Source of the DNA: a virus
Length of the DNA: 58,062 nt
IMG/VR virus record: IMGVR_UViG_3300029120_000017
Strand: one strand, 5' to 3'
Part shown: positions 1-58,062 of the stretch, piece after piece
Numbering within the stretch: the first letter of the stretch is position 1
How the letters are laid out: each line of letters starts with the position of its first letter
Position numbers and translations under genes: made by a program
The notes under the pieces: model-generated
What the model was told of the DNA's origin: nothing
Database searches by the model: none
What the model saw: only the letters and a program-made list of their open reading frames with translations

Positions 1-99
1 TCTAACGTTGCTTGCCTTGCATATTTGGTGGCCCTTGCATCAGAAAGTTTTCTTAATGATGCCCCAAAGGTATCATATTGCGACCTTGCCGACTGAACT
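1..99. repeat. 99-bp terminal direct repeat identical to 57964-58062 (circular-assembly overlap or terminal redundancy); unique genome length 57,963 bp
   Basis: First 99 bases (tctaacgttgcttgcc...gccgactgaact) recur exactly as the last 99 bases of the window. Confidence 0.95.
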
Positions 100-3041
100 T
101 CTTTTAGTTTCTCTGTTATCTCCTTAATGCTTTCAACGCTAAGATTTTTTCCGTTTCTGATGATGGATTGCAATTTGGCTTCCAACTCGTCCAGCATTGT
201 TTTTGTCATCTTTGAAAGGTCGCCAAAGACGGCCTCCCAGTCAAGATTATTCTTCATCTGGTCGAAAGTCAGCTCCTGCAACGATTTTTCGTATTCCTTT
301 TTGCTTTTCTTGTAGACAGGAGAGTTTTGGTCAAGGCCAGAAGATTCCATCGCAAATTTATCTTCCAGTGCCTTCCGCTTTTCCAAGAATGTGCCATAGG
401 AGGATAGATAATCATTCCATTCCTGCCTGTAGCTCTCTGTGTCTGAAAGCTGCCGTTTGGCATCATCCAGGGATTTTTGAATTTCTATCTTACGTTCGCC
501 TTCCGCTGTCTTTAATTGCTTTTCTAAAAACTCTATATCGTTTTTTAATTCCTTGATTTTGTTCGCCCTATCTCTTTGCGTTTTGTAATATTTGTCAAGA
601 ATCTTATCGACAGCATCCTCTTCGCTTTTTGCAGCATTGGCAGATATTGCTTTCGCCATAGCTTCATAGTCGAATTTTATTTTTGGCTGAGTTTTCAAAA
701 CATATTCTTCCCATTGTTTAAGATTCCACTTTCCCTTGTCTGTATTTTCCCATGTGGCTTCATTGTTTGAGTTGCTCGCATTTATATGTTTAAACTTCTC
801 CAGCTCTCTTGCTTTTTTAGCAATATCTTGTAACCATTTGTCGTTTTCTGCCATTTGCTGGTCTCGCTGACGTTTAATGCTATCCAGCTCTTTTTCTCCT
901 TCATTTGTGATAAGTTCGTTTCTTAGGTTATAGATTTCCTTCAGTTTGTCGTTATGCTTGTTCTCGATGCCTTCAAGATATTCGCTGATTTTCTGACGGA
1001 TTTCGGCAAGTCTTTCAGCAGCGGATTTCCCAGTATCTTTATTATTATCTCCATCACTTTCACCTTCACCATTTTTATTGAAGCCCCCATCATTGAATAA
1101 CTTCTCGGCATCTTCAATCAGTTTTTGATAATCCAGCATGAAACCATTATATCTCCTCATTGCGGCATCTCTCAACGCGGCCTCTCCATTCATTGCGTTG
1201 CGTGCTTCTTCGGCTACCTCTGTGTCTGATTTTTTCCAGTCAGTCTTCTTGCCAGTTGTGAGGTCTTTATAATCTTGATAATGATACAATCGGTACTCCC
1301 AACCTTTGCTGTTGCGGTCATGGATAAGTGCCTCTTGAAGCGATTGCACAGCAATGTTAAACAATGCCGTTGCCTTAATTCTTAGCTTCATAGATTCAAT
1401 AAACTTATCAGAACCTTTATTGAAGAGGTTTTCTGCATCGGCAGCATTTTTGATTGATACGCCTAATCCGTCAAATTGGCTTTTGTTATCTTTTAGGAAC
1501 TTATCTAATTCCTTGGATTTTCCTTTGACTTTCTCATATTTATTCTTCAATGTTTCAAAGGTCACGATATTTTTGGCAATCTCCTTATCGCTATTGGCAT
1601 ATTCATTACGTAGAGATTCTTGCGCCCTCGCATTATCCTCCGCAACCTTTTTCATCGTCTTTTCTTCATCTGTTAATTCGGTCATCTTATTGTAAATATA
1701 TGTAGCCGCAGCAACGACAGCGCTAATTGCGGCCAACACCCAACCGATTACAGGAATTGACTTGATGGCAAGTTTGACAGCCTTTAATGCGGTAACGAAT
1801 CCCCATGTTGCGCCAGTCTGAGCAACGGTTGCGGCCGTCTCAACTGATTGAGTCGCAGTTTGCGCGGCAGTCGCGGCGGTATTCTTGGCCAGTTCTGCAT
1901 TAACGGCTGCTAAAGCGGATGCCTTCAGCGCATCCCACATCGTTGAAATCTTAACGGCAGCACCTAACGTTTGCTGAACGCCCATAGAAATACTCATTAC
2001 TGCCTGTAGCTTCGTTTGTATCTCCATGAGTTTCTTTTGGTCTTTGGTGAATAAGCCTGCAACGCCCATGTACGTTGTCATTGCACCTGTCACGCCTTGA
2101 ATACCTGTGGCAAGCATACCAAAGGAGTTTGAGGCAAGACTTTTTCCAGAAACGGCAAAACTAACCTTGTTGAAGGCTGCTTGCAATTTATTAGCTTCAT
2201 TAACAGCCCTTCCAAATTCAGCCGTATTTTGTTTTCCCGACAAAATAAGTTCTGCAACGGCCTGCCTTGCGTTGCGCAATTGTGTACGTAGAGCAGTAGT
2301 CTTGCTTGATGCGTTGCCTGCTTCGTTTGCAAACTGAGCCATCCGTTGTTTGCTTTGCTCCAAATTTGCACTTGTTTCGGCAATCGCATTGCTAATGTTT
2401 TTTATCTTATCCCTCGTTTCGACAAGGTCTTCCGAATTATACTCCAGTCTTCTTTCTTTTGACTGCTGACCTGCTGCGGTTGATGGCTTAGTATCTTCAA
2501 TTCTTGAACGCGCCTTTTTAAGACGTTCCTCTTTTTCATAGAGTGATTCTAATTGCGTGTTTAATCGTTTCAGAATTGATTCGTAAGCCTTCACGTCTTC
2601 CTGCGCTTCCTTAAAAGCAGAAGATGTTCCTGCCTTGGTTGTAGCATTTCCAAGATTATCAAATTCTGTTTTCGTTCGTTGTGCGGCCTCGCCTTGGGTA
2701 TTAAGCCCTCTTGTTACTTCCTCCAGTTTCGCCTTTAATTCAGTGTTCTTGCTGAGGAGAGAATTAACTTGCTCTTGCAATTCGTTAAATTGCCCACTGG
2801 TATTCCCGACACCGATAGATGAGGAAAGAGCACTCAACTTTTGGCCGCTTGCATCAATAACGGCAGCAAGTTCTTCAACGACTTTCTTCACAAATTGAAA
2901 GCCATCGGCCATTTCGTTTGTCGCCTTTTCGGATGCAGATTGCATTTCACGAATTTTGGCGACAAATTCATTCGCTCCCGTCTCTATATCTTTTCCGTTG
3001 ATTACCGCTGATACGCTAAGTACGTCATTATTTTCTGCCAT
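1..3041 (-). CDS. tail tape measure protein, N-terminal part (about 1013 codons); continues in frame at 58062->56418 across the circular junction, 1528 aa in total
   Basis: ATG at 3041 (MAENNDVLSVSAVINGKD...). No complete minus ORF starting at 3041 is in the track, so this frame has no stop down to base 1. A/Q/K/E-rich coiled-coil-like sequence plus hydrophobic segment IPVIGWVLAAISAVVAAATYIY. Frame arithmetic joins it to ORF 56418-57713 once the 99-bp overlap is removed. Confidence 0.8.
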   Translation of the reverse strand, partial: MAENNDVLSVSAVINGKDIETGANEFVAKIREMQSASEKATNEMADGFQFVKKVVEELAAVIDASGQKLSALSSSIGVGNTSGQFNELQEQVNSLLSKNTELKAKLEEVTRGLNTQGEAAQRTKTEFDNLGNATTKAGTSSAFKEAQEDVKAYESILKRLNTQLESLYEKEERLKKARSRIEDTKPSTAAGQQSKERRLEYNSEDLVETRDKIKNISNAIAETSANLEQSKQRMAQFANEAGNASSKTTALRTQLRNARQAVAELILSGKQNTAEFGRAVNEANKLQAAFNKVSFAVSGKSLASNSFGMLATGIQGVTGAMTTYMGVAGLFTKDQKKLMEIQTKLQAVMSISMGVQQTLGAAVKISTMWDALKASALAAVNAELAKNTAATAAQTATQSVETAATVAQTGATWGFVTALKAVKLAIKSIPVIGWVLAAISAVVAAATYIYNKMTELTDEEKTMKKVAEDNARAQESLRNEYANSDKEIAKNIVTFETLKNKYEKVKGKSKELDKFLKDNKSQFDGLGVSIKNAADAENLFNKGSDKFIESMKLRIKATALFNIAVQSLQEALIHDRNSKGWEYRLYHYQDYKDLTTGKKTDWKKSDTEVAEEARNAMNGEAALRDAAMRRYNGFMLDYQKLIEDAEKLFNDGGFNKNGEGESDGDNNKDTGKSAAERLAEIRQKISEYLEGIENKHNDKLKEIYNLRNELITNEGEKELDSIKRQRDQQMAENDKWLQDIAKKARELEKFKHINASNSNNEATWENTDKGKWNLKQWEEYVLKTQPKIKFDYEAMAKAISANAAKSEEDAVDKILDKYYKTQRDRANKIKELKNDIEFLEKQLKTAEGERKIEIQKSLDDAKRQLSDTESYRQEWNDYLSSYGTFLEKRKALEDKFAMESSGLDQNSPVYKKSKKEYEKSLQELTFDQMKNNLDWEAVFGDLSKMTKTMLDELEAKLQSIIRNGKNLSVESIKEITEKLKEVQSARSQYDTFGASLRKLSDARATKYARQATL

Positions 3042-3045
3042 TGTT

Positions 3046-3725
3046 TTAGTTCATTAAATTCATGAAAAAATTATTGCAATTGTCTTTGATTTGACTTGCT
3101 GTCTGCAAGACTTTCTTTCCTCCTTTGCTTGTAGGTTGGTTCTTGCAAGGACTTTCGCCTTCTTCTTCATCAAATGGTTTTATACCTGGAATCGCTCTGT
3201 TGAGTAAAAGGATGTTGATGTAACTTCGCTTGAATACAACTTCATTGTACGACATTCTAAAGTACTTCATTACACCGCCAATCAATCCCCACGGGCTATC
3301 GCTTCTTTCGTATTCGTTGTTGTCTGACTGCACCCTTTTAGGAAAGTTATACTTTGCAAAAAAAAACTTGCATCAAACGAGAGTGAAGCGTATTGCAATA
3401 GCTCATTGTATTTCTTCATCGTCATGCGTTTGCGGATGAATCTGCCAAATATCTTTCTCATCAGTCTGGAACGGAAAACTATAATTGGTGTGATTTCATT
3501 TGCGTTTTTTACGTCTTTGAACATTGAGAAAACTTTCTGATATGGATTAAATTCACCTTCAATATTTATTTCTTCAATATCACCAATCTTTTCACCGATT
3601 TGCCATATCTGCGCCAAAGTCATCGGCCTAACCAAGAATGGAATCATACCGATAAAAACAAAAATTGGTCTCTCTGTTATTGCTCCTGCTGTGCTTTTTT
3701 CTTCACTTTTATTCATAACTGCCAA
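3046..3725 (-). CDS. tail assembly chaperone, programmed -1 frameshift fusion product (gpGT-like)
   Basis: Frame of 3282-3725 joins the -1 frame of 3046-3333 at the T9 run. The -1 frame is open from the run (FAKYNFPKRVQSDNNEY...) to the stop at 3046, 4 nt before the tape measure ATG. Confidence 0.6.
3282..3725 (-). CDS. tail assembly chaperone (gpG-like, zero-frame product)
   Basis: 147-aa ORF directly upstream of the tape measure gene; contains the slippery T-run near its 3' end. Confidence 0.6.
   Translation of the reverse strand: MAVMNKSEEKSTAGAITERPIFVFIGMIPFLVRPMTLAQIWQIGEKIGDIEEINIEGEFNPYQKVFSMFKDVKNANEITPIIVFRSRLMRKIFGRFIRKRMTMKKYNELLQYASLSFDASFFLQSITFLKGCSQTTTNTKEAIARGD
3358..3366 (-). 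promoter_or_regulatory. slippery site for -1 ribosomal frameshift (T TTT TTT within a T9 run on the coding strand)
   Basis: A9 on the plus strand. In the zero frame it reads AGT TTT TTT TTG; a -1 slip gives an open frame to 3046. Confidence 0.6.
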
Positions 3726-5133
3726 ATGTATTTTGTTTGTTTTCTTCCATATTTTCTTGCTTGATTTGCTTCAAAATTTCTTCTGGATTTGAAACAAGCG
3801 GATTTTGTCTTATTCCTTCCTCCTGCGACATCGTTGCCTTTCCTCCTGTAGAGCTGTTTATTAATTGCAATGTCTCAGCATCATTCTTTGGAATATACGG
3901 CGTAAATCTCGGCTTCACCCTCAACCTGTCAACGTCATTCTTTGGCATCGCTTTTATGCTCGTGGAATATCCGTTTTTGATGATATTGAAGCGCCTTGTA
4001 AACATCTCACCGAAGGTTTCAATTTTCTGCCCAGCCTTTAAATGAGGGTCGGTAAACATCAGTCTGATTGCTGCACCACTGGTGTTATTGCCAAGTGTTT
4101 TCATATTCTCAAAGGAGATGTCAGGTGTCTGTGTGTAGCTGAAGATTATGTTTATCAAATTAGCTATTTCCATTCTTCTACTCTCTGGGGCGCTATCCCA
4201 AGAAACAACCTTCATATCTGTTTCATTGTCTCCTTGGTAAACTCGTCCGACTTCTCCCTTGTCGGCGAATCCCTTCATCCGTCCTTTGAAGAAATATGTC
4301 GGTGAGCCAAAATAGTCGTTTGTATCGCCCCAATCGGAAATACTATTTTCTAATCGTTCAATGGTTTTTTGAACTGCTTCCCATTCTGTTTCTTCCTGCA
4401 TATAATAGACAAGAGGGATTTTTGTAAATCCATGAGGCTTTGCGCTGCGCAATGTTAATCCTGCTTCACTTTCATCGCTTGCAAATTTGTAGAGCGTGGA
4501 TGATGTGTAAACGTCAAAGCAATGCGTTTGCGCTCCTGTTTCATCTTTAAGGACATATTCGCGTGCAAATCCGTCCATCTTGTCGTAATTGTCGTAATGA
4601 GGGTACAATTTATCACCATACAACGGAGAAAGCAATTTCACGCGCATTTCCTTTTCGTTGTCTTCGTTTGTGGCAATATACCAAAGCTCAGCGCATTCAC
4701 AAGCACGAAACAAGCACCTCGACAATTTTTTGTTGAAATACTCTTCTTTGTTATCTTCAAGGATATTCAATACCTCATCAAATAATTTTGCTTGCATTTC
4801 ATCGGCTTCACCCTTAATGCTGTATGTTACAGGAATCGTGAAAAGAAAGCCCACACTTCTTTCTATTATCACTCTTTGACAAGGAACAGCAACACGGCAA
4901 CGGTGTCTCACTTCGGTCTTATAGGCGATGTTGCCGTTTTCGTCTTTTTTATCTGTCGGAGTTTTAACAATCTTATCCTTTCTGTATTGCGTGTCAAAAA
5001 TCAAATGACAATTAGGGTCGTACTCCCGTTCTGTAACCTCCAGCGGTTTTTTAAGTGGTTTCTTTCTCGCTGTCAGCAGAGAATAAATCTGGTAAGGGTC
5101 TCCGACTGATAAAATTTCTTGTATGGTCTTCAT
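3709..5133 (-). CDS. portal protein (SPP1 Gp6-like by appearance)
   Basis: 474-aa ORF immediately downstream of the large terminase gene; size and position typical of portals; family recognised by eye only. Confidence 0.65.
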   Translation of the reverse strand: MKTIQEILSVGDPYQIYSLLTARKKPLKKPLEVTEREYDPNCHLIFDTQYRKDKIVKTPTDKKDENGNIAYKTEVRHRCRVAVPCQRVIIERSVGFLFTIPVTYSIKGEADEMQAKLFDEVLNILEDNKEEYFNKKLSRCLFRACECAELWYIATNEDNEKEMRVKLLSPLYGDKLYPHYDNYDKMDGFAREYVLKDETGAQTHCFDVYTSSTLYKFASDESEAGLTLRSAKPHGFTKIPLVYYMQEETEWEAVQKTIERLENSISDWGDTNDYFGSPTYFFKGRMKGFADKGEVGRVYQGDNETDMKVVSWDSAPESRRMEIANLINIIFSYTQTPDISFENMKTLGNNTSGAAIRLMFTDPHLKAGQKIETFGEMFTRRFNIIKNGYSTSIKAMPKNDVDRLRVKPRFTPYIPKNDAETLQLINSSTGGKATMSQEEGIRQNPLVSNPEEILKQIKQENMEENKQNTFGSYE

Positions 5134-5135
5134 TT

Positions 5136-6344
5136 TTATATGATATTTAAAAAGTCTTGGGCATTAAATGAATTTTCGTCTTTTCCTAATAGCTTTTCAA
5201 GAACAACATAACGGACGGCATCTATACCGTGGTTGAATGAATCTATTGGCTCATTAAGCCATTTCCCATCTTTATTCTGCCTGTATGTATAATTCTTGAA
5301 CTCCTTCTTTAAATTCACGCTGCGGTTTGTGATAAAAATCTTCATAGTCTGCATCTTGTTTATACCAGCAATAATTGAACCAGCATATTTTCTTACAGGT
5401 TTTACATCAAGCCCAGCGTTATTTAATTCATCTATAAGTCTCGGGTCTGCACTTTCAGATATTATTTCAATATTCGACCTGTCACGATTATTGGCGTTCT
5501 TGATTTCTTTGATTATGTCTGACGACAGCATCTTTGTCTTATAGCAAATCTCATCCAACCATAGCTCATCGCCACAAATGTACACGTCTATAATCGCCGT
5601 TGGGTCGTTGGTATATCCGAAGTCCATTCCACGATAATGATGCTTTCTTTTTTCAAACGGTATGTAATCATGCTTTAGTTCTTTTACATTTTCAAAAATC
5701 AAGCCTTCAACTATCGCTTGCAAGCCTAAACCATAGATTCTCCAGAGTGAAGGATTCTTATTTTTTAAACTCTCTATCTCTTGGATAACCTTATCCTCCA
5801 AGAATGGATTATCTTTATATGTTGAAATGAACCAATATGTTGATGGCTCTTGGTTAATTTCGCAAATCCAGTGGTCATCCGTAAATGAGGGATTGTAGTC
5901 AATAATCGAAAAATCAGTGGTTCTCATTTGAAGCTGCTGCCATTGCAAGAAATCTAATTCATTTGCTTCATTGACGAAAAGAATCATTCTCTTTGAACCT
6001 CTGATTTTTTGCTCGTTATCTGTTGAAAAAAATTCTATCGTTGAGCCATTTGGAAACGTGTAAACCAAATCCGACTTGTTCATCTGTTTGTCGTTCCAAA
6101 TGTTCAACGATAGCATTATTTCCTTGAAATCTCTGTAGACAGAACGTTTTAATGACGGAAGGCCAGCGCGAACAATTGATACGGTTGTTCTTGGATGCAA
6201 CGAACAATAAATGCAGAGATATTGAACGATGGAATAAGTTTTTGCTGAACGTGAAGAACCTTGCAGAGAGACGGTTGTAAATCCCTGCTCTTTTGCAAAT
6301 TTTACTCTCGCATAGTTCTTTGTTACATAAACATTATTACTCAT
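5136..6344 (-). CDS. terminase large subunit
   Basis: 402 aa from ATG 6344 (MSNNVYVTKNY...), 8-nt overlap with the upstream stop. Walker-A-like GSSRSAKT. The track start at 6428 adds a Lys/Arg-rich extension overlapping the small subunit gene. Confidence 0.8.
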   Translation of the reverse strand: MSNNVYVTKNYARVKFAKEQGFTTVSLQGSSRSAKTYSIVQYLCIYCSLHPRTTVSIVRAGLPSLKRSVYRDFKEIMLSLNIWNDKQMNKSDLVYTFPNGSTIEFFSTDNEQKIRGSKRMILFVNEANELDFLQWQQLQMRTTDFSIIDYNPSFTDDHWICEINQEPSTYWFISTYKDNPFLEDKVIQEIESLKNKNPSLWRIYGLGLQAIVEGLIFENVKELKHDYIPFEKRKHHYRGMDFGYTNDPTAIIDVYICGDELWLDEICYKTKMLSSDIIKEIKNANNRDRSNIEIISESADPRLIDELNNAGLDVKPVRKYAGSIIAGINKMQTMKIFITNRSVNLKKEFKNYTYRQNKDGKWLNEPIDSFNHGIDAVRYVVLEKLLGKDENSFNAQDFLNII

Positions 6345-6840
6345 CGTAGCCAGTCTCTTGCTCTTGTTGCTCTTTTTCTTTTCGCTCCTTCTCTGATTGC
6401 ACTTCTTCTTGAATCTTTTTGAAGTCATCAGGGTTAGAAACGAAATTCAAAACAAACGCCTCCTTGTTAATGTCTGAGCCATTTGTCGTTATATCAATCT
6501 GTTTCTTACTCTCGCCGAATTGCCTATCTCTTAACTTGTCAATAGTTTTGGTTACTCCGTTTTTAATATCTGATATGATGGCGATTGCTAAATTTCTCGG
6601 GTACATTGGCGCGTCCTCCCATTTTGCCAATTTGCTTAACTGAGGCGCTGCCAATGATAAAACGGCCTTTTCCCATTCGTCTATTTCTATATTTGACAGG
6701 TTAAAAAATTTCCTCGCCTTCACCTTAGAGCCAAATATATTTTCAAGTTGTTTTGGAACTCTGTTAGGTGGCCTCCCCTTCGGATTTCCGCTCTGTCCTT
6801 TTTTCCATTGATAAGGAATGATATTCTTTGGGTCTCTCAT
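6337..6840 (-). CDS. terminase small subunit (putative)
   Basis: 167 aa, N-terminal GNPKGRPPN motif, acidic C-terminus, directly upstream of and overlapping the large terminase gene. Confidence 0.5.
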   Translation of the reverse strand: MRDPKNIIPYQWKKGQSGNPKGRPPNRVPKQLENIFGSKVKARKFFNLSNIEIDEWEKAVLSLAAPQLSKLAKWEDAPMYPRNLAIAIISDIKNGVTKTIDKLRDRQFGESKKQIDITTNGSDINKEAFVLNFVSNPDDFKKIQEEVQSEKERKEKEQQEQETGYDE

Positions 6841-6927
6841 CGCTGAAATCTTTGAATTTTGTCGTTGTTTGGTTTGTTAGCGAAAAGTGTCTTTGGCAGG
6901 CGCTTTATTGCTCTGATTTTATCTTTC

Positions 6928-7506
6928 CTATTTTATAAGATTGAAAAATTCATTACGCAATTGTGCATCATTTTTAAAAGCTCCTACAAGGTATGATGAT
7001 TTCATTTTGCCTTTTTTCTTTGCTCCACGCATAGACTTGCATAAATGTTCGCCCTCCATTACAAGAGCGACACCAAGAGGTGGATATTTAGATTTAAGAG
7101 CATCAGAGAGAATGTCTACAATTTCTCGTACAAGTCTTTCCTGTATTTGTAATTTTGCTGCACAATAATCTACAACGCGACCAATTTTAGAAATTCCAAG
7201 AATCCGACCTTTAGGATTGGGGATGTAAGCGAACCAGTAGCGGCCAAAAAATGGCATCATGTGATGTTCACACATTGAATAGAAGTCGCCTTCATCTATA
7301 ATCATATTTTCATAAGTTATGCCATCTTTCCCATTTTCGAATGTTGTTATTTTCGGTTTTTGTGAAGCATCGTAACCTCTGAATATTTCATTATACATTC
7401 TGGCTATTCTATCGGGCGTGCCTTTCAATCCTTCTCTGTTTACATCTTCCCCAATTAAAGATAAAATGCCTTTTATATGGTTTTCTATTTGTTCTTTCTT
7501 ATTCAT
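6928..7506 (-). CDS. folE: GTP cyclohydrolase I (FolE)
   Basis: IGEDVNREGLKGTPDRIARMY and CEHHMMPFFG...GISKIGRVVDY...QIQERL motifs; ATG 7506 overlaps the queE stop as ATGA. Confidence 0.9.
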   Translation of the reverse strand: MNKKEQIENHIKGILSLIGEDVNREGLKGTPDRIARMYNEIFRGYDASQKPKITTFENGKDGITYENMIIDEGDFYSMCEHHMMPFFGRYWFAYIPNPKGRILGISKIGRVVDYCAAKLQIQERLVREIVDILSDALKSKYPPLGVALVMEGEHLCKSMRGAKKKGKMKSSYLVGAFKNDAQLRNEFFNLIK

Positions 7507-8090
7507 CTTACATTTATAATTTTCTGCGTCTGTAATGAAATCGCCCATTGTGGGTGAGAAAGGCAATAATTTACAACACCCTTGATGTTGTTTTCTGTTT
7601 TTTCTTTATCTTTCAAATCACATGGTTGCAAGTAATAATTATCAGCAATAATCCTTTTATACTTATCCATGCAAGTTTTTTCGGCATCGAATACAACTTT
7701 TAATTCATCAATATGCTCTAAGGCAATATTCGCTTGATTGCAATATTCAAACTTTGGCGAGCATGTTATCCAATTTGCAAAAGAAAGTGCCTTATTGTTT
7801 CGCGTGCCATTTGTTTCAATATGAATATATTTTCCTTCTTCACATAACATGAGCATGAATTTTTCTGTTATCTGCAAAGTAGGCTCGCCGCCTGTCAGAA
7901 CAACATGCTTTGTCGGATATTTGATAATTTCTTGAATTATCTCTTCATCTGTGTACTCTTTATACGATTCGTGCTTTGTATCGCAAAAAGGACATTTTAG
8001 ATTACATCCAGCAAAGCGAATAAATACACAAGGAGTTCCAGTAAAAGCACCTTCACCTTGTATTGAATAAAATATTTCGTTAATCCTCAT
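7503..8090 (-). CDS. queE: 7-carboxy-7-deazaguanine synthase (QueE, radical SAM)
   Basis: N-terminal EIFYSIQGEG...FIRFAGCNLKCPFCDT cluster motif, 195 aa. Confidence 0.9.
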   Translation of the reverse strand: MRINEIFYSIQGEGAFTGTPCVFIRFAGCNLKCPFCDTKHESYKEYTDEEIIQEIIKYPTKHVVLTGGEPTLQITEKFMLMLCEEGKYIHIETNGTRNNKALSFANWITCSPKFEYCNQANIALEHIDELKVVFDAEKTCMDKYKRIIADNYYLQPCDLKDKEKTENNIKGVVNYCLSHPQWAISLQTQKIINVR

Positions 8091-8096
8091 TTTCTT

Positions 8097-8426
8097 TTAT
8101 TTTTCATAGATTGCGGTATTACCCTCACTTTCTTGTACAATTGCTTTATAGCACATTGGTATCTGCTCTACAATCCATTTTGCAATATTTTCTGCTGTTG
8201 GATTGAAGGGTAACAGCTCATTAAAATTTCCATGGTCAAGAAATCCATGAATTTTATTCTTTACATGCTTAAAGTCAATAACCATGCCATCAGAATTAAG
8301 ATTTTCCGCTTTGCAGAAAACGGTCACAATCCAATTATGACCATGCAAATTTTCGCATTTGCTTTCATAAGAAAGATTGAGGTGATGACATCCTGCAATC
8401 TCCATTCGTTTTGTTACGTAGTACAT
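8097..8426 (-). CDS. queD: 6-carboxy-5,6,7,8-tetrahydropterin synthase (QueD)
   Basis: 109 aa T-fold protein with CHHL...LHGHNW metal-site motifs, adjacent to queE. Confidence 0.85.
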   Translation of the reverse strand: MYYVTKRMEIAGCHHLNLSYESKCENLHGHNWIVTVFCKAENLNSDGMVIDFKHVKNKIHGFLDHGNFNELLPFNPTAENIAKWIVEQIPMCYKAIVQESEGNTAIYEK

Positions 8427-8437
8427 ATTTTATTTAT

Positions 8438-10036
8438 TAAAGTTTCGCAAGTGAAAATTCACAAGCGTGATTTAACGTAATTTTGGAATAAAAAAGGCTC
8501 TGAAGTTTGTATAACTCACAGAAAATGAGTATCTTTATAATCGCTAAACAATAAAGATAAAACTTCAAAGCCGTGAGCAAAGATACAAAAATTATTTCAG
8601 ATCTGCGAAGCTTTTTCGCAAAGAATAACGATAATCGTGCAATTAAGTGCATTATGGGTGTGATGGAACATATAAATATACGCTCCAGCCAGATTGGAGT
8701 AGAGAAGAAAGAGAACTGCAAGTTCACCACTTTGCAGGTACTCAACCTCCTCATGCTCTTCCCGTTCTTCGTAGTCAAGAATGCGAGTCGATACTCCAAC
8801 TCGTCCTTGAGTAAATTGTTCAATTGTGATAAAGACATGTTCTATCGTTTTATGAATGATGGCAACGTCAAGTGGCGCAAGTTACTATATGCAATGAATC
8901 TTCAGCTGATAAAGAAGATATCAAGCAGCACAACTGTTCATCATAACAAGCCAGTTTGTTTGATTATTGATGATACTGATGCACCTAAGACTGGTATGAC
9001 GACCGAACTCATAGGAAGAATCTGGTCTCATGTTCATCAAAAGAGCATCCTTGGTTATAAGTGTCTGACCATGATGTTGTCCGATGGCGTTAGCCAGCTC
9101 TTTCTCGATTTCTCTCTTCATGGTGAGGAGGGAAAGGACAAGCAAAAGGTTCAGGGACTTACTGCTAAGCAACGCAAAGCTCGCTATACCGAGGACCACG
9201 AAGGGCAAGCGGTAAAAGAGCGTGTGGATGAATATCTGATGAAGAAGACAGACAAGGCCATAGATATGGTCAAGTATGCCATCAAGCGAGGTGTTCGCTT
9301 TGATTACTTGCTCGTAGATAGCTGGTTTACAAACACTAAGCTTGTGCGTTTCATTTCCGGCAGACATATCAAGTGTCACCTGTTGGGCATGATTAAACTG
9401 GGCAAAACCAACTATGCAACGAAGCATGGTAAGATGAATGCCAAGCAAATCATCAAGCACCTGCAAAAGGAAAAGGCATGCAAACACAACAAAATACTTC
9501 GTTGTACCTATTGTACAATGGACGTTAAGTTGGATGGTGTGCCAGTCCGTTTGTTCTTTTGCAAACGAGGACGCAAGGGAAACTGGAATGGGTTGTTGAC
9601 CACAGACCTTTCTCTTAGCTTCCTTGAAGCGTATCGTATTTATGCCAGACGATGGGCTACCGAAGTTGCATACAAGGATTGTAAGACCTTGCTGAACTTT
9701 GGCAAATGCCAGTCTGTACATTTTGCCGCTCAAATTGCTAGCTTCACTTTGACAATGATGCAGTATAACATCTTGTGTACAGTGAAGAGATTTGAAGCGT
9801 ATGAAACCATCGGTGGTCTCTTTACAGAGGTTACCAATGACACTCTCGAGTTGTCCGTAACGGACAAGATATGGGCTATTATTTTGGACTTCGTTCTGGA
9901 GGCTGCAGAGCGTTACTCTATAGATGCCACAGAGTTACTGGCAGATTTCATCGAAAGTAATCCTGTTGCCCATACGCTACGTAATATGTATATTTATAAA
10001 CAAGCAAGTTGATATTTATTCACTTGCGAAACTTTA
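8438..10036 (+). mobile_element. IS4-family insertion sequence, apparently intact
   Basis: Perfect 18-bp terminal inverted repeats taaagtttcgcaagtgaa (8438-8455; reverse complement at 10019-10036). 8-bp direct repeat TTATTTAT at 8430-8437 and 10038-10045. Single DDE transposase ORF inside. Confidence 0.9.
8573..10012 (+). CDS. IS4-family DDE transposase
   Basis: 479 aa with CLIIDDTD, YLLVDSWF and YRIYARRWATEVAYKDCK (Y-R-E-K) signature blocks. Confidence 0.9.
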   Translation: MSKDTKIISDLRSFFAKNNDNRAIKCIMGVMEHINIRSSQIGVEKKENCKFTTLQVLNLLMLFPFFVVKNASRYSNSSLSKLFNCDKDMFYRFMNDGNVKWRKLLYAMNLQLIKKISSSTTVHHNKPVCLIIDDTDAPKTGMTTELIGRIWSHVHQKSILGYKCLTMMLSDGVSQLFLDFSLHGEEGKDKQKVQGLTAKQRKARYTEDHEGQAVKERVDEYLMKKTDKAIDMVKYAIKRGVRFDYLLVDSWFTNTKLVRFISGRHIKCHLLGMIKLGKTNYATKHGKMNAKQIIKHLQKEKACKHNKILRCTYCTMDVKLDGVPVRLFFCKRGRKGNWNGLLTTDLSLSFLEAYRIYARRWATEVAYKDCKTLLNFGKCQSVHFAAQIASFTLTMMQYNILCTVKRFEAYETIGGLFTEVTNDTLELSVTDKIWAIILDFVLEAAERYSIDATELLADFIESNPVAHTLRNMYIYKQAS

Positions 10037-10037
10037 G

Positions 10038-10925
10038 TTATTTATAATAATCTTGATTTCCACATATATCCTGATAGGATTTCTTTAGCATCGTTATGTC
10101 TAAAACTAAGGCATTTAAGTTACTTTGCTCGTAATTAAACGATAGTAGTTTTTTGTATTTTTCTTCACCAATTAATTGAATAATCTTTTCTGTTTTTATA
10201 TTGCGTATATGTCTCTGTTTAATAAAGCCATAACGAACCGATGAAAGCCAACTTGTAGAATCAGCAGAAGTGCAGAACGTATTTTGCTTTAGCAGCTCTT
10301 TTTCTGTGCATCCTAAAAGATGAACGTCAATTGTTGGTTTTCTTTTCTTAATATAACGAGCTATCTTGCCTACATAATTACTTTTTCCAGCAAATCTTAG
10401 CTCTGGAACTGAAATAGCAATATATTCTGAATAATCAATCAATCTATCAAGCCCCTTCATGCCATCTTCAAGGTGAAACACATTGATAATGCGATTTGAT
10501 TTCGGCAAATCCTTTCGCATACGCTTACGAAATTCCCATGCTGCATCAACTCCTAAAACTTTTTGACAGTCTATTTCTACAACGGTTGCACCATTATTGC
10601 AAGCGAGCGTGAACTCTACAAGACGGTCATACCATTTATTCATTAGTGCTGCATCCTTTTTGCCTTTCATTGCCCCAAACATCAGCGTAAAAAGTCCACT
10701 ATCCTGTATTACGTGCTTGCAATTACTTGATAAATGTCGCAGATATTTGTAGTCAATATCTTCAATATTATTCCTTGATTTAAGAAGTCTACTAACAAAG
10801 GGATATGCGGTGTAAAGAAAATAATTAACACCAAGCGTATGTATTATCTGATATTGGACTAATTTCTCCATACTCGCAAAATGCACCTTTATATTATCTG
10901 GTAAGTGTAGCGCCTCCATAACCAT
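10038..10925 (-). CDS. dpdA: DpdA-like DNA guanine transglycosylase (TGT superfamily)
   Basis: 295 aa with VIQDSGLFT, VHLLGC and TSADSTSW blocks resembling the DSG / hLlG / DSxxW motifs of DpdA/TGT enzymes; lies in the deazaguanine gene cluster. Confidence 0.7.
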   Translation of the reverse strand: MVMEALHLPDNIKVHFASMEKLVQYQIIHTLGVNYFLYTAYPFVSRLLKSRNNIEDIDYKYLRHLSSNCKHVIQDSGLFTLMFGAMKGKKDAALMNKWYDRLVEFTLACNNGATVVEIDCQKVLGVDAAWEFRKRMRKDLPKSNRIINVFHLEDGMKGLDRLIDYSEYIAISVPELRFAGKSNYVGKIARYIKKRKPTIDVHLLGCTEKELLKQNTFCTSADSTSWLSSVRYGFIKQRHIRNIKTEKIIQLIGEEKYKKLLSFNYEQSNLNALVLDITMLKKSYQDICGNQDYYK

Positions 10926-11220
10926 CCTCCCTTACCGTTACAGAATTTGCATTAAACTTTATCAAAATCCATTCGGCAATACTTTCACATGACATAGTTT
11001 TAAATTTGCATGGTTTGCCGAATTGAGAGTTTAATGCTCGTTCTATTTCTTGTTGTTGAGTTATAATTTCAATTTCACGTTCATTGTGTGCTACTTCAAA
11101 GGCGCAATCAATAACAAATACGTGGCGATGAATAGATGATAAAAAATTGCATTCTTCTGGAGCACAAGGATAATAATGAAATCCTTCTACCTCATTGTGA
11201 GTTAATACGTATCTTTTCAT
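10894..11220 (-). CDS. second QueD/PTPS-like T-fold protein, divergent
   Basis: 108 aa. His15, His31 and His33 (GFHYYP...SIHRHVF) are spaced like the QueD zinc triad. Otherwise divergent from the canonical queD at 8097-8426. Confidence 0.45.
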   Translation of the reverse strand: MKRYVLTHNEVEGFHYYPCAPEECNFLSSIHRHVFVIDCAFEVAHNEREIEIITQQQEIERALNSQFGKPCKFKTMSCESIAEWILIKFNANSVTVREDGYGGATLTR

Positions 11221-11807
11221 TTTATTTTTACTCCTTCGTATAATTTTGTTATTGTATTCAACTCCTTTTTTATATCTTCAATTTTCTCTGAATAAGTTTG
11301 AGGGATTTCAATTTGCAAGATGATGGAATTATTATGTTGTTCATCTTCTTTTGCTTTATTTTCTTCTTTCTCAAACATATCATCCAAATCAATATCTTGC
11401 TTATCTTTTAAGAATTCACATTCAAGGCCAAAATCCAACAATTCTTCCAAATTCCAATCATTAGCAAGCAAATCCCAACTATTCTGACCGAAAGCAATAT
11501 TGTCTTTTTGGATGTATGCCCGCAATTTCTTTGCGCTCGTGCCCGTTGGCAATACTTTAACAGGAGCATCTTTGTAGCCAAGCTCTTTCATGGCCCTGTA
11601 ACGCATATTGCCAAGAATTACGACAAGTTCTCCGTTATTATCGTATGCAACAATTTCGCGTAATTGAAGCATTTCTGGGTCATCCTCAATGCTTTTTTTA
11701 AGTGCTTCATAACGCTCATCCTTGATAAAACGAGGATTCTTTGGTACATCCTTAATTTGTCCAGTGTTAAGGTGCAAATCAGAAATTTTTATTGTTTTCG
11801 TCTGCAT
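11217..11807 (-). CDS. ParB-like N-terminal (ParBc) domain protein
   Basis: 196 aa; IKISDLHLNTGQ...PKNPRFI...VILGNMRYRAMKELG pattern typical of ParB/Srx-fold domains; acidic C-terminal half. Confidence 0.65.
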   Translation of the reverse strand: MQTKTIKISDLHLNTGQIKDVPKNPRFIKDERYEALKKSIEDDPEMLQLREIVAYDNNGELVVILGNMRYRAMKELGYKDAPVKVLPTGTSAKKLRAYIQKDNIAFGQNSWDLLANDWNLEELLDFGLECEFLKDKQDIDLDDMFEKEENKAKEDEQHNNSIILQIEIPQTYSEKIEDIKKELNTITKLYEGVKIK

Positions 11808-11842
11808 TTTTATTACTGTTATTAGTTTATTCCCATATCTGT

Positions 11843-12010
11843 TTACTTTTGACGATAAAACAATGAGGGATTATCAAGCACACTGTCAAGTATACACATT
11901 CCCTGTTCTTTTGCCTTGATTTCCTCTTTGAGTTTATCAAGTTCCTCACATGTGAGTTGGCTTTCGGTCAAACCGTAATCATCCAACATTTGCTTTATTT
12001 TATCTTCCAT
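11843..12010 (-). CDS. small hypothetical protein (55 aa, below the ORF-track cutoff)
   Basis: ATG 12010 to TAA 11843 (MEDKIKQMLDDYGLTESQL...); fills the gap in the co-directional gene array. Confidence 0.4.
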   Translation of the reverse strand: MEDKIKQMLDDYGLTESQLTCEELDKLKEEIKAKEQGMCILDSVLDNPSLFYRQK

Positions 12011-12027
12011 GTTGCAAAGTTATATAA

Positions 12028-12636
12028 TTAGTTATTCTTTTTACTATAATCCCAACCGTATTTCTTGGCAAGTATTTTCATAACCTTGTGGAAATGTGTT
12101 ACATCTGCTCTTGCAATGTTACTTTCATTCCACTTTGTTTGATTAAGATAATTGTATCCTTGTTTATACACTATTCTATCCGCATCAGCAAATGCCTTTT
12201 TCGCTTCATCTGCTGAAACACCCCAACCTCCCTTTGGGCGTTTTATCGAAAATGTATATGTTGGGGTTACTGCTCGCATTTCTTTTGCATTTACCATAAT
12301 GGCAGACCTTATATCATCACTTGAAAACGAGTTGCCAATACGTCTAATACCTCTTTCACCAAGTGAACGAGGGTGATTGTGGGTTAATATACTATTTATT
12401 GGTATCTTTTTAGAGTCAAATTTCACCTGTGCGCCCTTGCCACCTATTGAAGAAACAATATCGCCCTTGGAGTTGAAGACGTGCAATGTTTCGTCTTTGT
12501 TGCGTCTGTATTTCTGCTCAATGCCGACAATATTCTTTACCATCTTTGCAGTATATCCCTTTTCGGTTGCTCCCTTGGAGCTGCCAGAACTCCCACCCTT
12601 ACCGATTGATGTTATGCCTCCACTGTTTCTCCCCAT
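12028..12636 (-). CDS. hypothetical protein, Gly/Ser-rich N-terminus; weak JAB/RadC-like THNHP...SSDD signature
   Basis: 202-aa ORF tightly packed between the two ParB-like genes; motif spacing does not match the canonical JAMM pattern. Confidence 0.6.
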   Translation of the reverse strand: MGRNSGGITSIGKGGSSGSSKGATEKGYTAKMVKNIVGIEQKYRRNKDETLHVFNSKGDIVSSIGGKGAQVKFDSKKIPINSILTHNHPRSLGERGIRRIGNSFSSDDIRSAIMVNAKEMRAVTPTYTFSIKRPKGGWGVSADEAKKAFADADRIVYKQGYNYLNQTKWNESNIARADVTHFHKVMKILAKKYGWDYSKKNN

Positions 12637-12639
12637 AGC

Positions 12640-13731
12640 TTACTTCTTTTTGGCGTTGATAAAATCAGCAATATATAGCAATCCATGCTTTCGGCAAAAG
12701 TCTTGCACTTCCCTACCTCCACCATAGATAATCAGATTTGGGCGTTCAAGCCCGCTTATCTCCTGTGCTACCTGTAAATCAGATTTCAAGCTCTCCATCC
12801 AGCCATCAAGTCCACGTGTAAAGAAAGCATTGTAGCCTTTTGGAATACCCATTTTGTTGTATTCTATAAATTTATGCGACACATTCAAATCTGCATAGAC
12901 CTTTATACCGCATTCCTGTAAATATCTCGCCAACCATCTTTTCTTATAAATTAGTTGTATTCCCCACGCGATAGGTGTTTGGTCGTGACAACTGCAATTT
13001 GGCTCTACGACAGCCTTACATCCGCTTGTAAGCAATTTTATTGGGTCTTTGAATAATGCTTCAAATCTATAATCGTCAACATAGAAGTGATATGTGACAA
13101 CGTCCTTTCTCAGTCTGCTGTTTGCACCCCAAGGCGATAATGGCAATTCCAATTTTCCTGCTTGCATTTCCTTCAGCAAATTTGGTATTTCAAAGTCATT
13201 ATCACTTTCGTAGAGTACATCTTTAAACATAGAGCGATAGAAGTTTTCTTTTTCTTCTTCGCTATTGTTTTCAACATTGCTGCCTTCTGTCTCATTCTCT
13301 TGGCTTGAAATATCCTCCGCCTCCTTTAATTGGCTGACTTTCTCCTTTGGAAATTCAATCCCAATGAAATCGAAATCTACATCCTTGAAGGCATCATCTA
13401 TCTTCAAGGCATCAAAATTCCACTCTCCATTCTCCTTATTGTCTCGCAATATTAATTCGTTTTCTTCATCCTTGCTTAAATCACGATATAAAATAGTGGG
13501 AAGTTCATTGATTTTCAGTTTTCGCGCAGCCTTCAATCGCTGATTGCCACACAAAACAATCAATCGTCCATCCCTCTCAGTAAGAGCCAATGGTCTATGT
13601 TCCCAAAAGCCATTTATGGTAATGGAATCAACCAACCTATCCATCTCTTCCTTCTTAATTTTTCGCGGATTATTAGGAAGCGGATGTAAGTCAGCCACCT
13701 TTCTATATGTGATTTCTTTTTCTGCTTTCAT
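12640..13731 (-). CDS. ParB-like N-terminal domain fused to a DUF4417-like C-terminal domain
   Basis: 363 aa. N-terminus VADLHPLPNNPRKI...VLCGNQRLKAARKL (ParBc-like), acidic linker, C-terminal about 190 aa (YHFYVDDYRFE...WGIQLIYKKRWLARY...) recognised by eye as DUF4417-like. Confidence 0.55.
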   Translation of the reverse strand: MKAEKEITYRKVADLHPLPNNPRKIKKEEMDRLVDSITINGFWEHRPLALTERDGRLIVLCGNQRLKAARKLKINELPTILYRDLSKDEENELILRDNKENGEWNFDALKIDDAFKDVDFDFIGIEFPKEKVSQLKEAEDISSQENETEGSNVENNSEEEKENFYRSMFKDVLYESDNDFEIPNLLKEMQAGKLELPLSPWGANSRLRKDVVTYHFYVDDYRFEALFKDPIKLLTSGCKAVVEPNCSCHDQTPIAWGIQLIYKKRWLARYLQECGIKVYADLNVSHKFIEYNKMGIPKGYNAFFTRGLDGWMESLKSDLQVAQEISGLERPNLIIYGGGREVQDFCRKHGLLYIADFINAKKK

Positions 13732-13742
13732 TTACATGGATG

Positions 13743-13886
13743 TTAAAATGGAAGTTCACCGCCCATCTTTTGTTTTTGCCTTTCGATAAAGTCATTAGCC
13801 CTCTTCATACGCTTACCTCTTTCTTTGGCAGGAGTATTACTCTTTATCTTTGTTTTATCCTTTTTCTTTTCGCTACCACTTGCCAT
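13743..13886 (-). CDS. small basic protein (47 aa) ending in GGELPF
   Basis: ATG 13886 to TAA 13743 (MASGSEKKKDKTKIK...QKQKMGGELPF); below the ORF-track cutoff; fits the gap in the gene array. Confidence 0.35.
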   Translation of the reverse strand: MASGSEKKKDKTKIKSNTPAKERGKRMKRANDFIERQKQKMGGELPF

Positions 13887-13890
13887 AAGC

Positions 13891-14613
13891 CTATTTGTTT
13901 ACAACATTCCACAAATTATTTCCTCTTATTGGTTTTCTTATCGTTGAGTATTCATCGACAATCTTGCTGTAAAAGTCATCGTAAAAATCATAAAGCTGTT
14001 CATTTTCTTCAATTGTAATTTGTTCCACGTTTGCTGATGAACGCAGATTTGCACTTCCATGAATTACGATTTTTCTTCCATCTTCTGTCAGAATCTGACA
14101 AGTTTTTGTGTGAACGCCAGCAACAGCAAGTTGAAATTTATTATCAATATCAAGATTGCTATAAATGTAAGGAATCAAAACACGTATTTCGTTTGAGTAG
14201 AAATATGCACTAACAATCAAAGATAAGTCTTCAATCCATCCATATTCCAGAAGATTTTTAAAACTGTCAATATTATTTTGACTTAATGACAAGGTGGAAA
14301 CAACCATTTTCTTAGCTATTACATCTTTGTTCGTCAGAAATGCTTCAATAAAATCTCCAAAGATGAAATTACCACTAATAAAAGCATCATAGCGAAATCC
14401 CTTGCTAATATCAATTTCCTTTGCCAGCTTTTCAGCGTTGCTATAGAGTATTTGGCTTTCTTTTATCGGTTTAAGTGTTGGTCTGACATATCGCGTTTCG
14501 ATTTGGTCGCCTCCGTCAAAATCCACTTCAAACAAGCTGGAATCTATGTCGCCAATCTCAAAACCAACATCACCGAAATTTAAATCGCCTTTTATGTCAA
14601 AATCCTCGTTCAT
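13891..14613 (-). CDS. phospholipase D-family (HKD motif) nuclease-like protein
   Basis: 240 aa with a single HTKTCQILTEDGRKIVIHGSANL motif (HxK...GSxN). Confidence 0.6.
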   Translation of the reverse strand: MNEDFDIKGDLNFGDVGFEIGDIDSSLFEVDFDGGDQIETRYVRPTLKPIKESQILYSNAEKLAKEIDISKGFRYDAFISGNFIFGDFIEAFLTNKDVIAKKMVVSTLSLSQNNIDSFKNLLEYGWIEDLSLIVSAYFYSNEIRVLIPYIYSNLDIDNKFQLAVAGVHTKTCQILTEDGRKIVIHGSANLRSSANVEQITIEENEQLYDFYDDFYSKIVDEYSTIRKPIRGNNLWNVVNK

Positions 14614-14960
14614 ACCTCATTTATTTTAATTTTCATGATATATAGCATAAGTTTTCGTTTGATGATGTATTCGTGATTTTTTCGCGTAATCTCACTCTTC
14701 ACATCTTCTACAATTAACTTACCGTTTTTCCGATAACAGAAGTCTGCCCTATAAGAACATTCACGCTCAACAACCCTTCCATACACATCTCTTTGCGAGG
14801 GAATAAGAGTAAATTTCTTTTGTCTTGTCAATTCACTTATTATACCTTTCTTTTGAGCCGCAGAGAGATAAAGAAAGCGTCTGTACTCCCTTATCGAATC
14901 AAAAATACCATACGCATTCTTTATCTTCTTGTTCCTGTATTTGTTGGTTGTCAACATCAT
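14610..14960 (-). CDS. DUF1064-like PD-(D/E)xK endonuclease (resolvase-like)
   Basis: 116 aa; YRNKK...FDSIREYRRF...Q..F.L...ECSYRADFCYRKNGKLIVEDVKS pattern. Confidence 0.55.
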   Translation of the reverse strand: MMLTTNKYRNKKIKNAYGIFDSIREYRRFLYLSAAQKKGIISELTRQKKFTLIPSQRDVYGRVVERECSYRADFCYRKNGKLIVEDVKSEITRKNHEYIIKRKLMLYIMKIKINEV

Positions 14961-14991
14961 TTGCTAAATATCTAATTAATACGCAAATATA

Positions 14992-15005
14992 ATAATTAGA
15001 TACAA
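14992..15005. promoter_or_regulatory. 14-mer ATAATTAGATACAA, also present at 27318-27331 in the lysogeny switch; part of a 10-bp inverted repeat pair (14969-14978 / 14993-15002)
   Basis: Exact 14-nt match between two intergenic regions; a CAAAGTTA (reverse of TAnnTTTG) motif lies at 15011-15018. Confidence 0.45.
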
Positions 15006-15021
15006 TATATCAAAGTTATTG

Positions 15022-15444
15022 TTAGTCTTTTTGTAGACCATTTTCAATAAACATTTCGATATTAGACAATCGCTCCCTCTCCTTCTTAACCAAATCAATA
15101 TTCTCTTCCAAATAGTGCTTGATTAATCGTGAAGTAGTCTTTAAAATTTCCTCTTTGTGGCAGTTAATCGCTTTAACCATAAACTCTTCCACCAGCGAAT
15201 CATCTTTAAATCTCAACCATTCTTCCTTGATTGGTTCTCCCTGCTCATTAGTACGATTCAGTTCAAGATAAGATTTCAGTTGAATGGTGAAAGGGTGCAT
15301 ACAATTCGCATTGACTTCTGTATTGTTGAATCCGTAGTAATTGGATTTATATTTTACAGAACGATATATTTTGCTATTCTTGTCAACAGCTTCATCTAAC
15401 TTTCTCGCTGCTCTGTAGAGGTTCTTGTAGTCAGTTATATCCAT
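15022..15444 (-). CDS. hypothetical protein
   Basis: 140-aa ORF in the minus-strand array. Confidence 0.6.
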   Translation of the reverse strand: MDITDYKNLYRAARKLDEAVDKNSKIYRSVKYKSNYYGFNNTEVNANCMHPFTIQLKSYLELNRTNEQGEPIKEEWLRFKDDSLVEEFMVKAINCHKEEILKTTSRLIKHYLEENIDLVKKERERLSNIEMFIENGLQKD

Positions 15445-15540
15445 GATTGTCAGGGTTTGATTTATTATTTCTTAATCATGTTGAAGTCAGCCCAAAGGCT
15501 GATGAATTGTTTGCCGCAATACGTGGCGAGAGCTTCGCTC

Positions 15541-16068
15541 TTAAAGCAAAGGCGAGAACCGAAGTGCGAAGGCGCAGACGAGGGGGGGGTAAGCCGAGCC
15601 CGAAGAAGCGAAGCCCGCAAAGTCTCCTGAATAGTCGCCTGTTGATATGATGTGTCGGTCGGCTTCCCACTCATCACTCTTCTCAGACAGTTCTTCTTCC
15701 GTCCATAGCGTGAACCAAGGATACCAACGCCACTCGTCTTCTGTGAACTGAGGCTCCCAACCCTCATTCAGAGCGGCGGCGATGATGCGAAGTTTCAAGT
15801 ATGCAATAAAGTCGTGACCGTCACTCGTAAAATTTCCGTTATCCACAATCGCATGATATTGCTCTACAAAATGGTTGTCTTCTCCCAACTCACGGCAAGC
15901 GTCCTCAAATGTCTTCACACGTTCTATAATCGGGCGATTTACGACTGTCTGTGCCTCTGTTTCTTTCAATTCGGGTAAGAGCGCGAGAAGAACTTTTTTG
16001 ACGCTCTCATCGGCTGTTCTCAAAGCAGCCTTTGCGTTTTCAATCTTGATTTCCATAAATGCTGTCAT
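15541..16068 (-). CDS. hypothetical protein whose frame is broken at a C8 (plus-strand G8) tract; a +1 frame continuation runs to 15465
   Basis: The zero frame ends in an odd tail (...AYPPLVCAFALRFSPLL). The +1 frame after the tract reads SSAPSHFGSRLCFKSEALATYCGKQFISLWADFNMIKK to a stop at 15465. Confidence 0.6.
   Translation of the reverse strand: MTAFMEIKIENAKAALRTADESVKKVLLALLPELKETEAQTVVNRPIIERVKTFEDACRELGEDNHFVEQYHAIVDNGNFTSDGHDFIAYLKLRIIAAALNEGWEPQFTEDEWRWYPWFTLWTEEELSEKSDEWEADRHIISTGDYSGDFAGFASSGSAYPPLVCAFALRFSPLL
15582..15589. repeat. G8 homopolymer (C8 on the coding strand) at the frame break of the 15465-16068 gene
   Basis: aggggggggt read directly at 15581-15590. Confidence 0.9.
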
Positions 16069-16264
16069 TTTTAATTTGTTCTAATTCATCATTCGATATC
16101 AATCCGCGTTCAATCCAGCCTTTCAAATAGTCATCCAACGTTTCTTTTGTTCGATTTCGGTTGATGTAGTCTGGACAATACGAGTCATCTTTTGTTCCGA
16201 CATCTTGCGTGAAACAATGATTCCATTTGTACCAAAAGCAGTTCTTACAATATCCGTGATTCAT
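16040..16264 (-). CDS. hypothetical Cys-rich small protein
   Basis: ATG 16264 (MNHGYCKNCFWYKWNHC...); the track start at 16312 is an alternative. Confidence 0.55.
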   Translation of the reverse strand: MNHGYCKNCFWYKWNHCFTQDVGTKDDSYCPDYINRNRTKETLDDYLKGWIERGLISNDELEQIKNDSIYGNQD

Positions 16265-16353
16265 GTTACCATATTTCAATGGGCTTTGAATCGTGCCATA
16301 GCCAAGGCGCACGATTCAAAGCCTGGTTAAACTATTCGTAATATCAATGAAGG

Positions 16354-16794
16354 TTAGGGTTTGATTTTTACCCTTACTTTCCACATATCAAGCAGCGCTT
16401 GCAGTTCATGCACTGATTCTATTTCGTACATGAATATCGCATCGCGCTTTCTTTTTGAACAACCTGGAAGCAATATCGGGTTGAAAGCGTTGTCAAAATC
16501 CGCAGAAGGTATAAGCCCTATTCTAATAGCCTTAAATTCTCCAAAGAGCACATTCTCTCCATCCAATGATTTCTGCCATCCGTATGCTTTCAGTAGCCCT
16601 TCTGATAGCGGAAACGGCGACATATCTTCGTATGAAGAAATAGCCATCTGCCTGCCTCCATCTTCATACACCTCTCTGTGACGAATCGTACCGCTGATAT
16701 TGTCAATACCTTCAACGATAGAGTATTTATACCCTTCATATTTATCAGCTCTGGTGATAATGTCACCAATTCTTATTTCTCTAATGTTTATCAT
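16354..16794 (-). CDS. hypothetical protein
   Basis: ATG 16794 (MINIREIRIGD...) abuts the upstream stop at 16796. Confidence 0.6.
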   Translation of the reverse strand: MINIREIRIGDIITRADKYEGYKYSIVEGIDNISGTIRHREVYEDGGRQMAISSYEDMSPFPLSEGLLKAYGWQKSLDGENVLFGEFKAIRIGLIPSADFDNAFNPILLPGCSKRKRDAIFMYEIESVHELQALLDMWKVRVKIKP

Positions 16795-16795
16795 T

Positions 16796-17584
16796 TTATT
16801 CCTCCTCATCTTTTACTTCTTTACCTACAAGATGTTCATTACCATCATAAGGTATGCAAAATTCGTAATGTCCTCCAAGGGTTCTAAAATTAGAAAAGCC
16901 GAATTGCTCATAATGCGAGAACAAGTCTATCTTCCAGCTTTGTTTTCTATTACGAACAAGAACTTTATCGTAAGTCTTAAAGTGTGGAGCTTTCTTTCCG
17001 ACACTCGTTATTCTTCCGCAGTCAACAACAATGGTGTAAGATTGCTCCATCAAGTCAAAGAACCATTTACGTTGTTCTTCATCGGCTTTATGAAAGTCTT
17101 TTGTTTTAACAGTCAAATGTTTTAGTCCAAACTTGTTTCCGCCAAACGAACTTGGCTTGCCGAAGTAGTCAATTATACTCATCTTTGTATAATTGCCATT
17201 TGCCCAGCAATGAAAGACAAACATATCTCCGTCTTTTTGATTGATAACGACATCACCATGTTTAAAGAACTTATTCCAATCGCGCATTTCTGACGAAGGA
17301 AATATAATACATTCGCCGCCCTGCGCTTCCTTTATTTTTCCGTATTTATCAAGCACGACATCGCGTTCTAAAGTTCCTCTTATAATTGTGTTCACGTTCT
17401 CGAGGATTATTCCACCATCGCGCGTGAATCCTTTAAGGAACGCATTGCCATACATGGTTGTGTATAGAATTATTTCATTTTCTTTGTAGTCGCGAAGAAT
17501 CTCAGCGACATTAACAGGTTCTTTTTCTGTTTCTTTCAATTCTGGCAGTGTGCAGCACTGCTCTGTGTCTTTATTAGTTGCCAT
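16796..17584 (-). CDS. hypothetical protein; shares the LPELKETE N-terminal motif with the 15541-16068 product
   Basis: 262-aa ORF; 17-nt identity tctgtttctttcaattc with the 15957-15973 region. Confidence 0.6.
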   Translation of the reverse strand: MATNKDTEQCCTLPELKETEKEPVNVAEILRDYKENEIILYTTMYGNAFLKGFTRDGGIILENVNTIIRGTLERDVVLDKYGKIKEAQGGECIIFPSSEMRDWNKFFKHGDVVINQKDGDMFVFHCWANGNYTKMSIIDYFGKPSSFGGNKFGLKHLTVKTKDFHKADEEQRKWFFDLMEQSYTIVVDCGRITSVGKKAPHFKTYDKVLVRNRKQSWKIDLFSHYEQFGFSNFRTLGGHYEFCIPYDGNEHLVGKEVKDEEE

Positions 17585-17625
17585 AGTTGTTTATTTTATT
17601 ATTGATATACTTTTTTGTTTGAACT

Positions 17626-18231
17626 TCACAGGCTCATTTTCGTGTCGGCAGAAAATGAGGTTTCATGCTGCAAGGGGCTAAATGCGGCAACGGCCCTTGT
17701 TATTATGTTGTCGAACTTGTCTTTGCTGTAAAAGTAACCAGCACATGAACTGGCGACCCAAGTGTTACAACGGTCGGACTCGGAACTACTCCAGGCACAA
17801 TAGGATTTACGTAAAAGGTTTGCACCAAGCATTTTTAGTACCTTGTTCAATTCATCACGATAAGAAACGATTGTACCCAGCTCATACAGGCTTGGAAGAT
17901 ACCACTGAATACTGCCTTTTTTGTACTGCCAGCAACGCATAGCAGCAGTCATCTCTTCCCCGTCTTCCTCGTTCTGCTTAACGATATTGCGAGTGAGTTC
18001 CAGACCGCTCAATGTCTGCAAAGCTTCTGCTTCGCTACACGTCTTATTAAATACTTTGCAGTTTTCCTCGCTGCACCAGATTTCGTTCCACTGGTCAAGA
18101 GAAATAATCACACCTATCACCTCCGTTTGGAGGATGACGCCGATTACATCGCCTCTGTCAATGCGGCCATTCTGATAGTCTTCAACTGAGGCGATGCCTT
18201 GATTTGTCTTTAGTGATATTATATGTTTCAT
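17626..18231 (-). CDS. DUF1566-like (Lcl C-terminal domain) protein
   Basis: WYLPSLYELGTI and AWSSSE motifs typical of DUF1566. Confidence 0.5.
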   Translation of the reverse strand: MKHIISLKTNQGIASVEDYQNGRIDRGDVIGVILQTEVIGVIISLDQWNEIWCSEENCKVFNKTCSEAEALQTLSGLELTRNIVKQNEEDGEEMTAAMRCWQYKKGSIQWYLPSLYELGTIVSYRDELNKVLKMLGANLLRKSYCAWSSSESDRCNTWVASSCAGYFYSKDKFDNIITRAVAAFSPLQHETSFSADTKMSL

Positions 18232-18485
18232 AATCCATCAAATTCCTTTCTATAATCCTCAAAATTCCTTCTTATACACTTCTCTACTAAATCTTCTATC
18301 TCGCTACGTTGAGCCTCCGATAGAAACGGATAAACACTAAATCCGTCCGTTGTGCGCACACCTTTAAGCCGAATTTCAAACGTATAGCCTCCTTCTATCT
18401 TCTTTATAACCTCAGAGATGAATTTCATTTCATCGGCAATCCTGTTAATAAGTTTAAGTCTTTCTTCTGTCATGATTTTAGTCAA
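18228..18485 (-). CDS. hypothetical protein
   Basis: 85-aa ORF overlapping the downstream start by 4 nt. Confidence 0.6.
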   Translation of the reverse strand: MTKIMTEERLKLINRIADEMKFISEVIKKIEGGYTFEIRLKGVRTTDGFSVYPFLSEAQRSEIEDLVEKCIRRNFEDYRKEFDGL

Positions 18486-18558
18486 TTGTGTAGGGGAGGT
18501 ATATGCACCGCTCCTTGGTGTTGCAGTGAATACCTCCCCTACGTAGAATCATTTAGTT

Positions 18559-18756
18559 TTAGTCGGTTTTATTGCATCTATCTATTGTCTGCTTCCAATA
18601 TGCAATCCATTTCCTCATTGTTGCTATATCGGAATCTCTAATATTGTAAACGGTTGAGGTATATAATTGGCCAAAAGCGCTACATTGCTCGATATGGCTA
18701 TTTGCAACCACTGCTAAAACAATGTTCAGCATTGTTCGTATTTCTTTGTATTCCAT
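18559..18756 (-). CDS. hypothetical protein, paralog of 47395-47595
   Basis: MEYKEIRTMLNIV...TVYNIRDSDIATMRKWIAYWKQTID aligns along its full length with the plus-strand 66-aa ORF. Confidence 0.6.
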   Translation of the reverse strand: MEYKEIRTMLNIVLAVVANSHIEQCSAFGQLYTSTVYNIRDSDIATMRKWIAYWKQTIDRCNKTD

Positions 18757-18798
18757 AGTCGTCTTACAAGTTATATTCTAACATAATCGCCATTTTCT

Positions 18799-19065
18799 TT
18801 AAATATCCTCGCCTCCATTTTGTGTGATTTTATAACCTCGCCCTTTCAACTCTTCAATCATAGCCTTATCGTCAAGATATTCAACAATCTCTTCGTCAAG
18901 ATATCCAACAACCTCTTCCGCGCCAAGCTTTTCGATAAACTTTTGCTGCTGTGATACGCCAAGATAATTGTAACATTCATACGCGAATTGCATCCCTGCT
19001 GATTCAGACAAACAATCCATTATGTCATCTACACCCATTCTGACAACTATTCTTGATTCACTCAT
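18799..19065 (-). CDS. hypothetical acidic protein
   Basis: 88-aa ORF in the array. Confidence 0.55.
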   Translation of the reverse strand: MSESRIVVRMGVDDIMDCLSESAGMQFAYECYNYLGVSQQQKFIEKLGAEEVVGYLDEEIVEYLDDKAMIEELKGRGYKITQNGGEDI

Positions 19066-19069
19066 AATC

Positions 19070-19858
19070 TTACCATTTTTCTTCTAATAATTTTACCAAT
19101 CCTTTACCATCGCGGAATCTGTCAGTAACAGCATCAACACACCTGCGCACATATTCATCCTTGTTAAGATTTACATCCACGCTTCCGCGAATGAATATCC
19201 TCTTCTTAATCAATTCTTCAAGCGAACAAAGGAGAGGTATAAGCGTCTCAGTGTTGTAAGCGTAAATACCTTTGATATACGAGTAATCTCTGTATTTCTC
19301 CATGTCTCCTTTGCGGCAAGCTTCTGCCAATTCTGCAACAATTCTCGTACATTCCAACTGAGCATACAAGGCAGGGTCTGTCAAGCATGGCTTACAAGCC
19401 TGCATCATGCAGTAACGCAGCGCATCATATTTCTCTTTCATGTGCTCGCTGAAGGTGTCAACGAAGTGGTCATAGCCTTCAAGATAGCTTTCTTTCTGAA
19501 TGACATTATACATCCAAGCATTCAGTCTCGCCACCTCGTCAACAATTCTTCTGCACGTCCGCTTGACTTCATGTCGATATATGTCCTTCCGCTTGGCAAG
19601 CGTGTCTACAGCATCACGTGCAAGCTTCATGGCATATTCAACGCGCATGAAATGAAGGTAGCATAAAGCAGTACAAATGCCGTATTCACGCCGCCTCTTA
19701 TCGTTCATCTTCTTCCACATCATCGCTTCTTGCTCCTGCTGAGCTTCCGCGTAGGTGACGAGCAGATTGATGTTCCTGTGAGGCACGGGCATCAATGGTT
19801 CGTGACGTATGATGCCCGTATTTGGCCTCCATCTTACATCTGGCTTCCAATCATTCAT
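19070..19858 (-). CDS. hypothetical protein
   Basis: 262-aa ORF in the array. Confidence 0.6.
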   Translation of the reverse strand: MNDWKPDVRWRPNTGIIRHEPLMPVPHRNINLLVTYAEAQQEQEAMMWKKMNDKRRREYGICTALCYLHFMRVEYAMKLARDAVDTLAKRKDIYRHEVKRTCRRIVDEVARLNAWMYNVIQKESYLEGYDHFVDTFSEHMKEKYDALRYCMMQACKPCLTDPALYAQLECTRIVAELAEACRKGDMEKYRDYSYIKGIYAYNTETLIPLLCSLEELIKKRIFIRGSVDVNLNKDEYVRRCVDAVTDRFRDGKGLVKLLEEKW

Positions 19859-20184
19859 GGCAAATCCTCCACATTAATCCATCTAAGAATATCTGCCTTA
19901 ATATCTATATCAGTAAACAGGCAAACATCGCGGCCCATGACATCACGATAAACGGCCGCATAGGCTGGCGCGGTTTTCTGTCCGCTTGGCAGTACTTTTT
20001 TCGCAAATATGATAACCTCGCTATTGATTGCTGGTTGTTCGTCTGCTCCATGCCACAAGCCTTTTGCGTATTCCTCCAGCGCTCTTCTCGCGCCAAAAAG
20101 GAAAACTTCCTGCTCTGTCTTACTCTTATAACGCTCTTTACATTCATCGTTAAGAGCATTCATAATTTTTTCTGTTAGCTTCAT
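19855..20184 (-). CDS. hypothetical protein
   Basis: 109-aa ORF with 4-nt overlaps to both neighbours. Confidence 0.6.
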   Translation of the reverse strand: MKLTEKIMNALNDECKERYKSKTEQEVFLFGARRALEEYAKGLWHGADEQPAINSEVIIFAKKVLPSGQKTAPAYAAVYRDVMGRDVCLFTDIDIKADILRWINVEDLP

Positions 20185-20351
20185 GAATTAAATCGTCTTA
20201 TTATTTTGTCAATTCCATATCTTTCTTTCTCGTCTTCGCGGATAACTCCAGCCCTGTACGCATACATTGCGCTTCGAGGAAATCTTGGAAAACCACTTGG
20301 CGACAGCCACATCTTACGAAAATAGATGTGTGTTATTTCTTTTCTTGTCAT
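20181..20351 (-). CDS. small hypothetical protein
   Basis: Internal ATG 20351 (MTRKEITHIYF...) avoids the 140-nt overlap with mazG implied by the track start at 20513. Confidence 0.4.
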   Translation of the reverse strand: MTRKEITHIYFRKMWLSPSGFPRFPRSAMYAYRAGVIREDEKERYGIDKIIRRFNS

Positions 20352-20373
20352 TACAATTATAAATTTCGTTGGT

Positions 20374-20700
20374 TTATCGATTGTCTCCGTTACCGCCAAG
20401 CATACCTCTTTCTTTGCGACTTGATAGTTTTTTAATATTCGCTTCTGCCACTTCTTCCAAGGAATAACCAAGGTCATTTGCAAGTGTTGCGCAATACCAT
20501 AAAACATCGCCAATCTCTTTCATTATTTCCTCCCTCGTAGAGGGGTCTTTAAAAAATTCTCCGTTTTTGTCGCGGAGAACCTTTTTCACTTTGTCTGCTA
20601 CCTCTCCAGCTTCCCCAGTTAAACCGATGGTAGGATAGATAATTGAATTTGGGTAAATAGCTGTTTCCAGCGCTCTTTCTTGATATTCGTTGATAGTCAT
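20374..20700 (-). CDS. mazG: MazG-like nucleoside triphosphate pyrophosphohydrolase
   Basis: 108 aa; LTGEAGEVADKVKK...EIGDVLWYCATLANDLG...NIKKLSSRKERG. Confidence 0.8.
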   Translation of the reverse strand: MTINEYQERALETAIYPNSIIYPTIGLTGEAGEVADKVKKVLRDKNGEFFKDPSTREEIMKEIGDVLWYCATLANDLGYSLEEVAEANIKKLSSRKERGMLGGNGDNR

Positions 20701-20957
20701 TTTTTATGTTTTAAGATATTATACTTCATCCAATTTTCTCTAACTTTTTCTGTCAGCTTAGCAAGATTTTCAGTAGTCCACTCTTGCTTGATTAGTGGTG
20801 TGTTACGATGGCAAAGCCATAGCTCACCATCAAATTCCATCACTTGAATTTCATTATTTGACCTCTCTTGCAATTCTTTTTTGTATTTCATTTCTGCATT
20901 ACCAAAAAAGAAATCATGAATACGCAAAAGGAGAGTGTAAAGATTCACGTTTCCCAT
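20697..20957 (-). CDS. hypothetical protein
   Basis: 86-aa ORF, 4-nt overlap with mazG. Confidence 0.55.
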   Translation of the reverse strand: MGNVNLYTLLLRIHDFFFGNAEMKYKKELQERSNNEIQVMEFDGELWLCHRNTPLIKQEWTTENLAKLTEKVRENWMKYNILKHKK

Positions 20958-20960
20958 ATT

Positions 20961-21659
20961 TTATTTGATTGATTCGCAGGATAATACTGTGATAAGATTC
21001 TTTGATTGATATTCGTGAATAAGATAAATATATTTCTTTGGCAAAAAACTCACGCCTATGCCATTAACGTTTAATCCAGATGCAATGCCAAGTTTTTCTC
21101 TTAGTTCATTGCTATCTTTTAGCACTTTCACTGTCGTTTTAAAATCCTTGCTTTCTTCATATTGATTTCTTGTTATTTTTGAAACCTCATCTTTTATATT
21201 TGAAGCCTTACGCCTTTCGAGCCTCGCTAAAGCCTGCTCCCTTTGCGGCAAAAATTCAGAATGAAAAGCAACGCCAATCCTTCTTGAATTGAAAGTGGAA
21301 TAAGAATTGTCGTACATTCCAGCCGCATATCTTGAAAAGAACAGCATCAACTCTGTCAATTTGTATGGCGCGGCAACGACAGAAAAATTACTTGCAAACA
21401 ATGAAATTGGTGTCCTCATGTTCTCTTTGCTTGAAGACATCAGGTACATCGCTGTTACTTGTTCATCTATCCACATCCTTGCAACGCCTTTCGCTTGAAA
21501 GAGTTCATCTAACGCGCCAATGGAAGGACATTCGCGTGTGTACGCTTCGTCACCTATTTGCGGTAAATAAGACCAATTGGCAGGAGAATAATTACTCAAC
21601 AAATTAGATAGGCATCTGTTCTTCTGAATCCATTGGTTTGAGATTTTGAATGCTTTCAT
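20961..21659 (-). CDS. hypothetical protein (replication module)
   Basis: ORF track 20961-21731; ATG 21659 (MKAFKISNQW...) reduces the overlap with the upstream gene. Confidence 0.55.
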   Translation of the reverse strand: MKAFKISNQWIQKNRCLSNLLSNYSPANWSYLPQIGDEAYTRECPSIGALDELFQAKGVARMWIDEQVTAMYLMSSSKENMRTPISLFASNFSVVAAPYKLTELMLFFSRYAAGMYDNSYSTFNSRRIGVAFHSEFLPQREQALARLERRKASNIKDEVSKITRNQYEESKDFKTTVKVLKDSNELREKLGIASGLNVNGIGVSFLPKKYIYLIHEYQSKNLITVLSCESIK

Positions 21660-22341
21660 TTCGATAGGCTTCAACGGCTTTATAATTAGCTGCCTGCTTA
21701 TCCGGTCCGCTGTTGTATTTACCAAATCCATTTCTACTTCTTTTTTCCCATGTTTGCAATCGTCTCGTTAAATCCCATGTCCGCTCCTGCTCAAATCTCA
21801 TCTTTGAATGTGACTTGTTCGGCTCGCTCCAGTAATCGAAAAATTCTCTTATCATTTCACGGCCATAAGTATTGACGAATGGAACTAACACGTTATAAAA
21901 CTCCCTCTCTCTTGACTTCATCTCTTGCTCTTTGTTAACTCTCGTAGGTTTAACAATAGGAGATGATTCAACCTCTTTCTCTTTTTCTGGCACAATAATA
22001 TTTTTCTCAGACACCCATCTTTTATTTGCAGCCTCCTTTCTTTTATCTTTTATTTTCTGCCTCTTTTCTATTTGTTCAATTACTTCATCCGACCAAAACG
22101 ATTCTGAATCATATTGAAATAAAGAAAAGGACTTTATGACACTCACTACAAAGTCTTTTCTTACGCATAAAACTTTTGAGATAGGTTCAATTTCTTCAAA
22201 AAGCATTTTGCCGCCGCTTTCGTACAATTCCTCCAGAATATACCAATACACGCCATAGGCCGCAGCACCTTTTCTTTCAATTAATTTTCTGAAAACATAT
22301 TCGCTTCGGTTTGAAATCTTGTGATTGATATACTCTGACAT
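21604..22341 (-). CDS. DUF4373-like (Lin1244/Lin1753 N-terminal type) replication-associated protein
   Basis: N-terminal GAAAYGVYWYILEELYESGG pattern, basic central region; sits in the recombination/replication module. Confidence 0.5.
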   Translation of the reverse strand: MSEYINHKISNRSEYVFRKLIERKGAAAYGVYWYILEELYESGGKMLFEEIEPISKVLCVRKDFVVSVIKSFSLFQYDSESFWSDEVIEQIEKRQKIKDKRKEAANKRWVSEKNIIVPEKEKEVESSPIVKPTRVNKEQEMKSREREFYNVLVPFVNTYGREMIREFFDYWSEPNKSHSKMRFEQERTWDLTRRLQTWEKRSRNGFGKYNSGPDKQAANYKAVEAYRNESIQNLKPMDSEEQMPI

Positions 22342-22781
22342 TATAAATATAATTTATTTCGTTCTACTTGTATTTCAGCTAATTGCAACAAATGATGTTC
22401 CTCTGCTGAAGGAATGTAGATACCTGCCGTTTCTGCTGACCAGTTTCTAAACCGCTCAATCGCAATTGACATTTCTTCTGTTGTCAATTCACTTGATGAC
22501 CGAATCCTTCTTGTCTTGCCAATGAAAACATCTTCTGCATCAATCACAAAGATTTCCTTATTACATAAGAGCTTGAAGTAATTCTGTTTTACGTAGTCTG
22601 CTGAAAGACCTATCGAACAAGCAAAATAGGACAATATAACATGTAGATACCTGTTTTGCTTTATTGTTCTTTTTGGCTTGCAAACACTAAACTCTACAAC
22701 ATTGTTTGCGTTTTCAAGTTCCTTTTTTACTCGCAAAAGTAGATTTTGTTTATCAAGCGGATTTTTCAGGTCGTATTTCAT
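22341..22781 (-). CDS. NinB-like recombination protein
   Basis: 146 aa (same length as lambda NinB) with RTIKQNRYLH and SSSELTTEEMSIAIERF blocks resembling NinB RSLDQNRKLW / STS...EF motifs. Confidence 0.5.
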   Translation of the reverse strand: MKYDLKNPLDKQNLLLRVKKELENANNVVEFSVCKPKRTIKQNRYLHVILSYFACSIGLSADYVKQNYFKLLCNKEIFVIDAEDVFIGKTRRIRSSSELTTEEMSIAIERFRNWSAETAGIYIPSAEEHHLLQLAEIQVERNKLYL

Positions 22782-22787
22782 AATTTA

Positions 22788-23225
22788 TCAGAAAGGCAAA
22801 TCATCGCTACCGACATATAAATTATTACCGTTTACATATTCTGGCGATAATACTTTCTTTGTTTCTTCGCTCTGATTTTGTGGTTGTGCAAAATCAGATT
22901 GCGGATTGCTCGTTTTTGCAACATTAAGCAATTGCAAATCAAAAACGTTTAGTTGCAGGGCAAATTTTGGTATTCCTTCTTTTGATACATAAGCATTACC
23001 GTCAACGCTGCCTTCAAGTAATACATACGTTCCTTTTTTTAAATATGGAAGTAACTTGCTATTGTCACCGCCTTTTATGCAGGAGATAAATTTTGTTATT
23101 TCCTTATCTTTCAATTTTCTGTTCACTGCCACCGAAAAGACAGTAAAAGCACCACTCTGTGAAGTTTTTTGTTCAGCGTCATTTGTCAAATGTGCAAGAC
23201 ATTGGTATCTTTCGTTTCCTATCAT
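22788..23225 (-). CDS. ssb: single-stranded DNA-binding protein
   Basis: 145 aa, OB-fold-like N-terminus, Q/P-rich linker, C-terminal SDDLPF tip. Confidence 0.85.
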   Translation of the reverse strand: MIGNERYQCLAHLTNDAEQKTSQSGAFTVFSVAVNRKLKDKEITKFISCIKGGDNSKLLPYLKKGTYVLLEGSVDGNAYVSKEGIPKFALQLNVFDLQLLNVAKTSNPQSDFAQPQNQSEETKKVLSPEYVNGNNLYVGSDDLPF

Positions 23226-23226
23226 T

Positions 23227-24126
23227 TTATTTCAGTTTTATTAAAATACTACTTGAAGTTTTTGTTTTCGTGATGTATTGCTCATACATCTGCGGATAAT
23301 CATTTTTGAATGCCTTTGAATCAAAACATAATCGATAAGTTTCTGGCTTTCTTGTTATGGAAATTCTCTGTCCGTCATATTTCTTTATATCATGTTGCAT
23401 CATAATAGCCAAGATTCCTTCTTTGAGCTTATCGTATTGCGCCTTATAAAATTCCATCGCTTCTTTATATTCAATTAGCGCTGCCTCCGCGCGATTGATG
23501 TCTGGCATCATTGCTTCGTCAACGGTGGTGACTGACAACGCTTCTTCCGTATAAAGCAACTTCTTGACATCTTCAATAGATTTTCGCTCTACTTCAACGA
23601 CCTTATATTTGTCTTCCCTAAACCAAAGAGCATAGAGTTTTTTGACCTCTACATCTGGATTGATAAGGTTAAAGAAATAAGCATAAATAGACAATTGCCA
23701 ACTTACGTATTCCTCATTAAGATGGTACGTGGTCTTCACATCACCGAGAATAACGCCATCATCTTCTACATAAACCTTATCTATTGCTGAAGCATATTTT
23801 TCGCCGTCAGTGATAAGATATTCGCTTTGCAGATGGTTGGCAAGGAAAGGAAATTCCGTCTGTGCCTTCATGTAGTTTTGAAGTTCTTGGCATTCATTCG
23901 TTATCAATCCTACTTCATCATACAATTCAAGTATATTGTGAATCCTCGTGCCTCTTGTCGCTGCACGTTGCAACACCTCTTCGGGAACATCTTTATACTC
24001 ATCGGGGAAGGCTCGTTCTTTGAGCCTTCCCGTGATTCCGTGCAGTACTTCTCCATCCTTGGTGCAATAGGTGTGGCTCTCTGCATCAAACAGGATTCCG
24101 CTGTCATTCAGTTTTATCTTCTTCAT
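23227..24126 (-). CDS. PD-(D/E)xK family exonuclease (recombination partner of Erf)
   Basis: 299 aa; IDKVYVEDDGVILGDVKTTY...WQLSIYAYF (D...D-x-K...Q..Y) pattern; position between erf and ssb. Confidence 0.6.
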   Translation of the reverse strand: MKKIKLNDSGILFDAESHTYCTKDGEVLHGITGRLKERAFPDEYKDVPEEVLQRAATRGTRIHNILELYDEVGLITNECQELQNYMKAQTEFPFLANHLQSEYLITDGEKYASAIDKVYVEDDGVILGDVKTTYHLNEEYVSWQLSIYAYFFNLINPDVEVKKLYALWFREDKYKVVEVERKSIEDVKKLLYTEEALSVTTVDEAMMPDINRAEAALIEYKEAMEFYKAQYDKLKEGILAIMMQHDIKKYDGQRISITRKPETYRLCFDSKAFKNDYPQMYEQYITKTKTSSSILIKLK

Positions 24127-24226
24127 CGTCCTCGTCTTTATTGGCTATATGTTGTGCATATACAACAACGGTTAACATCGCCACCATAATCAGCATGGCG
24201 ATAATACAAAATGCAATTCTTATCAT
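24104..24226 (-). CDS. 40-aa single-TM peptide with acidic tail (putative)
   Basis: ATG 24226 overlaps the erf stop as ATGA; MIRIAFCIIAMLIMVAMLTVVVYAQHIANKDEDDEEDKTE; below the ORF-track cutoff. Confidence 0.3.
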   Translation of the reverse strand: MIRIAFCIIAMLIMVAMLTVVVYAQHIANKDEDDEEDKTE

Positions 24227-24873
24227 TTCGGGTATTTTTTAGATGCCTCTTGAACGGCCTCACTAAATCTCGGATTGGATTGCAAGTCCTTATTCTCGTT
24301 CCAAATCGTTGTAAGTGTCTTTCTGCTTCTCGCGTGGCTTATATCTTGCAGGAGCAACATCAAACGCTCTTCATCGACCTGCGGCGCTTGCTGTTTCACT
24401 TGCTTTGGCGCTTGTTTTGGCTTGGCCTGGCTCACCGTTGCTGTTGTACTCTGTTGTGCAGCTTGTACCTGTTGCGCGTATTCATTCGTATCTGCATCTT
24501 TAGTGTCGTCAATAGCAAAGAGATTACCAAGCGCATATTTCTTGGCATAGCTCATTGCAGCACCTGTAATCTGCGAACCATCCATACCTTTTTTCGTTTC
24601 TTCCTCGCGTGCCATACCGCTTGCACTCTCGCTTGTTTTCCCATCCGAAATCGTCACCGTGCATTCTACATAGATGCGATTTAGATGTTCGCTGATTTTC
24701 GATTCCGTCACAAGCGTCAAACCCATCTCGCGGAGGAAGGGTTTTGTCGCGGCCAATATGCTTTCTGCGCTTCTATAACGATAGTTACCAAACTTGTTAT
24801 ACAAGTCCTTCGGCGCTTCTAACTTTGTCTGAATCAGATTCAGTTTTTCGTGTAATGTCATTTTATTTTCCAT
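24223..24873 (-). CDS. erf: Erf-family single-strand annealing protein
   Basis: ATG 24873 (MENKMTLHEKLNLIQTKL...); FGNYRYRSAESILAATKPFLREMGL and GAAMSYAKKYALGNLFAIDD blocks typical of ERF proteins. Confidence 0.75.
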   Translation of the reverse strand: MENKMTLHEKLNLIQTKLEAPKDLYNKFGNYRYRSAESILAATKPFLREMGLTLVTESKISEHLNRIYVECTVTISDGKTSESASGMAREEETKKGMDGSQITGAAMSYAKKYALGNLFAIDDTKDADTNEYAQQVQAAQQSTTATVSQAKPKQAPKQVKQQAPQVDEERLMLLLQDISHARSRKTLTTIWNENKDLQSNPRFSEAVQEASKKYPK

Positions 24874-24883
24874 TGTGTTTGAA

Positions 24884-24924
24884 TTTAAAAAGCAAAGCCG
24901 TCCGTACTTGCAGGTACGAACGGC
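24884..24924 (-). terminator. hairpin plus T-tract (rho-independent terminator-like) immediately upstream of erf
   Basis: Stem 24897-24907 / 24914-24924 (one mismatch), followed on the minus strand by tttgcttttt. Confidence 0.45.
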
Positions 24925-25077
24925 CACCTTAGTATGAATTATGAGTATGACAAGCGGAAGAACTAATTATCCCAATCCGTTGCGACCGCCCCTGTTAACT
25001 ATAGTCTCCTACCATTAACAAGTTGAATATTTGATAGAAATATCTTTCTTATATATAGCATAAAATAAACGTAATTG

Positions 25078-25314
25078 TCAAAAATCCCCATTAAGGAGTG
25101 ATTCTATCTCTTCTATCTCGTGTCTATCGCTCCAATAGGAAATCAAAACCATTGTGACATAAACAAGCAAGCATGCTGCTGCTTTTGTCAGCACCAAAAA
25201 GGCAATAAACCTCAGAGTGCTCCAGCTATCGTCTGGCATAGCGATAAACAATATTGCCGACATAAAGTTCAAGGCAAAGAGAACGTAATATCTGTAATTT
25301 GTAAATGCTTTCAT
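25078..25314 (-). CDS. small membrane protein
   Basis: 78 aa with at least two hydrophobic helices. Confidence 0.55.
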   Translation of the reverse strand: MKAFTNYRYYVLFALNFMSAILFIAMPDDSWSTLRFIAFLVLTKAAACLLVYVTMVLISYWSDRHEIEEIESLLNGDF

Positions 25315-25326
25315 GATTATAGTTTT

Positions 25327-25677
25327 TTATTCTGCGTCACTTTTTCCATTACTGCTTGAACCTGCCACCCATCGCCTTACTGGACTTAATGTCATGATTG
25401 CAGAAGGGTAATCGTTGCTTATTATACTCTCAAAAACAATTGTCATCCGTCCTTCCATACCTTCTTTAATTGCAAGATGAATATCTCTGCTTCGTCTATT
25501 TAAAGCATTAATTTTATTAAGACGATGTCTGAGGTCAGCTAAAAAAATATCTAATGTATATTCCTCGTCAGTTTCTACAAGTAAACCCTTGAAGCCCGAC
25601 AAATATTCTCTAAGCATCTTTTCTTTGCTGTTTCTAACATTACATGAAATCGAAACAACATAATAATATTTCTTCAT
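25327..25677 (-). CDS. hypothetical protein
   Basis: 116-aa ORF. Confidence 0.55.
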   Translation of the reverse strand: MKKYYYVVSISCNVRNSKEKMLREYLSGFKGLLVETDEEYTLDIFLADLRHRLNKINALNRRSRDIHLAIKEGMEGRMTIVFESIISNDYPSAIMTLSPVRRWVAGSSSNGKSDAE

Positions 25678-25697
25678 AATACATTTTATTTATTGGT

Positions 25698-25797
25698 TGG
25701 TGCAGGTGAGAGGAATCGAACCTCTTATCTCACATATTCTATTTAATCATACAACCATGGAACTTTAAAAACATGAGACCCAGTCTCAATCACCTGC
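25698..25797 (-). ncRNA. tRNA-like element A (100 nt, encoded CCA); acceptor, D-arm and T-arm canonical, about 47-nt AT-rich non-canonical middle
   Basis: 5' gcaggtg pairs with 3' cacctgc-a-cca. D-arm tgag/actgggt/ctca. T-arm agagg/ttcgatt/cctct. I could find no 5-bp/7-nt anticodon arm. Confidence 0.5.
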
Positions 25798-25902
25798 GTG
25801 TAGCTCGCTGCGTAACGGAAATCTTCTCACCCATAACTTTTCACAGTATCATTTGCGATGCAACGCTTTGCACCTCGTGACGCGAACCGCAGCGAGCTTG
25901 TA

Positions 25903-26250
25903 TCAATAAGGAAAATCGTACATCAGCGATTGTTCATGCTCCTCGTACAATTTTGCCTCTCTGTCAAGTTTTTCGTACGCCTCTCGTTTGAGAGTTGCGT
26001 AAAGCCCTGAATATTCGTTGAGGATAAGGATTTTCAATTTCACATCCTCCTCATCTTCTTCTATGTTATAGACGGAGCAATCACTACATTGCCAATCCTC
26101 ATCAACGATTAATTCGACTTCGTAATTCTTCTTGCATATCTCCATGTAGAAGTTGGCAGTGAGATAACCGCGTGTGCGGCAGATACATTGCTCTTCCGCA
26201 TCCTGCATCAGCAATTCTCTTATCTCAGCAATTCTCTTAATCTTATTCAT
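25903..26250 (-). CDS. hypothetical acidic Cys-containing protein
   Basis: 115-aa ORF between tRNA-like elements A and B. Confidence 0.5.
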   Translation of the reverse strand: MNKIKRIAEIRELLMQDAEEQCICRTRGYLTANFYMEICKKNYEVELIVDEDWQCSDCSVYNIEEDEEDVKLKILILNEYSGLYATLKREAYEKLDREAKLYEEHEQSLMYDFPY

Positions 26251-26267
26251 ACAACAAGGTTTTAAAT

Positions 26268-26354
26268 TGGCTCAGATAGGTGGTCTCGAACCACCTGTGC
26301 CGCCAAGTCCAAACGCAAACGAAAGGTGAATGCGCCAGCTATCGGCATATCTGA
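26268..26354 (-). ncRNA. tRNA-like element B (87 nt, encoded CCA), non-canonical interior
   Basis: 5' tcagata pairs with 3' tatctga-g-cca. T-arm ggtgg/ttcgaga/ccacc. The interior folds as a 6-bp stem (incl. two G-U pairs) with a 13-nt loop instead of a normal anticodon arm. Confidence 0.45.
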
Positions 26355-26376
26355 GGAGTATATGAAGTTGATTATG

Positions 26377-26407
26377 TAGTTACATGATAGTTACATGGTA
26401 GTTACAT
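26377..26407. repeat. three tandem 11-bp direct repeats TAGTTACAT(G/A)(A/G); a further TAGTTAC copy lies near 26477
   Basis: tagttacatga tagttacatgg tagttacat read directly; the 11-bp period equals about one helical turn. Confidence 0.8.
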
Positions 26408-26583
26408 AATTTCTCGTGGCAGCTCACGCGGTATGGATGATGCCGAACCTCATCCGTTTACAACTTCACGACATAGATAGTTACTATCACGTGATACCAC
26501 TCATTCGGGGATTTGGGCCTTGCTACTTCAATTTTCGCTTCCGTACCCCTTTGCCAATATGTCAAAGAACACTTTTCGCTTTG

Positions 26584-26660
26584 TGAGCTGTGGCGGAATC
26601 GAACCGCCAACACCAAGCATAACACCAGAACACAAACCTTTTGGTGTAACCATTCAGCTC
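26584..26660 (-). ncRNA. tRNA-like element C (77 nt, no encoded CCA), non-canonical interior
   Basis: 5' gagctga vs 3' acagctc (6 of 7 pairs). T-arm ggcgg/ttcgatt/ccgcc. The interior has a 6-bp stem acacca/tggtgt with a 14-nt loop and no D-arm. Confidence 0.4.
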
Positions 26661-26788
26661 TTTGCTCATCCGATAATAATTGCGTTGAGAATTAGTTATG
26701 ACATTTACGCAATATCAAAACCGAAGACGATTTATTTGGAAAATGCGAGAACGGACTATTTCGGTTTTGCTATCGAATGAGCTATTTT

Positions 26789-26974
26789 TCAATATTGTGT
26801 CATCCAGAACTTCTTTAAATCCTTGCCAAGAAAAAACTTCCGTCCGTTTATCTTGCTGAATCTCGGCTTTAAAAGGCAGCTATTAACCCATCTTCTAATA
26901 GTGTCTCTGTGAACTCCAAGAACCTCAGACGCTTGGCACACCGTGTATTTTGAATTATCTGCTATTTGTGGCAT
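26789..26974 (-). CDS. xis: excisionase-like helix-turn-helix protein
   Basis: YTVCQASEVLGVHRDTIRRWV... typical of MerR/excisionase-type HTH; ATG 26974 (MPQIADN...). Confidence 0.55.
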   Translation of the reverse strand: MPQIADNSKYTVCQASEVLGVHRDTIRRWVNSCLLKPRFSKINGRKFFLGKDLKKFWMTQY

Positions 26975-27194
26975 TACTACCCTCATTGCTTGCTCCTTTC
27001 TCTTTTTCTCGTTTTACCTTATAAACCGTTGCTATCGTTACATTAAATGCGTTAGCAGTCATCACAATTGCATCATACGCCTTTGTTCCAAGATTCAACT
27101 CCCTTAAATAATAGGCATATATCTTATTATACCTCTCGATTGTCGCCTTCCTCCGTATCTCCGATGGTATTTGAATTAAACTTTTTCTTGCCAT
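26955..27194 (-). CDS. Cro-like or regulatory small protein, divergent from the repressor gene
   Basis: 79 aa, first gene of the leftward operon opposite the S24 repressor. Confidence 0.45.
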   Translation of the reverse strand: MARKSLIQIPSEIRRKATIERYNKIYAYYLRELNLGTKAYDAIVMTANAFNVTIATVYKVKREKEKGASNEGSNATNSR

Positions 27195-27209
27195 TTTTAT
27201 ATATAATAT

Positions 27210-27240
27210 TTTGCTATTCTATTTTTTCTTTTTAATTTTG
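27210..27240 (+). promoter_or_regulatory. Bacteroidota-type promoter (TTTG-N19-TAATTTTG) directed at the repressor gene
   Basis: TTTG 27210-27213 and TAATTTTG 27233-27240. Confidence 0.45.
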
Positions 27241-27286
27241 CACAACCATTAGGCGGATAAGCTATCTACCTCCTTGGTTACATGTG

Positions 27287-27318
27287 CAAAGATACATATA
27301 ATAATTATATATGCCAAA
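27287..27318 (-). promoter_or_regulatory. Bacteroidota-type promoter on the minus strand directed at the cro/xis operon
   Basis: Plus-strand CAAAGATA 27287-27294 (reverse complement of TAnnTTTG) and CAAA 27315-27318, 20-nt spacing. Confidence 0.4.
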
Positions 27319-27321
27319 TAA

Positions 27322-27339
27322 TTAGATACAAATATCTAA
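27322..27339. promoter_or_regulatory. candidate operator: inverted repeat TTAGATA-caaa-TATCTAA
   Basis: 7-bp perfect arms with a 4-bp spacer, abutting the -33 element of the leftward promoter. Confidence 0.45.
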
Positions 27340-27361
27340 CGAATAAATATTTTTTAACATT

Positions 27362-28033
27362 ATGAAAGATAGACTACTTAAATTCATTAATTACAAAGGA
27401 GTTTCACAAAGACAATTCCTTCTTAAAGCAGGCTTGTCGACCAGCTATTTATCTGTTGTCAAAGATGATTTCGGTGTTTCCGCGTTGTTCAATATTTCAC
27501 AAAACTTTCCCGAGCTAAATATTGAATGGCTTAAAACTGGAAAAGGGGAAATGCTTAATAAAGGATTTGAAAACAACGACAATAACTTTGACAAGCTGTC
27601 TAATTTCTTCTTCGCTAACGGTGAGCAAAAGCCAATCATTACGGAGAGTATTGCTAAGATTCCTAACATTGACGTGTTGGAGCTTGTCAAAAGCGGAAAG
27701 GTTCAGAATCTGGAATACATGGGAGCATTTAATCAATTTCCACCTTTTGATTTCTATTTTAGAAATGATAGGGTATCAATGGAACCTCAATTTATGCGTG
27801 GGGATTTAATTGCGTTGTCAGCACTGCAAGAGAATGCGGTTATTGAAAGCGGCGCTCCTTATATAATAGACACAAAGAGTATTGGATTTATTTTCAGAAA
27901 CGTTTATGAGCGCGGCGATAAGTATGAATGCAAGGTTTCAAATCAAAAAAGTCAGTTGGAAGATATAAATATAGAAAAAAGCGATGTGATTAAAATTTAT
28001 CGTGTCGTTGGCTTAGTAAGAACAAATTTTTAA
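27362..28033 (+). CDS. CI-like repressor (N-terminal HTH, C-terminal S24 LexA-type peptidase domain)
   Basis: 223 aa; N-terminal KGVSQRQFLLKAGLSTSYLS; C-terminal RVSMEPQFMRGDLIAL (S-M-x-P...GD) autocleavage-type motif. Confidence 0.75.
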   Translation: MKDRLLKFINYKGVSQRQFLLKAGLSTSYLSVVKDDFGVSALFNISQNFPELNIEWLKTGKGEMLNKGFENNDNNFDKLSNFFFANGEQKPIITESIAKIPNIDVLELVKSGKVQNLEYMGAFNQFPPFDFYFRNDRVSMEPQFMRGDLIALSALQENAVIESGAPYIIDTKSIGFIFRNVYERGDKYECKVSNQKSQLEDINIEKSDVIKIYRVVGLVRTNF

Positions 28034-28044
28034 ATTAAACAATT

Positions 28045-28371
28045 ATGATTTCACAAAAAGCACTATCTGAATTTATTGACGTTTCCTTCAGCTATCGCAA
28101 TCTTGACATCATGTCCAAGGCTGTTATTGCAATAGGCATAATTTCATTTATTGTTGGAATTATTGTTGCTATAATAGGAATAAATAACATTGGAACTTAT
28201 TACAAGGATTTTTTAGGGCAACAGCAAGTTGCGGCTGGAATAATGAGCGCTGTTTCTGGTTTTTTATTTTGCCTTTTCGGTTTTATCGGATTAGCGATAA
28301 ATGACATAAGAAAGCATATTGCGACAGACTTCAATCTTAAATACGATGACCCAGAAGAACATGTAGGATAA
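28045..28371 (+). CDS. small membrane protein co-transcribed with the repressor (superinfection-exclusion-type candidate)
   Basis: 108 aa with two long hydrophobic helices. Confidence 0.55.
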   Translation: MISQKALSEFIDVSFSYRNLDIMSKAVIAIGIISFIVGIIVAIIGINNIGTYYKDFLGQQQVAAGIMSAVSGFLFCLFGFIGLAINDIRKHIATDFNLKYDDPEEHVG

Positions 28372-28380
28372 AAACAAAAA

Positions 28381-28417
28381 ATCCACTGGCAAAATTAATT
28401 GTCAGTGGATTTTTTTA
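28381..28417. terminator. bidirectional hairpin terminator between the convergent membrane-protein and integrase genes
   Basis: 10-bp stem 28381-28390 / 28401-28410 flanked by an A-run and a T7 run. Confidence 0.6.
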
Positions 28418-29633
28418 CATAGTCTATTACTTTCTTGATTGCTTGGTCAACCTTCTTTTCATTCCTTCTTATATATATATCTGCGATTTGGTATTGTGGC
28501 TTGTGCCCAAGAGCAGCATCAATAACAGCATCTGGAATATCAATGTCTGCGGCGATAGTCGCCCATGTGTGTCTTGCCCAATATGTCGTAAGATGTGGAA
28601 ACAGAGGCTTGAATATTTTTTCTTTCTTCACTCGTCCATATCTGTTTCTCACATTAATAATGTCTGTCTTTCCTATTTTCTGTAAGTTCTTGTTTATCGT
28701 TCTAACGAAAGACCTTTTATCCTCATGTGTCTCTCCGAAGTTAAGCAGTTTCTTTTCTCCGCGATATTTTCGTATGAGCTTCATTGCTTCGTTTGGAATT
28801 TTAAGACTGCAAAGAACTCCTGTCTTACTCCTTCGGTATGTTATTCTCTGCTCTTCGTTTGGGTGCGGCAAATCAAGCAAATCAACCATGTTTATTCCTG
28901 CGCAATAAAAGGAGATTAGGAAAATGTCAAGATATTTTTGCTGATAATCTTCGCATTTAAAATTCATCAGTGATAATAATTCCTTGATTGTCAAAGAGCG
29001 TTTTTCAGTCTGTTCAGATTTTATTCTGAATTTCCTGAATGGGTAAAATTCTTGTGCTACATAATCTTCACGAATTGCCTCGTTGAATAAGGCGCGAAGA
29101 TTGCGCAAATGAATGGAGCGCGTGTTTACTGAATTTCCTTTTGCCTGCATCCAAGTATCGAAATCGACTAACCATTTGTAATCAATCTCCTCAAATGATA
29201 AATTATCAATATCGCAATAATTGCCAATCTTAATTATTGTGCCTTCGTAAACCTCTTTTGTTCTATCTTTTGTCTTCCTTGAAATGAATATCTTGAAATA
29301 TTCTTTGATATAATGTGGCCGTTCTTCTTCTGTTTCTTCGCGAGGGTTTATTTGTTCACGTATATCTTTGGCCGTCATCTTGTCAAGATTCTTAGATGAA
29401 CTTAATAAGATGATTTGCATCCTAAGATATTCCAATTTCGATTTTAAAACTTGATTCAATCTTTTTGCCAGAGGAGTGTTAATAACCTCTCCGTTCAGCC
29501 ATTCCTCCTTTCTTAAATATACAGATGTCGGAATCATGGAGGATGTATTATTGTGCCGAATTACAATTTTTACACAATATTTTCCAGATTTATTTTTGGC
29601 CCTTGCATCGAGGTACAGATTAATTTTTGCCAT
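28395..29633 (-). CDS. int: tyrosine integrase
   Basis: ATG 29633 (MAKINLYLDARAK...); C-terminal ARHTWATIA...LGH...IYI catalytic-type motifs; next to attP. Confidence 0.9.
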   Translation of the reverse strand: MAKINLYLDARAKNKSGKYCVKIVIRHNNTSSMIPTSVYLRKEEWLNGEVINTPLAKRLNQVLKSKLEYLRMQIILLSSSKNLDKMTAKDIREQINPREETEEERPHYIKEYFKIFISRKTKDRTKEVYEGTIIKIGNYCDIDNLSFEEIDYKWLVDFDTWMQAKGNSVNTRSIHLRNLRALFNEAIREDYVAQEFYPFRKFRIKSEQTEKRSLTIKELLSLMNFKCEDYQQKYLDIFLISFYCAGINMVDLLDLPHPNEEQRITYRRSKTGVLCSLKIPNEAMKLIRKYRGEKKLLNFGETHEDKRSFVRTINKNLQKIGKTDIINVRNRYGRVKKEKIFKPLFPHLTTYWARHTWATIAADIDIPDAVIDAALGHKPQYQIADIYIRRNEKKVDQAIKKVIDYVKKSTDN

Positions 29634-29769
29634 TTGCACGGATTTTGCACGGTTCTACATTTTGATGGATTGCACGTGTTTTGCACGGATTTTCGGCAAA
29701 TTTCGGCATAATACGGCATAATACGGCATAAATTTATGGCTTTAACATTTGAATATAGAGACAAAATAA

Positions 29770-29804
29770 CCGCTGACAATTAGCAAATGTCTAATTATCA
29801 GCGG
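29770..29804. terminator. 14-bp hairpin (one mismatch) with T-rich flanks on both strands, inside attP
   Basis: ccgctgacaattag / ctaattatcagcgg with a 7-nt loop. Confidence 0.45.
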
Positions 29805-29815
29805 TTTAATTATTG

Positions 29816-29860
29816 TCGGGGTAGCGGGATTCGAACCCACGACCCCCTGCTCCCAAAGCA
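29816..29860 (-). other. 45-nt 3' fragment of a tRNA-Pro(UGG)-like sequence (attP core, not a complete tRNA)
   Basis: The minus strand reads tgc-tttggga-gca (loop with anticodon TGG), gggggtc, T-arm gtggg/ttcgaat/cccgc, acceptor 3' strand taccccg + A. No matching 5' half upstream. Confidence 0.7.
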
Positions 29861-29938
29861 TTAGTCTTACTCTTGTAAGTGTATGATATTTAGTCGTTTA
29901 TCTCTTTAGATAAAATCACTTGCACGGATTTTGCACGG

Positions 29939-30286
29939 TTAGGCGTTATTAGACATTGATTGTACATATCTGTACACCTTATCACAAGTCGCATCCTCAT
30001 CGTCAAAGAAGAAGGAATGCGCTGCTAAGATAATCATTTCATCCGACATAATCTTGTTGAAATCTGCATAAGCGTAATTAAAAGCGACATATTTATCCCA
30101 GTCCGTAACACAATCTTTAAATTTCAGTTTTTCTGTTGCTTTTAGGATTTCATTCACTGACCAGTGAGCGCCTTTGTGCTCTGCTCCGTTTTTATCCGTG
30201 TAGAATATTCTTTTAATTGCTTCGGCTGCACTTTCCCCATTGAAATGAGAATCTGATTTGTTTGAGATAGCAATATATAATTTCAT
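29939..30286 (-). CDS. hypothetical protein
   Basis: 115-aa ORF; its stop overlaps the right-arm repeat of attP. Confidence 0.55.
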   Translation of the reverse strand: MKLYIAISNKSDSHFNGESAAEAIKRIFYTDKNGAEHKGAHWSVNEILKATEKLKFKDCVTDWDKYVAFNYAYADFNKIMSDEMIILAAHSFFFDDEDATCDKVYRYVQSMSNNA

Positions 30287-30350
30287 GGCGTTTTGCTTTT
30301 AAACTCAGAGAAATTTAGTGGTAGGAAAGAAATTCCCTACCACCTTTGTT

Positions 30351-31175
30351 TTACGGCGTTGTTGTCGTTTTCAGAGCTGCGATAAGCTCCGCATTCTGCC
30401 TCTGCTGTGAGAGTTCCAGACGTGCATCATTGTAGCGCTGCTGCAAATCTGAGTTCCAATGACTGTTAAGTGTGTCGATTATGCGTTGCGTATTGTCCTG
30501 CCCTGCGCGAATAATATCGCATTTGTCCTGCGCATTTTGAAAGCCAAGAGCACTAAAACCGCGTTCGACTGACGAGTTAATGAAATTCATACTCTTATTC
30601 AAAGATTCTGTTTGGCCTTGAATTGCAAGCTGATTCTCATAGCCCATTTTCAAAATACCCTGCTGTGTGTTGCAGCAACAATTCTGAATTGCACTTATAA
30701 TGCTGGCATCACCTCGCTCAGCCGCATTGATAACACGTTCAGCACTGAAACCTACCTGCCCTGCAACGTTATCTACTGCCGAACGTATAGCGCAAACGGC
30801 CTGCTGCAATTGGTTGAAGTCGCAATTAAGATTTGCGCCAAGCGTTTTGAGGGCATCATCGTTACCCTTGACTGCTGACATCAGCAAATCTGCATTGTGA
30901 TTGTCGGCCATCTGTGAGCGTAGAGAGGCAATCTGATTTTGGATTTCTGCATCCTGCACGGCATTCCCTCTGTTGCCAAAGCCTCCGAATCCTGCACCGC
31001 CAAACAATGCAAGAAACATCATATAGGCAAATGGATTATTCATCCACTGATTACCCATGCCTCCGTTCATCATCGCTGCCATTGCCATAGGGTCTGTTTG
31101 TTTGTTGGCCATCGCTGCATAGGCCAGAGCATCGTTTCCCTTGTCGCAACAAATCACTTTTTCAATTCCTTCCAT
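30351..31175 (-). CDS. hypothetical protein with a Met/Gly-rich hydrophobic segment, a Q/N-rich coiled-coil-like body and a CCC motif (moron candidate)
   Basis: ATG 31175 (MEGIEKVICCDKGND...). The track start at 31325 runs through the terminator hairpin. Flanked upstream by the 31309-31349 terminator. Confidence 0.6.
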   Translation of the reverse strand: MEGIEKVICCDKGNDALAYAAMANKQTDPMAMAAMMNGGMGNQWMNNPFAYMMFLALFGGAGFGGFGNRGNAVQDAEIQNQIASLRSQMADNHNADLLMSAVKGNDDALKTLGANLNCDFNQLQQAVCAIRSAVDNVAGQVGFSAERVINAAERGDASIISAIQNCCCNTQQGILKMGYENQLAIQGQTESLNKSMNFINSSVERGFSALGFQNAQDKCDIIRAGQDNTQRIIDTLNSHWNSDLQQRYNDARLELSQQRQNAELIAALKTTTTP

Positions 31176-31308
31176 AATAAATTTGTTTTTTAAGTTATGA
31201 AGCAGGACTTTCCTGCTTTCTAAAACAAATTTCGGCTGTTGCGATTTGTTTCGATTTTGTGGAATTTGTAATCTGTTTGTTATATGAAAAGCTAACAGCA
31301 TGAAGCAC

Positions 31309-31349
31309 AAAATAAGGCTCGCCACAATAGCTGTGACGAGCCTTATTTT
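31309..31349. terminator. bidirectional rho-independent terminator
   Basis: aaaataaggctcg / cgagccttatttt, 13-nt arms including A/T runs, 15-nt loop. Confidence 0.6.
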
Positions 31350-31480
31350 CGGTTATAATTCGGTTATAATCATGAAGTATCAAGACAGATTTAATTTGCT
31401 GGTAATTTGCTGAAACGCGCAATATTGTTTTGATTGGATTTCAAAATCAGCACCTTACGAATGGATTTAATTTGCTAAAA

Positions 31481-31660
31481 TTATAACCTAAGATGTTCTT
31501 CGAGATATTCACCGACCTTCATTTTTTCTTCTTCGGCCTTCTCTTTTAGTTTAGCAAGGAATGCAGGCGTTACATTTGCCCACATTGTGACTTTGTTTGT
31601 TCTTGGGCGGCCGCTATTCTCGCGGCGGCCGCCCCAGCCTGATTGTTTATTTGTTGTCAT
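31481..31660 (-). CDS. small basic protein (59 aa), GGRRENSGRP motif
   Basis: ATG 31660 to TAA 31481 (MTTNKQSGWGGRRENSGRPRTNKVTMWANVTPAFLAKLKEKAEEEKMKVGEYLEEHLRL); one codon below the ORF-track cutoff. Confidence 0.45.
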   Translation of the reverse strand: MTTNKQSGWGGRRENSGRPRTNKVTMWANVTPAFLAKLKEKAEEEKMKVGEYLEEHLRL

Positions 31661-32015
31661 TCTTTAGTGAATTATAAATGTCCGCTGAAATATCCTCTGG
31701 TATCGCTATTGTATATTCTTCGCCAATCTTCGTTGTTATCTTGATTCGGCCTTCTCCTTTGTTGCTAAAAAGCATTTCATGGATTGAAGTGTTACACTTA
31801 CCGTAGATGCAGCTCGGGCCATTAGTGTTGTTATAATTGTAGTTCATTTCGATACCATCTACATGTAGAACTATATCATGAACCTTGACGTTTGACGCTG
31901 TTTCAACATCATATACTGTCACATCTAACTGAACGGACTTTTTATCCGTGTTACGAAATATATAACGAGTTGTTATGCCTTTGATTATTTCTTTCATGAT
32001 GATTTTATTTTTCAA
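31647..32015 (-). CDS. hypothetical protein
   Basis: 122-aa ORF overlapping the upstream gene by 11 nt. Confidence 0.55.
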   Translation of the reverse strand: MKNKIIMKEIIKGITTRYIFRNTDKKSVQLDVTVYDVETASNVKVHDIVLHVDGIEMNYNYNNTNGPSCIYGKCNTSIHEMLFSNKGEGRIKITTKIGEEYTIAIPEDISADIYNSLKNDNK

Positions 32016-32460
32016 TTATATACTTTTTGGCGGCCTCTAACACGCAAATAGATGTCGCAATCGTCTGTCTTTGAGCAAGTGGCCTGTCCTTCATTAAGGA
32101 CATATTGGCTCTTATAATCACATCAATGCAATCAACGCAATCTTCTCGGCTGAGCTTTGTGACATCAACATTTTTTTGAATGATAGTTGAATAATACTCC
32201 ATTCCTTTTTTGAGCAGGCTTCTAACCGCGGTTTCAGTTGGATTCTCACCCATTGCGCGAACTATCTTCATTCTGCAAGAGATTCCATTTTTGCTTAACC
32301 CAATTCTGTAATCACTTCCTGTCTCTTCTAATTCGCCATCAATGTAGTCAATCTTTGCAATAAATCCGCTATCTTTATCGGTGCAACATATATAGTCACA
32401 TTCTCCTTTCTTGTGCTTTCTTGAAGAATCAACGATAAATAATGGTATTTCCCTTTTCAT
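32005..32460 (-). CDS. hypothetical protein
   Basis: 151-aa ORF. Confidence 0.55.
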   Translation of the reverse strand: MKREIPLFIVDSSRKHKKGECDYICCTDKDSGFIAKIDYIDGELEETGSDYRIGLSKNGISCRMKIVRAMGENPTETAVRSLLKKGMEYYSTIIQKNVDVTKLSREDCVDCIDVIIRANMSLMKDRPLAQRQTIATSICVLEAAKKYIIEK

Positions 32461-32472
32461 TTTGATTAATTA

Positions 32473-32637
32473 ATCGTAATAAAAGCGTTCAGTTTCGTAA
32501 ACAGTTTGTTTGAGGTCTGCAACTTCGCCGTCTTCATCATAAATAGCACAGTCCTCTCCTTCATATACTTCATACCAAAAGTTGTTATTACGTTCATAAC
32601 AATTGTCTTCGGCACAAACTTCGTCGCAACCTTCTGT
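32473..32637 (-). pseudogene. start-less 55-codon acidic reading frame (possible gene remnant)
   Basis: Open between an in-frame TGA (32640-32638) and TAA (32472-32470) with no ATG/GTG/TTG. Preceded by the same 17-nt motif found upstream of the 32665-32994 gene start. Confidence 0.3.
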
Positions 32638-32664
32638 TCACCGTGATGTCGAGGGCTAATTTAT

Positions 32665-33063
32665 TTAACGAAGTGAAGAAAAACGGAAATAACCATCTTC
32701 ATAAACATCTATAACATAGGCGTAGTCAACAGAGCCTGGGTCGGTGTAGTATTCTCTAATACGGAACTCACATACTATCACTTCATCACCATCATTTATT
32801 TCGCAATTGACCTTTAAGGTTTCACCTTCAACTGCTGGATTGTATTCATCAGCAAAGGTGTATTCATTTATCTCCTGTTTAGATGTTGCAACATAACAGC
32901 CAGCTTCTTCCAATCTGCTAATAAGAAGTTTGTATGCTTCGTCAACTGAATTAAAGTTTGTACAGCGAAATTCACTTTGAATCATTGTTAACATATCAAT
33001 TGACTTGACCGTGTTGTCGAGGGCTGAGGTGTTATTGCTATTTCTTTCTTTTCTATATTGCAA
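32665..33063 (-). CDS. hypothetical acidic protein (likely start ATG 32994)
   Basis: 132-aa track ORF; MLTMIQSEF... from 32994 is the more plausible start. Confidence 0.5.
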   Translation of the reverse strand: MQYRKERNSNNTSALDNTVKSIDMLTMIQSEFRCTNFNSVDEAYKLLISRLEEAGCYVATSKQEINEYTFADEYNPAVEGETLKVNCEINDGDEVIVCEFRIREYYTDPGSVDYAYVIDVYEDGYFRFSSLR

Positions 33064-33187
33064 AGATAGTCATTTATCTTGAAAACACCAAATAAAAACC
33101 AAGATTTTTTCTTATAAAAATGCGTGCATTTAACATTTATATATAATTAATTTACAACAAAAAGGCGCACCCGAAGGCACGCCATTT

Positions 33188-33472
33188 TTATCCGATAATA
33201 TCTTTCAGACTTTGTTTTAAAACTCTGCACATAAGTGTTTTCATGCGGTAGATGCGTGAATTTTTCAAGGCATTTACCCTTTGCTGGCTCATGCCGCTTA
33301 ACTCAGCAATAGTGCCTTCACTCATTCCTTTTTCTATTAGGTAATCAACGAAAACCACACGTGCATTCACACTTCGTTCGCTCCTACTGGTTGTCAGTTC
33401 TTCAAACGTTAAGCCGCTTACTTCCATTGTCGCGCTAACGGCTTTATCAAAAAGATTTTTTAATTGTTTCAT
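33188..33472 (-). CDS. DnaA domain IV-like helix-turn-helix protein
   Basis: 94 aa; SRSERSVNARVVFVDYLIEKGMSEGTIAELSGMSQQRVNALKN resembles the DnaA C-terminal DNA-binding domain. Confidence 0.5.
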   Translation of the reverse strand: MKQLKNLFDKAVSATMEVSGLTFEELTTSRSERSVNARVVFVDYLIEKGMSEGTIAELSGMSQQRVNALKNSRIYRMKTLMCRVLKQSLKDIIG

Positions 33473-33508
33473 TGTTGAGGATTTTAAAAGTGAATAATCG
33501 AATTATCC

Positions 33509-33991
33509 TCACTTTTTGCTCCTCTTAGAATAAACAAAGTAATACCATGCGCCAATTATCATCAGCAATACCGCTGCAAACTGAAACAAGCAGTCTTTGA
33601 ATCGCTGCAAAATCGGCGGTTTCTCCTTCACCGTCTTGTTCTCCTTCTCCTTTCTCGTCTCTTCCTTGTCTGTTACGCTCGTCTGCCGCTGCTCCCGCTG
33701 AGCGTTGATAAAGTGCTTTGCGTCTCGGTTGGAAATGATTTTCTTTTCGCGTTCCGTATCAGTGCGGAGAACCTTTCCATCTTCATCAATCGTAACCATT
33801 TTTAGCTCGTAAACAAAGACGGTATCGGAGAGATACACGGTGTCAGCAATCGTAAGAATCTGCCGTTGTATCAACGTGTCACGTCTCTCTATCCTCACTG
33901 AATCTGTGAACTCCTTTTCAACGCTCGTTGTCTTTCGCGAACACGAAACAAGAGAGAGAAGAACAATAAAGAATAACAATGCCTTTTTCAT
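33509..33991 (-). CDS. unimolecular spanin candidate (N-terminal lipoprotein signal, C-terminal TM helix)
   Basis: MKKALLFFIVLLSLVSC lipobox and C-terminal FQFAAVLLMIIGAWYYFVY; last gene of the lysis cassette. Confidence 0.55.
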   Translation of the reverse strand: MKKALLFFIVLLSLVSCSRKTTSVEKEFTDSVRIERRDTLIQRQILTIADTVYLSDTVFVYELKMVTIDEDGKVLRTDTEREKKIISNRDAKHFINAQREQRQTSVTDKEETRKEKENKTVKEKPPILQRFKDCLFQFAAVLLMIIGAWYYFVYSKRSKK

Positions 33992-34248
33992 ATCATCGCT
34001 ATTAAAATGCCTGCAACATCACAGAAGAAATCCTTCCACTCTGATGTTCCCTGCCCTGTGAATTTGTCGAGCAATTCTTTGGAAACGGCAACAAGCAGCA
34101 TAACCGCCACCATTACCCATACTGGCAGGAAGATAAGTGTCATCTTGGAGATAATAGTCATTACGATAATATGTGTAAGGCCATCAATGCCAAGTGAGGC
34201 AGCGAAGCCTGCCACCTCGCTGCATAGCTTATAAAACCACTTAATCAT
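33988..34248 (-). CDS. small three-TM membrane protein in the lysis cassette (holin or antiholin-like)
   Basis: 86 aa, hydrophobic, 4-nt overlaps with the endolysin and spanin genes. Confidence 0.5.
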   Translation of the reverse strand: MIKWFYKLCSEVAGFAASLGIDGLTHIIVMTIISKMTLIFLPVWVMVAVMLLVAVSKELLDKFTGQGTSEWKDFFCDVAGILIAMI

Positions 34249-34778
34249 TTGTTCAAAATAAGATTGTCGTACATAATTGAATTAATTCGGCGCTCCCAGC
34301 CTCTAAGATTTTCCCGCTGGCTCTTATCATTCTTGACAATACTCTTGACGAACAATAGGCGCATTTGCTTGATACGTCCAAACAACGGCAAGCCGCTTGT
34401 GCTGTTGACGGCAGCCAACGTCTTGTTTCCGATGATGCCGTCAACCTTCACGCCTACGAGCTTCTGTAATTGTCGCGCCGCTGTGCCCACGCCGCTTGCC
34501 CATGCCCAATCAACCATGATGTTAGCGACATTTTGGTCTGTCACATTATCCAATTTGAGCGCATCCCAGTACATGGTTTTAAAAATCTCTTCCCATTCGC
34601 TGGTAGTCATCGCTTTTAAGGTTTCAATCGTTGCAGGCTTGCCCTTTTTAGCGCAATAACCTCGCCACGTGTTTATCGTCACGCCCTTGTTTGTCGCGCC
34701 TCCTCTGTCGTTCTTTCGGTTGCAAAAACCGCCCTCCCATGATAAAATGAAGGGAATTATTTGTTTGTAATTTGCCAT
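34245..34778 (-). CDS. endolysin, GH108-type N-acetylmuramidase with a C-terminal peptidoglycan-binding domain
   Basis: ILSWEGGFCNRKNDRGGATNKGVT N-terminal signature; VKVDGIIGNKTLAAV repeat-type binding motif. Confidence 0.85.
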   Translation of the reverse strand: MANYKQIIPFILSWEGGFCNRKNDRGGATNKGVTINTWRGYCAKKGKPATIETLKAMTTSEWEEIFKTMYWDALKLDNVTDQNVANIMVDWAWASGVGTAARQLQKLVGVKVDGIIGNKTLAAVNSTSGLPLFGRIKQMRLLFVKSIVKNDKSQRENLRGWERRINSIMYDNLILNK

Positions 34779-34863
34779 GTTGAATTATTTTTGTAATTTT
34801 GTTGTGAAAGTTCTGATAGAGTTAATGGTAAGCGCGTCTAAATGTTTGTGTGTCTCAATTCGT

Positions 34864-35973
34864 TCAGAACTTTTTTATTTTTATTTTTCCTCCATCATTC
34901 CATACTACGACTTTTTCTTTCTTTGTTGAATAAGTTCTCGATTTTCCAGAGCGAAACTTTACTGCATACGCAGTGAAGGAGAAATTCTTTGAAGTTTTAT
35001 TTGTTATTATAGCTAAATTGATATTTTTGCAAACTCGATGGTAAGTCGTTTTGTTATTAATTTTTATCTCATGCCTATTGAGTTTAAAGTTTTCAAATGT
35101 AACTTTAAATAATTTCCTTCTTTTATAGGTGTAAAATTGAATTAATTGTACATCATCGTAATATTCAAAACTTTTTGAACCGCCAATTCCTGCTGGCTCG
35201 CAATAATCAATTAGATTTCTTTTATTATATTCATCAATGTCATAGCCATTATCATAACTATAATCTGAGCGTCTTATCTCGTATTTTTTTGATGACAACA
35301 TTAATCCATTATCCATCAGAAATTGGTTTAATTGCTTAGTTATAATTATCTTAATATCCCCCACCTTGGCGTTGTAATACAAGTTTTTAGTACGGGTAAT
35401 TTTAACTAATAAAGATGTAAGAGGTTGATTATTAATATCCGATAAATGGAGATATAAGACTAATGAATTACTTATGCGCTCTGGCTTAGCATCTCCATAA
35501 CTACTGTCTATTAATCTTTTTATTTCTGCAATACTCTTACCTTCAATATCAGTATTAATACGACCACAATAATCAACAGAATTTTTGTTTAAAATATTAT
35601 ACACAAAGGCAATGATTCTTTTATCGTTAACTTTGTATCCTTCTATACTTGGAAAACGAAACACCGCCGAATCATCCAATTTATCCAAGTCAACCTTGAA
35701 TTTAATCCAGCCATCGTGGAAGTAATAAAAATTCCCCTTCTCTGGTGTCATCGGAATGGCCTTGTGTACAATCAACTTATTAAATCTTTTTGCCCCCCCC
35801 TGTTGACAAAACTTCATTCCGTTAAACACAATCTCCCCATCCGTTGTGTAATGCACAACAGGTTCGCCCGTCTGATGGTCACTTGCGATTGCATCCCCTG
35901 TCGTTGACCCGACATCCACCTTAAAAAATCTCCCCTCTAACTCATTCCAAGGGGTTACTGGCTTATTGCTCAT
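34864..35973 (-). CDS. tail-fibre/receptor-binding-like protein; N-terminus paralogous to 37059-37922
   Basis: ATG 35973 (MSNKPVTPWNELEGRFFKVDVGSTTGDA...HYTTDGEIVFNGMKF) aligns with MATVDWKKLEGRIFRFDVNTSTEDA...HFTTEGNIVFNGVQF. Confidence 0.5.
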   Translation of the reverse strand: MSNKPVTPWNELEGRFFKVDVGSTTGDAIASDHQTGEPVVHYTTDGEIVFNGMKFCQQGGAKRFNKLIVHKAIPMTPEKGNFYYFHDGWIKFKVDLDKLDDSAVFRFPSIEGYKVNDKRIIAFVYNILNKNSVDYCGRINTDIEGKSIAEIKRLIDSSYGDAKPERISNSLVLYLHLSDINNQPLTSLLVKITRTKNLYYNAKVGDIKIIITKQLNQFLMDNGLMLSSKKYEIRRSDYSYDNGYDIDEYNKRNLIDYCEPAGIGGSKSFEYYDDVQLIQFYTYKRRKLFKVTFENFKLNRHEIKINNKTTYHRVCKNINLAIITNKTSKNFSFTAYAVKFRSGKSRTYSTKKEKVVVWNDGGKIKIKKF

Positions 35974-35974
35974 A

Positions 35975-36469
35975 TTACTTCTCCTCCTTCGTTGCCTCCT
36001 CAAACGCCTCGCCTGCATCCTTATCTTTCTTCTTTAGTATAGCGACAATAAAGCGTTTGAAAGAGAAATTAAACTTTACATTATGTATAGCACACACATG
36101 CCCTTTTATGCTATCCAGTTCAAATATGGCAGCAAAGACAGAGCCTAACGCGCCGCCCTCCTCGTATGTGCCTATGCCCATAGGTTCAAGGAATGACTTG
36201 CCAAGCAAAGCTCCAGTCATTATGTAAATCATGTACTCTATGAACTTGCAAACGGTTCTTCGTCCTGCTCTGCTATATCTGAACGATTCCTTTTTCACCT
36301 TCACACTCTCAGTCAGACCCAAGTAAAAGTCCGCAATTATCATGAAGATAATAAACAACACCATCCATCGAAGACCGTAAAACGTCTCTTCTATCTCTGT
36401 CGGAATGGTATAGTACGCTCCGATGCCTGCCAAGGCAACCAACGGATTTAAGATAAATGACGATTCCAT
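35975..36469 (-). CDS. holin (phage_holin_4-like)
   Basis: 164 aa, three to four TM helices; IADFYLGLTESVKVKKESFRYSRAGRRTVCKFIEY resembles the holin-4 family core. Confidence 0.55.
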   Translation of the reverse strand: MESSFILNPLVALAGIGAYYTIPTEIEETFYGLRWMVLFIIFMIIADFYLGLTESVKVKKESFRYSRAGRRTVCKFIEYMIYIMTGALLGKSFLEPMGIGTYEEGGALGSVFAAIFELDSIKGHVCAIHNVKFNFSFKRFIVAILKKKDKDAGEAFEEATKEEK

Positions 36470-36480
36470 ATTCAGCCCTC

Positions 36481-37047
36481 CTAAAGAAAATCAACCATTC
36501 TGTAATAGGCATCGCTGAACTCTGCCTTTCGTCTGAACTTCGCCCACATAAAAGGAATCGGAAGCAACGTCTTCCAATTGTCCTTTGCCAAGACATCATA
36601 GGCGGCAGTGTAGTACGGCATATCAGAACTTGACCATAATACGCGCCAATCTGGCTTCTTAACGCTCAGTTGCACGCATTGAATGTTGCTGAATCCTTTG
36701 AGGCATTCGGCAAGTTTTCGGAAATTATCGTAGACCTCTGTGCCTTCTTCGCATTCCCCTTCATAGGTAAGCAGATACATCGTCTTGACTGGCGAGGATG
36801 CTGCAATGCCGTTAAGTTCTGCCATGAGTTTTAGCAGGGATTTCTTAGCTTTCCACAAGCCATGTGCGGCAACGAATCTCCCTCTGCCCTTGTCCCATTT
36901 TACGCGAAGGTCAAACAGACGGCAGCCGCATCTGTGCTGTTGCACCAAGGTTTTTGACTGGCATTTTGAAAACGCGGAGACAAGGAACGACAAAAGGCCG
37001 TCACCTTTCTCTCCTGTAAAGCTGTTGTGTGTTGCAATTTTAATCAT
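36481..37047 (-). CDS. PLC-like phosphodiesterase (PI-PLC X-domain-like), short
   Basis: IATHNSFTGE ... RLFDLRV ... AAHGLW follows the H...D-x-R...HG order of PI-PLC X domains; only 188 aa. Confidence 0.4.
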   Translation of the reverse strand: MIKIATHNSFTGEKGDGLLSFLVSAFSKCQSKTLVQQHRCGCRLFDLRVKWDKGRGRFVAAHGLWKAKKSLLKLMAELNGIAASSPVKTMYLLTYEGECEEGTEVYDNFRKLAECLKGFSNIQCVQLSVKKPDWRVLWSSSDMPYYTAAYDVLAKDNWKTLLPIPFMWAKFRRKAEFSDAYYRMVDFL

Positions 37048-37058
37048 GTCTTTATATA

Positions 37059-37922
37059 TTATTTATTCAACGTTCCTGCCTCTTCCAGTTTATCAACGAG
37101 TGTTTTGCAGATAATGCGTAGATGATTGATGGCGAACTTCGCCTCATCAAGAGTGGTGACGCTTGGCACGGCTTTCAAAAACTCGTACTCACTTTGAAGG
37201 TTGAGGTTGGCTTTCTTTACGCCGCCAATACTCGTTGTTGTAGCACTGGCAAGTGATATGATGCCGTTGTTGTCGTCTTCTGGGTTTTTATATCCCTCTA
37301 TGCCGTCATCCGTGACATTCAGGCCATCACCGACCTTCACTATGCCGAACTGATTTTTGGTGGCTCTGTTTAATGTTAGAATTTCCAGAGGAACTTGTCG
37401 AAGGTAATAGTAGCCTGTCTGTTTATGGTTTCCACCGTCATCATAAATAACATAATTTTCGTAGCCTGGAATATTCATATCAGTCGCATAAGAGTGGCTC
37501 CTTATTGATATCCAAAATGAAAATGCCATCATTTCCTTTGCGTAAGCATCAACTGCATTGCTCTTGCTGATGTAATATTTAGGATTACCTTCAAGTTTCC
37601 CGAAAGCGCATAAATGGCGTTTTTTTTCATCCTCCGTTAAAAGACCAAAATATTCCTTCCACACAGGAGGAAAGTCGTTTAAATCTTCCACTGTCGGTGT
37701 GTAATCCACTTCTGATACCGTAGCCATATCTTGAATCGCATACCCAAAATCCTCAATAAGCTCATTATAGCCTGCAAACTGCACCCCATTAAACACAATA
37801 TTCCCCTCTGTCGTGAAATGAATAATCGCGGGATTCGTAGCCTTCAACGCATCCTCTGTCGAAGTATTCACGTCAAACCTAAAAATTCGACCTTCAAGCT
37901 TTTTCCAATCTACTGTTGCCAT
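37059..37922 (-). CDS. tail-fibre/receptor-binding-like protein; shares its N-terminal module with 34864-35973 and its C-terminal module with 52748-53365
   Basis: ATG 37922; C-terminus ...AINHLRIICKTLVDKLEEAGTLNK vs ...NRLRLILKTLVDKLDAAGIISK. Confidence 0.5.
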   Translation of the reverse strand: MATVDWKKLEGRIFRFDVNTSTEDALKATNPAIIHFTTEGNIVFNGVQFAGYNELIEDFGYAIQDMATVSEVDYTPTVEDLNDFPPVWKEYFGLLTEDEKKRHLCAFGKLEGNPKYYISKSNAVDAYAKEMMAFSFWISIRSHSYATDMNIPGYENYVIYDDGGNHKQTGYYYLRQVPLEILTLNRATKNQFGIVKVGDGLNVTDDGIEGYKNPEDDNNGIISLASATTTSIGGVKKANLNLQSEYEFLKAVPSVTTLDEAKFAINHLRIICKTLVDKLEEAGTLNK

Positions 37923-38026
37923 AACCTTATAAAATAACAACATTCTCTGACAATGTGAAATGACAACATCTGCACATTGCCAAAGAATGCTTGGCCCGAA
38001 GGCCGTTTAACCACACTTGTTAATAA

Positions 38027-38929
38027 TTAGTTTTTACTTTCTTTGTTTTCTCCTCCAACAAGATTGATATTCGTTATTTCAATAACGTTCAAAAGACGCA
38101 TCGTAAACTCATGCCACTCTCGCTCGAAAGGAGCAACCATCTCGGGCGTGACGTGAATCTTATTCAGCGTACCAATGATGTTGACGATAAATCCTTTGAC
38201 GTTGACGGCCTCAAACATACCTTGGTCGTGCTTCATAAAGAACTCGTACAAGTCAATCCAACAAAGGCCCTTGAACACTACATCCTTAATGATGTTGGTT
38301 GTATGCGTCAGAGAATCTTTACGCATTCGGTAGGTGTAACCGATAGTGTCGGCATACGCAACCTTGTTAGCAAAGAACATCATCGGAATAATGGTCGGCG
38401 TGTCCTCGATGTAACGTCTATCGCTGTAAGGCACTTTGTTGCAGATTTCCTTGCGGATAATCTTGTTATTCATGAAGACAATTCGCTCACCCCAAAACTT
38501 GGCAACCTTGTCGCGGCCTTCCGTTACGCAATTGCCGTAAGAGGTGGCATCCCATGAGCCATCTTCTTTGAGGATTTTCACGCCGCCGCTGACAATATCC
38601 GCGCCCGTAGCATCGGCTCTCGCAAGCAGTCTCTTGACAAAATCAAGGTCAATGTAATCATCGCCATCAAGCGTCATTACATATTCTGCATTTGCGTAGT
38701 CAATGCCGCGTCTGCGCGACAGACCAGCGCCAACATTTTCGCTATTCTCCAAGAGCGTGATTCCCTTGATTCTTCTGAGGATGTCGAGTGTACCGTCTGT
38801 TGACTTATCTTCAACGACAATAACCTCACACTTCTCTGTCTGATTCAAGGCGCTTGCAACGCTCTGTTCGATATCTCTTTCAACATTGTATGCCGTAATA
38901 ACAATGGCACATCTGTACATCTTTTTCAT
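38027..38929 (-). CDS. family 2 glycosyltransferase (soluble)
   Basis: AIVITAYNVERDIEQSVASALNQT...VVEDKSTDGT...LDGDDY motifs; no C-terminal TM helices seen. Confidence 0.85.
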   Translation of the reverse strand: MKKMYRCAIVITAYNVERDIEQSVASALNQTEKCEVIVVEDKSTDGTLDILRRIKGITLLENSENVGAGLSRRRGIDYANAEYVMTLDGDDYIDLDFVKRLLARADATGADIVSGGVKILKEDGSWDATSYGNCVTEGRDKVAKFWGERIVFMNNKIIRKEICNKVPYSDRRYIEDTPTIIPMMFFANKVAYADTIGYTYRMRKDSLTHTTNIIKDVVFKGLCWIDLYEFFMKHDQGMFEAVNVKGFIVNIIGTLNKIHVTPEMVAPFEREWHEFTMRLLNVIEITNINLVGGENKESKN

Positions 38930-38959
38930 ATTTCTTGTCTGAGAGGATTAGGCAGGATG

Positions 38960-39015
38960 CACTATTGCACACTATTGTACACTATCGTACACCATTGCAC
39001 ACTATTGTACACCCT
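38960..39015. repeat. 5.5 tandem copies of a 10-bp unit CACTATTG(C/T)A between the fibre gene stop and the glycosyltransferase start
   Basis: cactattgca cactattgta cactatcgta caccattgca cactattgta caccct read directly. Confidence 0.85.
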
Positions 39016-39033
39016 GTCTAAATGTTAGTTTGG

Positions 39034-40311
39034 CTATGCCAGTTTCAAAAGGTCTTCCAGCGCGGAGACACGAATTGCCAAGGCGGAAATGGCATCGGTG
39101 GTGGCGGCGGTTTTCGTTTGATAAACTCCTTGTATTTCTCTTCCAAAGACTAATAGGCAAGAATCATCAACCGCAATTCCTACACCTTGGGCAATTTGAA
39201 CACCAGTGCCAATTGCGATTTTAGTACCGAAATCTTGATGAATTCCTTGTAAATTAGTCCCAATCGCGTTAGTGCCGAGCATTACGCCTTCATAAGATTC
39301 AAAACCATCTGAAATATAAATATTATCATGCAAATCAACGCCATTATCGATATTGATATTGCCTCCAATATTCACAGAATCTCCGATTTTGGAATTACTT
39401 CCGATTTTGGTATCTGTACCAATTACCGCTTTAAGACTATTATATTGGGCATTCTGAATAATAAAACCTTCAGTATTACTATTATAAACCTTCACACCCT
39501 GAACTCTTCCATCCACCGCATCAAGTTTTACCTTATCAGCGGCAGACATAACGCCAGCCGTGGTAGAGGTGGCAGGAAGAATACCAAGGTCACTTTCCGT
39601 AGTCGCCTCTCGTCCGTTGACAAAGGTAATGGTCTTCTTGAATGATACGCCATTATCCTGCGGAACATCTTCCTCCTGTGCGAATTTCACATTTGCAACG
39701 GCGGTGTCTTCAATTTCGCTCTTCTTGGCGTATGGTGTCAAATCCTGAACACCTTGCAACGCGTCCCAATTTTTGGTAGTTGCTGGGTCAATGGCAGCGC
39801 TGAAAGCCGTAACACATACCACGTTAACGCCAGCAGGATAAGCCTTGCCGTCAATGGTCACGGCATCGGTGATATTCCAAACATCGCCAGCCTTTGCAGA
39901 AGTGAGGGCCTTCAACTGAGCGGCAGTGCATGAACCCTTAGTTGTGTACACACTTCCAAGGGCAGAAACCTTGCTATCTGCGTAGCTCTTGGCAGAAGCA
40001 AGGGCGCTGTTAGCTTTCGTAGTCGCGTCTGTAGCGGCAGCACTGACGGCCTCTGTCTTCTTGGTATCGGCATAGCTCTTCGCTGATGTCAGCGTGGCAG
40101 CGTCCTTGCTGTCAATTTCGCTCTTTGAGTAAGTTTTGCCGCTTGCAGAGGCGATAGATGCTTTCAACTCTTTGTTGATGTCGCTCTGCAATTTATCCTC
40201 TTCAAGGTCAACGACTTGCGAGGCTTCAACTGCAACGCCGTCACTCGTATCTGATTTAATACGAGAGGTATATTTGATATAGTCGGATGCTACTCCGTAT
40301 TTTTTTGCCAT
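39034..40311 (-). CDS. tail fibre protein
   Basis: 425 aa; repeated SAKSYAD(T/S)K motifs, A/T/S-rich fibrous N-terminal part, G/I/N-rich beta-like C-terminal part. Confidence 0.6.
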   Translation of the reverse strand: MAKKYGVASDYIKYTSRIKSDTSDGVAVEASQVVDLEEDKLQSDINKELKASIASASGKTYSKSEIDSKDAATLTSAKSYADTKKTEAVSAAATDATTKANSALASAKSYADSKVSALGSVYTTKGSCTAAQLKALTSAKAGDVWNITDAVTIDGKAYPAGVNVVCVTAFSAAIDPATTKNWDALQGVQDLTPYAKKSEIEDTAVANVKFAQEEDVPQDNGVSFKKTITFVNGREATTESDLGILPATSTTAGVMSAADKVKLDAVDGRVQGVKVYNSNTEGFIIQNAQYNSLKAVIGTDTKIGSNSKIGDSVNIGGNINIDNGVDLHDNIYISDGFESYEGVMLGTNAIGTNLQGIHQDFGTKIAIGTGVQIAQGVGIAVDDSCLLVFGREIQGVYQTKTAATTDAISALAIRVSALEDLLKLA

Positions 40312-40322
40312 TTCTCTTTAGA

Positions 40323-41135
40323 TTAATAAAGTTCAACATTATGTACGCTCACGCCCATCTTTGATGCCATACGATACACTTTGTAAGTGATACCAGAACC
40401 TGTTGCATCAGCCTGCTTTACAAAGTTGACTGGCAACGGCCCTTCGCGACCTGCGAGGTTGTTTGCCAAGTTCGGCGAAACGGTAACATCAGACGGAATC
40501 AGGACATAACCGTAAGGCTTTTCTGCCGTGAAGGAGAATTTATACGTACCGTTTGAATTGCTCTGCAATTTCGTGCCGTTGACCTGAGCAAGGAACTTGG
40601 CCATTTCAGCCGCATCGCTGACAGGTGCTGTCTCGTACGAGCTAACGCCAAACAAAATCTGATTGTAGGCGTAAACAGTCTTTGATGCAGTTCTTGCAAC
40701 ACCCTTAACGGTAGCATGTACGTCAAAGAGGGTGGTCGAACTTGCATTCACCGTGCCAGAATAAACGCCAGTAGACTTCTTCGTAACGGTGACGGAAGCA
40801 CCTCCTGCGGTCATCGTCGGCAGTGCATCAGCGTCAACATTCGCACCTGCAAACGTACAGGTAACGGTTAACGTGAATGCCGTTGATGTACCCTTGACGA
40901 AAGTCGCGGAAGGTGAAACACTAAACGAAATCTTCGCCTTTGCGTCATTTTCCTCCTTGACCTTTCGGTTCACATACTCTGCCTGCGTGTCCGAGATTCC
41001 ACGGATAACGGCAGAGGCTTCATACACGAGCGCATTTTCGCTCTTGACCACGTCAACGCGGCCTTCTGTGCCTGCTGTGTCAGCCTTTGAAGCCGCCACA
41101 GAGGCTTTCTCTCTGAATTTGATAAATTTTGCCAT
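40323..41135 (-). CDS. virion structural protein with an Ig-like-looking S/T/V-rich centre
   Basis: 270-aa ORF between the tail tube and fibre genes. Confidence 0.4.
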   Translation of the reverse strand: MAKFIKFREKASVAASKADTAGTEGRVDVVKSENALVYEASAVIRGISDTQAEYVNRKVKEENDAKAKISFSVSPSATFVKGTSTAFTLTVTCTFAGANVDADALPTMTAGGASVTVTKKSTGVYSGTVNASSTTLFDVHATVKGVARTASKTVYAYNQILFGVSSYETAPVSDAAEMAKFLAQVNGTKLQSNSNGTYKFSFTAEKPYGYVLIPSDVTVSPNLANNLAGREGPLPVNFVKQADATGSGITYKVYRMASKMGVSVHNVELY

Positions 41136-41169
41136 GTTTTTTTATTTTGTTTTTAACTCATGAGTTTTC

Positions 41170-41712
41170 TTATTCATCGGCCAAATCTTTCCATCTTGCG
41201 CCAGCCATTTCCTTACCTTCTGCATTAAGGTGAGCCTGTTTAACAAATTCTACATGAATATTAGGAAAGCCGCTCTTGCCCATTGTTCCTGCCATAGTAA
41301 CATTAAGTTTCATATTCGCCCACTCAAAAACCTTTGCTGGGAAATCTGAAAATTTCTTTGTCTGAACGCGGACAGCCTTATTTCCAAGTTTAAAACCAAC
41401 GGTCTCTGTGATGTAATCGCCTACCTTTGTATAGCCAAGCAATTCTTTGGCAATCTTCTCGCCAAAATCATAGACATCCAAGGTGAAGCCTTTTTGTCCC
41501 TTATCACTTTCAAGCGTTGCGTAATATTCGTCCATGTCCTCAACTTCAATGTTATTGGTTGAAGCTGCACTATCATTGAAAGAAAAACTATCCTTCACGA
41601 TTGCACTAAACTCAAAAGCTGTTTCCCATTTTGAATCAATTGGGAAAGAGCCATCTTTCTCTACATCAAGCAATTTAACGCTTACGATTCCATAAGGTGA
41701 AGTCTTTGCCAT
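41170..41712 (-). CDS. major tail (tube) protein, putative
   Basis: 180 aa, follows the head-tail connector genes. Confidence 0.5.
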   Translation of the reverse strand: MAKTSPYGIVSVKLLDVEKDGSFPIDSKWETAFEFSAIVKDSFSFNDSAASTNNIEVEDMDEYYATLESDKGQKGFTLDVYDFGEKIAKELLGYTKVGDYITETVGFKLGNKAVRVQTKKFSDFPAKVFEWANMKLNVTMAGTMGKSGFPNIHVEFVKQAHLNAEGKEMAGARWKDLADE

Positions 41713-41726
41713 AATTATTTTCTTTT

Positions 41727-42134
41727 TTAAAATTGAACTTTAATTCTCAAATTGATAAAATGTGTTTCATCGTTATCTTTCATCACATTGCTGTCTGAAC
41801 TGATAGAATAAGCAATACCATCAACCATCAATGGTTGGTCTTCTGTTTCAGTCATCTCGTTAGTATAAGGGATAAGATTGCAGACATTTTCATACATCCG
41901 TGAAAGACTTTCCTTATTAAGACTTCCAGACGAATTGTCCTGCGCGTGGATATTAAGATTTATCAAATTGCTGTCAGCCCATTTTCCGTAATTGACAGAC
42001 AGACTATTGACAGCAATATAATCACCTCGATAGTTTTCATCCTTCTCGTATGCGAACACCTTAAAATCACTTTGCTGCTTCAAATACCTGCAAAGCGATG
42101 TAACTACGTCTATTGAGTTTTTATATTTTTCCAT
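41727..42134 (-). CDS. tail completion / tail terminator-like protein
   Basis: Position in the connector series; ATG 42134 (MEKYKNSIDV...). Confidence 0.4.
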   Translation of the reverse strand: MEKYKNSIDVVTSLCRYLKQQSDFKVFAYEKDENYRGDYIAVNSLSVNYGKWADSNLINLNIHAQDNSSGSLNKESLSRMYENVCNLIPYTNEMTETEDQPLMVDGIAYSISSDSNVMKDNDETHFINLRIKVQF

Positions 42135-42603
42135 CCTTAATGTCTTGTGCAAGTTTACTTAATTGCTCTGTCAACCATCCCTGTACATGAGATATAACCT
42201 TGTGGCCTTTTGCTTCAACATATCTTGCATAATACATTCCTGCGCTCACTTTGATTTCCCAAAATGCTGATTGGTCGGCATCCAGCGAATTAGCTGCAAT
42301 TTCTGCATTCGCCTCGCCTTCTGCACTTCCCAAACCATCAAAGCCACATCTTTTCACCTCGCTACCACCGTAATAGATTGTCGCACAAATGCTACCGCGT
42401 AAATTCCGCGTGTGGTCATCGTAACCACCACTCATGCGGTCTGGATACGCATCACGTGCAATATTGCACGCCTCTTCTGCTATGATGGTCAATTCTCGAA
42501 GTATTGCGTTACCTCTATTTGCTGAATTGTTCTGTTTCTTCGCTCCAGCCTTTTTTAAAACATTCTCAAACCCTTCTATTGCTATATCCATAATTTCAGC
42601 CAA
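42121..42603 (-). CDS. head-tail joining protein (HK97 gp10-like position)
   Basis: 160-aa ORF in the connector series. Confidence 0.4.
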   Translation of the reverse strand: MAEIMDIAIEGFENVLKKAGAKKQNNSANRGNAILRELTIIAEEACNIARDAYPDRMSGGYDDHTRNLRGSICATIYYGGSEVKRCGFDGLGSAEGEANAEIAANSLDADQSAFWEIKVSAGMYYARYVEAKGHKVISHVQGWLTEQLSKLAQDIKDGKI

Positions 42604-42914
42604 TGCCCTTTTGTTGTTACTCCAAGAATCTGTCTTTTGGCATCCAATGTTGAATCGTTCTTTACGACCCTAACATAATCGCCAACCTTCGGAATCCTGC
42701 CGAAACATCTCACGTCATTAAGGAGAATATCGTATGATGTGTTATATTTATATCCATCATTGAGCGTTATTTGATTGGCCTTAGAATTTGGCGCAACCGT
42801 GCATCCTACGCATTTCGACCAGCATATCTTTTCTATAATATTCAAGTCTTCATCCTCCTGCTTGACTACCGTCTGTAAGGATATTGTTGCATTCTTAATC
42901 ATATATGTATGCAA
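42582..42914 (-). CDS. head closure / head-tail adaptor protein
   Basis: 110-aa ORF in the connector series. Confidence 0.4.
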   Translation of the reverse strand: MHTYMIKNATISLQTVVKQEDEDLNIIEKICWSKCVGCTVAPNSKANQITLNDGYKYNTSYDILLNDVRCFGRIPKVGDYVRVVKNDSTLDAKRQILGVTTKGHWLKLWI

Positions 42915-43234
42915 TAGATATTGTTGTCGTTCTCTTTCAAGACCAAGTCTGGCGAAATTCCAGCACTTTCAGCGATAGATTTAATTCTCTCCTTCAGCAG
43001 CTTGGTATCATAGCTTTGTGAAAAGCCTCCAGCACTCTCAGAAGATAATGAAAGCATTTTCGATAAACACAACATTGAGGCTAAAGCAACGGTCTTTCTC
43101 GCCTCGCTGTTGTATTCATCTGTCGGCGCGTATGGCGTAAAACGAAATCCAGCGTCTATCAGTCCCTTTTCCATAGATGCCATAGATTGCTCGTATGGCT
43201 CTATCTCCGTTGCAATAGCCTCAATAATATTCAT
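42899..43234 (-). CDS. head-tail connector (DNA-packaging gp6-like position)
   Basis: 111-aa ORF immediately after the capsid gene. Confidence 0.4.
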   Translation of the reverse strand: MNIIEAIATEIEPYEQSMASMEKGLIDAGFRFTPYAPTDEYNSEARKTVALASMLCLSKMLSLSSESAGGFSQSYDTKLLKERIKSIAESAGISPDLVLKENDNNIYCIHI

Positions 43235-43237
43235 TTT

Positions 43238-44329
43238 TTATGCTGTTTTATCGGTTTCCATAATAAAGAAATCATCAAGACCATAGAATACAGGCGTTGC
43301 CCACATCTCATAGTCGATGAATCGTCCTTTTTCGTTTCGCCAAAAGCCTACAAGTGCATCGTCATACTGGCTATATGTCTTGTTAGGCAGAGGATCAATC
43401 ATTTCAAGAGGGTCTGATACCTTCAACACGGCGACATTCTGAACACATTGGAACACAACACGGTCATCAACGGTCATGTTAATTATACTTCCATCCTGCA
43501 ATTTCACAAAACGGTCAGGCTCTATTGTGATTGTCGGCAACAAAAGGCTTTCAAGATACAAGTTCGCTTCGTTGAACGTGATTTTTGCAGGACTGATGTC
43601 AACCTTGCCAAGTTTCAGTTTGAACGTATCTGCAAACTCCTTGCTCTTGCACATCTTGCGGAATGTGCGTGTACTCATACGCATCTTAACAACCGTCTTA
43701 CCCTTGGCAGACAATTCGTCTACAATACGCTGAATATCAGAAATCGGCGTTGAAGCCTCCTCACCCCATTTGGCGGTAGGATGATATTTCTTCACGCCCA
43801 AATCAATCTTGTAAGTAACATTTGATTTCTTGTTGTTCTTGGCATCAACGGTCTGTGTGCCGCTGAACAAACCTTCATAGTAAAGCAAGTCGATTCGTTT
43901 CTGAGGCGCGATAACTGCTTTTTCAAACGGGTCAAACAAATACTTCACAAGTTTGGCGTAATCGTTAGAAGCATACATCGCAGGAGTGTCATTTCCGTAT
44001 TTATTGCGCAAACGGCCTTCCATGTAGTAATACTGGTCTAATCGGTCATTATCCATCTGCCATTCGTCACCCATGTGCGAAATTGAACCAACAAGCTCAT
44101 TTGCACTTGGCATGGTGTGCGTTGGCTTTTCGCCGTTTTTGTCAATTACACTACCGACCATCGCTGCACTATACTCCGCAATCGCGGCACGATACGTGCG
44201 TGAAGCCTCGTAGTCAATTGTGGCAATCTCATCTTTCCAAAGTGGTTTGTACGTGGAGTTTTTCATTTGCTCCTGCACAAACACATCAAATCTCTTAGGC
44301 TTTTCCAGCTCTTTAATTAGACTATCCAT
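43238..44329 (-). CDS. major capsid protein
   Basis: 363 aa, third gene after the late promoter, preceded by scaffold-like and decoration-like genes (lambda D/E-like order). Confidence 0.7.
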   Translation of the reverse strand: MDSLIKELEKPKRFDVFVQEQMKNSTYKPLWKDEIATIDYEASRTYRAAIAEYSAAMVGSVIDKNGEKPTHTMPSANELVGSISHMGDEWQMDNDRLDQYYYMEGRLRNKYGNDTPAMYASNDYAKLVKYLFDPFEKAVIAPQKRIDLLYYEGLFSGTQTVDAKNNKKSNVTYKIDLGVKKYHPTAKWGEEASTPISDIQRIVDELSAKGKTVVKMRMSTRTFRKMCKSKEFADTFKLKLGKVDISPAKITFNEANLYLESLLLPTITIEPDRFVKLQDGSIINMTVDDRVVFQCVQNVAVLKVSDPLEMIDPLPNKTYSQYDDALVGFWRNEKGRFIDYEMWATPVFYGLDDFFIMETDKTA

Positions 44330-44342
44330 CTCTATTCTTTAG

Positions 44343-44891
44343 TTAAGGTTTAATTAAATACTTATGCGTAACAGTCAAAGCCTCCTTAATCGCCTCGTTA
44401 ATAGGATAAGGCAAGGAATCTTCGTCAATCTCATACGCTTGCAAAGTAGGCGTGCAGCTCTGTTGGCCGTCAAGTTCAACGGTGGCATAATTCAAGCCGA
44501 TAACCTTGCCTGCGTTGCCATCGTCAACTACGGCGTTAGCTTCCACTTCGTTTTCAAGTGCTGAAATCGTCAGCTTCGTAAAATCACTTGACGAATCATC
44601 AACCTTGGAAATTGTAGAGCCAGCAATCTTGTCACCGACCATGAACAATGAACCTTTGTTTACTTTAAGCGTTGTAGCGGCTTGTACTGCTTTCTCGTAC
44701 ACCTTTGCCGTTTTGCACGCACTAACCATACCGTTAGTAAGCAACACCAATGGCGTTCCCTTTGGTAGCCATTTCAACGTTGACGGCAAATTGGTTTCAT
44801 CAATCGTGAAACCAGCAACACGCCGCACGCAGCTCTTTTCATCCCAAGCACCTTCTTTGATGTCTGTCGGAAATTTCTTCTTGTAGTACAT
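44343..44891 (-). CDS. capsid-associated protein (decoration-like position)
   Basis: ATG 44891 (MYYKKKFPTD...), between the scaffold and capsid genes. Confidence 0.35.
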   Translation of the reverse strand: MYYKKKFPTDIKEGAWDEKSCVRRVAGFTIDETNLPSTLKWLPKGTPLVLLTNGMVSACKTAKVYEKAVQAATTLKVNKGSLFMVGDKIAGSTISKVDDSSSDFTKLTISALENEVEANAVVDDGNAGKVIGLNYATVELDGQQSCTPTLQAYEIDEDSLPYPINEAIKEALTVTHKYLIKP

Positions 44892-44898
44892 AACTTTC

Positions 44899-45525
44899 TT
44901 ATTTTTCTTTTGTTTCAAGTGCCTTTTGCGCTCCCTGCATCAGCTTTACAAATCCTTCATCGGAATCAGCATCACCGCCAGAAGTTGGAGGCTCAGCAAT
45001 TCCAAGCGATTCAAGGATTGCCTTACGTTCGTCTGCATAATCCTGCGCAATCTGTGAGGCAACATTATCGAGGTCTTCTTCTTTCTCCAGCTTGTAACGC
45101 GAAATGAACTTTGCAGGAATACCTTTCAATTTCTCGTTGCTTGAAAGAACTTGCGACAAACGCTCAGATTCACGTTGCTGTTGGATTGGTTTGATGGCCT
45201 CTGCGATACCCTCAGAAATAAGTTTCGCAATCGCCTCTTTGGTCAAAGAATTTTCTTCAATTGGTTTTGTTTTGCCTTCTTCTATTGTATTCGGCTTCAC
45301 GTAACCTTTGTACTTTTCTTCAATGGCGCTTGCATATCTATTACCGACCTTTTGAAGCATATTAACGTATGATTCAGCACCGTTTGCTACGTTACTAATT
45401 TCCTCATCCGTTGAATCTTCTTTAAGGCTGCTTGACAAAACGTCAGCAAGCTCTTCAAGTTCGTTTGCCTTAAAACCCTTGCTCGCGTACAAGGTTTTCA
45501 AAACTTGGATTAACTTTTTCTTCAT
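44899..45525 (-). CDS. scaffolding protein, putative
   Basis: 208 aa, helical E/K/A-rich, first gene of the head block. Confidence 0.5.
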   Translation of the reverse strand: MKKKLIQVLKTLYASKGFKANELEELADVLSSSLKEDSTDEEISNVANGAESYVNMLQKVGNRYASAIEEKYKGYVKPNTIEEGKTKPIEENSLTKEAIAKLISEGIAEAIKPIQQQRESERLSQVLSSNEKLKGIPAKFISRYKLEKEEDLDNVASQIAQDYADERKAILESLGIAEPPTSGGDADSDEGFVKLMQGAQKALETKEK

Positions 45526-45554
45526 GTCTCATTTCATTTGTTTAATTACATCCA

Positions 45555-45585
45555 CAAAATTAATTGAATTATTCAACACAACAAA
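45555..45585 (-). promoter_or_regulatory. Bacteroidota-type promoter for the head/tail gene block
   Basis: Plus-strand CAAAATTA 45555-45562 and CAAA 45582-45585 (reverse complement of TTTG-N19-TAATTTTG), about 25 nt upstream of the scaffold ATG. Confidence 0.45.
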
Positions 45586-45717
45586 ATGAAATGATTAAAA
45601 ATATCTATCCCATAAACACCCTTTTAAAATTCAACTCAAAAACACGAATCCCTTCCCCCTGGATATTCGGCGAGAAATTTGAAAAATTTCGAGCATCGGC
45701 TAAATATATAGGGGTGA

Positions 45718-45837
45718 TTTTTTGGTCTGCCTCACTTATTACAATATATGGTTTATTAAGATAAGTAATATGAACCTGTGAATATTACTTAGATTAATAA
45801 ATTATATATTGTAATATTAGTGAGGCAGACCAAAAAA
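45718..45837. repeat. about 120-bp nested palindrome (outer 32/34-nt arms, inner about 16-nt arms)
   Basis: ttttttggtctgcctcacttattacaatatat (45718-45749) vs the reverse complement of 45804-45837. Inner arms ttaagataagtaatat / atattacttagattaa around gaacctgtga. Confidence 0.85.
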
Positions 45838-45908
45838 TCCAAGGAATTTTCGAGATTTTTTTCGCGGCTTTTAAATGTCTGAAAATCAGAGATTTAAGGC
45901 AAGAAAAT

Positions 45909-45953
45909 ATGCACTTGCAATGCACTTGCAATGCAAATGCAATGCAAGTGCAT
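45909..45953. repeat. four tandem 11-bp repeats ATGCA(C/A)(T/A/G)TGCA, ends mutually inverted
   Basis: atgcacttgca atgcacttgca atgcaaatgca atgcaagtgca t read directly. Confidence 0.85.
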
Positions 45954-46100
45954 AAAACACCCACTGATTATCAGTGAGTTACGCCAATAAAATTTTTGAG
46001 TAGTCAAAAAAGCTATGTATTTATGTGTATTTTCGCGCTGCGTGAATATGGAGCAGGTGAAAAATAATTGTACTTCCATCTAAAATATTAGCGAAAACAT

Positions 46101-46131
46101 TTTGTATATATAAAGATTATATCTATCTTTG
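46101..46131 (+). promoter_or_regulatory. Bacteroidota-type promoter (TTTG-N19-TATCTTTG) for the plus-strand block
   Basis: TTTG 46101-46104, TATCTTTG 46124-46131. Confidence 0.5.
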
Positions 46132-46171
46132 CAATATAAAAGAAAGGTAATTGACAACTAACCACCTAAAA

Positions 46172-46579
46172 ATGAGAATTATGAAGTTGATTTACGCAAA
46201 AGATATTAAGGCAATCACGAAGATGTTCAATCTTTCAGAAGACGAGAACTGGTTCTTGAAGAATTTATCAGATTCTATCAATAGCGAGAAATCAGAAATC
46301 TGCATGGATATTCAAGAAGTATTGCTATATGGCACAAGTATCGGTGAAAAGAGAAGTGCTGTTAAGGCTTTGTTGGTGTATTTTGGTGCAAAGGCGCAGA
46401 AAGAGAACGATTTGCGGATGGCATTTGACCAAACCACTTGGAAATTGGCAGATATGCTCAAATGTGGCTCTTACCAAGTGAAGCAATGGTTTAAGTCTAT
46501 TGCAACGAATAAAGACCGATTCGGTAAATTCGTTGAATGCTCTGAAACATTTGGTTTGAATTATTTGGAAATAGCATAA
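46172..46579 (+). CDS. hypothetical protein
   Basis: ATG 46172 (MRIMKLIYAKD...); the track start at 46151 is TTG. Confidence 0.55.
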   Translation: MRIMKLIYAKDIKAITKMFNLSEDENWFLKNLSDSINSEKSEICMDIQEVLLYGTSIGEKRSAVKALLVYFGAKAQKENDLRMAFDQTTWKLADMLKCGSYQVKQWFKSIATNKDRFGKFVECSETFGLNYLEIA

Positions 46580-46941
46580 TGGAAAGTTTAAAGCAGGTTG
46601 GCAACTCCTATAATGAGTTTGTCTATGATAGTGGAAACGAGATTATACCTAATGGCGTAACCCGTTCTAAAGTTATCAACTTTGCAGAAAGAGTGCTTAG
46701 GCGATACGCTTCTCATACTGAGAATTATGACACATATAATGCCAAGCGAACAGATTTAGAGATACGAGCCAATAAGTTGTTCATGTCGGAAAGTCGCTGG
46801 TTCTCTGTAAAGAATGGCAGAATTATTGCTGTGAATGATATACAGGCAAAGGCTTGGTATGAACTTGTTGCTCACAAAGATGCACAGGGTCGTTTAAAGT
46901 CTGTTTCTGTTATAAAGTATCATGATTTTGACCATAAATAG
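46579..46941 (+). CDS. hypothetical protein
   Basis: 120-aa ORF; start overlaps the upstream stop (TAATG). Confidence 0.6.
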   Translation: MESLKQVGNSYNEFVYDSGNEIIPNGVTRSKVINFAERVLRRYASHTENYDTYNAKRTDLEIRANKLFMSESRWFSVKNGRIIAVNDIQAKAWYELVAHKDAQGRLKSVSVIKYHDFDHK

Positions 46942-46976
46942 CATAGCGTAAAAAACAAACAAAACAATATAGAATT

Positions 46977-47354
46977 ATGGAAGCAACAATAAATCAAATA
47001 CAGGAAATAGTGTCAGTTCTGACATCAGACGAGCAGCAGCTACTTAAAGATACCATCAATTACGGAGCATGGGGCGATAGCGATTGGGAGTTTCTTGATG
47101 ATAACGAGAAAGTGGAAACTGTTACAATGTATGGTTACTGCACCAATGACGCTAAGAGAGCTGGGCATTTCAGCGGAAGAAAGGTATCTTCCATGTTCCG
47201 TTCTATTTATAAGAAGTTATGCCCAGCAAATCACAATCAAATAGGCAGATACATTTCACATTGTAATGATTGGTGGGGCGATGGTAGCGGCGATATGCTG
47301 TTCATCAGAAAAGGCTACTATAATGCCTTTGAGGAATGGGCATGGAAAAAGTAA
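46977..47354 (+). CDS. hypothetical protein
   Basis: 125-aa ORF. Confidence 0.6.
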   Translation: MEATINQIQEIVSVLTSDEQQLLKDTINYGAWGDSDWEFLDDNEKVETVTMYGYCTNDAKRAGHFSGRKVSSMFRSIYKKLCPANHNQIGRYISHCNDWWGDGSGDMLFIRKGYYNAFEEWAWKK

Positions 47355-47394
47355 ATAGACTAACAATGAGGCTTTTGCTCAAAATAAACAATCA

Positions 47395-47595
47395 ATGGAA
47401 TACACAATAGAAGAAATACAAACAATGCTGAATATTGTTTCGGCTGTACTTCACAATAGGCGTTATCAGCAAGGTAGCACATTACGCATATCAACGGTTT
47501 ATAATATTGACGATTTCGACATATCGACAATGGAAAAATGGATTGCGTATTGGAAGCAAACAATAGATTCAACAAAACCGACTAAAATTAAATAA
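47395..47595 (+). CDS. hypothetical protein, paralog of 18559-18756
   Basis: 66 aa, ...TVYNIDDFDISTMEKWIAYWKQTIDSTKPTKIK. Confidence 0.6.
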   Translation: MEYTIEEIQTMLNIVSAVLHNRRYQQGSTLRISTVYNIDDFDISTMEKWIAYWKQTIDSTKPTKIK

Positions 47596-47599
47596 TAAT

Positions 47600-47917
47600 A
47601 TGAAGAATAGTCTTTCCAACTTTACGACAAAATGCTTGATTTTTAAAAGATTCTTCTATTTCAAGATGGGTGTGACTACGCACGAAGTTGAAGACACTGA
47701 ACAAGATATGTTTTCGGGAACTGTGTATATTAACCGACATGAATTTATCTGTGTTGAGAAGGAGAAAGACAAATATATGGTGTATATCAATAATCCAGAC
47801 GGACACGATGGCGAGCAATGGGTTTTCGGATATTACGAGGATTTTGAATTGGCTATACAGGTAATGGATGTTATCATAGATAGAGGAGAATATCCTCAGC
47901 CATTAGAAGTCTGGTGA
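47600..47917 (+). CDS. hypothetical protein (alternative start ATG 47666)
   Basis: 105-aa ORF. Confidence 0.5.
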   Translation: MKNSLSNFTTKCLIFKRFFYFKMGVTTHEVEDTEQDMFSGTVYINRHEFICVEKEKDKYMVYINNPDGHDGEQWVFGYYEDFELAIQVMDVIIDRGEYPQPLEVW

Positions 47918-47930
47918 TGGTAATAAGACA

Positions 47931-47993
47931 ATGAGGAAATGTGTTGCATATTGGAAGCAAACAATAGACGCAATAAAACCGACTAAGAAATGA
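47931..47993 (+). pseudogene. 20-codon remnant of the 47395-47595 / 18559-18756 gene family (MRKCVAYWKQTIDAIKPTKK)
   Basis: About 60-nt near-duplicate of 47530-47595, including the 20-nt identity tattggaagcaaacaataga. The following ATGAAGAAT is also duplicated. Confidence 0.55.
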
Positions 47994-48026
47994 AGAATTG
48001 ATAATAACAATGTAAAACATACAGAT

Positions 48027-48377
48027 ATGGCAAAATTAAAAATGATAATTCCCAGATGGAACATTGAAGAAGAAACAGGCTACAAACCTTTCACTACATT
48101 CTGGCAAGATTTCTCTATTGCTGACACATACGGCTTGCAAGCTATTCAAGACACGTTCAACCGTGCCTTTGATGAGTGGAAAGAAGATTACAAATACCTT
48201 ACAGAACTTGTACTTGTTCTTAATCATAAAATTTGCTACCATTATATTGAGAATGGTACAGATGAAGAAAACGTTAAAGCTTATCTTTACAATAAACTCT
48301 GGAATGAAGCCAACGACTACGCATTAGATAACTTGCAAGGTGAGCAAGCTGATTACTTCTATCGCATAACAGATTAA
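48027..48377 (+). CDS. hypothetical protein
   Basis: 116-aa ORF. Confidence 0.6.
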   Translation: MAKLKMIIPRWNIEEETGYKPFTTFWQDFSIADTYGLQAIQDTFNRAFDEWKEDYKYLTELVLVLNHKICYHYIENGTDEENVKAYLYNKLWNEANDYALDNLQGEQADYFYRITD

Positions 48378-48390
48378 GCTAAGAGAAACA

Positions 48391-48594
48391 ATGAATGATA
48401 AAGAAATAAAAGTGCTGCGTCACATTGTAGCTGAATTGCTTAATAACGTGCAATATACGGCAGAAGAAAAGGTTATTGTCGAAACAGAAGACGGAGGATA
48501 TCGCATTTGCGGAACGCTAAGAACTGCAAAATCCAAAATCTATAGCCTTAGTATGTCAGAGCTGAATGTAATGCGAAAATTCGTTGAACAATGA
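48391..48594 (+). CDS. hypothetical protein
   Basis: 67-aa ORF. Confidence 0.55.
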   Translation: MNDKEIKVLRHIVAELLNNVQYTAEEKVIVETEDGGYRICGTLRTAKSKIYSLSMSELNVMRKFVEQ

Positions 48595-48866
48595 AAGTAA
48601 GACTATTGAAGAAATTACGCATGCGAGCTTCTATCCTTCTTGAATTGCACGACTATGGAGCGAAGTACTCCAAGATGGTAGGAAATTGTAGATATGTACT
48701 CGTCAGAAGAGATAATAAAGAGTTCATGGCTAATGGCAATAACATTGGATATCTTCTAAATGAGGCAGATAGAATAAAGCGCAATTACATCCTTTCAGAG
48801 GTAGAGGCATACAGAAAGAAAAAGGGAAAATCAAGGCAGGAATACAAAATCATAAAATTGGAATAA
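48591..48866 (+). CDS. hypothetical basic protein
   Basis: 91-aa ORF, ATGA overlap with the upstream gene. Confidence 0.55.
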   Translation: MKVRLLKKLRMRASILLELHDYGAKYSKMVGNCRYVLVRRDNKEFMANGNNIGYLLNEADRIKRNYILSEVEAYRKKKGKSRQEYKIIKLE

Positions 48867-48883
48867 AATAAAACGCAATTATG

Positions 48884-48914
48884 TTTGTGGTTACACATAA
48901 AAGTGGTATCTTTG
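48884..48914 (+). promoter_or_regulatory. Bacteroidota-type promoter (TTTG-N19-TATCTTTG) upstream of the antirepressor leader
   Basis: TTTG 48884-48887, TATCTTTG 48907-48914. Confidence 0.5.
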
Positions 48915-48918
48915 CGGT

Positions 48919-49085
48919 GCTAAAACTTTATTTATCGAAGGAATTATTACCATAATAGCCCTTTCTGTCCTCTTTGAGGATACATATAAGCGGTATTGTA
49001 CCCCCGTGGAATTGCTGTAATGGCATTCCGAACCTACCTTCGATAAGTAGTTTTAGCAGCGGGAAAGGCAATACCGCTATTTTTA
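48919..49085 (+). promoter_or_regulatory. structured about 165-nt 5' leader with alternative terminator / antiterminator pairings
   Basis: Long-range helix 48919-48941 / 49037-49057 (8 + 10 bp). Internal hairpins. Terminator agcgg...ccgct + atttttatt (49058-49085). Its 3' half (49069-49078) can instead pair perfectly (10 bp) with 48989-48998. Confidence 0.45.
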
Positions 49086-49115
49086 TTGCCTATAATGCTA
49101 AAAAAAATTATCGTT

Positions 49116-49949
49116 ATGACTGAAAATCAAAATCTTACAGTGATTGACAGTGAGGTTATTTGCAATCAACAAGTCAATGTTTATGGCACAATGGAAAAGC
49201 CTTTGTTCTTGGCTAAAGATGTAGCAAATTGGCTTGGTCATTCAAATCCATCAATGATGTTGTCTAAAATAGATAAGGAAGATAAAATTATTATTTATGC
49301 AAAGTTAAGTTTGCAAAATTCGGATATAACTAATGCTTATATCTCCTCAGAATCAGATAGTTGCAAATCAAACAACTACCTTTTCCTTACCGAATTTGGC
49401 GTTTACGAAGTCTTGATGCAATCGCGCCTGCCAAAAGCTAAGGAGTTCAAGAAAGGGGTGAAAGAAATCCTTAAACGAATTAGGCTCACAGGTAAATATG
49501 AAGCAGACACACATTCCGATGATGACCGCTCCAGAGATTTAATAGAAGCCCTAAAAGAGAATAACGCTCTGCTGCGCCAAGCATTACAGGCAAGTACTAA
49601 TACAAGGCAGCATGAGGCAAATAACCAATACTGTGATGATGCACCGAAAAACGGCCCTTTCTTCAATATTACAACGATAGCAAAGAAATTGAAGACCACG
49701 GCTCAGTACTTGAACAATATGTTGTCAAATAACGGATATATCGTCAATATTAATGGCTCTTGGTATCCTACGGAAAAACTGACAAACCTTCCAATGGTGG
49801 TGTATTGCAAAAGGACATATCATGTTTTTGGTGATGATATTAAGGCGTATGTCGCGTGGAATCATCTTGGTTTCAACCTAATCAATCAGCTCTTCCAAAT
49901 GGAAAATAGCGACAAGTCTTTGTTTGACGAAGAATCGCGCCCTTTCTAA
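49116..49949 (+). CDS. antirepressor (Bro-N domain plus KilA-C/ANT-like C-terminal domain)
   Basis: ATG 49116 (MTENQNLTVIDSE...); PLFLAKDVANWLGH...FLTEFGVYEVLMQSRLPKAKEFKKGV Bro-N pattern; the track start at 49086 is TTG inside the terminator tail. Confidence 0.7.
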   Translation: MTENQNLTVIDSEVICNQQVNVYGTMEKPLFLAKDVANWLGHSNPSMMLSKIDKEDKIIIYAKLSLQNSDITNAYISSESDSCKSNNYLFLTEFGVYEVLMQSRLPKAKEFKKGVKEILKRIRLTGKYEADTHSDDDRSRDLIEALKENNALLRQALQASTNTRQHEANNQYCDDAPKNGPFFNITTIAKKLKTTAQYLNNMLSNNGYIVNINGSWYPTEKLTNLPMVVYCKRTYHVFGDDIKAYVAWNHLGFNLINQLFQMENSDKSLFDEESRPF

Positions 49950-50004
49950 AATCCAAAATAAACAAATCCATCTTATTAATTAAACCACATAAAATTTCAC
50001 AACA

Positions 50005-50265
50005 ATGGCTGAATTTAACAACAAGAAAGCAAACGAGATTATGAACGGAGTTATTGATTTCAACACAAACGATTTCGCCCAGTGTCTTAACCAAATGGCT
50101 CTCGTAAGAGAAAACGTTTATCAGATTCTCAGTAAGACTTATCCCGAGGAGGAAGTTGAACACATGATGGATAATTTCAATTTTGATTACCACTTCGGCA
50201 AGTTGATTGAATCGCTTGGCTCGCTTCAATGGGAGCAAGTTAAACACAAGACGTTAGTCGGGTAA
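50005..50265 (+). CDS. hypothetical protein
   Basis: 86-aa ORF, last gene of the plus block. Confidence 0.55.
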   Translation: MAEFNNKKANEIMNGVIDFNTNDFAQCLNQMALVRENVYQILSKTYPEEEVEHMMDNFNFDYHFGKLIESLGSLQWEQVKHKTLVG

Positions 50266-50274
50266 GCAAAGAGA

Positions 50275-50315
50275 ATGCGGCACGCTGGCGGATTGGCTGG
50301 CGTGTCGCATTTCTT
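50275..50315 (+). terminator. rho-independent terminator of the plus-strand block
   Basis: atgcggcacgc / gcgtgtcgcat 11-bp stem (one G-T pair) followed by ttctt. Confidence 0.55.
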
Positions 50316-50402
50316 AATGAATTAACAAAAACTGAAAAAGATTTACATTTATTGTGTGTGGATATTTTCTTATTCCAATCAATATTTGTACTTTTGCATT
50401 GC

Positions 50403-50487
50403 GGGGGGAGCGTTTAATCCCCGAAAGGGGACACGTCCCCCGTTCCTACCACCATCCAGCATTTTTATGTTGGATGGTGGCGTTTTA
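50403..50487 (+). ncRNA. putative GC-rich small RNA, antisense to the last about 20 nt of the MuF gene
   Basis: TACTTTTG -7-like motif at 50389-50396. GC-rich segment 50401-50442 containing ccccGAAAgggg. Then a 14-bp stem (incl. one G-U pair), 4-nt loop hairpin (50449-50480) followed by cgtttta. Confidence 0.35.
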
Positions 50488-52099
50488 TAATACTACCTTT
50501 GTCTAAGAAATAAACTTCTTGAAATAACTTCCATTGTGTTGTGTTCTTTAATCCATAGAATTTTGAAATCGCTAAATCTATAATGTCATAGTTGTTGTAA
50601 TTCTCTGGAAAGAAAACAACAGCAACAGCGCAATTCGGCTTTGTTGCGCAATGTTTTAGCGCACGTAGAATATTGTTTGCCGTTCCTGTTTCTGCTGCTG
50701 CAATCTCAAATCGTTTTCCGTTCCAAGTGCCTTCTACGTTCTTCATATTCTTTACTGTGTGGTCTTCCTTTTGAAGGATAACGGAATAACCATTATCAAA
50801 CGCGATTTTTTGAACATCGGTTTCATACCAGCCTTTCTTTTTGTCTAAATTATGTTCTCTATGCGTGGCCATGAATGCACCATTCTCATGATTGAATTTT
50901 ACATTTGTATAATTCTGGTCATTTAGATAACCTTGGTATTTCCTTTGATTAATCTCATATTGTACATTTCTCCAGCCAAGCAATTTGCCTATTTGTGCCT
51001 GATTCTCTTTAACGAAGTAGGGGAGCTTGTTGTTTTTCCTCGCCTTATTAAGTTTCTCTTCATTAGCTCTACACCACTTATTAAAGACTGATGGAAATCC
51101 TTTTATTTTATTCGGAGAGACATAGCGTTTGTAATCATCTTCCGACAACGCGCGTAGCTTCTTCCACTCTTCGCTGTCCCTATCCATCAATATAGATGAC
51201 ATAGAACAACGGCAGCGCGGATGCCAGCCAGTGAAAACAAAATCAGAAGGGTAATCGCCTTGAAGCTCGTCACATATATCTGTCAGCGGATGGTTCTTCG
51301 ATAAACGAATACGGATGCCAAGAACAAATGGCTCTTCGCTCCATCGCTTACAATTCGCGTAATTGTAAGCCATATTTATTTCTGTCATCGCAAGGCGCAA
51401 ACCATTTTGACGTGCAGAGCGATATACGCCACGGCCCACCTTTTCCAAATCTTCCTTGATAAACCTCACCTTTCCATCTTGACCTATTACCCTCCTGCGC
51501 CATTCAACGACATCTTTCTTCGTGCCATCGCTCATCAACTTTTTAAGGTGATAACGGCGGTACATCATGTTTGGGTTATTTAGCTTGTCACGAACGGCAC
51601 GGCCTAACTGCTCAGCAGAATTGCCGTTCTTTAGAGCATCCTCGATAGACTGCGACATCGCCAACTCAAACTCTGCCTTAGTTTGCTGAGTGTAATTCCA
51701 AACGCTTGTGGATAGGTCAAGCCCACCCATATTATGTAACCGCTGCTCACGGAAGGCTTCGGCTGTCGTTTTACGCCAAGATTTCACATCGTCCTCATCA
51801 AAACGCGTCATTCCACTAAATGCCATCTGTGAAGTATTCGATGATAACAAAATAGCCTGCGTGATTCCTGCTTGAATTGTGGCGGTCATTTGAGCGAAAT
51901 ACTCATTTAGCAACCTGTCAATTTTTTCTTTTGCTGCTCTTGGGCAATGCTTCGCAATAGAGAATAATTCGTCTGAGGAAACGTTTTTGGGCGCTTCCCC
52001 TGTGGCGGCGATTAGTTCACGAACCAGCGTTTCATATTGCTTTCTTAGTTTATCGTCTGCCTTCAATAATAACTTGGTGATATTCTCCTCCTGGCTCAT
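50465..52099 (-). CDS. MuF / SPP1 gp7-family head morphogenesis protein with an about 210-aa C-terminal extension
   Basis: 544 aa; NHPLTDICDELQGDYPSDFVFTGWHPRCRC core motif around residue 300; long extra C-terminal region. Confidence 0.7.
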   Translation of the reverse strand: MSQEENITKLLLKADDKLRKQYETLVRELIAATGEAPKNVSSDELFSIAKHCPRAAKEKIDRLLNEYFAQMTATIQAGITQAILLSSNTSQMAFSGMTRFDEDDVKSWRKTTAEAFREQRLHNMGGLDLSTSVWNYTQQTKAEFELAMSQSIEDALKNGNSAEQLGRAVRDKLNNPNMMYRRYHLKKLMSDGTKKDVVEWRRRVIGQDGKVRFIKEDLEKVGRGVYRSARQNGLRLAMTEINMAYNYANCKRWSEEPFVLGIRIRLSKNHPLTDICDELQGDYPSDFVFTGWHPRCRCSMSSILMDRDSEEWKKLRALSEDDYKRYVSPNKIKGFPSVFNKWCRANEEKLNKARKNNKLPYFVKENQAQIGKLLGWRNVQYEINQRKYQGYLNDQNYTNVKFNHENGAFMATHREHNLDKKKGWYETDVQKIAFDNGYSVILQKEDHTVKNMKNVEGTWNGKRFEIAAAETGTANNILRALKHCATKPNCAVAVVFFPENYNNYDIIDLAISKFYGLKNTTQWKLFQEVYFLDKGSIIKRHHPT

Positions 52100-52425
52100 T
52101 ACTCTTTGCTGTCTTGCTCCTTATTTTCATCAACGATTAATCCAGACAGCATTTCTTTTACTTGCTCGCCCGTCCAAGGTAAATCGTAATATTGTGAATC
52201 GTTTCCTGCCATAGCTTTTATAAGTATTGGTTTTTTGTCGTTTGTTCTAATGATTTTCTTTTCTGACGTTCTGAGGTACAGATAACCTTTTGGCGGTCTT
52301 TGTGGCTTTTCTGTAGGAATCTTGCAAATTGGTCTTATTGAAACGCAATTTAAGCCGTCCAGCCTCACAACCTCAACCAAAGGTGGGTCTGTCGCGCGTC
52401 TTACCTTAACATTGATACAAGCCAT
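52099..52425 (-). CDS. hypothetical virion-module protein
   Basis: 108-aa ORF. Confidence 0.5.
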   Translation of the reverse strand: MACINVKVRRATDPPLVEVVRLDGLNCVSIRPICKIPTEKPQRPPKGYLYLRTSEKKIIRTNDKKPILIKAMAGNDSQYYDLPWTGEQVKEMLSGLIVDENKEQDSKE

Positions 52426-52428
52426 AAT

Positions 52429-52746
52429 TTATTTGCATATAACTACATCTGTCGTTAATGTAACAATCTCTTTTCTGAATCCATCATCACAGTCTTCATC
52501 TGGAATCTCCGCGGTGATACGGCATTGCAACGGGCCAACGCCAAGTTCATAGCTGTTGAATGAGGCGACATAATTGCCTGAATCAATACGTATCATTTCT
52601 TTCTTCTTAATAGTCAAGGAGCGATTGGAATACACGAAAAAATCAACCTTGAAATCATAGTCATCCATAGAGTACCCTCCGCAGGCATCAATATGAATGT
52701 TCATTTTTAAATCTGTGCCTAAAGATGGCTGCAACAAATCTTTCAT
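52429..52746 (-). CDS. hypothetical virion-module protein
   Basis: 105-aa ORF. Confidence 0.5.
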   Translation of the reverse strand: MKDLLQPSLGTDLKMNIHIDACGGYSMDDYDFKVDFFVYSNRSLTIKKKEMIRIDSGNYVASFNSYELGVGPLQCRITAEIPDEDCDDGFRKEIVTLTTDVVICK

Positions 52747-52747
52747 A

Positions 52748-53365
52748 TCACTTTGAAATTATGCCTGCTGCGTCTAACTTATCAACAAGCGTTTTGAGAA
52801 TTAAACGTAATCTGTTAAGATAATTATCAACATCTCTGAGTTCACTTGATTCTGGCGTTGTTTTAAGCGTCTCATAGTCAGAGCCAAGATTAAGAACTGC
52901 CTTTTGCGGCATCTGCATAAAAGTCCATGAAGACCAAACGCCATTTTCATTCCTTGACCTGTATGCCTCAGAATAAATTGTTGATGAATTGGCAAACCCT
53001 GCTGCCGTTGATGATTTGATTATCCCTCCTCGGATAACCTGTAAGACAACGCCTTTCGCCATCCACATTGGGTAGTTTGTTCCTGTTATCAATCGTCCGT
53101 TGACGGTCAACTTAAAATGCCCTAAGTATTTCGTGTTGGTATAGTCAAGAGCATTCAAACCAGCAACGGCCTCGCTCTCGTTGTTGTAATCTGCAATCTT
53201 GATAAATGGGTCGTAGTAAGCATCAGAATCAGCGCTAATGCCTCTAATTTGCTCATGCAGGAGTTTTTGAGCCTCCGTGAGTGCTGATTGCGTTGCTTTG
53301 TTTGGGATGTCCGCTAAGAGCTTGTTTATGTCTTCTGCGGTATAGTTTATTTTAGCTTCTGCCAT
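52748..53365 (-). CDS. tail-fibre/receptor-binding-like protein sharing a C-terminal module with 37059-37922
   Basis: 205 aa, C-terminus LRLILKTLVDKLDAAGIISK. Confidence 0.5.
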   Translation of the reverse strand: MAEAKINYTAEDINKLLADIPNKATQSALTEAQKLLHEQIRGISADSDAYYDPFIKIADYNNESEAVAGLNALDYTNTKYLGHFKLTVNGRLITGTNYPMWMAKGVVLQVIRGGIIKSSTAAGFANSSTIYSEAYRSRNENGVWSSWTFMQMPQKAVLNLGSDYETLKTTPESSELRDVDNYLNRLRLILKTLVDKLDAAGIISK

Positions 53366-55997
53366 TTTTTGTCTCCTTTCTTAGTTTATGTTCTATGTCT
53401 GCCAAACGCGAATAAATTCCGCTTACTCCGCACATTACCTGCGGCGTGTCGTATGGAATATCACTTTTTATCTCAAAACCTATAATTCTGCTCTCTCTTG
53501 CACTTTTTGAAACCTCGGTAAAATCCAACGAGACAAGTAACTTGCCTTCTTTGTCTGTTAATGTATTTCCATCTGCATCAATCAACGTGCAATTTGTCAT
53601 TTCAGAGCCTGTAATGGCTGGGTCTTTTATACTTACCCTTTTTCCCTTCTTCATTAAGTTGGCAATATTCTCAAAAGCGAAATTTGAAGCAAAACTTATG
53701 GTGTAAGTCCTGTCGTCAATCCTTGCCTTTTTTAGGTATTCCTCCGCTTTGGCTTTTAGCTTCTTTTCTGCCGCCTCGACAACGCCTGTTGCTGCCATAG
53801 CTCTTAGGTCAATTCCATAAAGCAAGACTGAATCTCCTACCTTTGGGCATAGCGTTTCATTTGGAAAATCACTGCCGTATGTCGTGTTTCTTACAATTTC
53901 AAACCACTGGCTCTTGCTGTCATTCATTGAATAACCATCGGGGTTGAATTTTACCTCAAAATCCATTCCTGCCAGCTTGCTGGTGCTGCTTGTGTCTTCG
54001 TTGTCCGTCAAAAAGGAAATAGTCAGAGTTGAGCCATCCTTTGCCAAATAATCATCACAGAAGTAGAAAACACGCCCTTGCTTATCGCTGAGTTGTACGC
54101 GGTATTGCTTCCAGTGCTTTTCTGTTTTCTCTCCGTCTGAATGCTCCTCTATGTCGTATCTATCTCTCGTTTCGATGGCTGAGATATGAAGCTCTTCATT
54201 TGGGAATATATCATCAAAGATTTTTATTTCTTCAATGTGCTGCCACTCATTGAGGCCGCTCACTTCAACGCAATTCAGTCCATTTGGCAACATTAAACGT
54301 TTGTCCGTAATATTGTTGAGCATTTCCATGCCCTCTGCTGTTGTCGGCGTGTCTTCCTTATATTCATTCAAAAACCACGCAATAGGCAGTTTGTATTCAA
54401 GCAAGCCTATCAACACAAACTCTCTGTTAAGCAAATTCGCCTTGACTTCTTCCTCAGTCGAACCATATCTTGCTGTTCCGTCTGCTTTTCTCTTTGGCCT
54501 TATGACAAACCAGCCTTCTGACATTTTGAAAATTTGCTTATCTTCAACAGCACTTCCACCTATTAAAGGATTAATGTAAACATCATTTGTTGTTGTGTTG
54601 CCAGGCACATTAATAGTTACCCTTGGATGCTGCTTGCTCGTCCAGTCTGAAACAGGTGCTTTGTAGGAGGTTTTGACCAACCCTTGTGATAAGATATAGT
54701 ACTCATGATTGCTGATGCCTCCATACACTTCAAAACGCAATTCTGCAACACGTGAACCTTGCAGTTGATAATCTGTCGTTTCGTTAAACGTGAGAACTCC
54801 GTTATCTGGAACACTGCCTTGCTTGATGATGTAGGTTATCTCGTCTTTTGAGCCGCTTGTCGTTATTCCTGTAACAACGTACAATTTGTAATGAAGGACA
54901 TTGCTGCCTATTGACTGCTGCTGCCCTGTCTGAGTATCTTTCGCCTTTATTGTTACCTGCCATGAGCTAACATCAATCTTCTTGTATGCTTCAAGATTTC
55001 TTGTTTCAAGGAGCTTAGAGAATCTTTTTGGCGATGATTCGGTTGATGTATTATCTACTTTGCTCGAAATCTCAAACGAGTAACTATCAGCGCCAGCGTC
55101 TATAAGGGCAGATGAAAAATAGCTCTCGGATAATTTATGTGAAGAATCTTTTATAGCGATGTATGGATTTCCGCTATTATTATCGTCATAAATAGCGACA
55201 TCTGTTATCTTAAAATCTAACTTTTTTCTGTAGTTCTCTGGTATATTCTTAGTTGAGCCAAACGGAAAAACTCTTGTAATATAGCTGCCTTTACTTTGGT
55301 CAACAATCCAACTTACAACATTGTCATCTAATGAAGCGTCAATAAAAGATTCTTCATCTTTCTCACAATACCCAAGATGGATAATATTTCCTTCCATCCA
55401 CCACTCACATTGCCATTCCTCAGCAATTTTGTCAAGGGCTTGCAAAATGTTAGTGTTTGAATATTGAATGAGCTTAACGGATTTCTCTACTGCTCCGCTT
55501 CTCGGGAAAAGGCTGCTGCCATCATAATGTATGATGTATTCATACTCTTTTCCGTTGCCATTACAGATATTCAAGCCAAGGTGTCTCAGTGTTGCCAGCA
55601 CCAAATCTAAATGATGGTCAATTGTATCAGTCAAAGAAAACTCGCCCTCAGCGTGTGAAGCAATGAACCGCAGAACTTTGTTTCCCCACAATTTATACTC
55701 GGCTTCAAATTTCAATTCATATTCCCATGCTCCGTTATTGCCTGAATATGAAGGAAAGACAGGAGAGGTGATGTAGTACCTTTGTGGCTCACCCCATTGC
55801 CCTTGCTCGTCTGTGAAATAATCGCCTATCTGAAATGGTATCGCGTTGGGTAACTTAATTCTGAGTGTAATATAATCGTCTCCTTGTAACTGCCAGCGCC
55901 TTACTCCTCCTTCATATATAGGCAAATTGGGGTAAACGACTTCTTCGCCGCTTACCCCTTTCCTGTATATCGTCACGTTTTCCAGCATCTTATTCAT
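53352..55997 (-). CDS. tail-associated hub / minor structural protein (Tal-like)
   Basis: 881 aa from ATG 55997 (MNKMLENVTIYRKG...); second gene after the tape measure gene. Confidence 0.55.
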   Translation of the reverse strand: MNKMLENVTIYRKGVSGEEVVYPNLPIYEGGVRRWQLQGDDYITLRIKLPNAIPFQIGDYFTDEQGQWGEPQRYYITSPVFPSYSGNNGAWEYELKFEAEYKLWGNKVLRFIASHAEGEFSLTDTIDHHLDLVLATLRHLGLNICNGNGKEYEYIIHYDGSSLFPRSGAVEKSVKLIQYSNTNILQALDKIAEEWQCEWWMEGNIIHLGYCEKDEESFIDASLDDNVVSWIVDQSKGSYITRVFPFGSTKNIPENYRKKLDFKITDVAIYDDNNSGNPYIAIKDSSHKLSESYFSSALIDAGADSYSFEISSKVDNTSTESSPKRFSKLLETRNLEAYKKIDVSSWQVTIKAKDTQTGQQQSIGSNVLHYKLYVVTGITTSGSKDEITYIIKQGSVPDNGVLTFNETTDYQLQGSRVAELRFEVYGGISNHEYYILSQGLVKTSYKAPVSDWTSKQHPRVTINVPGNTTTNDVYINPLIGGSAVEDKQIFKMSEGWFVIRPKRKADGTARYGSTEEEVKANLLNREFVLIGLLEYKLPIAWFLNEYKEDTPTTAEGMEMLNNITDKRLMLPNGLNCVEVSGLNEWQHIEEIKIFDDIFPNEELHISAIETRDRYDIEEHSDGEKTEKHWKQYRVQLSDKQGRVFYFCDDYLAKDGSTLTISFLTDNEDTSSTSKLAGMDFEVKFNPDGYSMNDSKSQWFEIVRNTTYGSDFPNETLCPKVGDSVLLYGIDLRAMAATGVVEAAEKKLKAKAEEYLKKARIDDRTYTISFASNFAFENIANLMKKGKRVSIKDPAITGSEMTNCTLIDADGNTLTDKEGKLLVSLDFTEVSKSARESRIIGFEIKSDIPYDTPQVMCGVSGIYSRLADIEHKLRKETKNGRS

Positions 55998-56415
55998 TTT
56001 CTTGGTTGCTTGGATTCGGCTCTTTAAACTTATACCCAGCAATAATAAAATTATAACTTTGATAAAACTCCAGCGATGTTTGCTCTACGAACAGAAGACG
56101 GAAAGTTTTGCCAAGTTCATCAATTGCAAATTTAAACAAATCTCTTGATATTAATGTATTAAATTGCCTATAATTAGATACAGTCTCTTTATAAGATAAG
56201 CCCCTAAATATAAATGATAAATTGACTTCTCTGTCTTCCACGCGCCTTCTGCTTCCAAACGTCAAGACGGTTACATCAACGCCATCTTTCAACCGTGATT
56301 TATTTTCTATCACGGCCTTTGTTTTTGGCAATGACATCAACTCCTTATATCCGCCTTTCACCAACTTTGCGCCATAAGTCTTAAAAATATCTTCTCCATT
56401 AATCTTTGCTGCCAT
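55990..56415 (-). CDS. distal tail protein (Dit-like position)
   Basis: 141-aa ORF starting 3 nt after the tape measure stop. Confidence 0.4.
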   Translation of the reverse strand: MAAKINGEDIFKTYGAKLVKGGYKELMSLPKTKAVIENKSRLKDGVDVTVLTFGSRRRVEDREVNLSFIFRGLSYKETVSNYRQFNTLISRDLFKFAIDELGKTFRLLFVEQTSLEFYQSYNFIIAGYKFKEPNPSNQENE

Positions 56416-56417
56416 CT

Positions 56418-58062
56418 TTAAAGCCTCCTTGTATTTCTTTCGATTTGGTTTAGTCGTTCGTTCATTTGGTATAACTCATTCGTGTTTTTGGCTATCGTTG
56501 CCAAATGACTTGCTGAGGTCCGTTGTATTTCAAGAATCTCTGCTGTGGATGTCTCTGCTTGCGCAAAATGCGTCTTTAAATTATCCAAAATACTTTGATT
56601 TGAAATTTGAATGGCTGCAAACCTACCGTTCAGTTCATCGCCTTTGTCTGCTGACATAGCTGTGAAGGATGTAGTTTGGCTTCCACTCGAAGAACCACTC
56701 TTGCTCCATCCATAGATGTCTTGAAGATTCTTCGCTTCATTACGAGCTTTCTCAACAATCTGCATATAGCTTTCTTGCAATTTGCTCACCTCACCAACAG
56801 AGATGTTTCCATCTTCATTGGATTTAGCAAATTCATCGTACCATTCTTCAAGCATATCTTTGTACTTCTCGCCAAGTTTAGTTTGAATTACGGCATTTTT
56901 GAGATAGCCAGTGAAGTTATCAGCAAAATCTCTTGTGCTGCTATCCATATTGGAAATTAGCTTGGTGAAGTCATTGTAAACGCTGTCAAATGAGGTAGCG
57001 GTTAACTGCTGTTGCAATTTGTCAAGAGTGTCTTCTGCGGTATCTCCAAGACTGATAATCTTGTTGTAATAGTCGCGTGTCTCAGCATCTAATTTTGACC
57101 AAAAATCTGCATCTGATATCTTTACCTTTTCCAGCTCTTCGGCAGTAAGGCTCTGCAAATCTTGAACTGAACTAATCGTTTTGCCAACGGCCCTTGATAC
57201 ATTCGTCCAATTATCCTGCGTCATCCAAGAGTTTTGTCTGTAATTGATAGAGTGGCTTCCTGCACTTGCGCCGCTCTCTCCGCGCACCTTAATAAGATTG
57301 CGCAAAGCCTGCTCGTCAGCCTTGACTATTGACATAACATCATCATAGGCGTTTTTTGCTTCGATTCCATACGACAAATTAATATACTCTGTCTTCTTGC
57401 TAATAAGCTCGTCCCAGATGGATGATATTTTTTGGTATTCTGCCTTTAATTTATTATAGCTTGAATAATCCGCGCCAAAGCCAAGCATCTTTCCAATACC
57501 TTCAAATGTATGTGCAACTCCTGTGATTGTGCCAGCAACAGCACTGACGGCCAATGCAACATCATTGATTGGATTCGTGAGGCTGAGCAAATCTCCCAAA
57601 TTTGTTATATCAATATCTTTGAATGAATCGGCAAATTCTGACAGGCCCTTTGTAAACTCTTCAAATCCTTCATTGAATGAATCTGAATATTTCACACCGA
57701 ATGCACCAAGCATATTTTTAACACTCTTAAATGCTTTAGCAACACCGCTGATGGTTGCAGAAACACGAGCCTGCGCCTCGGCTGCTGCATATTGTGCCTT
57801 AATGTATTCCTTGGTTGATTCAACTGCTTCTTTTAAAGCATCACCGAAGGATTTGTTGTAAGAGTTTTTTTGCTCTTTTAATTCCTCCTGTTGCTTGACA
57901 TCGCCTTTGGCAACTGCCTCTTGGTAAGCCTTATAGATATTCTTTCCGTTAACGGTGAAGCCTTCTAACGTTGCTTGCCTTGCATATTTGGTGGCCCTTG
58001 CATCAGAAAGTTTTCTTAATGATGCCCCAAAGGTATCATATTGCGACCTTGCCGACTGAACT
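56418..58062 (-). CDS. tail tape measure protein, C-terminal part (continuation of 1-3041 across the junction)
   Basis: The track lists only 56418-57713. I translated 57714-58062 in the same frame and found no stop and no ATG/GTG/TTG, so the ORF is open to the window edge. Confidence 0.8.
   Translation of the reverse strand, partial: VQSARSQYDTFGASLRKLSDARATKYARQATLEGFTVNGKNIYKAYQEAVAKGDVKQQEELKEQKNSYNKSFGDALKEAVESTKEYIKAQYAAAEAQARVSATISGVAKAFKSVKNMLGAFGVKYSDSFNEGFEEFTKGLSEFADSFKDIDITNLGDLLSLTNPINDVALAVSAVAGTITGVAHTFEGIGKMLGFGADYSSYNKLKAEYQKISSIWDELISKKTEYINLSYGIEAKNAYDDVMSIVKADEQALRNLIKVRGESGASAGSHSINYRQNSWMTQDNWTNVSRAVGKTISSVQDLQSLTAEELEKVKISDADFWSKLDAETRDYYNKIISLGDTAEDTLDKLQQQLTATSFDSVYNDFTKLISNMDSSTRDFADNFTGYLKNAVIQTKLGEKYKDMLEEWYDEFAKSNEDGNISVGEVSKLQESYMQIVEKARNEAKNLQDIYGWSKSGSSSGSQTTSFTAMSADKGDELNGRFAAIQISNQSILDNLKTHFAQAETSTAEILEIQRTSASHLATIAKNTNELYQMNERLNQIERNTRRL
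57964..58062. repeat. second copy of the 99-bp terminal repeat
   Basis: Identical to 1-99. Confidence 0.95.

Follow-up and report, generated by a model that had tools for sequence, protein, structure and literature searches.

Locus and question

The locus at positions 6928-13731 of the phage genome analysed here holds genes for FolE, QueE, QueD and a DpdA-like transglycosylase but no queC, and thereby raises the question of which base, if any, the phage exchanges for guanine in its DNA and how that base is made. FolE, QueD and QueE produce 7-carboxy-7-deazaguanine (CDG) from GTP, which is established chemistry for these families, with FolE catalyzing the first step, from GTP to H2NTP. A preliminary description of the locus, made from the sequence alone, had proposed that the phage either borrows QueC from its host or installs a CDG-level or otherwise tailored base. 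Here we present a revised annotation of the locus, together with a comparison with related viral loci and with known deazaguanine systems. The most probable reading is that a six-gene core, consisting of a small ParB-like gene, dpdL, dpdA, queD, queE and folE, replaces guanine in the phage DNA with 7-deazaguanine (dDG).

The whole stretch of DNA that was analysed (58,062 nt; the window) closes into a circle and makes up the complete genome of the phage, a temperate gut phage with Segatella (Prevotella) copri as its host.

Genes for CDG synthesis and absence of queC

The gene folE (6928..7566, minus strand) encodes a GTP cyclohydrolase I (PF01227, E-value 5.7e-55; NF006826, 1.8e-58, above the cutoff). 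It is probably translated from the ATG at position 7506, which overlaps the stop codon of queE as ATGA and gives a protein of 192 aa; the length of FolE in relatives is 193 aa. The radical-SAM CDG synthase is encoded by queE (7503..8090, minus strand; PF04055, Radical_SAM, 4.4e-16) and has the cluster motif CNLKCPFC; its match to TIGR04508 is full length (2.5e-40), yet lies below the curated cutoff. The 6-carboxytetrahydropterin synthase gene queD (8097..8426, minus strand) was recognized by PF01242 (3.7e-25) and TIGR03367 (3.1e-23). QueD carries the canonical CxxxHGH motif as CENLHGH, and C24, H28, G29 and H30 are conserved in 49 QueD sequences from relatives. The Pfam family matches confirm these three genes as they had been placed on the minus strand in the preliminary description, and the set needed for CDG synthesis in a cluster of the type found in Cellulophaga phage phiST is thus present.

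Regarding QueC, no Pfam match was found in any substantial ORF of the genome, a QueC HMM run over the six reading frames reached an E-value of 0.95 at best, and the SGGxDS motif occurs nowhere in the complete circular genome. The lack of queC had been noted before, with a profile search suggested as a check, and is borne out by all three approaches; because the window is the complete circular genome, it applies to the whole phage.

DpdL, a paralogue of QueD

The gene dpdL (10894..11220, minus strand) encodes a T-fold protein of 108 aa, a QueD paralogue and predicted CDG decarboxylase. It is 42% identical over 100% of its length (E-value 4e-17) to CGPG_00067 of phage phiST, the protein named DpdL, and falls into phrog_17812 (7.7e-25), the PHROG that also holds the phiST protein. 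Its signature LSSIHRHVF, an exact instance of LxxxHRHxF, replaces the CxxxHGH of QueD; the three zinc-binding histidines are retained, and a leucine is found where QueD has the catalytic cysteine. The signature is kept in 81 DpdL ORFs from related loci (53 distinct sequences), the residues H15, L27, H31, R32, H33 and F35 being conserved. A 'second divergent QueD-like T-fold' gene had been listed previously, and comparison with a QueD profile (hhalign, probability 86%, E-value 5e-6) confirms that it is a QueD paralogue; its sequence identifies it as DpdL, the CDG decarboxylase predicted for dDG phages. The gene overlaps dpdA, and there is a 4-nt overlap between its start and the stop codon of the preceding ParB-like gene.

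DpdL was introduced as a predicted CDG decarboxylase in dDG phages that carry FolE, QueD, QueE and DpdA and lack QueC (Cui et al. 2023, PMC10516641). The decarboxylase activity is a prediction from the literature, heterologous expression having failed, and dDG was not reconstituted from dpdL and dpdA alone, other enzymes being suggested as possibly needed; DpdL was also found with DpdAs other than DpdA3 (PMC10516641), so that DpdA3 may not be strictly required in a cluster of this type. The DNA of phiST has dDG in place of every G (302,000 dDG per 10^6 nucleotides, no dG). Like the phage described here, phiST has FolE, QueD, QueE, DpdL and a DpdA-family transglycosylase and no QueC (Cui, Hutinet et al., NAR 2023; PMC10516641). 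It differs in its transglycosylase (see below), in encoding, between its dpdL and dpdA3 genes, a P-loop AAA_18 protein rather than a ParB-like one, and in being a lytic marine phage, whereas the phage studied here is a temperate gut phage. DpdL is predicted to take the place of QueC, and the absence of queC would then be an expected, defining feature of this pathway type. Of the two earlier proposals, that of a CDG-level or otherwise tailored base therefore pointed in the right direction; its explanation had already been published as DpdL (PMC10516641).

DpdA, the DNA guanine transglycosylase

The gene dpdA (10038..10925, minus strand) encodes a TGT-fold DNA guanine transglycosylase of 295 aa, which matches phrog_887 ('queuine tRNA-ribosyltransferase') with an E-value of 2.3e-18. 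Its AF2 model (pLDDT 90.2, pTM 0.89) yielded, in a Foldseek search of the PDB, only tRNA-guanine transglycosylases at ranks 1-36 (E-values 1.5e-6 to 5e-5, TM about 0.6), and the matches in BFVD were phage 'queuine tRNA-ribosyltransferases'. Residues D75 and F79 (QDSGLF), D119, H151, H202 and L204 (HLLG) and D222 (SADS) are invariant over 87 sequences. When residues are assigned from motifs and their order, with no superposition of structures, D75, F79, D119, H151, L204 and D222 follow each other as do Asp95, Phe99, Asp130, His181, Leu236 and Asp256 in bDpdA. No Pfam (including PF01702, TGT) or NCBIfam match was obtained, ten distant relatives also lack a Pfam match, and a profile search against PDB sequences did not find TGT; the PF01702 model commonly misses phage DpdAs because of their divergence. 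The phrog_887 match and the predicted fold, together with the TGT/DpdA catalytic residues present in the alignment, uphold the earlier assignment of the gene to the TGT superfamily.

Enterobacteria phage 9g, with the DpdA1 of the Queuovirinae (Hutinet et al. 2019; PMC6884629), offers a second comparison. Its DpdA belongs to the same PHROG 887 (2e-98), and in both phages folE, queD and queE lie in one cluster with dpdA. H202 and D222 align with His196 and the nucleophile motif CDSS of the 9g enzyme (hhalign, probability 66%, E-value 5e-5, 105 columns), but the identity is very low and tblastn misses 9g. Phage 9g differs in having Gat-QueC, with which it makes dG+, and in lacking DpdL. The DpdA3 subfamily, which also occurs in Campylobacter phages, was rejected as a placement: similarity to phiST DpdA3 is negligible (BLASTP E-value 0.023 over 29 aa; hhalign probability 1.9-2.6%) and the PHROGs differ (887 versus 20335). 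The sequence comparison, which covered 9g and phiST only, suggests a divergent DpdA1-like clade for the enzyme, which scores weaker against phrog_887 than 9g DpdA does. The enzyme differs from the DpdA3 of the sole system in which dDG was measured.

Proposed pathway

In the proposed pathway, FolE, QueD and QueE would make CDG from GTP, and DpdL would strip the carboxyl group from CDG to yield the free base 7-deazaguanine. QueC would not be needed because DpdL would turn CDG into 7-deazaguanine. DpdA would then exchange G in double-stranded phage DNA for 7-deazaguanine after replication, with the small ParB/Srx-fold protein probably serving, to judge from synteny only, as a nucleotide-dependent DNA-loading or activating helper.

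The order of the last two steps could in principle be reversed, with DpdA inserting CDG and DpdL acting on DNA (dCDG to dDG), or dCDG could be the final base. DpdA3 may insert CDG according to Cui et al. (PMC10516641), the DpdA2 of VH7D inserts it at low efficiency, and dCDG exists in one archaeal virus. Such a route is nevertheless unlikely, given that phiST DNA contains no dCDG and that the structural model of DpdL by Cui et al. suggested action on the free base (PMC10516641). Residue M82, which adjoins the catalytic DSG motif, is moreover invariant in the DpdL-linked DpdAs, whereas the QueC-linked loci, only three in number, have L or V at this position; this pattern hints at a pocket tuned to the product of DpdL.

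Insertion sequence between dpdA and queD

A 1,600-bp IS4-family insertion sequence (8438..10037, plus strand; NF049925, 1.8e-112) is located between dpdA and queD; it had been missed in the preliminary description. Its transposase (8573-10012, plus strand) comprises 479 aa and scored 376 bits against NF049925 (cutoff 250). The terminal inverted repeats, read from the sequence, are perfect and 18 bp long (8438-8455 and 10019-10036), and an 8-bp target-site duplication, TTATTTAT, stands on either side of the element (8430-8437 and 10038-10045). The element went into the 3 nt that separate the dpdA stop codon from the queD start codon, opposite to the operon orientation, and the duplication leaves both stop and start preserved. 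In three related loci (L011, L012 and L014) the site is empty, and the alignment runs across it without a break, overlapping by 8 bp. Copies with 99% identity are present, in multiple copies, in Segatella copri genomes. The element can be judged to have come from the Segatella copri host and to have inserted recently. With a plus-strand transposase gene in its middle, the locus does not form 'one minus-strand operon', as had been stated.

The insertion may have uncoupled the CDG-synthesis genes from operon transcription. A reading built on this, according to which queD, queE and folE are cut off from the operon promoter, the DNA is un- or under-modified and the lineage persists mainly as a prophage, would suit the size, the opposite orientation and the exact position of the element as well as the integrase that the phage encodes. 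The same IS-bearing genome was found again in several human gut samples, a recurrence that would also arise from vertical inheritance of a prophage. We regard this reading as improbable, however: all six core genes (the ParB-like gene, dpdL, dpdA, queD, queE and folE) keep intact reading frames, and the circle of approximately 58 kb that was assembled in several samples agrees with a phage that is actively replicating. Transcription may come from read-through or from outward promoters borne by the element; a sigma-70 scan, which is ill-suited to Bacteroidota, gave results at chance level. DpdL could also draw on CDG made by the host, a source on which phage Roos must rely, no FolE, QueD or QueE having been found in the examined 17.6 kb of its record.

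Distribution of DpdL and QueC in related loci

Among 89 related viral loci, DpdL was found in 81 and QueC in three, and no locus has both; each of the loci with QueD, QueE and FolE and with sequence upstream of dpdA has either DpdL or QueC. Since the two never co-occur in related loci, borrowing of QueC from the host, the other possibility raised in the preliminary description, is not needed for an explanation and is disfavoured. Although host intermediates have been suggested as a source for phages that encode DpdA but only part of a pathway, and although the enzyme is DpdA1-like and characterized DpdA1 enzymes insert preQ0-level bases, it is very unlikely that Segatella QueC converts the phage CDG to preQ0 (or ADG) for installation by DpdA while DpdL is otherwise employed, as the relatives needing preQ0 carry their own QueC, exactly these lack DpdL, and a strictly conserved DpdL whose gene overlaps both neighbours would have no function.

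The upstream cassette

Three further genes of the locus were considered. The first (12640..13731, minus strand) encodes a fusion of ParB-N and DUF4417 domains of 363 aa (PF14386, 1e-52; phrog_940, 1.5e-100, full length). Its N-terminal domain matches Noc/ParB structures (Foldseek, E-value 1.6e-6, rmsd 2.4-2.6 A), in agreement with the ParB-N domain that had been assigned to it. The family phrog_940 is widespread in phages, labelled 'nuclease' and usually encoded just upstream of terminase genes; most of its carriers lack deazaguanine genes, and nothing sets the 363-aa protein, which spans the full length of the family, apart from other members. It is 73% identical to a protein of Bacteroides phage Versailles. 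Versailles and four further phages (L170-L173) carry ParB-DUF4417 without DpdA or Que genes, and close relatives with the deazaguanine module (L013-L015) lack it.

The second gene (12028..12636, minus strand) encodes a 202-aa protein without any Pfam, PHROG, NCBIfam or PADLOC match. It consists solely of a domain that otherwise forms the C-terminal part of large proteins, and matches the C-terminal end of proteins of 568-796 aa in L063, L065 and L070. These large proteins are encoded downstream of terminase/portal genes in relatives and are probably MuF-like minor-head proteins (THNHP...GNSFS motif). The 202-aa protein is 89% identical to an ORF in L173, and the 55-aa ORF (11843..12010, minus strand) is 84% identical to another ORF of that phage, which has no deazaguanine genes and in which the 55-aa homologue follows the homologues of ParB-DUF4417 and the 202-aa protein. 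The complete cassette is found upstream of terminase genes in phages without deazaguanine genes, with identities of 74%, 89% and 84% for ParB-DUF4417, the 202-aa protein and the 55-aa ORF, respectively. The ParB-DUF4417 and 202-aa proteins had been suggested as tailoring or targeting components; because the cassette occurs without deazaguanine genes and the module occurs without the cassette, the distribution of homologues indicates that the three proteins belong to a separate upstream cassette and are not parts of the pathway.

A putative ParB-like partner of DpdA

The remaining gene (11217..11807, minus strand) encodes a small ParB/Srx-fold protein of 196 aa (phrog_17622, 1.4e-45), the second of the two ParB-N-domain proteins that had been recognized and are confirmed here. 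It matches ParB PHROGs (5.8e-11) and, below the cutoff, Pfam ParB_N (4e-4). The protein contains the motifs NPR and GNMRYRA, the latter a GxxR-type nucleotide motif of the ParB/Srx fold; members of the family share NPR, GN and DN. A ParB-like ORF lies directly upstream of the DpdL/DpdA genes in 65 of 68 loci (jackhmmer), and phmmer finds it in two of the remaining three (L048 and L056). Neither 9g nor the phiST locus has such an ORF.

Bacterial DpdA requires the ParB-like ATPase DpdB (PMC10164549). In Salmonella Montevideo (Gedara et al. 2023; PMC10164549), as here, a TGT-fold transglycosylase is paired with a ParB-superfamily protein, and the active-site residues of its DpdA have the same identity and order as in the phage enzyme (by motif and order). 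In Salmonella, DpdB is an SspE/DndB-like ATPase that forms dimers (80-95 kDa by SAXS/MALS, roughly double the mass of a monomer); it has a DGQQR motif as well as a helical domain at its C-terminus, unlike the 196-aa protein with its ParB-type GxxRxxA-like motif. The Salmonella Dpd system inserts preQ0; the phage has no dpdC-K genes, and neither its DpdA nor the 196-aa protein matches the PADLOC Dpd models (E-value limit of 0.1 for the latter), NCBIfam giving only weak Noc/SbnI matches to the small protein. Orthology with DpdB was rejected on the grounds of the length of 196 aa, the GNMRYRA motif and the missing PADLOC match. A plausible role, suggested by analogy and by synteny only, is that of a candidate NTPase helper analogous to DpdB.

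Judged by its conservation next to dpdL and dpdA, the 196-aa ParB-like gene is the only extra gene of the locus that behaves as a true partner of DpdL/DpdA. This small partner gene, found next to the DNA-exchange enzyme in essentially every relative, is the main new lead from the locus.

Gene content of the deazaguanine region

Genes were identified from an ORF map combined with Pfam and NCBIfam scans of the window, which bore out the minus-strand genes named in a preliminary description made from the sequence alone. These comprise FolE (6928-7566; PF01227, 5.7e-55), for which the true start is likely the ATG at 7506, overlapping the queE stop codon; the radical SAM protein QueE (7503-8090; TIGR04508, 2.5e-40); and QueD (8097-8426; PF01242, 3.7e-25), which carries the canonical CENLHGH motif. 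On the same strand lie ORFs for proteins of 295 aa (10038-10925) and 108 aa (10894-11220) without a match in Pfam or NCBIfam, and for a ParB-like protein of 196 aa (11217-11807) that matches ParB_N weakly. ORFs of 55 aa and 202 aa (12028-12636), likewise unmatched in both databases, and a 363-aa fusion of ParB_N and DUF4417 (12640-13731; PF14386, 1e-52) complete the set. The minus-strand operon described earlier is in fact split by a plus-strand IS4-family element, overlooked at the time, between dpdA and queD.

DpdA

The 295-aa protein is a DpdA, as proposed in the preliminary description, and more precisely appears to be a divergent DpdA1-like enzyme. Its AlphaFold model (pLDDT 90.2, pTM 0.89) has the fold of the tRNA-guanine transglycosylases (TGT), which account for all of the best 36 PDB matches (E about 1e-6, TM about 0.6), and the top viral structure matches include phage 'queuine tRNA-ribosyltransferases'. 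This likeness came from the fold search; a profile-HMM of the DpdA alignment retrieved no TGT from the PDB sequences, and Pfam matched none of the family members checked, ten distant relatives included. The protein matches phrog_887 (2.3e-18), as does the DpdA of phage 9g, the DpdA1 prototype (2e-98), whereas DpdA3 of Cellulophaga phage phiST belongs to another PHROG (20335) and shows no significant similarity to it. Residues D75 and F79 (QDSGLF), D119 (VExDCQ), H151, H202 and L204 (HLLG) and D222 (SADS) are invariant over 87 family members. They follow the same order as Asp95, Phe99, Asp130, His181, Leu236 and Asp256 of Salmonella DpdA, which are either essential to catalysis or bind the substrate (PMC10164549), and His196 and the CDSS motif of 9g DpdA align with H202 and the D222 motif. 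Clustering divides this large family into 1,483 clusters at 90% identity; at 50% identity, 643 representatives remain.

DpdL and the absence of QueC

The absence of queC noted in the preliminary description was confirmed: Pfam scans of every substantial ORF of the genome left the QueC, QueF, ArcS and TGT models unmatched, an HMM built from E. coli QueC and three phage QueCs and run with filters off against all six frames of the window gave a best match of E 0.95, and the SGGxDS motif was not found anywhere in the genome. The extra T-fold protein recorded with it is likewise real. As an unexplained puzzle the combination does not stand, having been explained in 2023. In phage phiST all G is replaced by 2'-deoxy-7-deazaguanosine (dDG; 302,000 per 10^6 nucleotides), and decarboxylation of 7-carboxy-7-deazaguanine (CDG) was proposed as the role of its QueD paralogue DpdL (CGPG_00067), which has the signature LxxxHRHxF where QueD has CxxxHGH; the dpdL gene also occurs in other phages that encode DpdA, FolE, QueD and QueE without QueC (Cui, Hutinet et al., NAR 2023, PMC10516641).

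By sequence comparison, the 108-aa protein is assigned to DpdL. It contains LSSIHRHVF, is 42% identical to CGPG_00067 across its whole length (E 4e-17) and shares PHROG 17812 with it. In hhalign, a DpdL profile of 53 distinct sequences aligned with a QueD profile across 96 columns (86%, E 5e-6), HRH being placed on HGH; three histidines (H15, H31 and H33) are conserved, the catalytic Cys is replaced by Leu, and R32, R48, E51 and C78 are conserved specifically in DpdL.

E. coli QueC and the proteins of the window served as queries against the ORFs of 89 loci encoding this DpdA; loci compared with the window are designated L001 to L174. Genes recur in the order ParB-like, DpdL, DpdA, an optional YhhQ/Vut_1 transporter, QueD, QueE, FolE, small terminase and large terminase. 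DpdL was found in 81 of the 89 loci, QueC in three (L053, L087 and L088) and both together in none; of the other five, two end at dpdA and three (L048, L055 and L056) have ParB, DpdA and transporter only, without synthesis genes. Phages with CDG genes therefore carry one or the other of the two enzymes that consume CDG, but not both. This exclusivity argues against the borrowing of host QueC, which had been offered earlier as one explanation of the missing gene, and lends independent genomic support to the as yet unproven idea that DpdL acts in place of QueC. Loss of queC through the IS element between dpdA and queD was rejected: the target-site duplication is intact, the insertion is simple, and dpdA directly abuts queD in IS-free relatives.

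A YhhQ/Vut_1-type queuosine-precursor transporter directly follows dpdA in L007-L010, L017-L029, L035, L046-L048, L055, L056 and L064, and also in Faecalibacterium phage Roos (L002; PP479939). Roos has the ParB-like protein, DpdL, DpdA and the transporter, and the two examined stretches of its 54.3-kb record, 17.6 kb in total, show no FolE, QueD or QueE. The gene set of those 17.6 kb suggests a pathway able to run on CDG supplied by the host; Roos and the three loci limited to ParB, DpdA and transporter would be salvage-dependent versions of the module.

Residue M82 of DpdA (QDSGLFTLMFG; codon at about 10680-10682) lies seven residues past the catalytic Asp. All 81 DpdL-linked DpdAs have Met here, as do those of the three salvage-only loci, and the three QueC-linked DpdAs have L, V and V. 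With only three QueC-linked loci to compare, M82 is a lead, a candidate determinant of the 7-substituent that is accepted.

Two further observations concern phosphoribosyltransferases. FolE is 320 aa long in L009 (13429-14391) and L010 (13428-14390), with a faint phosphoribosyltransferase-like match on the same product, and a xanthine-guanine phosphoribosyltransferase lies within the DpdL cluster of Synechococcus phage BUCT-ZZ01 (L169, 447-908). These signs hint that in some deazaguanine clusters the base is handled at the nucleotide level too.

A putative ParB-like partner

The small ParB-like protein appears, from gene order across the loci, to belong to the deazaguanine module. Its stop codon overlaps the dpdL start, and dpdL in turn overlaps dpdA. 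A ParB-like ORF was found directly upstream in 65 of the 68 loci with enough upstream sequence by iterative HMM, and in two of the other three (L048 and L056) by phmmer; the divergent ORFs were inspected by eye, and an iterative local HMM was used because Pfam did not recognize those of L058, L029 and L045. Phage 9g, the phiST locus and two further phages with DpdL gave no match to the same HMM. Where the module of the window has the ParB-like protein, phiST has a P-loop AAA_18 protein; its DpdL/DpdA pair thus also has an NTPase-like gene between, of a different fold. That gene, CGPG_00066 (L001, 6320-6799; AAA_18, 9.4e-7), is unannotated and lies between dpdL and dpdA3.

Bacterial DpdA has a strict need for the ParB-superfamily ATPase DpdB (PMC10164549). 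The window protein, at 196 aa and with GNMRYRA in place of DGQQR, is no DpdB orthologue; PADLOC reported no Dpd match for it, for the other ParB protein or for DpdA. The phage deazaguanine papers examined do not mention ParB, and a literature search found no link between ParB and phage DpdA. By conserved synteny and by analogy with DpdB, we infer a partner role for the ParB-like protein. In E. coli, dpdL and dpdA alone yielded no dDG (PMC10516641).

The IS4-family element

The element is 1,600 bp long and, with its target-site duplication, occupies 8430-10045. It encodes a 479-aa transposase on the plus strand (8573-10012; NF049925, 376 bits against a cutoff of 250), has perfect 18-bp inverted repeats (8438-8455 and 10019-10036) and is flanked by an 8-bp direct repeat, TTATTTAT. 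Before insertion the queD ATG lay 3 nt from the dpdA stop codon, and the duplication keeps both. Three relatives (L011, L012 and L014) align continuously across the empty site with an 8-bp overlap, and dpdA abuts queD in the IS-free L003-L006. Because the duplication is intact and relatives align across the empty site, the insertion is simple and recent, with nothing deleted. It may reduce expression of queD, queE and folE; a scan for sigma-70 promoters and terminators around the element gave results at chance level, and its model, ill-suited to Bacteroidota, says nothing on polarity.

Copies of the element 99% identical at the protein level occur many times per genome in Segatella copri HDD04, HDD05 and F3-48, and also in S. 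hominis, which identifies the host lineage. An identical DpdA protein is encoded on eight contigs, six of them of about 58 kb and from different human gut metagenomes, and contig L174 has the same IS at the same position. The 58-kb IS-bearing genome recurs in several human gut samples, which shows that the lineage persists.

The neighbouring ParB-DUF4417 cassette

The ParB-DUF4417, 202-aa and 55-aa proteins lie outside the deazaguanine module. The first two had been suggested as tailoring or targeting components, a suggestion that their distribution does not support. L173 encodes counterparts of all three (74%, 89% and 84% identical) in unchanged order, immediately upstream of its terminase genes, and has no deazaguanine genes; all three are missing from L013-L015, whose DpdA is 90-96% identical. 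In Bacteroides phage Versailles a ParB-DUF4417 protein of 73% identity is encoded immediately upstream of the terminase, and neither DpdA nor Que genes are present; the same arrangement is seen in L170-L172, which stand for a protein found in 815 index blocks of the contig collection. The deazaguanine cassette looks like a six-gene insert between the ParB-DUF4417 cassette and the small terminase gene.

The 202-aa protein is a free-standing version of a domain that forms the C-terminus of larger proteins (568-796 aa), whose genes lie downstream of terminase and portal in L063 (6894-9281), L065 and L070. Both share the motif THNHP...IGNSFS; the large proteins, which also have a HELGH metalloprotease-like motif, are probably MuF-like minor-head proteins. 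An ADP-ribosyltransferase occupies the equivalent slot in L003, which points to a variable cargo or effector slot, and the 201-aa protein after DUF4417 in Versailles shows no similarity to the 202-aa protein. The 363-aa protein gave a moderate AF2 model (pLDDT 68.6). That its DUF4417 domain might be a cryptic DpdA-like barrel was considered from weak TIM-barrel-like Foldseek matches and similar-looking motifs, and rejected at an hhalign probability of 0.2% between the two alignments (A1 and A2).

Genome properties

The first and last 99 bases of the window are identical (1-99 and 57964-58062), relatives read straight through the end junction, and this junction lies within a tape-measure frame of 1,531 codons (56418-58062 joined to 1-3050). 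The sequence is therefore that of a circular genome, complete at 57,963 unique bp, and the first 3 kb seem free of ORFs in the ORF listing because the tape-measure frame crosses the junction. The genome encodes an integrase, an ERF/SSB recombination module, terminase, portal, capsid and lysis genes; no tRNA genes were found in it. A Bacteroidota-type tyrosine integrase (28395-29639; Phage_int_SAM_5 and Phage_integrase), ERF (23227-24927), SSB (22788-23225) and an antirepressor-like gene (49086-49949; Bro-N/ANT, Bro-N/KilAC) are temperate-phage features. With a hypermodifying DpdA module in a temperate phage, the copy integrated in the host is, by implication, unmodified. A family-2 glycosyltransferase (38027-38929; PF00535, 1.4e-28) lies among the tail and tail-fibre genes and may be a host-surface (serotype) conversion gene. 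A megablast search of GenBank phages with 20 kb of the window gave no match.

Proposed pathway and significance

As their family membership shows, FolE, QueD and QueE produce CDG, which DpdL, as predicted in the literature and supported by the DpdL/QueC exclusivity, would convert to 7-deazaguanine. DpdA, judging from its fold, conserved active site and family, would exchange G in phage DNA for this base, and the synteny of the ParB-like protein suggests that it may assist DpdA on DNA in a nucleotide-dependent manner.

Four points appear to be new at the level of sequence comparison: the pairing of the DpdL pathway with a divergent DpdA1-like enzyme instead of DpdA3, its apparent abundance in temperate human-gut phages, a seemingly universal ParB-like partner of this DpdA clade, undescribed for phage systems, and a natural swap of DpdL and QueC inside one DpdA clade. 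A joint reading, which we put forward tentatively and regard as somewhat improbable in its entirety, is that the small ParB/Srx-fold protein is an obligatory nucleotide-dependent partner of this DpdA clade, a phage counterpart of bacterial DpdB with an independent origin and maybe the 'missing component' behind the failure in E. coli; that dDG or a close relative is common in human-gut phages of Segatella/Prevotella, other Bacteroidales and Faecalibacterium, in line with the 643 representative clusters of the DpdA family; and that the DpdL/QueC swap could be used to map base choice, for example at M82.

The ParB-like protein is a concrete extra component for reconstitution of dDG, and phage Roos is a cultured relative open to direct chemistry. 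If the predicted pathway holds, complete or high-level replacement of G by 7-deazaguanine would not be restricted to marine Cellulophaga phages and would be widespread in temperate phages of dominant human-gut bacteria, with consequences for restriction and CRISPR evasion and for the enzyme cutting and nanopore reading of gut virome DNA.

Follow-up and report, generated by a model that had tools for sequence, protein, structure and literature searches.

The window, by which we mean the whole 58,062-nucleotide stretch of viral DNA analyzed here (IMG/VR record IMGVR_UViG_3300029120_000017), carries a complete insertion sequence (IS) between a dpdA-like gene and queD, antiparallel to the operon in which these genes lie; the ORF coordinates and strands agree with this arrangement, which the first-pass annotation had already described. 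The features of the locus are as follows.

3709–5133, minus strand: portal gene
5136–6428, minus strand: terL
6337–6840, minus strand: terS
6928–7566, minus strand: folE, GTP cyclohydrolase I (Pfam GTP_cyclohydroI, E 5.7e-55)
7503–8090, minus strand: queE, radical-SAM CDG synthase (Pfam Radical_SAM and Fer4_12)
8097–8426, minus strand: queD, 6-carboxytetrahydropterin synthase, the first gene downstream of the insertion (Pfam PTPS, E 3.7e-25)
8430–8436, unstranded: left copy of the target-site duplication TTATTTA, present once in IS-free relatives and fitting TWAWTWA
8437–10037, plus strand: complete insertion sequence, 1601 bp, assigned to the IS4 family, ISPepr1 subgroup (full-length near-identity to Segatella copri complex copies)
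8437–8455, plus strand: left terminal inverted repeat, 19 bp, first base T
8478–8485, plus strand: TAATTTTG, a Bacteroidetes-type −7 box, 88 nt upstream of the transposase GTG (motif scan)
8573–10012, plus strand: transposase ORF, 479 aa from GTG (NCBIfam IS4 model NF049925, Pfam DDE_5)
8578–8585, minus strand: TATCTTTG, the sole −7-like motif reading out of the left end towards queD (motif scan)
10019–10037, plus strand: 19-bp right terminal inverted repeat, with the canonical G as last base
10038–10044, unstranded: right copy of the target-site duplication, holding the dpdA stop codon (TAA, minus strand, 10040–10038)
10038–10925, minus strand: DpdA-like gene, TGT fold, presumed DNA 7-deazaguanine transglycosylase, 293 aa from the ATG at 10919 (PHROG 887, fold)
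10894–11220, minus strand: DpdL homologue, proposed 7-carboxy-7-deazaguanine decarboxylase (match to phiST CGPG_00067)

The DpdA-like protein was assigned through PHROG 887 (queuine tRNA-ribosyltransferase, E 2.3e-18) and through its AlphaFold model (pLDDT 89.9), for which the best PDB matches are TGT structures (E about 3e-6, TM 0.57–0.64); among the PDB matches listed, 50 of 50 are TGT, with 72 matches in total at E ≤ 0.001, and the protein is predicted to have the TGT (tRNA-guanine transglycosylase) fold. By sequence it has no match in Pfam or NCBIfam and none in the PDB, and the species-representative genomes contain one distant relative and no reference prophage. The adjacent ORF at 10894–11220 is 42% identical (E 4e-30) to CGPG_00067 of Cellulophaga phage phiST, which is DpdL, and carries the DpdL signature LxxxHRHxF as LSSIHRHVF. 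DpdL is a QueD paralogue in which CxxxHGH is replaced by LxxxHRHxF, and its gene lies beside dpdA in phages with folE, queD and queE but not queC (PMC10516641). By homology and signature the ORF is a probable DpdL; this 108-aa protein was also considered as a second QueD and shows no significant similarity to the QueD of the window. The latter scores 82 bits (E 3.1e-23) against the NCBIfam QueD model TIGR03367, under its cut-off of 89.25, and FolE is called as 192 aa in relatives. Neither an SGGxDS nor a CxxCxxCxxR motif of queC is found in any frame of the window. The presence of a DpdL homologue upstream of dpdA together with the absence of queC suggests that the operon encodes a 7-deazaguanine (dDG) pathway. 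The phiST-type dDG pathway comprises FolE, QueD, QueE, DpdL and DpdA3 and lacks QueC (Cui et al. 2023, PMC10516641), and the window matches it in folE, queD, queE, the DpdL homologue, a TGT-fold transglycosylase and the lack of a QueC-type motif. It differs in that the transglycosylase is not detectably related to DpdA3, the only DpdA compared, beyond one short motif (E 0.022, not significant), and in that the phage is temperate and has its module split by the IS.

The IS encodes an uninterrupted transposase ORF, for which an alternative ATG start at 8654 would give 452 aa. The protein scores 376.4 bits (E 1.8e-112) against NCBIfam NF049925 (transpos_IS4_4; cut-off 250), and DDE_5 is its best Pfam match. 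It contains the motifs IIDDTD (residues 131–136), LLVDSWF (246–252) and YREK (YARRWATEVAYKDCK, 357–371), and thus the complete YREK signature of the IS4 family, Y-(2)-R-(3)-E-(6)-K around the catalytic E, which IS701, ISH3 and IS1634 lack or have only in part (PMC2266710). Assignment to the IS701 family was rejected, as the NCBIfam IS701 models give 68–81 bits, far under their cut-offs of 150–250, the target duplication is 7 bp and not 4 bp, YREK is present, and the ends differ from ---YACT-Y. The first-pass description of an intact IS4-family element is upheld by the NF049925 score above cut-off and by the lack of indels relative to nine other copies; the ORF is 479 aa in eight of these nine, and all 10 copies compared are 1601 bp long. 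Members of the ISPepr1 subgroup are typically 1500–1600 bp with ends of the form YT-AA-YTT---A (5'-CT), duplicate 7–8 bp and prefer AT-rich targets (De Palmenaer et al. 2008, PMC2266710). At 1601 bp and with a single transposase ORF, the element lies at the top of this size range, and its canonical end CTAAAGTTTCGCA agrees with the subgroup consensus at all eight specified positions. The element shows every listed feature—a DDE transposase with full YREK, size, terminal consensus, 7-bp duplication and AT-rich targets—and on these features it is assigned to ISPepr1. The one difference is that the window copy begins with T (TTAAAG...), which still satisfies the Y at consensus position 1 but is unique among 73 element copies. 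No record of the exact 479-aa transposase sequence was found; the 452-aa form is identical to a protein of one 1.7-kb contig from another sample, with 15 nucleotide differences, and the 90% cluster of the transposase has 5697 member sequences. A sequence search against the PDB gave no match for the transposase, and a literature search found nothing specific on a named IS4 element of P. copri.

The precise limits of the element were fixed by comparison with its other copies. The perfect 18-nt inverted repeat described earlier (8438–8455 / 10019–10036) was found again in the window, but it is the inner part of a longer one. A C lies outside TAAAG in all 54 left ends and three right ends of element copies in Segatella genomes and in 18 of 18 left ends in IMG/VR contigs, so the canonical element is 1601 bp with 19-bp repeats, CTAAAGTTTCGCAAGTGAA. 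The insertion sequence is thus intact, as annotated, but ends at 8437 and 10037 rather than at 8438 and 10036. The G at 10037 is the element's last base, the canonical terminal G, which explains why the flanking repeat had appeared to lie one base from the right inverted repeat. At the other end the element starts at 8437, with a T in the window copy only (C in 72/72 other copies). The element also stands out by its GC content of 0.42–0.46 (400-nt windows) against about 0.30–0.37 in its immediate flanks.

The octamer TTATTTAT occurs at 8430–8437 and again at 10038–10045, and the first-pass annotation took it to be an 8-bp target duplication. The repeat is present on both flanks and the target duplication is real, but its length is better given as 7 bp. 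In 68 distinct left flanks of the element, T is found at −7 in 52, T at −3 in 45 and A at −1 in 62, giving the AT-rich and nearly palindromic target consensus TWAWTWA, to which TTATTTA is a perfect match; the T at −7 marks the boundary of the duplication, which these counts place at 8430–8436 and 10038–10044. A+T makes up 87% of the final 9 nt of the flanks and 66% of positions −20 to −12. Duplications of 7 bp were found in the window, at two genomic copies and at one IMG/VR copy (TAAATTA, TTAATTA and TGAGTTA outside the window), while one copy has 6 bp and one 9 bp. To account for the T at 8437 one must assume a mutation after the insertion or an atypical event of 8 bp; judged by the target consensus, duplication of 8 bp with the terminal C lost is less probable than duplication of 7 bp. 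The empty site reconstructed from the window aligns without gaps across the junction in all 15 IS-free relatives examined, which are collinear with it, and one of them (L054) is 100% identical to it over 100 bp; comparison with these relatives, as the first-pass annotation had proposed, identifies the flanking repeat as a target duplication. The DpdA-like ORF ends at 10038–10040 and the queD ATG lies at 8424–8426, and the element-free spacing of about 3 nt that had been calculated between them is exactly 3 nt in the IS-free relatives. The same order (dpdA, 3 nt, queD) is given by the gene calls of 10 of 10 further contigs with an identical QueD. The description of the transposition as recent holds in a relative sense only, as the nearest IS-free relatives found are about 3% divergent over the 8-kb region.

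A search of the element against candidate host genomes, another of the proposed checks, returned multiple near-identical copies in the Segatella copri complex. Its left end occurs at 53 loci in genomes of this complex, three assemblies have 4, 4 and 9 sites among the matches listed, and full chromosomal copies are 97.8–98.9% identical to the window copy with no indels; this multicopy occurrence points to Segatella copri as the host. Among INPHARED phage records the IS has no megablast match and the phage backbone no close relative. The phage itself is, judging by its gene content, temperate, for it also encodes an SSB, an antirepressor and the following.

24223–24927: ERF recombinase
27362–28033: S24 repressor-like ORF
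28395–29639, minus strand: tyrosine integrase (Pfam Phage_int_SAM_5, E 1.4e-18, above cut-off)

Against Pfam Phage_integrase the integrase scores 26.4 bits, just under the cut-off of 27.1. Relatives of the phage sit within contigs of 131–272 kb. The window has a 99-nt terminal overlap, consistent with a circular form, and no host flanks; no tRNA genes were found as a clue to an attachment site.

Taken together, the locus very probably arose when a chromosomal IS of the Segatella (Prevotella) copri complex inserted by cut-and-paste into the genome of a temperate Segatella phage. The transposase made a 7-bp staggered cut at TTATTTA, the heptamer spanning the dpdA-like stop codon, and gap repair duplicated it; the stop codon is kept, as are the 10 nt preceding the queD ATG, and the IS breaks no ORF. 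With a temperate phage and relatives in contigs of up to 272 kb, the simplest history is insertion into a resident prophage, most likely within a host chromosome holding several element copies. The IS-bearing genome was presumably excised or replicating later, since its assembly closed into a circle that contains no host flanks. In a phage so densely coding, AT-rich heptamers would be concentrated at gene boundaries and insertions inside essential genes would be lost, which may explain why the IS lies exactly between two genes.

Once in place, the IS would interpose 1.6 kb of untranslated antisense sequence and do away with translational coupling; transcription of queD-queE-folE, and of co-transcribed genes further downstream, is probably reduced by it but not necessarily abolished. 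Polarity on queD-queE-folE is plausible from the gene order, and host queuosine-precursor genes could buffer the loss of the three phage functions. The likeliest of the alternatives is that the IS-bearing phage is a crippled dead end in which virion formation is blocked, either by the 2.9% of extra DNA or by a polar effect that hits queD-queE-folE and possibly also the genes for terminase and portal, so that only excision and replication would persist. The downstream genes share one strand with no consensus promoter between them and the IS, the IS is present in none of the 15 relatives examined, and the IS–phage left junction had no match in JGI metagenome contigs, which leaves the IS-bearing junction so far in a single sample. 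However, assembly as a circle without host flanks implies excised or replicating DNA at good coverage, and no strong minus-strand terminator was found in the IS, where four weak hairpins (−7 to −10 kcal/mol) compare with about 1.4 expected from the hairpin density over the whole window. SPP1-type phages package DNA by the headful mechanism and, thanks to terminal redundancy, tolerate genomes a few percent larger. The terminase and portal proteins of this phage belong to the families Terminase_3, Terminase_6N and SPP1_portal, which suggest headful packaging of this tolerant kind, and we regard a dead end as unlikely.

The second alternative is that an outward promoter at the left end of the IS drives queD-queE-folE outside the phage programme, in the way that cfiA or ermF are driven by Bacteroides elements, altering the timing or amount of modification. 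Bacteroides elements with outward promoters (such as IS1186, IS942 and IS4351) lie upstream of cfiA, cepA or erm genes, and the window resembles them in having an IS of a Bacteroidota host directly upstream of genes severed from their native promoter; it differs in that its element belongs to the ISPepr1 group, in which we know of no outward promoter, and in that no promoter evidence was found. In favor of such rewiring, TATCTTTG lies 152 nt upstream of the queD ATG and is invariant in the 10 copies compared, and no full minus-strand promoter motif occurs between 14991 and the structural genes, so the downstream genes need either read-through or a new promoter. But TATCTTTG lacks a −33 box at 19–21 nt spacing, and −7 sites of its type occur 34 times on the minus strand in 58 kb, which is the chance frequency. 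Nor do the genes flanking 58 other insertions show an orientation bias (30 away from the left end, 28 towards it). A sigma-70-like hybrid across the junction (8455–8427) was discarded since only 1 nt separates its end from the queD ATG and since its promoter type is not that of Bacteroidota; a sigma-70-type promoter scan, likewise of the wrong type, gave no more than shuffled sequence would (20 found, 20.6 expected). The outward promoter suggested in the first-pass annotation therefore finds no support in this analysis, and rewiring of the operon is distinctly improbable. TAATTTTG may be the promoter of the transposase itself. That the insertion switches the modification phenotype is pure conjecture.

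The weakest alternative concerns the assembly. The original contigs, ENA k127_138886 and JGI Ga0495776_016624, which both derive from run ERR589790 of project PRJEB6997, start exactly 1 nt beyond the right end of the IS, so that the overlap used for circular closure falls inside the repeat; the assembly graph evidently branches there, and the IS interior could in part be a consensus of host copies. Although this closure on IS sequence, the multicopy nature of the IS in the likely host and the 16 of 18 IMG/VR contigs with the left end that break off 46–220 nt into the element would all suit an assembler that threaded a host repeat into the contig of a phage lacking it in the sample, such an artefact is hardly credible, as a false join would neither duplicate 7 bp found once in 15 relatives nor match the element's own target consensus, the original contigs contain the left junction with the T at 8437 that is specific to this copy, and several of the eight copy-specific substitutions are no more than 160 nt from the right end.

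A true transposition of a host IS into a temperate phage thus remains the preferred reading. In a survey of 900 phage and plasmid genomes, 92% of phages were IS-free (Leclercq, Gilbert and Cordaux, PMC3429520), so about 8% carry an IS. To call an IS caught in a phage DNA-modification pathway unusual, as first proposed, is therefore an overstatement. The phage is temperate, and two other IMG/VR viral contigs contain the same IS at full length. The insertion is genuine, yet ordinary in kind. IS insertions are known in lambda and Stx prophages. As in other IS-bearing temperate phages, a host IS occupies a non-essential or intergenic phage position and travels along; here, in contrast, the target is a gene boundary inside a 7-deazaguanine DNA-modification module, and the phage comes from an uncultured Segatella prophage family of the human gut. 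The locus adds one well-documented case of a host IS in a phage, with empty site, target consensus and host assignment.

There is a slim chance that the locus is a natural polar split of a dDG-type operon, with queD, queE and folE uncoupled from dpdL and dpdA. If so, the DNA of the IS-bearing phage would be less modified or unmodified, or would depend on host CDG supply, and the IS-bearing and IS-free genomes would form a near-isogenic pair for testing the role of the modification in Segatella. It is also a possibility that the IS is locked in place, either by its atypical terminal base or because its inverted repeats, which contain G, are modified in lytic growth, in which case the phage would be a vehicle spreading the element between S. 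copri clades. The case shows that the "circular" closure of a contig can fall inside a repeat, a point that virome catalogues would do well to check. The near-identical IS copies tie this uncultured phage family to the Segatella copri complex, and the window provides a natural insertion variant of a probable dDG operon that, given the sample or a lysogen, could be set beside its abundant IS-free relatives. Biologically, the DpdL gene and the unannotated DpdA-like family of gut prophages probably have more to offer than the IS itself.

The perfect 18-nt inverted repeat described in the first-pass annotation is present in the window (8438-8455 / 10019-10036), but comparison with other copies of the element puts its true length at 19 bp. 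As a C lies outside TAAAG in all 54 left ends and all three right ends from bacterial genomes, and in all 18 left ends from IMG/VR contigs, the canonical element measures 1601 bp and is bounded by repeats of 19 bp (CTAAAGTTTCGCAAGTGAA). A G does lie at 10037, previously taken as a base separating the right 8-mer from the inverted repeat, but it belongs to the element, as its final base. The first base (8437) is T in the window, whereas the 72 other copies all have C; since position 1 of the ISPepr1 consensus is Y, this T is not necessarily disabling.

The uninterrupted 479-aa plus-strand ORF reported earlier is confirmed at 8573-10012. Its product scores 376 bits against the NCBIfam IS4 model NF049925 (cut-off 250) and fails the NCBIfam IS701 models; its best Pfam match is DDE_5, and it carries the motifs IIDDTD and LLVDSWF and a complete YREK signature, YARRWATEVAYKDCK. 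The element shares all five features that define the ISPepr1 subgroup: a length typically of 1500-1600 bp, ends of the form YT-AA-YTT---A, YREK, 7-8 bp duplications and AT-rich targets (De Palmenaer et al. 2008, Table 1, PMC2266710). Together with the absence of indels relative to nine other copies (the ORF is 479 aa in eight of the nine), this upholds its assignment as an intact IS4-family element. From residue 28 on, the transposase is identical to that of a copy in an unrelated sample despite 15 nucleotide differences, and its 90% cluster holds 5697 sequences; the element is very common and, judging from these sequences, apparently active. Directly before the transposase GTG start, a 13-nt inverted repeat (8496-8508 / 8560-8572, plus strand; 92% complementary, 51-nt loop) could, by analogy with other IS elements, sequester the translation start. 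A 133-aa antisense ORF within the element (8437-8838, minus strand), likewise open in two other copies (L064, L068), ends 10 nt before the queD ATG with a stop formed by the element's first three bases (TAA in the window versus TAG in C-starting copies), and is probably fortuitous.

The 8-mer TTATTTAT occurs twice in the window, at 8430-8437 and 10038-10045, as the original 8-bp direct repeat required; the duplication itself is better read as 7 bp. Among 68 distinct left flanks, T occupies −7 in 52, T occupies −3 in 45 and A occupies −1 in 62, the last 9 nt are 87% A+T, and the target consensus is the near-palindromic 7-bp TWAWTWA. Duplications at other copies are of 7 bp (TAAATTA, TTAATTA, TGAGTTA), 6 bp and 9 bp. 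No position of TTATTTA (8430-8436 and 10038-10044) departs from the consensus, and we therefore interpret the insertion as having duplicated 7 bp, with a C-to-T change at the element's first base. An 8-bp duplication with loss of the terminal C would yield the identical sequence and is the less likely alternative.

That the 7-bp repeat is a real target duplication follows from empty sites in relatives that align across the junction. The element is absent from all six close IMG/VR relatives retrieved with the DpdA-like protein; in five, the sequence spans the junction and its alignment with the reconstructed empty site is gapless (90.6-97.2% identity), and one IS-free relative (L054) is identical to it over 100 bp. 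The assembly collection records the exact QueD protein in 196 blocks; in all 10 places listed among these, the element is absent and 3 nt separate dpdA from the downstream queD, matching the spacing predicted for its removal. The nearest IS-free relatives found are ~3% divergent over 8 kb, and so the transposition can be called recent only in a relative sense.

A search with 30 nt of the left end against one genome per bacterial species returned 53 loci, nearly all of which belong to the Segatella (Prevotella) copri complex; three assemblies have 4, 4 and 9 of the listed sites. Seven full-length copies in bacterial genomes share 97.8-98.9% identity with the window copy. Of the chromosomal copies in Segatella copri HDD05 (L025) and strain F3-48 (L033), one is interrupted by a premature stop at codon 221; F3-48 has two copies with left ends ~1 kb apart, pointing away from each other. 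One exact left-end match also occurs in a metagenome-assembled genome labeled Lachnospiraceae (L009, CAVBFV010000260.1), probably a binning error; the other matches that carry a name all come from Segatella or Prevotella. Full-length copies lie in two other IMG/VR viral contigs, both with phage-family neighbors and one with a 7-bp duplication around the element. An IS caught in a phage DNA-modification pathway was earlier termed unusual; an IS in a phage is uncommon but well known, as 92% of phages lacked one in a survey that covered 900 genomes of phages and plasmids (PMC3429520).

The genome is recorded twice, both times from run ERR589790: as ENA ERZ914739 k127_138886 (58,090 bp, 57,963 plus a 127-nt overlap) and as JGI 3300045988 Ga0495776_016624 (58,062 bp, 99-nt overlap), each 100% identical to the window over the parts fetched. 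Both begin at window 10038, one base outside the right end of the element, and their closure overlap is therefore IS sequence; the assembly graph evidently branched at the IS boundary, and the window looks like a rotated form of the original records, with the original circular closure within the repeat. The insertion nevertheless stands, since a misjoin cannot give both a duplication and a fit to the target consensus. The sequence inside the element, and how common the element is among these phages, are provisional and need checking against reads.

The 99-nt terminal overlap of the window (1-99 = 57964-58062) shows that the assembly is circular, with a length of 57,963 bp. Its genes include those for terminase and portal proteins, along with a tyrosine integrase, an S24 repressor-like protein, ERF, SSB and an antirepressor; relatives with identical QueD sit inside 131, 205 and 272 kb contigs and are thus integrated prophages. 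This is a temperate phage, and a hop of the element into a resident prophage is the simplest history. Minus the element and one duplication copy the genome would be 56,355 bp, the element adding 2.9%; three related IMG/VR contigs range from 55.2 to 56.5 kb. Two direct repeat pairs, one of 60 nt (47526-47585 / 47927-47986, 85% identity, 401-nt spacing) and one at 39684 and 40086 (402-nt spacing), suggest tandemly duplicated small genes.

The element separates two minus-strand ORFs, one of 295 aa with its stop at 10038-10040 and one of 109 aa with its ATG at 8426-8424, within the following order.

Genes around the insertion, in minus-strand order
11217-11807, minus strand, ParB-like gene, first
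10894-11220, minus strand, dpdL
10038-10925, minus strand, dpdA-like gene, followed by the element
6928-8426, minus strand, queD, queE and folE
minus strand, terS, terL and portal gene, after folE

Upstream on this strand, the full Bacteroidetes promoter motif (TTTG, 19-22 nt, TAnnTTTG) occurs only at 14991, with none between there and the structural genes. The suggestion that an outward IS promoter drives queD-queE-folE is unsupported: the only outward −7-like match inside the element, TATCTTTG at 8585-8578, lacks a correctly spaced −33 box and is about as frequent as chance predicts, and flanking genes at 58 other insertions divide 30 versus 28 in orientation. The minus strand of the element holds four weak hairpins and no strong intrinsic terminator. 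Translational coupling is likely lost, with Rho-type polarity probably acting along the 1.6 kb of antisense RNA that is not translated, an effect that read-through would ease in part. Because the element is antiparallel to the operon, phage transcripts would also be antisense to the mRNA of the transposase.

Two ORFs just upstream of dpdL-dpdA (11217-11807 and 12640-13731, both minus strand) have weak, below-cut-off ParB_N matches, and one is fused to DUF4417. The bacterial Dpd system requires the ParB-like DpdB together with DpdA, and by analogy these ORFs might take the DpdB role. The DpdA-like protein (10038-10925, minus strand) has no Pfam or NCBIfam matches, and its 1483 homologues at E ≤ 1e-5 all lack a Pfam domain and are all named 'hypothetical'; its predicted structure is a confident TGT fold. 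The 'dpdA' label is reasonable at the level of fold and context; the protein shows no detectable similarity to DpdA3 of Cellulophaga phage phiST and could represent an undescribed DpdA subfamily.

The 108-aa ORF upstream of dpdA (10894-11220, minus strand) is 42% identical (E 4e-30) to phiST CGPG_00067, named DpdL and proposed as a 7-carboxy-7-deazaguanine decarboxylase, and carries the DpdL signature LxxxHRHxF as LSSIHRHVF (Cui et al. 2023, PMC10516641). The window also encodes folE, queD and queE, and no QueC-type motif was found in any of its frames. It thus shares with the phiST pathway the gene set folE, queD, queE and DpdL without QueC, which the same study linked to 2'-deoxy-7-deazaguanine. 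On the strength of this gene content, we predict that this temperate Segatella phage of the human gut has 2'-deoxy-7-deazaguanine in its DNA.

What the first reader, a model, noticed from the sequence alone, without database searches (positions are those of the whole stretch)
25698..26660. Three tRNA-like elements with canonical acceptor and T-arms but aberrant anticodon regions
Seen on the minus strand:
- A (25698-25797, 100 nt): a perfect 7-bp acceptor, D-arm, GGTTCGATTCC T-arm and encoded CCA, but a 47-nt AT-rich middle.
- B (26268-26354, 87 nt): a 7-bp acceptor (8 bp if the flanking C-G pair is counted), a T-arm and encoded CCA. The centre folds as a 6-bp stem (incl. two G-U pairs) with a 13-nt loop.
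- C (26584-26660, 77 nt): a 6/7 acceptor and a T-arm. The centre is a 6-bp stem with a 14-nt loop and there is no D-arm.

I could not fold a normal 5-bp/7-nt anticodon arm in any of them. All three sit in a 1.1-kb region with only one ORF.

Inference: possible explanations are decayed tRNA genes, tRNAs with expanded or interrupted anticodon loops, RNase P/Z processing punctuation, or decoys for host anticodon nucleases or tRNA-targeting defences.
Basis: partly seen in the sequence, partly recalled or inferred. Interest (0 to 1): 0.65.

Follow-up and report, generated by a model that had tools for sequence, protein, structure and literature searches.

The report
Anticodon-less tRNA mimics in a prophage
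Three conserved RNA elements in the early operon of a gut Bacteroidales-type temperate phage keep the top half of a tRNA (acceptor stem, T arm, a GG-bearing 'elbow' loop) but have no anticodon arm, so they cannot decode; they most likely act as handles for the host's tRNA-processing enzymes, and they are one example of a wider, undescribed habit of related phages.

Summary
A (25698-25797), B (26268-26354) and C (26584-26660), all on the minus strand, each have a 6-7 bp acceptor stem stacked on a canonical GGTTCGAnnCC T arm, and none has an anticodon arm. Default ARAGORN and Rfam call no tRNA. Shuffled windows give 0.03 strict and 0.165 relaxed elements, against 2 strict plus 1 relaxed observed.

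All about 60 related gut-metagenome phage contigs carry the trio, apart from contigs that end inside the region. Stems are kept by nine compensatory pair changes and many G-U intermediates. The centres are free to change: B's central loop ranges from 8 to 40 nt. The encoded CCA is not conserved.

These are therefore selected, non-decoding tRNA top-half mimics, not decaying genes and not odd decoders. The best reading is that they are cut by RNase P and RNase Z inside the early transcript, like plant-mitochondrial t-elements. A and B end 20 and 17 nt before start codons. A trans-acting decoy or scaffold role is not excluded.

More distant Erf-encoding phages carry same-strand arrays of 4-6 tRNA genes whose anticodon loop alone is deleted, expanded or replaced. 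I found no description of this class. I rate it a new variant of a known kind, interest 0.65.

The parts
26584..26660 (-). Element C, a D-armless tRNA-like element. Acceptor 26660-26655 / 26590-26585 (6 bp). Linker AATGGTT 26654-26648. Central 7-bp stem 26647-26641 / 26616-26610 enclosing 24 nt. T arm 26609-26591 (6-bp stem, loop TTCGATT). A73 at 26584, followed by CAA.
   Evidence: Two sequence versions (C1 and C2) share the fold. Three pairs covary: acceptor pair 5 and central-stem pairs 4 and 7. The outermost T-stem pair alternates U-A and U-G. A mosaic breakpoint lies at the T arm.
26268..26354 (-). Element B, a three-way junction. Acceptor 26354-26348 / 26278-26272 (7 bp). Central 5-bp stem 26347-26343 / 26302-26298 closing a variable 40-nt loop that contains TGG. 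T arm 26295-26279. G73 at 26271. CCA 26270-26268. The ATG of ORF115 lies 17 nt downstream.
   Evidence: Four covarying pairs and 99.3% of cells paired. The loop is 8 nt in L004, 19-20 nt in L055/L056 and 40 nt in the window.
25698..25797 (-). Element A. Acceptor 25797-25791 / 25708-25702 (7 bp). A 6-bp hairpin with TGG loop at 25788-25774. A 48-nt AU-rich middle at 25773-25726: its 5' third is indel-hypervariable and its 3' two-thirds are sequence-conserved. T arm 25725-25709. A73 at 25701. CCA 25700-25698. The ATG of ORF116 lies 20 nt downstream.
   Evidence: Two T-stem pairs covary, plus a third in L175 with its G-U intermediate in L020. 99.6% of cells are paired.
25802..25898 (-). Structured spacer E. 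An 11-bp closing stem AGCTCGCTGCG/CGCAGCGAGCT encloses about 75 nt. It lies 4 nt after the ORF115 stop codon and 4 nt before the 5' end of A. It is a candidate 3'-end-protecting hairpin for the upstream mRNA after RNase P cleavage.
   Evidence: MFE -35.3 kcal/mol, z = -2.0. There is one compensatory change in the closing stem in L055/L056 (read directly from the sequences). The role is inferred.
26416..26500 (-). Structured spacer D between C and B. A 13-bp helix with a 2-nt bulge closes two hairpins, one with a GGTTCGGCA loop. It is the most conserved stretch of the region.
   Evidence: It is 92% identical to L056, where ORF115 DNA is 76%. Pair 190/250 of alignment A1 shows U-G, U-A and C-G. 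The function is unknown and the z-score is only -1.6.
25903..26250 (-). ORF115, a conserved 115-aa protein of unknown function, flanked by B upstream and E+A downstream.
   Evidence: Homologues are 65-99% identical and of equal length. There is no credible family match. The AF2 model is poor (pLDDT 60).
25327..25677 (-). ORF116, a 116-aa protein of unknown function that starts 20 nt after A. It diverges fast among relatives (54-100% aa identity).
   Evidence: The AF2 model has pLDDT 81, and there is no PDB fold match (best E = 0.4).

Best explanation
A, B and C are tRNA-derived 'top-half' mimics that selection keeps as RNA. Each retains the coaxial acceptor/T-arm helix of 12 bp, a canonical T loop, and a GG-containing loop or linker that could form the tRNA elbow. 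The anticodon arm has been lost or replaced by variable sequence, so they cannot decode.

They lie on the coding strand of the phage's early-left operon: HTH_17, C, D, B, ORF115, E, A, ORF116, then Erf, exonuclease and SSB. I infer that they are co-transcribed with it. I infer that host RNase P cuts at their 5' ends, and that RNase Z or 3' trimming plus the CCA-adding enzyme acts at their 3' ends.

In this reading they punctuate the polycistronic transcript. Cleavage 3' of B and A would leave ORF115 and ORF116 mRNAs with short, unstructured, A/U-rich leaders of about 17-20 nt. Cleavage 5' of A would leave ORF115 mRNA ending in hairpin E. The excised tRNA-like RNAs would be stable by-products, or products in their own right.

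Shown here: the architecture, the strand, the conservation, the compensatory changes, the dispensability of the centres, and the placement.

Inferred: transcription, cleavage by RNase P and RNase Z, and the consequences for the mRNAs.

My confidence that they are selected, non-decoding tRNA mimics acting as RNA is about 0.85. My confidence that cis processing is their main job is about 0.45.
For: **Architecture, and failure of tRNA models.**

**Non-chance.**

**Presence in relatives.** The trio is present in the relatives recovered, apart from contigs that end inside the region and one locus with no A match.

**RNA-level selection.**
- A: 18 pairs, 99.6% of cells paired, 2 covarying pairs; no shuffle reaches the observed covariation score (0/500).
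- B: 17 pairs, 99.3% paired, 4 covarying pairs (0/500).
- C: 19 pairs, 95.5% paired, 3 covarying pairs (0/500).
- Slid-partner controls give only 31-59% paired.
- B is only 58% identical to its L056 homologue, yet every stem is kept.

**Strand.** Frequent U-G pairs would be C-A mismatches on the other strand. Examples are A acceptor pair 6 in 9 of 20 variants and the outermost C T-stem pair in 5 of 10.

**Only the top half is constrained.**
- The B loop is 8, 19-20 or 40 nt.
- The 5' part of A's middle carries indels.
- The interior of C differs between the C1 and C2 versions.

**Placement.**
- The elements are on the same strand as every neighbouring gene.
- A and B end 20 and 17 nt before start codons.
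- Hairpin E lies 4 nt before A.

**RNase Z compatibility.** The 3' CCA is often replaced by CTA or CAA, which suits RNase Z plus CCA addition. A host tRNA-Leu gene next to an integrated relative also lacks an encoded CCA.

**Precedent.** Plant-mitochondrial t-elements are non-canonical cloverleaves with the GGTTCRANYCC motif. Their ends coincide with mRNA termini made by RNase P and RNase Z (PMC1920247). A 7-bp acceptor stem is the major determinant for RNase P cleavage of a bacterial tRNA-like RNA (PMC4201824).
Against: - No transcript or cleavage data exist. Processing is inferred from shape alone.
- One tRNA-like element would suffice for a cut. Related phages carry 4-6 in a row in ORF-free stretches of about 1 kb. 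That looks more like genes for RNA products than like punctuation.
- The 3' two-thirds of A's middle is sequence-conserved, and A overall is 83% identical to L056 against 61-76% for the ORFs. A pure processing signal does not explain this.
- C is not followed by an ORF. It is followed by about 230 nt of conserved non-coding RNA.
- The -1/73 bases of B can pair (C-G). On general knowledge of RNase P, this could shift the cleavage site.
- Covariation rests on few independent lineages: the main clade against L055/L056, C1 against C2, and L175.
Confidence: 0.45

Rival explanations
1. The excised RNAs are the point. They act in trans as tRNA-shaped, non-decoding molecules. One version is decoys or sponges for host proteins that grip the tRNA body, such as tRNA-targeting defence toxins, acceptor-end modifiers, or processing and modification enzymes. 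The other version is natural 'tRNA scaffolds' that give stability and processing to a cargo placed where the anticodon arm was.
For: - More distant Erf-encoding phages have same-strand arrays of 4-6 tRNA-like genes. 163 hits lie on the Erf strand and 0 on the other, and 37 of 60 loci have at least one upstream of Erf.
- Several of these elements score above the Rfam tRNA threshold at 37-58 bits, yet the anticodon loop is cut to 3-4 nt or expanded.
- One body occurs both with a 4-nt loop (70 nt) and with a 63-nt insert in its place (133 nt).
- Paralogues share D and anticodon stems but have wholly different, perfectly paired acceptor stems.
- A's middle is sequence-conserved.
Against: - No binding partner or defence system is identified.
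- No RNA-related enzyme gene lies nearby.
- The middles show no complementarity to the phage genome above shuffled controls.
- B's centre is dispensable, so B carries no obligatory cargo.
- With no anticodon-loop mimic, the anticodon-nuclease decoy version is unattractive.
Confidence: 0.3
2. They are decaying tRNA pseudogenes, relics of a former phage tRNA cluster, with no present function.
For: - Related phages have tRNA-like genes at the syntenic place, ranging from near-canonical to very aberrant.
- A, B and C fall below all tRNA thresholds.
- A few variants carry single mismatches (A in L010; B in L016; C2 acceptor pair 6).
Against: - Nine compensatory pair changes, with 95.5-99.6% of stem cells paired.
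- A is more conserved than the neighbouring protein genes.
- The trio is retained in the contigs that span the region.
- Damage is confined to the anticodon region, whereas decay should hit all arms.
Confidence: 0.07
3. They are functional decoding tRNAs with unusual anticodon arms: intron-containing, expanded-loop or D-armless.
For: - ARAGORN -i models A as tRNA-Phe(AAA) with a 17-nt intron.
- ARAGORN -ps80 gives B as Thr(CGT) and C as Thr(GGT).
Against: - The forced models have mismatched stems.
- A's putative anticodon stem-loop carries 1-6-nt indels among close relatives.
- B's putative anticodon hairpin is deleted in L004 and replaced in L055/L056.
- On general knowledge, the only introns known in bacterial tRNA genes are self-splicing ones of hundreds of nucleotides, so no known mechanism would remove a 17-nt insert.
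Confidence: 0.03
4. They act as DNA: attachment sites for integrases, recombination hot spots that shuffle modules, or origin or packaging signals.
For: - The conserved module runs from C's T arm to just past A, so mosaic breakpoints coincide with the elements.
- On general knowledge, tRNA 3' halves are classic att cores.
Against: - Both acceptor strands are present and change together. G-U pairs show strand-specific RNA pairing.
- The phage's own att-like tRNA/tmRNA 3' fragment lies elsewhere, at about 29810-29850 next to the integrase.
- A role as breakpoints may be a side effect of conserved sequence.
Confidence: 0.05

Closest known systems
Plant-mitochondrial t-elements (tRNA-like processing signals; PMC1920247)
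   Same: - Non-canonical cloverleaves that keep the acceptor stem and the GGTTCRANYCC T arm.
- They are embedded in longer transcripts next to ORFs.
- Their ends define mRNA 5' and 3' termini through RNase Z and RNase P.
- The excised element can be stable and receive non-templated C, CC or CA.
   Different: - They occur in an organelle, not in a phage or bacterium.
- There is no sequence homology; the likeness is analogy of mechanism.
- Cleavage is shown experimentally for t-elements and only inferred here.
mascRNA / MEN-beta tRNA-like elements of MALAT1 and NEAT1 (from my own knowledge)
   Same: - A tRNA-like element without decoding function is cut by RNase P to create the 3' end of the upstream RNA.
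- That 3' end is protected by an adjacent structure.
- The E hairpin 4 nt before A mirrors this layout.
   Different: - These are eukaryotic nuclear lncRNAs.
- The protecting structure there is a triple helix.
Bacterial and phage YrlA Y RNAs (Rfam RF02553; PMC4201824)
   Same: - Non-coding RNAs with a tRNA-like domain (T arm, D arm, acceptor-like stem).
- They are substrates for tRNA modification enzymes.
- With a 7-bp acceptor they are also substrates for RNase P and CCA addition.
- They also occur in phages.
   Different: - YrlA is encoded beside Ro60/Rsr and has a Ro-binding helix.
- No Ro60/TROVE gene was found among the ORFs scanned here.
- There is no YrlA hit in the window.
tmRNA tRNA-like domain
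   Same: An acceptor and T arm, a D-loop analogue without a stem, and a long helix in place of the anticodon arm. This is the topology of C.
   Different: - There is no G3-U70, no tag reading frame and no pseudoknots.
- ARAGORN tmRNA mode and the Rfam tmRNA models find nothing beyond the T arm.
Murid gammaherpesvirus 68 vtRNAs / TMERs, and the engineered 'tRNA scaffold' for RNA expression (from my own knowledge)
   Same: - Viral or artificial tRNA-shaped RNAs that are not used for decoding.
- They recruit tRNA processing (RNase Z, RNase P, CCA addition) to release or stabilise an attached RNA.
- In the scaffold, the cargo replaces the anticodon arm.
   Different: - One is a eukaryotic virus with Pol III transcription; the other is a laboratory construct.
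- No defined cargo function is known here.
C4 antisense RNA of phages P1 and P7 (Rfam C4; from my own knowledge)
   Same: A small regulatory RNA in a temperate phage's immunity and early region, matured by RNase P from a longer transcript.
   Different: - C4 acts by loop complementarity to a downstream target.
- No such complementarity was found here, and there is no Rfam C4 hit.

Membership tests
Canonical tRNA (Rfam RF00005 / ARAGORN) | 7-bp acceptor stem abutting a 5-bp T stem with a T-loop of consensus TTCRANY and G53-C61 | tested here: met
   Met by A and B. C has 6 + 6 bp.
Canonical tRNA (Rfam RF00005 / ARAGORN) | 5-bp anticodon stem with a 7-nt loop (U33, purine 37) | tested here: not met
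   None is found in A, B or C. The candidate regions are not conserved.
Canonical tRNA (Rfam RF00005 / ARAGORN) | Score at or above the family threshold | tested here: not met
   There is no RF00005 hit even at E <= 10 on the 1.8-kb region.
tRNA-Sec (RF01852) | 8+5 (bacterial) acceptor/T helices, 6-bp D stem, long variable arm, UCA anticodon, score >= 47 bits | tested here: not met
   A scores 26.8 bits. Only the acceptor (7 bp), the 6-bp hairpin and the T arm align. The anticodon arm is absent.
tmRNA | tRNA-like domain with G3-U70, plus a tag ORF and pseudoknots | tested here: not met
   (ARAGORN -m finds none). Position 3-70 is A-U (A), A-U (B) and G-C (C).
YrlA / bacterial Y RNA | Rfam RF02553 match, and a neighbouring Ro60 (TROVE) gene | tested here: not met
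   no YrlA hit in the window; no TROVE domain in about 50 ORFs scanned. Small ORFs were not all scanned.
t-element-like processing signal (functional class, not a homologous family) | Non-canonical cloverleaf with the GGTTCRANYCC motif inside a longer transcript | tested here: met
   The motifs are GGTTCGATTCC (A, C) and GGTTCGAGACC (B). The elements are on the same strand as the flanking ORFs.
t-element-like processing signal (functional class, not a homologous family) | Element ends coincide with mapped RNA termini; cleavage by RNase P / RNase Z | not testable with these tools
   This needs RNA-seq or RACE, or in-vitro cleavage assays.
attP tRNA fragment | Only the 3' part of a tRNA gene, identical to the host attB, next to the integrase | tested here: not met
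   A, B and C have both acceptor strands, which covary. They lie 1.7-3.9 kb from the integrase gene. A true 3'-only fragment sits at about 29810-29850.
C4-type antisense RNA | Loop sequences complementary to a target in the same operon | tested here: not met
   The best complementarities equal those of shuffled queries. Host targets were not testable.

The most novel reading that the evidence does not exclude
A, B and C are the most derived members of a widespread, undescribed class of phage genes in gut Bacteroidales-type temperate phages. These are tRNA bodies in which the anticodon loop alone has been deleted, expanded or replaced. They are expressed early from arrays next to the Erf recombination module.

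In this reading they act in trans. They could be non-cleavable, non-decoding tRNA decoys or inhibitors of host tRNA-directed immunity or tRNA enzymes. Alternatively they could be natural tRNA scaffolds that deliver small RNA cargos.
Probability: 0.3. Interest if true: 0.85.

Novelty: new variant of a known kind. Interest (0 to 1): 0.65.

Why it matters
Phage tRNA genes are usually explained by codon supply or by replacing tRNAs that host defences destroy. Here the tRNA shape is preserved by selection while decoding capacity is removed. In these phages, therefore, something other than translation needs the tRNA body.

If the elements are processing punctuation, this would be a bacterial and phage counterpart of mitochondrial t-elements. 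It would show how Bacteroidales phages, whose hosts do not rely on Shine-Dalgarno pairing (from my own knowledge), shape early mRNAs.

If they act in trans, they would be a new class of RNA-based phage counter-measure or regulator, made from a scaffold that biotechnologists reinvented independently.

Either way, standard annotation misses them: default ARAGORN and Rfam return nothing in this window. Similar elements may therefore be common and uncounted in viromes.

Tried and rejected
- **DNA similarity to 50,697 GenBank phages:** no match for the region. No cultured phage carries the related array.
- **Genome-contig scan with a 17-mer from A:** only chance hits in unrelated phyla. The pattern was too short for that collection, and the host species stays unidentified. 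The Bacteroidales assignment rests on three things: the integrase domain types, TerL at about 39% identity to Parabacteroides and Bacteroides phages, and a TAnnTTTG-type -7 box that I read in L002.
- **Viral contigs and metagenome scans with conserved motifs:** the same clade only.
- **Antisense hypothesis:** complementarity of the three middles to the whole phage genome is no better than for shuffled queries.
- **A fourth tRNA-like element ('D') that I drew by hand at 26500-26427:** rejected. Its acceptor-like pairing is broken in 7 variants. A 13-bp helix fits the variation better.
- **Whole-leader RNAalifold fold:** it produced implausible long-range pairs and was not used beyond D.
- **ORF116 and ORF115 as possible RNA partners:** there are no Pfam or PHROG families. 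The ORF116 model (pLDDT 81) has no PDB fold match. The ORF115 model is too poor to search.
- **Ro60, RNA ligase, CCA-adding or RNase genes in the window:** none found.
- **Literature searches for phage anticodon-less tRNA-like RNAs:** seven searches found no description. A 2023 catalogue of viral structured RNAs mentions tRNA-like candidates only in general terms, and its supplement is not held.
- **MAFFT alignments of full-length B and C:** these mis-registered the stems. Pair counts were therefore made on sequences with the variable loops replaced by GAAA and by position-anchored parsing.
Full report
**Context**

The 58-kb window is a complete or nearly complete temperate phage genome of Bacteroidales type. 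It carries the following genes:
- a tyrosine integrase with Phage_int_SAM_5 and Arm-DNA-bind_5 domains (28395-29639, minus strand);
- a divergent S24-type repressor (27362-28033, plus strand);
- an early-left operon on the minus strand, with an HTH_17 protein (26789-26986), Erf (24223-24927), a PD-(D/E)XK exonuclease (23227-24126) and an SSB-like ORF;
- portal, large terminase, capsid, holin and endolysin genes elsewhere.

Its large terminase is about 39% identical to those of Parabacteroides and Bacteroides phages. The finding lies between the HTH_17 gene and Erf, on the coding strand.

**The observation**

All three elements exist as described.
- A has a perfect 7-bp acceptor, the T arm AGAGG-TTCGATT-CCTCT, A73 and CCA. 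It also has a 6-bp hairpin with a TGG triloop and a 48-nt AU-rich middle.
- B has a perfect 7-bp acceptor, the T arm GGTGG-TTCGAGA-CCACC, G73 and CCA.
- C has a 6-bp acceptor, a 6-bp T stem, A73 and CAA.

Standard finders do not return tRNAs:
- ARAGORN with default settings finds nothing in the window.
- Rfam at gathering thresholds finds nothing.
- In E-value mode only A matches, to tRNA-Sec at 26.8 bits against a threshold of 47, and the whole anticodon region is unaligned.
- ARAGORN produces cloverleaves only with the intron option or with thresholds lowered to 80%. Those have mismatched stems.

A purpose-written scan required a T stem with G53-C61, a TTCRA loop and an abutting acceptor. 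It finds two strict and three relaxed elements in the window. In 200 dinucleotide shuffles the means are 0.03 and 0.165, and none reaches the observed counts. The three elements lie within 1 kb on one strand.

**Relatives**

- The 115-aa ORF between B and A recovered 22 IMG/VR contigs.
- A motif scan of metagenomes added 16.
- Exact-protein look-ups added a dozen more, including two divergent contigs, L055 and L056, in which ORF115 is only 65-68% identical.
- The contigs that span the region carry C, B and A in the same order. One locus gave no A match, and several contigs end inside the region.
- One record title names a human gut metagenome.

**Evidence for selection on RNA structure**

Position-anchored pair counts on all distinct variants gave these results:

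| Element | Pairs | Covarying pairs | Cells paired |
|---|---|---|---|
| A | 18 | 2 | 99.7% |
| B | 17 | 4 | 99.6% |
| C | 20 | 3 | 96.4% |

The formal counter gave the same picture, with 99.6%, 99.3% and 95.5% of cells paired. No shuffle out of 500 reached the observed pairing or covariation score. Only 31-59% of cells paired when partners were slid by 1-3 columns.

Concrete compensatory changes:
- B acceptor: TCAGATA/TATCTGA becomes TCCGATG/CATCGGA.
- B T stem: GGTGG/CCACC becomes GGCGG/CCGCC.
- B central stem: TGCCG/CGGCA becomes TTCCG/CGGAG.
- A T stem: AGAGG/CCTCT becomes GAAGG/CCTTC. In L175 it is AGGGG/CCCCT, and the G-U intermediate is seen in L020.
- C central stem: CACACCAT/ATGGTGTG becomes CACATCAT/ATGATGTG in L003.

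Abundant U-G pairs fix the functional strand as the minus strand.

Segment identities to L056 are D 92%, A 83%, ORF115 76%, ORF116 61% and B 58%. B diverges in sequence but not in fold. A is better conserved than the proteins.

The caveat is that the compensatory events trace to few lineage splits.

**What is not conserved**

- The centre of B is dispensable. L004 carries a natural 32-nt deletion that leaves a 55-nt element: acceptor, a 5-bp stem with the loop ATAGTTGG, and the T arm. L055 and L056 have 19-20-nt loops, and the window has 40 nt.
- The 5' third of A's middle carries 1-6-nt indels among close relatives. This removes the anticodon stem-loop that ARAGORN -i proposes.
- C exists in two versions about 65% alike in their 5' halves. 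They share the fold but not the interior sequence. The break between two alternative upstream immunity modules falls at C's T arm.
- The encoded CCA is present in only 4 of 16 B variants, is CTA or TCA in 3 of 20 A variants, and is never present in C.
- Each element keeps a TGG in the position of the D loop. I infer from this that a tRNA-like elbow can form. That is not shown.

**Interpretation**

Constraint falls on exactly those parts of a tRNA that RNase P, RNase Z and the CCA-adding enzyme recognise: the acceptor/T minihelix and the elbow. It does not fall on the part the ribosome and most synthetases read. That statement about enzyme recognition is general knowledge, and the importance of a 7-bp acceptor for RNase P is stated in PMC4201824.

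The placement supports a processing role:
- The elements share the strand of the operon.
- B ends 17 nt before the ORF115 start codon, and A ends 20 nt before the ORF116 start codon.
- A 97-nt hairpin domain, E, sits 4 nt after the ORF115 stop codon and 4 nt before A. Its 11-bp closing stem shows one compensatory change in L055.

This is the layout of plant-mitochondrial t-elements, where RNase Z and RNase P cuts at non-canonical tRNA-like structures create mRNA 5' and 3' ends (PMC1920247). From my own knowledge, it is also the layout of the MALAT1/mascRNA 3'-end module.

I therefore favour processing punctuation that also releases stable tRNA-like RNAs. Transcription and cleavage are inferred, not shown.

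**Why a trans-acting role stays open**

An Erf-based search brought in 60 more distant phage loci with Erf 40-60% identical.
- Of these, 37 carry one to six tRNA-like genes upstream of Erf. There are 163 hits on the Erf strand and none on the other.
- In loci such as L137, four lie head to tail in a 1-kb ORF-free stretch.
- Four of them pass the Rfam tRNA threshold at 37-58 bits. Their anticodon loops are reduced to 3-4 nt (CAUGU-UUCU-ACAUG; ACGCA-GGUA-UGCGU) or swollen to about 19 nt.
- One body occurs both as a 70-nt form with a 4-nt loop and as a 133-nt form in which a 63-nt insert replaces the loop.
- Paralogues share D and anticodon stems but have different, perfectly paired acceptor stems.
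- One lineage shows CAU, an 8-nt UUCCCCAU loop or UACCCCA on the same body.
- ARAGORN labels most of these 'tRNA-???'. In 572 kb there is a single call with a normal 7-nt anticodon loop.

The window's trio is thus the derived end of a continuum in which the anticodon loop, and only that, is ablated or replaced. Arrays without intervening ORFs, together with the sequence conservation of A's middle, are better explained if the RNAs themselves do something, as decoys or as scaffolds for cargo. I could not find a target:
- The middles show no complementarity to the phage genome above chance.
- There is no neighbouring RNA-related enzyme.
- ORF116 has a confident but unmatched fold.

**Rejected readings**

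- Pseudogenes: contradicted by the compensatory changes and the conservation.
- Decoding tRNAs: no conserved anticodon arm.
- DNA sites: both strands covary and G-U pairs are strand-specific. The real att-like tRNA/tmRNA 3' fragment is at about 29810-29850 beside the integrase.
- tmRNA, YrlA, tRNA-Sec and C4 membership: each fails a defining feature (see the membership table).

**Novelty**

tRNA mimicry for processing or decoy purposes is a known principle. Examples are t-elements, mascRNA, YrlA, the tmRNA tRNA-like domain, and herpesvirus vtRNAs. I found no description of anticodon-less tRNA-like genes in phage early operons, or of arrays of loop-ablated tRNAs in gut phages. No cultured phage in GenBank carries them. 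I rate this a new variant of a known kind, with interest 0.65. The interest would be higher if a trans-acting function were shown.

Noticed in passing
L115-L174 (e.g. L137 2339-2408, 4028-4097, 4194-4290, 4519-4584, 4686-4767; Erf at 5001): More distant Erf-encoding phages carry same-strand arrays of 4-6 tRNA-like genes with ablated or expanded anticodon loops. There are 163 hits on the Erf strand and 0 on the other. Most are called 'tRNA-???' by ARAGORN or missed altogether.
   Followed up: partly
L133 4038-4111, L172 1368-1441, L173 3384-3457; compare L125 4204-4278 and L116 4140-4212: One conserved tRNA body (acceptor GCGCAAG or ACGCAAG, C73, CCA) carries different loops in different phages: an 8-nt loop UUCCCCAU, a 7-nt loop UACCCCA, or a CAU anticodon. 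The 8-nt CCCC loop recalls +1 frameshift-suppressor tRNAs (from my own knowledge).
   Followed up: no
L137 4686-4767 (and orthologues): An 82-nt tRNA-like element with no recognisable anticodon arm has a G3-U70 pair in its acceptor stem. From my own knowledge, this is the alanine identity element.
   Followed up: no
L126 2651-2783 versus L137 2339-2408: The same tRNA body occurs as a 70-nt form with a 4-nt 'anticodon' loop and as a 133-nt form. In the longer form a 63-nt insert, itself containing a T-arm-like hairpin, extends the anticodon stem.
   Followed up: partly
window 26416-26500 (-): Spacer D is a three-way junction closed by a 13-bp helix. It is 92% identical to the most divergent relative, which makes it more conserved than any neighbouring ORF. 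There is no Rfam match.
   Followed up: partly
window 26377-26407: There is an 11-nt tandem repeat (ATGTAACTAyC on the minus strand) of 2.8 copies. Copy number varies from 1 to 3 among relatives, and the repeat is absent in L055/L056. It may be a protein-binding site.
   Followed up: partly
window 26555-26575 (-): GUUCUUUGACAUAUUGG just 3' of C matches the 5' end of the Rfam DUF2693 RNA model (16 bits against a threshold of 81). It may be a shared Bacteroidales-phage promoter or operator motif rather than part of that RNA.
   Followed up: no
window ~29810-29850 (-) and 29640-29940: An attP-like 3' fragment of a tRNA or tmRNA gene (GGTCGTGGGTTCGAATCCCGCTACCCCGA) with a terminator hairpin lies beside the integrase. 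It is flanked by repeated TATGCCGTAT/TTTGCCGAAA and (A)ATCCGTGCAA motifs, which may be arm sites. Some relatives (L019, L057) sit next to a host tRNA-Leu(TAG) instead.
   Followed up: partly
window 6928-8426 (-) and 8573-10012 (+): FolE, QueE and QueD (7-deazaguanine/preQ0 synthesis) are encoded next to an IS4-family transposase on the opposite strand. From my own knowledge, these genes are typical of phage DNA-modification modules. The insertion may have disrupted the rest of the module, and GC skew flips there.
   Followed up: partly
window 26610 region; L002 3350-3580: There is a mosaic breakpoint inside C. C1-type phages have HTH_17 and a 79-aa ORF upstream. C2-type phages have a divergent repressor, with a TAnnTTTG-like -7 box about 130 nt upstream of C and no ORF in between. 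The shared module ends just after A.
   Followed up: partly
L004 3526-3660, L009 and L022 equivalents: A roughly 110-nt insertion between the tandem repeat and B contains a strong hairpin (TTGCTCCCG...CGGGAGCAA). It is present in three relatives only.
   Followed up: no

Follow-up and report, generated by a model that had tools for sequence, protein, structure and literature searches.

The leader of the antirepressor gene in the phage analysed here carries a compact RNA with the architecture of c4-type antisense RNAs, and we propose, with a probability of about 0.68, that this module holds the antirepressor off. The RNA lies in a 58,062-nucleotide stretch of viral DNA (IMG/VR record IMGVR_UViG_3300029120_000017), the whole of which is referred to below as the window. 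Antirepressors decide prophage silence. If our proposal is correct, many temperate Bacteroidales phages of the human gut would run their antirepressor by a c4-type RNA that current Rfam models miss, and its closing stem appears to double as a terminator ahead of the gene. Interchangeable matched alleles would then define RNA-based immunity groups among co-resident gut phages, an analogue of the heteroimmunity of phages P1 and P7. A description of the family would also improve the annotation of phage regulatory regions.

Organization of the leader

The features of the leader are collected in Table 1. A first-pass annotation, made from the sequence alone, had described a promoter of the form TTTG-N19-TATCTTTG followed by a stretch free of open reading frames, and both points hold. 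The promoter fits the Bacteroidetes type, a TAnnTTTG motif lies 2-3 nt 5' of the first helix in almost all relatives, and the leader of approximately 170 nt, which contains no credible ORF, leads into the antirepressor gene. The leader has a folding energy of -60.1 kcal/mol (z = -4.5 when compared to shuffled sequences), and a model search located a single copy of the element in the window, with a score of 142.8 bits.

Table 1. Features of the antirepressor leader and gene (window coordinates)
Feature	Position	Strand	Basis
Promoter, Bacteroidetes-type: TTTG 48884-48887, 19 nt, TATCTTTG 48907-48914	48884-48914	+	read from sequence
Helix P1 5' strand, a1/b1-like site: P1a UGCUAAAACU 48918-48927, P1b AUUUAUCGAAGG 48930-48941	48918-48941	+	duplex energy, covariation
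Spacer with two hairpins: 48945-48949/48953-48957 and 48967-48972/48976-48981	48945-48981	+	folds
Closing stem 5' strand AGCGGUAUUG (the 'antiterminator' strand of the first-pass annotation)	48989-48998	+	covaries with 49069-49078
Internal loop UAC(C), then inner-stem 5' strand CCCG 49003-49006	48999-49006	+	pair counts, RNAalifold
Hairpin 1, conserved loop NNUAAUR (here UGUAAUG)	49007-49030	+	compensatory changes in all 8 pairs
Hairpin 2, CUAC/GUAG, loop CUUCGAUAA 49038-49046 (b'-like antisense loop)	49034-49050	+	predicted fold
Single-stranded tail GUUUUAGCA (a'-like antisense segment)	49050-49058	+	complementary to 48918-48926 and 49096-49103
Inner-stem 3' strand CGGG 49060-49063, internal loop AAAGG 49064-49068, closing-stem 3' strand CAAUACCGCU 49069-49078	49060-49078	+	pair counts, RNAalifold
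U-rich tract AUUUUUAUU, abutting closing stem; probable intrinsic termination site and small-RNA 3' end	49079-49087	+	U count in relatives
AUUGCC, able to pair with GGCAAU (49067-49072) in read-through transcripts	49085-49090	+	minimum-energy fold
Antirepressor start region, a2/b2-like target: AUG 49095-49097, UGCUAAAA 49096-49103, UUAUCG 49108-49113	49095-49113	+	pairing energies, matched alleles
Antirepressor gene, Bro-N + KilAC/ANT; second in-frame ATG at 49116	49095-49949	+	Pfam, ORFs

The long-range helix reported in the first-pass annotation (48919-48941 with 49037-49057) was recovered with slightly wider limits, 48918-48941 with 49037-49058; we call it helix P1, as distinct from phage P1. 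It is bipartite, with segments of 10 bp and 12 bp and a 2-nt bulge between them, and has a duplex energy of -27.6 kcal/mol. The antisense tail and hairpin 2 of the c4-like RNA are both complementary to its 5' strand, which duplicates the target further upstream in the transcript, in the manner of the a1/b1 sites of the immI-type c4 system of phage P1. The Rfam c4-a1b1 model gave no match to the window.

At least three hairpins had been claimed for the interior of this domain, and the folds display them at 48945-48957, 48967-48981 and 49007-49030, together with a fourth at 49034-49050. The second spacer hairpin (48967-48981) has a U-rich loop, and its counterpart in most other classes (for example L139, L135 and L012) is GGCAUUUUUUAUGCC. 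This hairpin is conserved in the spacer that separates the upstream site from the c4-like RNA, and elements of the c4-2 type as well as variant ones retain it.

The 10-bp pairing between 48989-48998 and 49069-49078 is the closing stem of an RNA of approximately 90 nt (48989-49078). Within this RNA, hairpin 1 aligns with hairpin 1 of c4-2. A hairpin is predicted at the place of hairpin 2 in every class, with an allele-specific loop that differs between lineages; in the window, the loop is complementary to both 48932-48940 and 49108-49113.

Resemblances to other known motifs were considered by eye for parts of the structure and set aside. Hairpin 1 is not a T-loop, as its first two loop bases vary, and the internal loop lacks the G-A pair of a K-turn. 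The similarity to the ACANCCCC bulge of the NAD+ (nadA) RNA found no support in Rfam, and a tRNA-like minihelix for RNase P would have the wrong strand polarity.

Covariation in related phages

DNA-pattern scans of viral, genome and metagenome collections yielded 78 loci with 65 distinct sequences, mostly from the human gut. Relatives were also retrieved by protein, independently of the RNA sequence, and here the element was found directly upstream in 74 of the 77 loci that encode relatives of the Rha-KilAC antirepressors; ahead of distant Bro-N relatives, it was not found at that position. One GenBank phage fragment carries a related leader, which is a partial match, unannotated and located ahead of a different Bro-N gene, while the commonest class had no match among GenBank phages. 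A looser pattern, GTACCCCCGTGG...CCGA, was tried as an element finder and rejected, having returned mainly chance loci. Literature searches did not turn up any account of this Bacteroidales class.

Covariation was evaluated in two alignments, a MAFFT alignment of 22 sequences and a larger, model-based one of 47 rows. The score for the whole structure was 0.535 in the 22-sequence alignment versus 0.175 for shuffles (0 of 500 shuffles reached it) and 0.422 versus 0.137 in the larger alignment, and slid-helix controls gave at most 0.094. Covariation backs helix P1, the closing stem, the inner stem and hairpin 1, and G-U pairs fix the folded strand as the + strand. The first-pass annotation had proposed that homologous leaders be aligned for covariation; over approximately 150 related phage loci, both the long-range helix and the 10-bp pairing covary.

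For the outer part of helix P1, 96-98% of cells are paired in the two alignments, and the pairs altered on both sides amount to 6 of 8 (22-sequence alignment, 98% paired) and 7 of 9. The closing stem is 92-96% paired and every variable pair is compensatory in both alignments; in the MAFFT alignment of 22 sequences, 7 of its 10 pairs are altered on both sides, with 96% paired. The pairing claimed by the first-pass annotation is thus real. The inner stem is 100% paired, with a single G-C to A-U exchange in one lineage, and is swapped for UAUACG/CGUAUA or CGUGU/ACACG in variant classes. When RNAalifold was applied to the 90-nt segment alone, it returned the closing stem, the inner stem, hairpin 1 and hairpin 2, with compensatory changes in 19 of the 26 pairs.

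Antisense strands and their targets

The antisense segments (49038-49058) pair with 49096-49113, and the start region of the gene is a copy of the 5' sequence of the transcript. This complementarity to the translation start of the antirepressor corresponds to the a2/b2 sites of the immI-type c4 system of phage P1. When 91 distinct sequences were compared, the energy of the antisense segments with their own start region was -18.1 +/- 3.7 kcal/mol, versus -9.6 +/- 2.9 kcal/mol with those of other classes, and the own target beat every other class's target in 62 of the 91. Start-codon complementarity is weak in the lineages L001 and L166.

In the largest family, which has 2 outer and 5 inner alleles, the three strands are matched in 22 of 23 combinations, and the exceptional one looks chimeric. 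Within the allele sets, helix P1 (-22 to -24 kcal/mol) and the start-codon pairing (-17 to -21 kcal/mol) are nearly isoenergetic. Variation in the leader, otherwise almost invariant, peaks in the columns of the antisense and target strands, which is the pattern that antisense RNAs would be expected to show, and the initial codons of the protein change with the RNA alleles. A target-site duplication left by a mobile element is an unlikely source of the repeats, which are imperfect, vary in length and are explained by pairing.

Several loci depart from the simple arrangement. In L176 (metagenome contig OCAA01010166.1), the antisense strand is of a different allele from the one shared by the 5' strand and the start-codon copy, and helix P1 reaches only -9.3 kcal/mol; natural recombination or a chimeric assembly may account for this locus. 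A second element, whose antisense and target strands differ from those of the first, occurs in L264 (1988-2182), L299 (2974-3165) and L188 (4128-4243), where it precedes a second antirepressor-type gene or, in L188, stands in tandem. The second copies in L264 and L299 have a different core, without the UAAUR hairpin.

Relation to c4-2 and to other phage antisense RNAs

An Infernal scan of the window against Rfam, as had been proposed in the first-pass annotation, gave no match at gathering thresholds. A search of 48700-49300 with E values up to 10 returned no C4, c4-2, c4-a1b1, isrK or riboswitch, but chance matches only, such as mir-454. The window does not reach the 41-bit gathering score of c4-2 (RF02944, clan CL00128). 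The elements of L303, L308 and L306, which occupy the same position upstream of homologous Rha genes, are members of that family, with 50.5, 50.5 and 43.8 bits. Model R2, which was built from the window's class alone, detects these c4-2 elements with 35 bits (E ~2e-7) and 20 bits; variant second copies score 18-21 bits. It does not detect the c4 RNA of phage P1 (4.7 bits), and kinship to the latter therefore rests on architecture and on the bridge that c4-2 provides. Weinberg et al. (2017, PMC5737381) describe the family c4-2 itself as probably a distant homolog of an RNA already known.

The architecture of the c4-2 consensus is found in the window: a 10-bp closing stem, a 3-nt internal loop starting with UA, a 4-bp inner stem, two hairpins, a single-stranded stretch and 3' Us. 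Both types of element are located just upstream of homologous Rha-KilAC genes, with an upstream strand and a start-codon copy present. The window differs from c4-2 in that its inner stem is C-rich on the 5' side (G-rich in c4-2), its 3' internal loop is AAAGG, the loop of hairpin 1 is UAAUR and the tail is longer, measuring 8-9 nt across classes. Because the window matches no Rfam model and R2 misses the c4 RNA of phage P1, the leader is best read as a Bacteroidales subclass of c4-type antisense RNA and not as a member of RF02944 or RF01695.

The module shares with the immI region of phages P1 and P7 (C4, RF01695 and RF03163) a promoter, upstream sites, a structured antisense RNA, downstream sites and an antirepressor. 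In the record of phage P1 the order is promoter, a1, b1, c4, a2, b2, icd and ant1/2, and the C4 RNA, as modelled by Rfam, consists of a closing stem, two hairpins and a tail; in the window, too, the element is upstream of the antirepressor in the same transcription unit. The a2/b2 sites of phage P1 lie at the ribosome-binding region, and the small ORF icd precedes ant, as a 49-aa ORF does in the L012 class. In both phages the module is placed among morphogenesis genes of the opposite strand. The c4 RNA blocks ant translation and is the source of P1/P7 heteroimmunity, to which the allelic antisense/target sets described here run parallel (PMC12197685). The link to RNA control of antirepressors in P1 and P7, which the first-pass annotation had drawn, is thus upheld by the c4/c4-2 architecture and by the matching pair of target sites.

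The element also differs from phage P1 c4. No similarity in sequence or at the level of models was found, the hosts here are Bacteroidales, and the complementary stretches measure approximately 9 + 9-12 nt versus 7 + 8 nt in phage P1. The c4 RNA of phage P1 is cut out by processing and ends in a CCACC-like sequence, whereas the closing stem in the window is followed by a U-run. RNase P is involved in the processing of P1 c4. Judging from the sequence, termination at the U-run may make the 3' end of the RNA and also gate transcription of ant, unlike in phage P1.

The CI RNA of satellite phage P4 (seqA, seqB, seqC) and IsrK of Gifsy-1 are also leader-derived sRNAs with complementary sequences up- and downstream on the transcript. 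In both, one promoter gives rise to short terminated and read-through isoforms, of which the short one acts on the long one (PMC4825925). P4 CI, unlike the module proposed here, operates by premature termination of replication genes and not by a translational block of an antirepressor, and IsrK activates rather than represses. The sar RNA of P22 (immI) is likewise antisense to the ant start region (PMC12197685), but it is encoded on the opposite strand across the ant start, whereas the antisense of the window is on the same strand, upstream and on the same transcript.

Probable termination and alternative folds

A U-run is found directly 3' of the conserved 10-bp helix in all classes, with at least 6 U within the 9 nt after the closing stem in 49 of 63 distinct relatives, and the c4-2 consensus likewise ends in Us. 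Since the closing stem is conserved and abuts the U-run, it is the likeliest terminator stem, as well as the body of the small RNA. The 10-bp closing stem and the 4-bp inner stem abut the U-tract but enclose approximately 70 nt, and a simple terminator scan made no call.

The first-pass annotation had assigned these roles the other way round, with a short agcgg/ccgct hairpin as the terminator and the 10-bp helix as the antiterminator. The short hairpin is present in the window, but covariation is absent, and 9 and 7 of 22 relatives, respectively, leave its two central pairs open; it cannot form in approximately one third of relatives, and a consensus terminator scan did not call it. The supposed antiterminator helix is the conserved closing stem at the U-run, and the supposed terminator is not conserved. 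The distance of 30 nt between terminator and ant ATG probably needs revision as well: the antirepressor probably starts at the in-frame ATG at 49095, approximately 10 nt past the U-run, and not at 49116.

The GGCAAU/AUUGCC pairing competes with the closing stem and covaries by eye (GGCAAC/GUUGC, GGCAAG/CUUGCC, GGCGGA/UUCCG). The sequence UUGCCUAUAAU(G), which runs from the U-run to the start codon (49088-49097), is kept across distant classes beyond the need of the GGCAAU pairing. The unconstrained minimum-energy fold contains helix P1 and the GGCAAU/AUUGCC hairpin and leaves the start region free. When the 5' strand is blocked, the predicted folds contain the closing-stem hairpin in most classes and a start-codon hairpin in others. 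The alternative hairpin, in which the start region pairs with 49031-49072 and GGCAAU/AUUGCC is also formed, has an energy of -24.0 kcal/mol. As modelled, this folding behaviour supports a switch.

Proposed mechanism

According to our model, transcription would start a few bases before 48918, and the transcript would present, in order, a decoy resembling a1/b1 (48918-48941), the compact RNA of approximately 90 nt (48989-49078) and a decoy copy over the start codon (49095-49113). The closing stem and the U-run would end most transcripts and free the small RNA, whose loop and tail would bind read-through ant mRNA around the start codon and prevent its translation. This block could take place in cis, and an RNA supplied by a resident prophage would probably exert it in trans as well. 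Each matched allele set would amount to an immunity specificity, as in phage P1 versus P7.

Helix P1 would mask the antisense segments by pairing them with the upstream site. It would probably hinder the closing stem too, because that stem must enclose the whole 3' strand of helix P1 with only 1-2 linker bases; read-through with an open start codon would be the ON state, and helix P1 would probably be both antiterminator and anti-sequestor. The argument that helix P1 and the closing stem would exclude each other is a steric one, and a kink at the conserved bulge of the 5' strand might permit both.

The allele pattern, together with the precedent of c4, P4 CI and IsrK, suggests by analogy that the RNA acts in trans (PMC12197685, PMC4825925). 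A point against this is that an equally stable intramolecular helix P1 would mask the antisense in an unprocessed short RNA, so that trans action would need processing or refolding.

The same masking is in keeping with a leader switch that works in cis only, without any trans-acting RNA, and in which the nascent leader would partition kinetically among three folds: helix P1 with GGCAAU/AUUGCC, giving read-through and a free start codon; the closing stem with the U-run, giving termination; and the long hairpin over the start codon, from which no translation would occur. How fast transcription runs, the temperature or a host protein would set the balance. For every class, the predictions indeed yield three mutually exclusive folds that are close in energy, and all the strands needed are on one transcript. 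A switch of this kind, however, offers no reason for the antisense and target strands to change fastest, for the combinatorial matched alleles, or for the different strands in copies within one genome (L264, L188), and both c4 and P4 CI, the known relatives, are trans-acting (PMC12197685, PMC4825925). We consider it an unlikely explanation.

Conservation of the core

A second point against a c4-type antisense RNA is that the conservation of UAC, CCCCCG, UAAUG and AGCGGGAAAGG goes beyond what a simple antisense scaffold would need. The first-pass annotation had suggested a riboswitch-like attenuator, possibly of a new RNA class, in which the core would bind a small molecule or protein and decide which stem forms next to the U-run, such that a host signal would gate induction. 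Such a sensor would account for the approximately 20 junction and loop nucleotides that are conserved across lineages with differing helices, and for a pseudoknotted topology beside a U-run with an alternative pairing over the start codon.

Part of the loop and junction conservation is nevertheless ascertainment, as the patterns used for collection contained these motifs and partly imposed the invariance of the core. Relatives retrieved by protein display core changes (CCCCCA/UGGG, AAAGAUGG, AAAGA), and in L264b, L303, L209, L309 and L310 the entire core is a variant one, while the scaffold, the antisense strand and the target strands are retained. Neither a ligand core in all members nor an association with genes of one metabolite was found; the element was seen only ahead of phage antirepressor-type genes, with 3 matches in 185,579 species genomes. 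The sister elements are Rfam c4-2, an sRNA family, and the core is replaced in variant classes, so that the proposal of a riboswitch-like, possibly new class is not supported. We judge a riboswitch-like attenuator quite improbable.

Equally doubtful is the combination of both ideas, in which the core (the UAC/AAAGG loop, CCCCCG/CGGG and the UAAUR loop) would be a sensor bolted onto a c4-type RNA, and a metabolite or protein would decide on the closing stem. If it were true, antirepressor release, and with it the induction of prophages in gut Bacteroidales, would respond to a physiological signal and not to DNA damage.

It is most improbable that the element is a free-standing sRNA gene with targets elsewhere in host or phage that merely adjoins ant, for although it has its own promoter and a terminator-like end, and L022 differs in downstream arrangement, covariation between the RNA and the start-codon copy is seen in almost all classes, the position is fixed at 10-36 nt upstream of the ATG across relatives, and no convincing other target of the antisense strands was found in the 58-kb window (best approximately -22 kcal/mol, versus -27.6 kcal/mol for the cis site).

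Genomic setting of the antirepressor module

The antirepressor product matches the Pfam families Bro-N (4.2e-16) and ANT (8.5e-06). In relatives, the genes downstream of the element encode Bro-N + ANT, Rha + ANT or AntA-like + ANT proteins, or consist of a short ORF followed by a KilA-N-like antirepressor gene. The phage is temperate: it has an integrase gene (28395-29639) and a repressor-like gene (27362-28033).

Together with eight small ORFs that match neither Pfam nor PHROG, the antirepressor module makes up an island on the + strand (46151-50265), which is flanked on the - strand by the major head gene (43238-44329) and a head-morphogenesis gene (50465-52099). This placement resembles that of immI in P22 and P1; in P22 the ant module is embedded in the late region. 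The head-morphogenesis gene (50465-52099, -) encodes a protein of 544 aa that matches head-morphogenesis PHROGs and phrog_16625 'Bxa ADP-ribosyl transferase' (5.2e-57), and has no Pfam match. Between the convergent ant module and head gene, a 14-bp GC-rich inverted repeat with T-runs (50449-50480) looks like a bidirectional terminator.

Two contigs of relatives showed further features. In L139, two convergent Rha-like antirepressor-type genes (652-1389, +, and 2010-2879, -) are found within 1.5 kb, and the element precedes one of them only. In the Parabacteroides contig L135, the segment 954-1097, approximately 6 kb from the element, matched two Bacteroidetes sRNAs of Rfam below threshold, FopS (44.7 bits; gathering score 56) and GibS.
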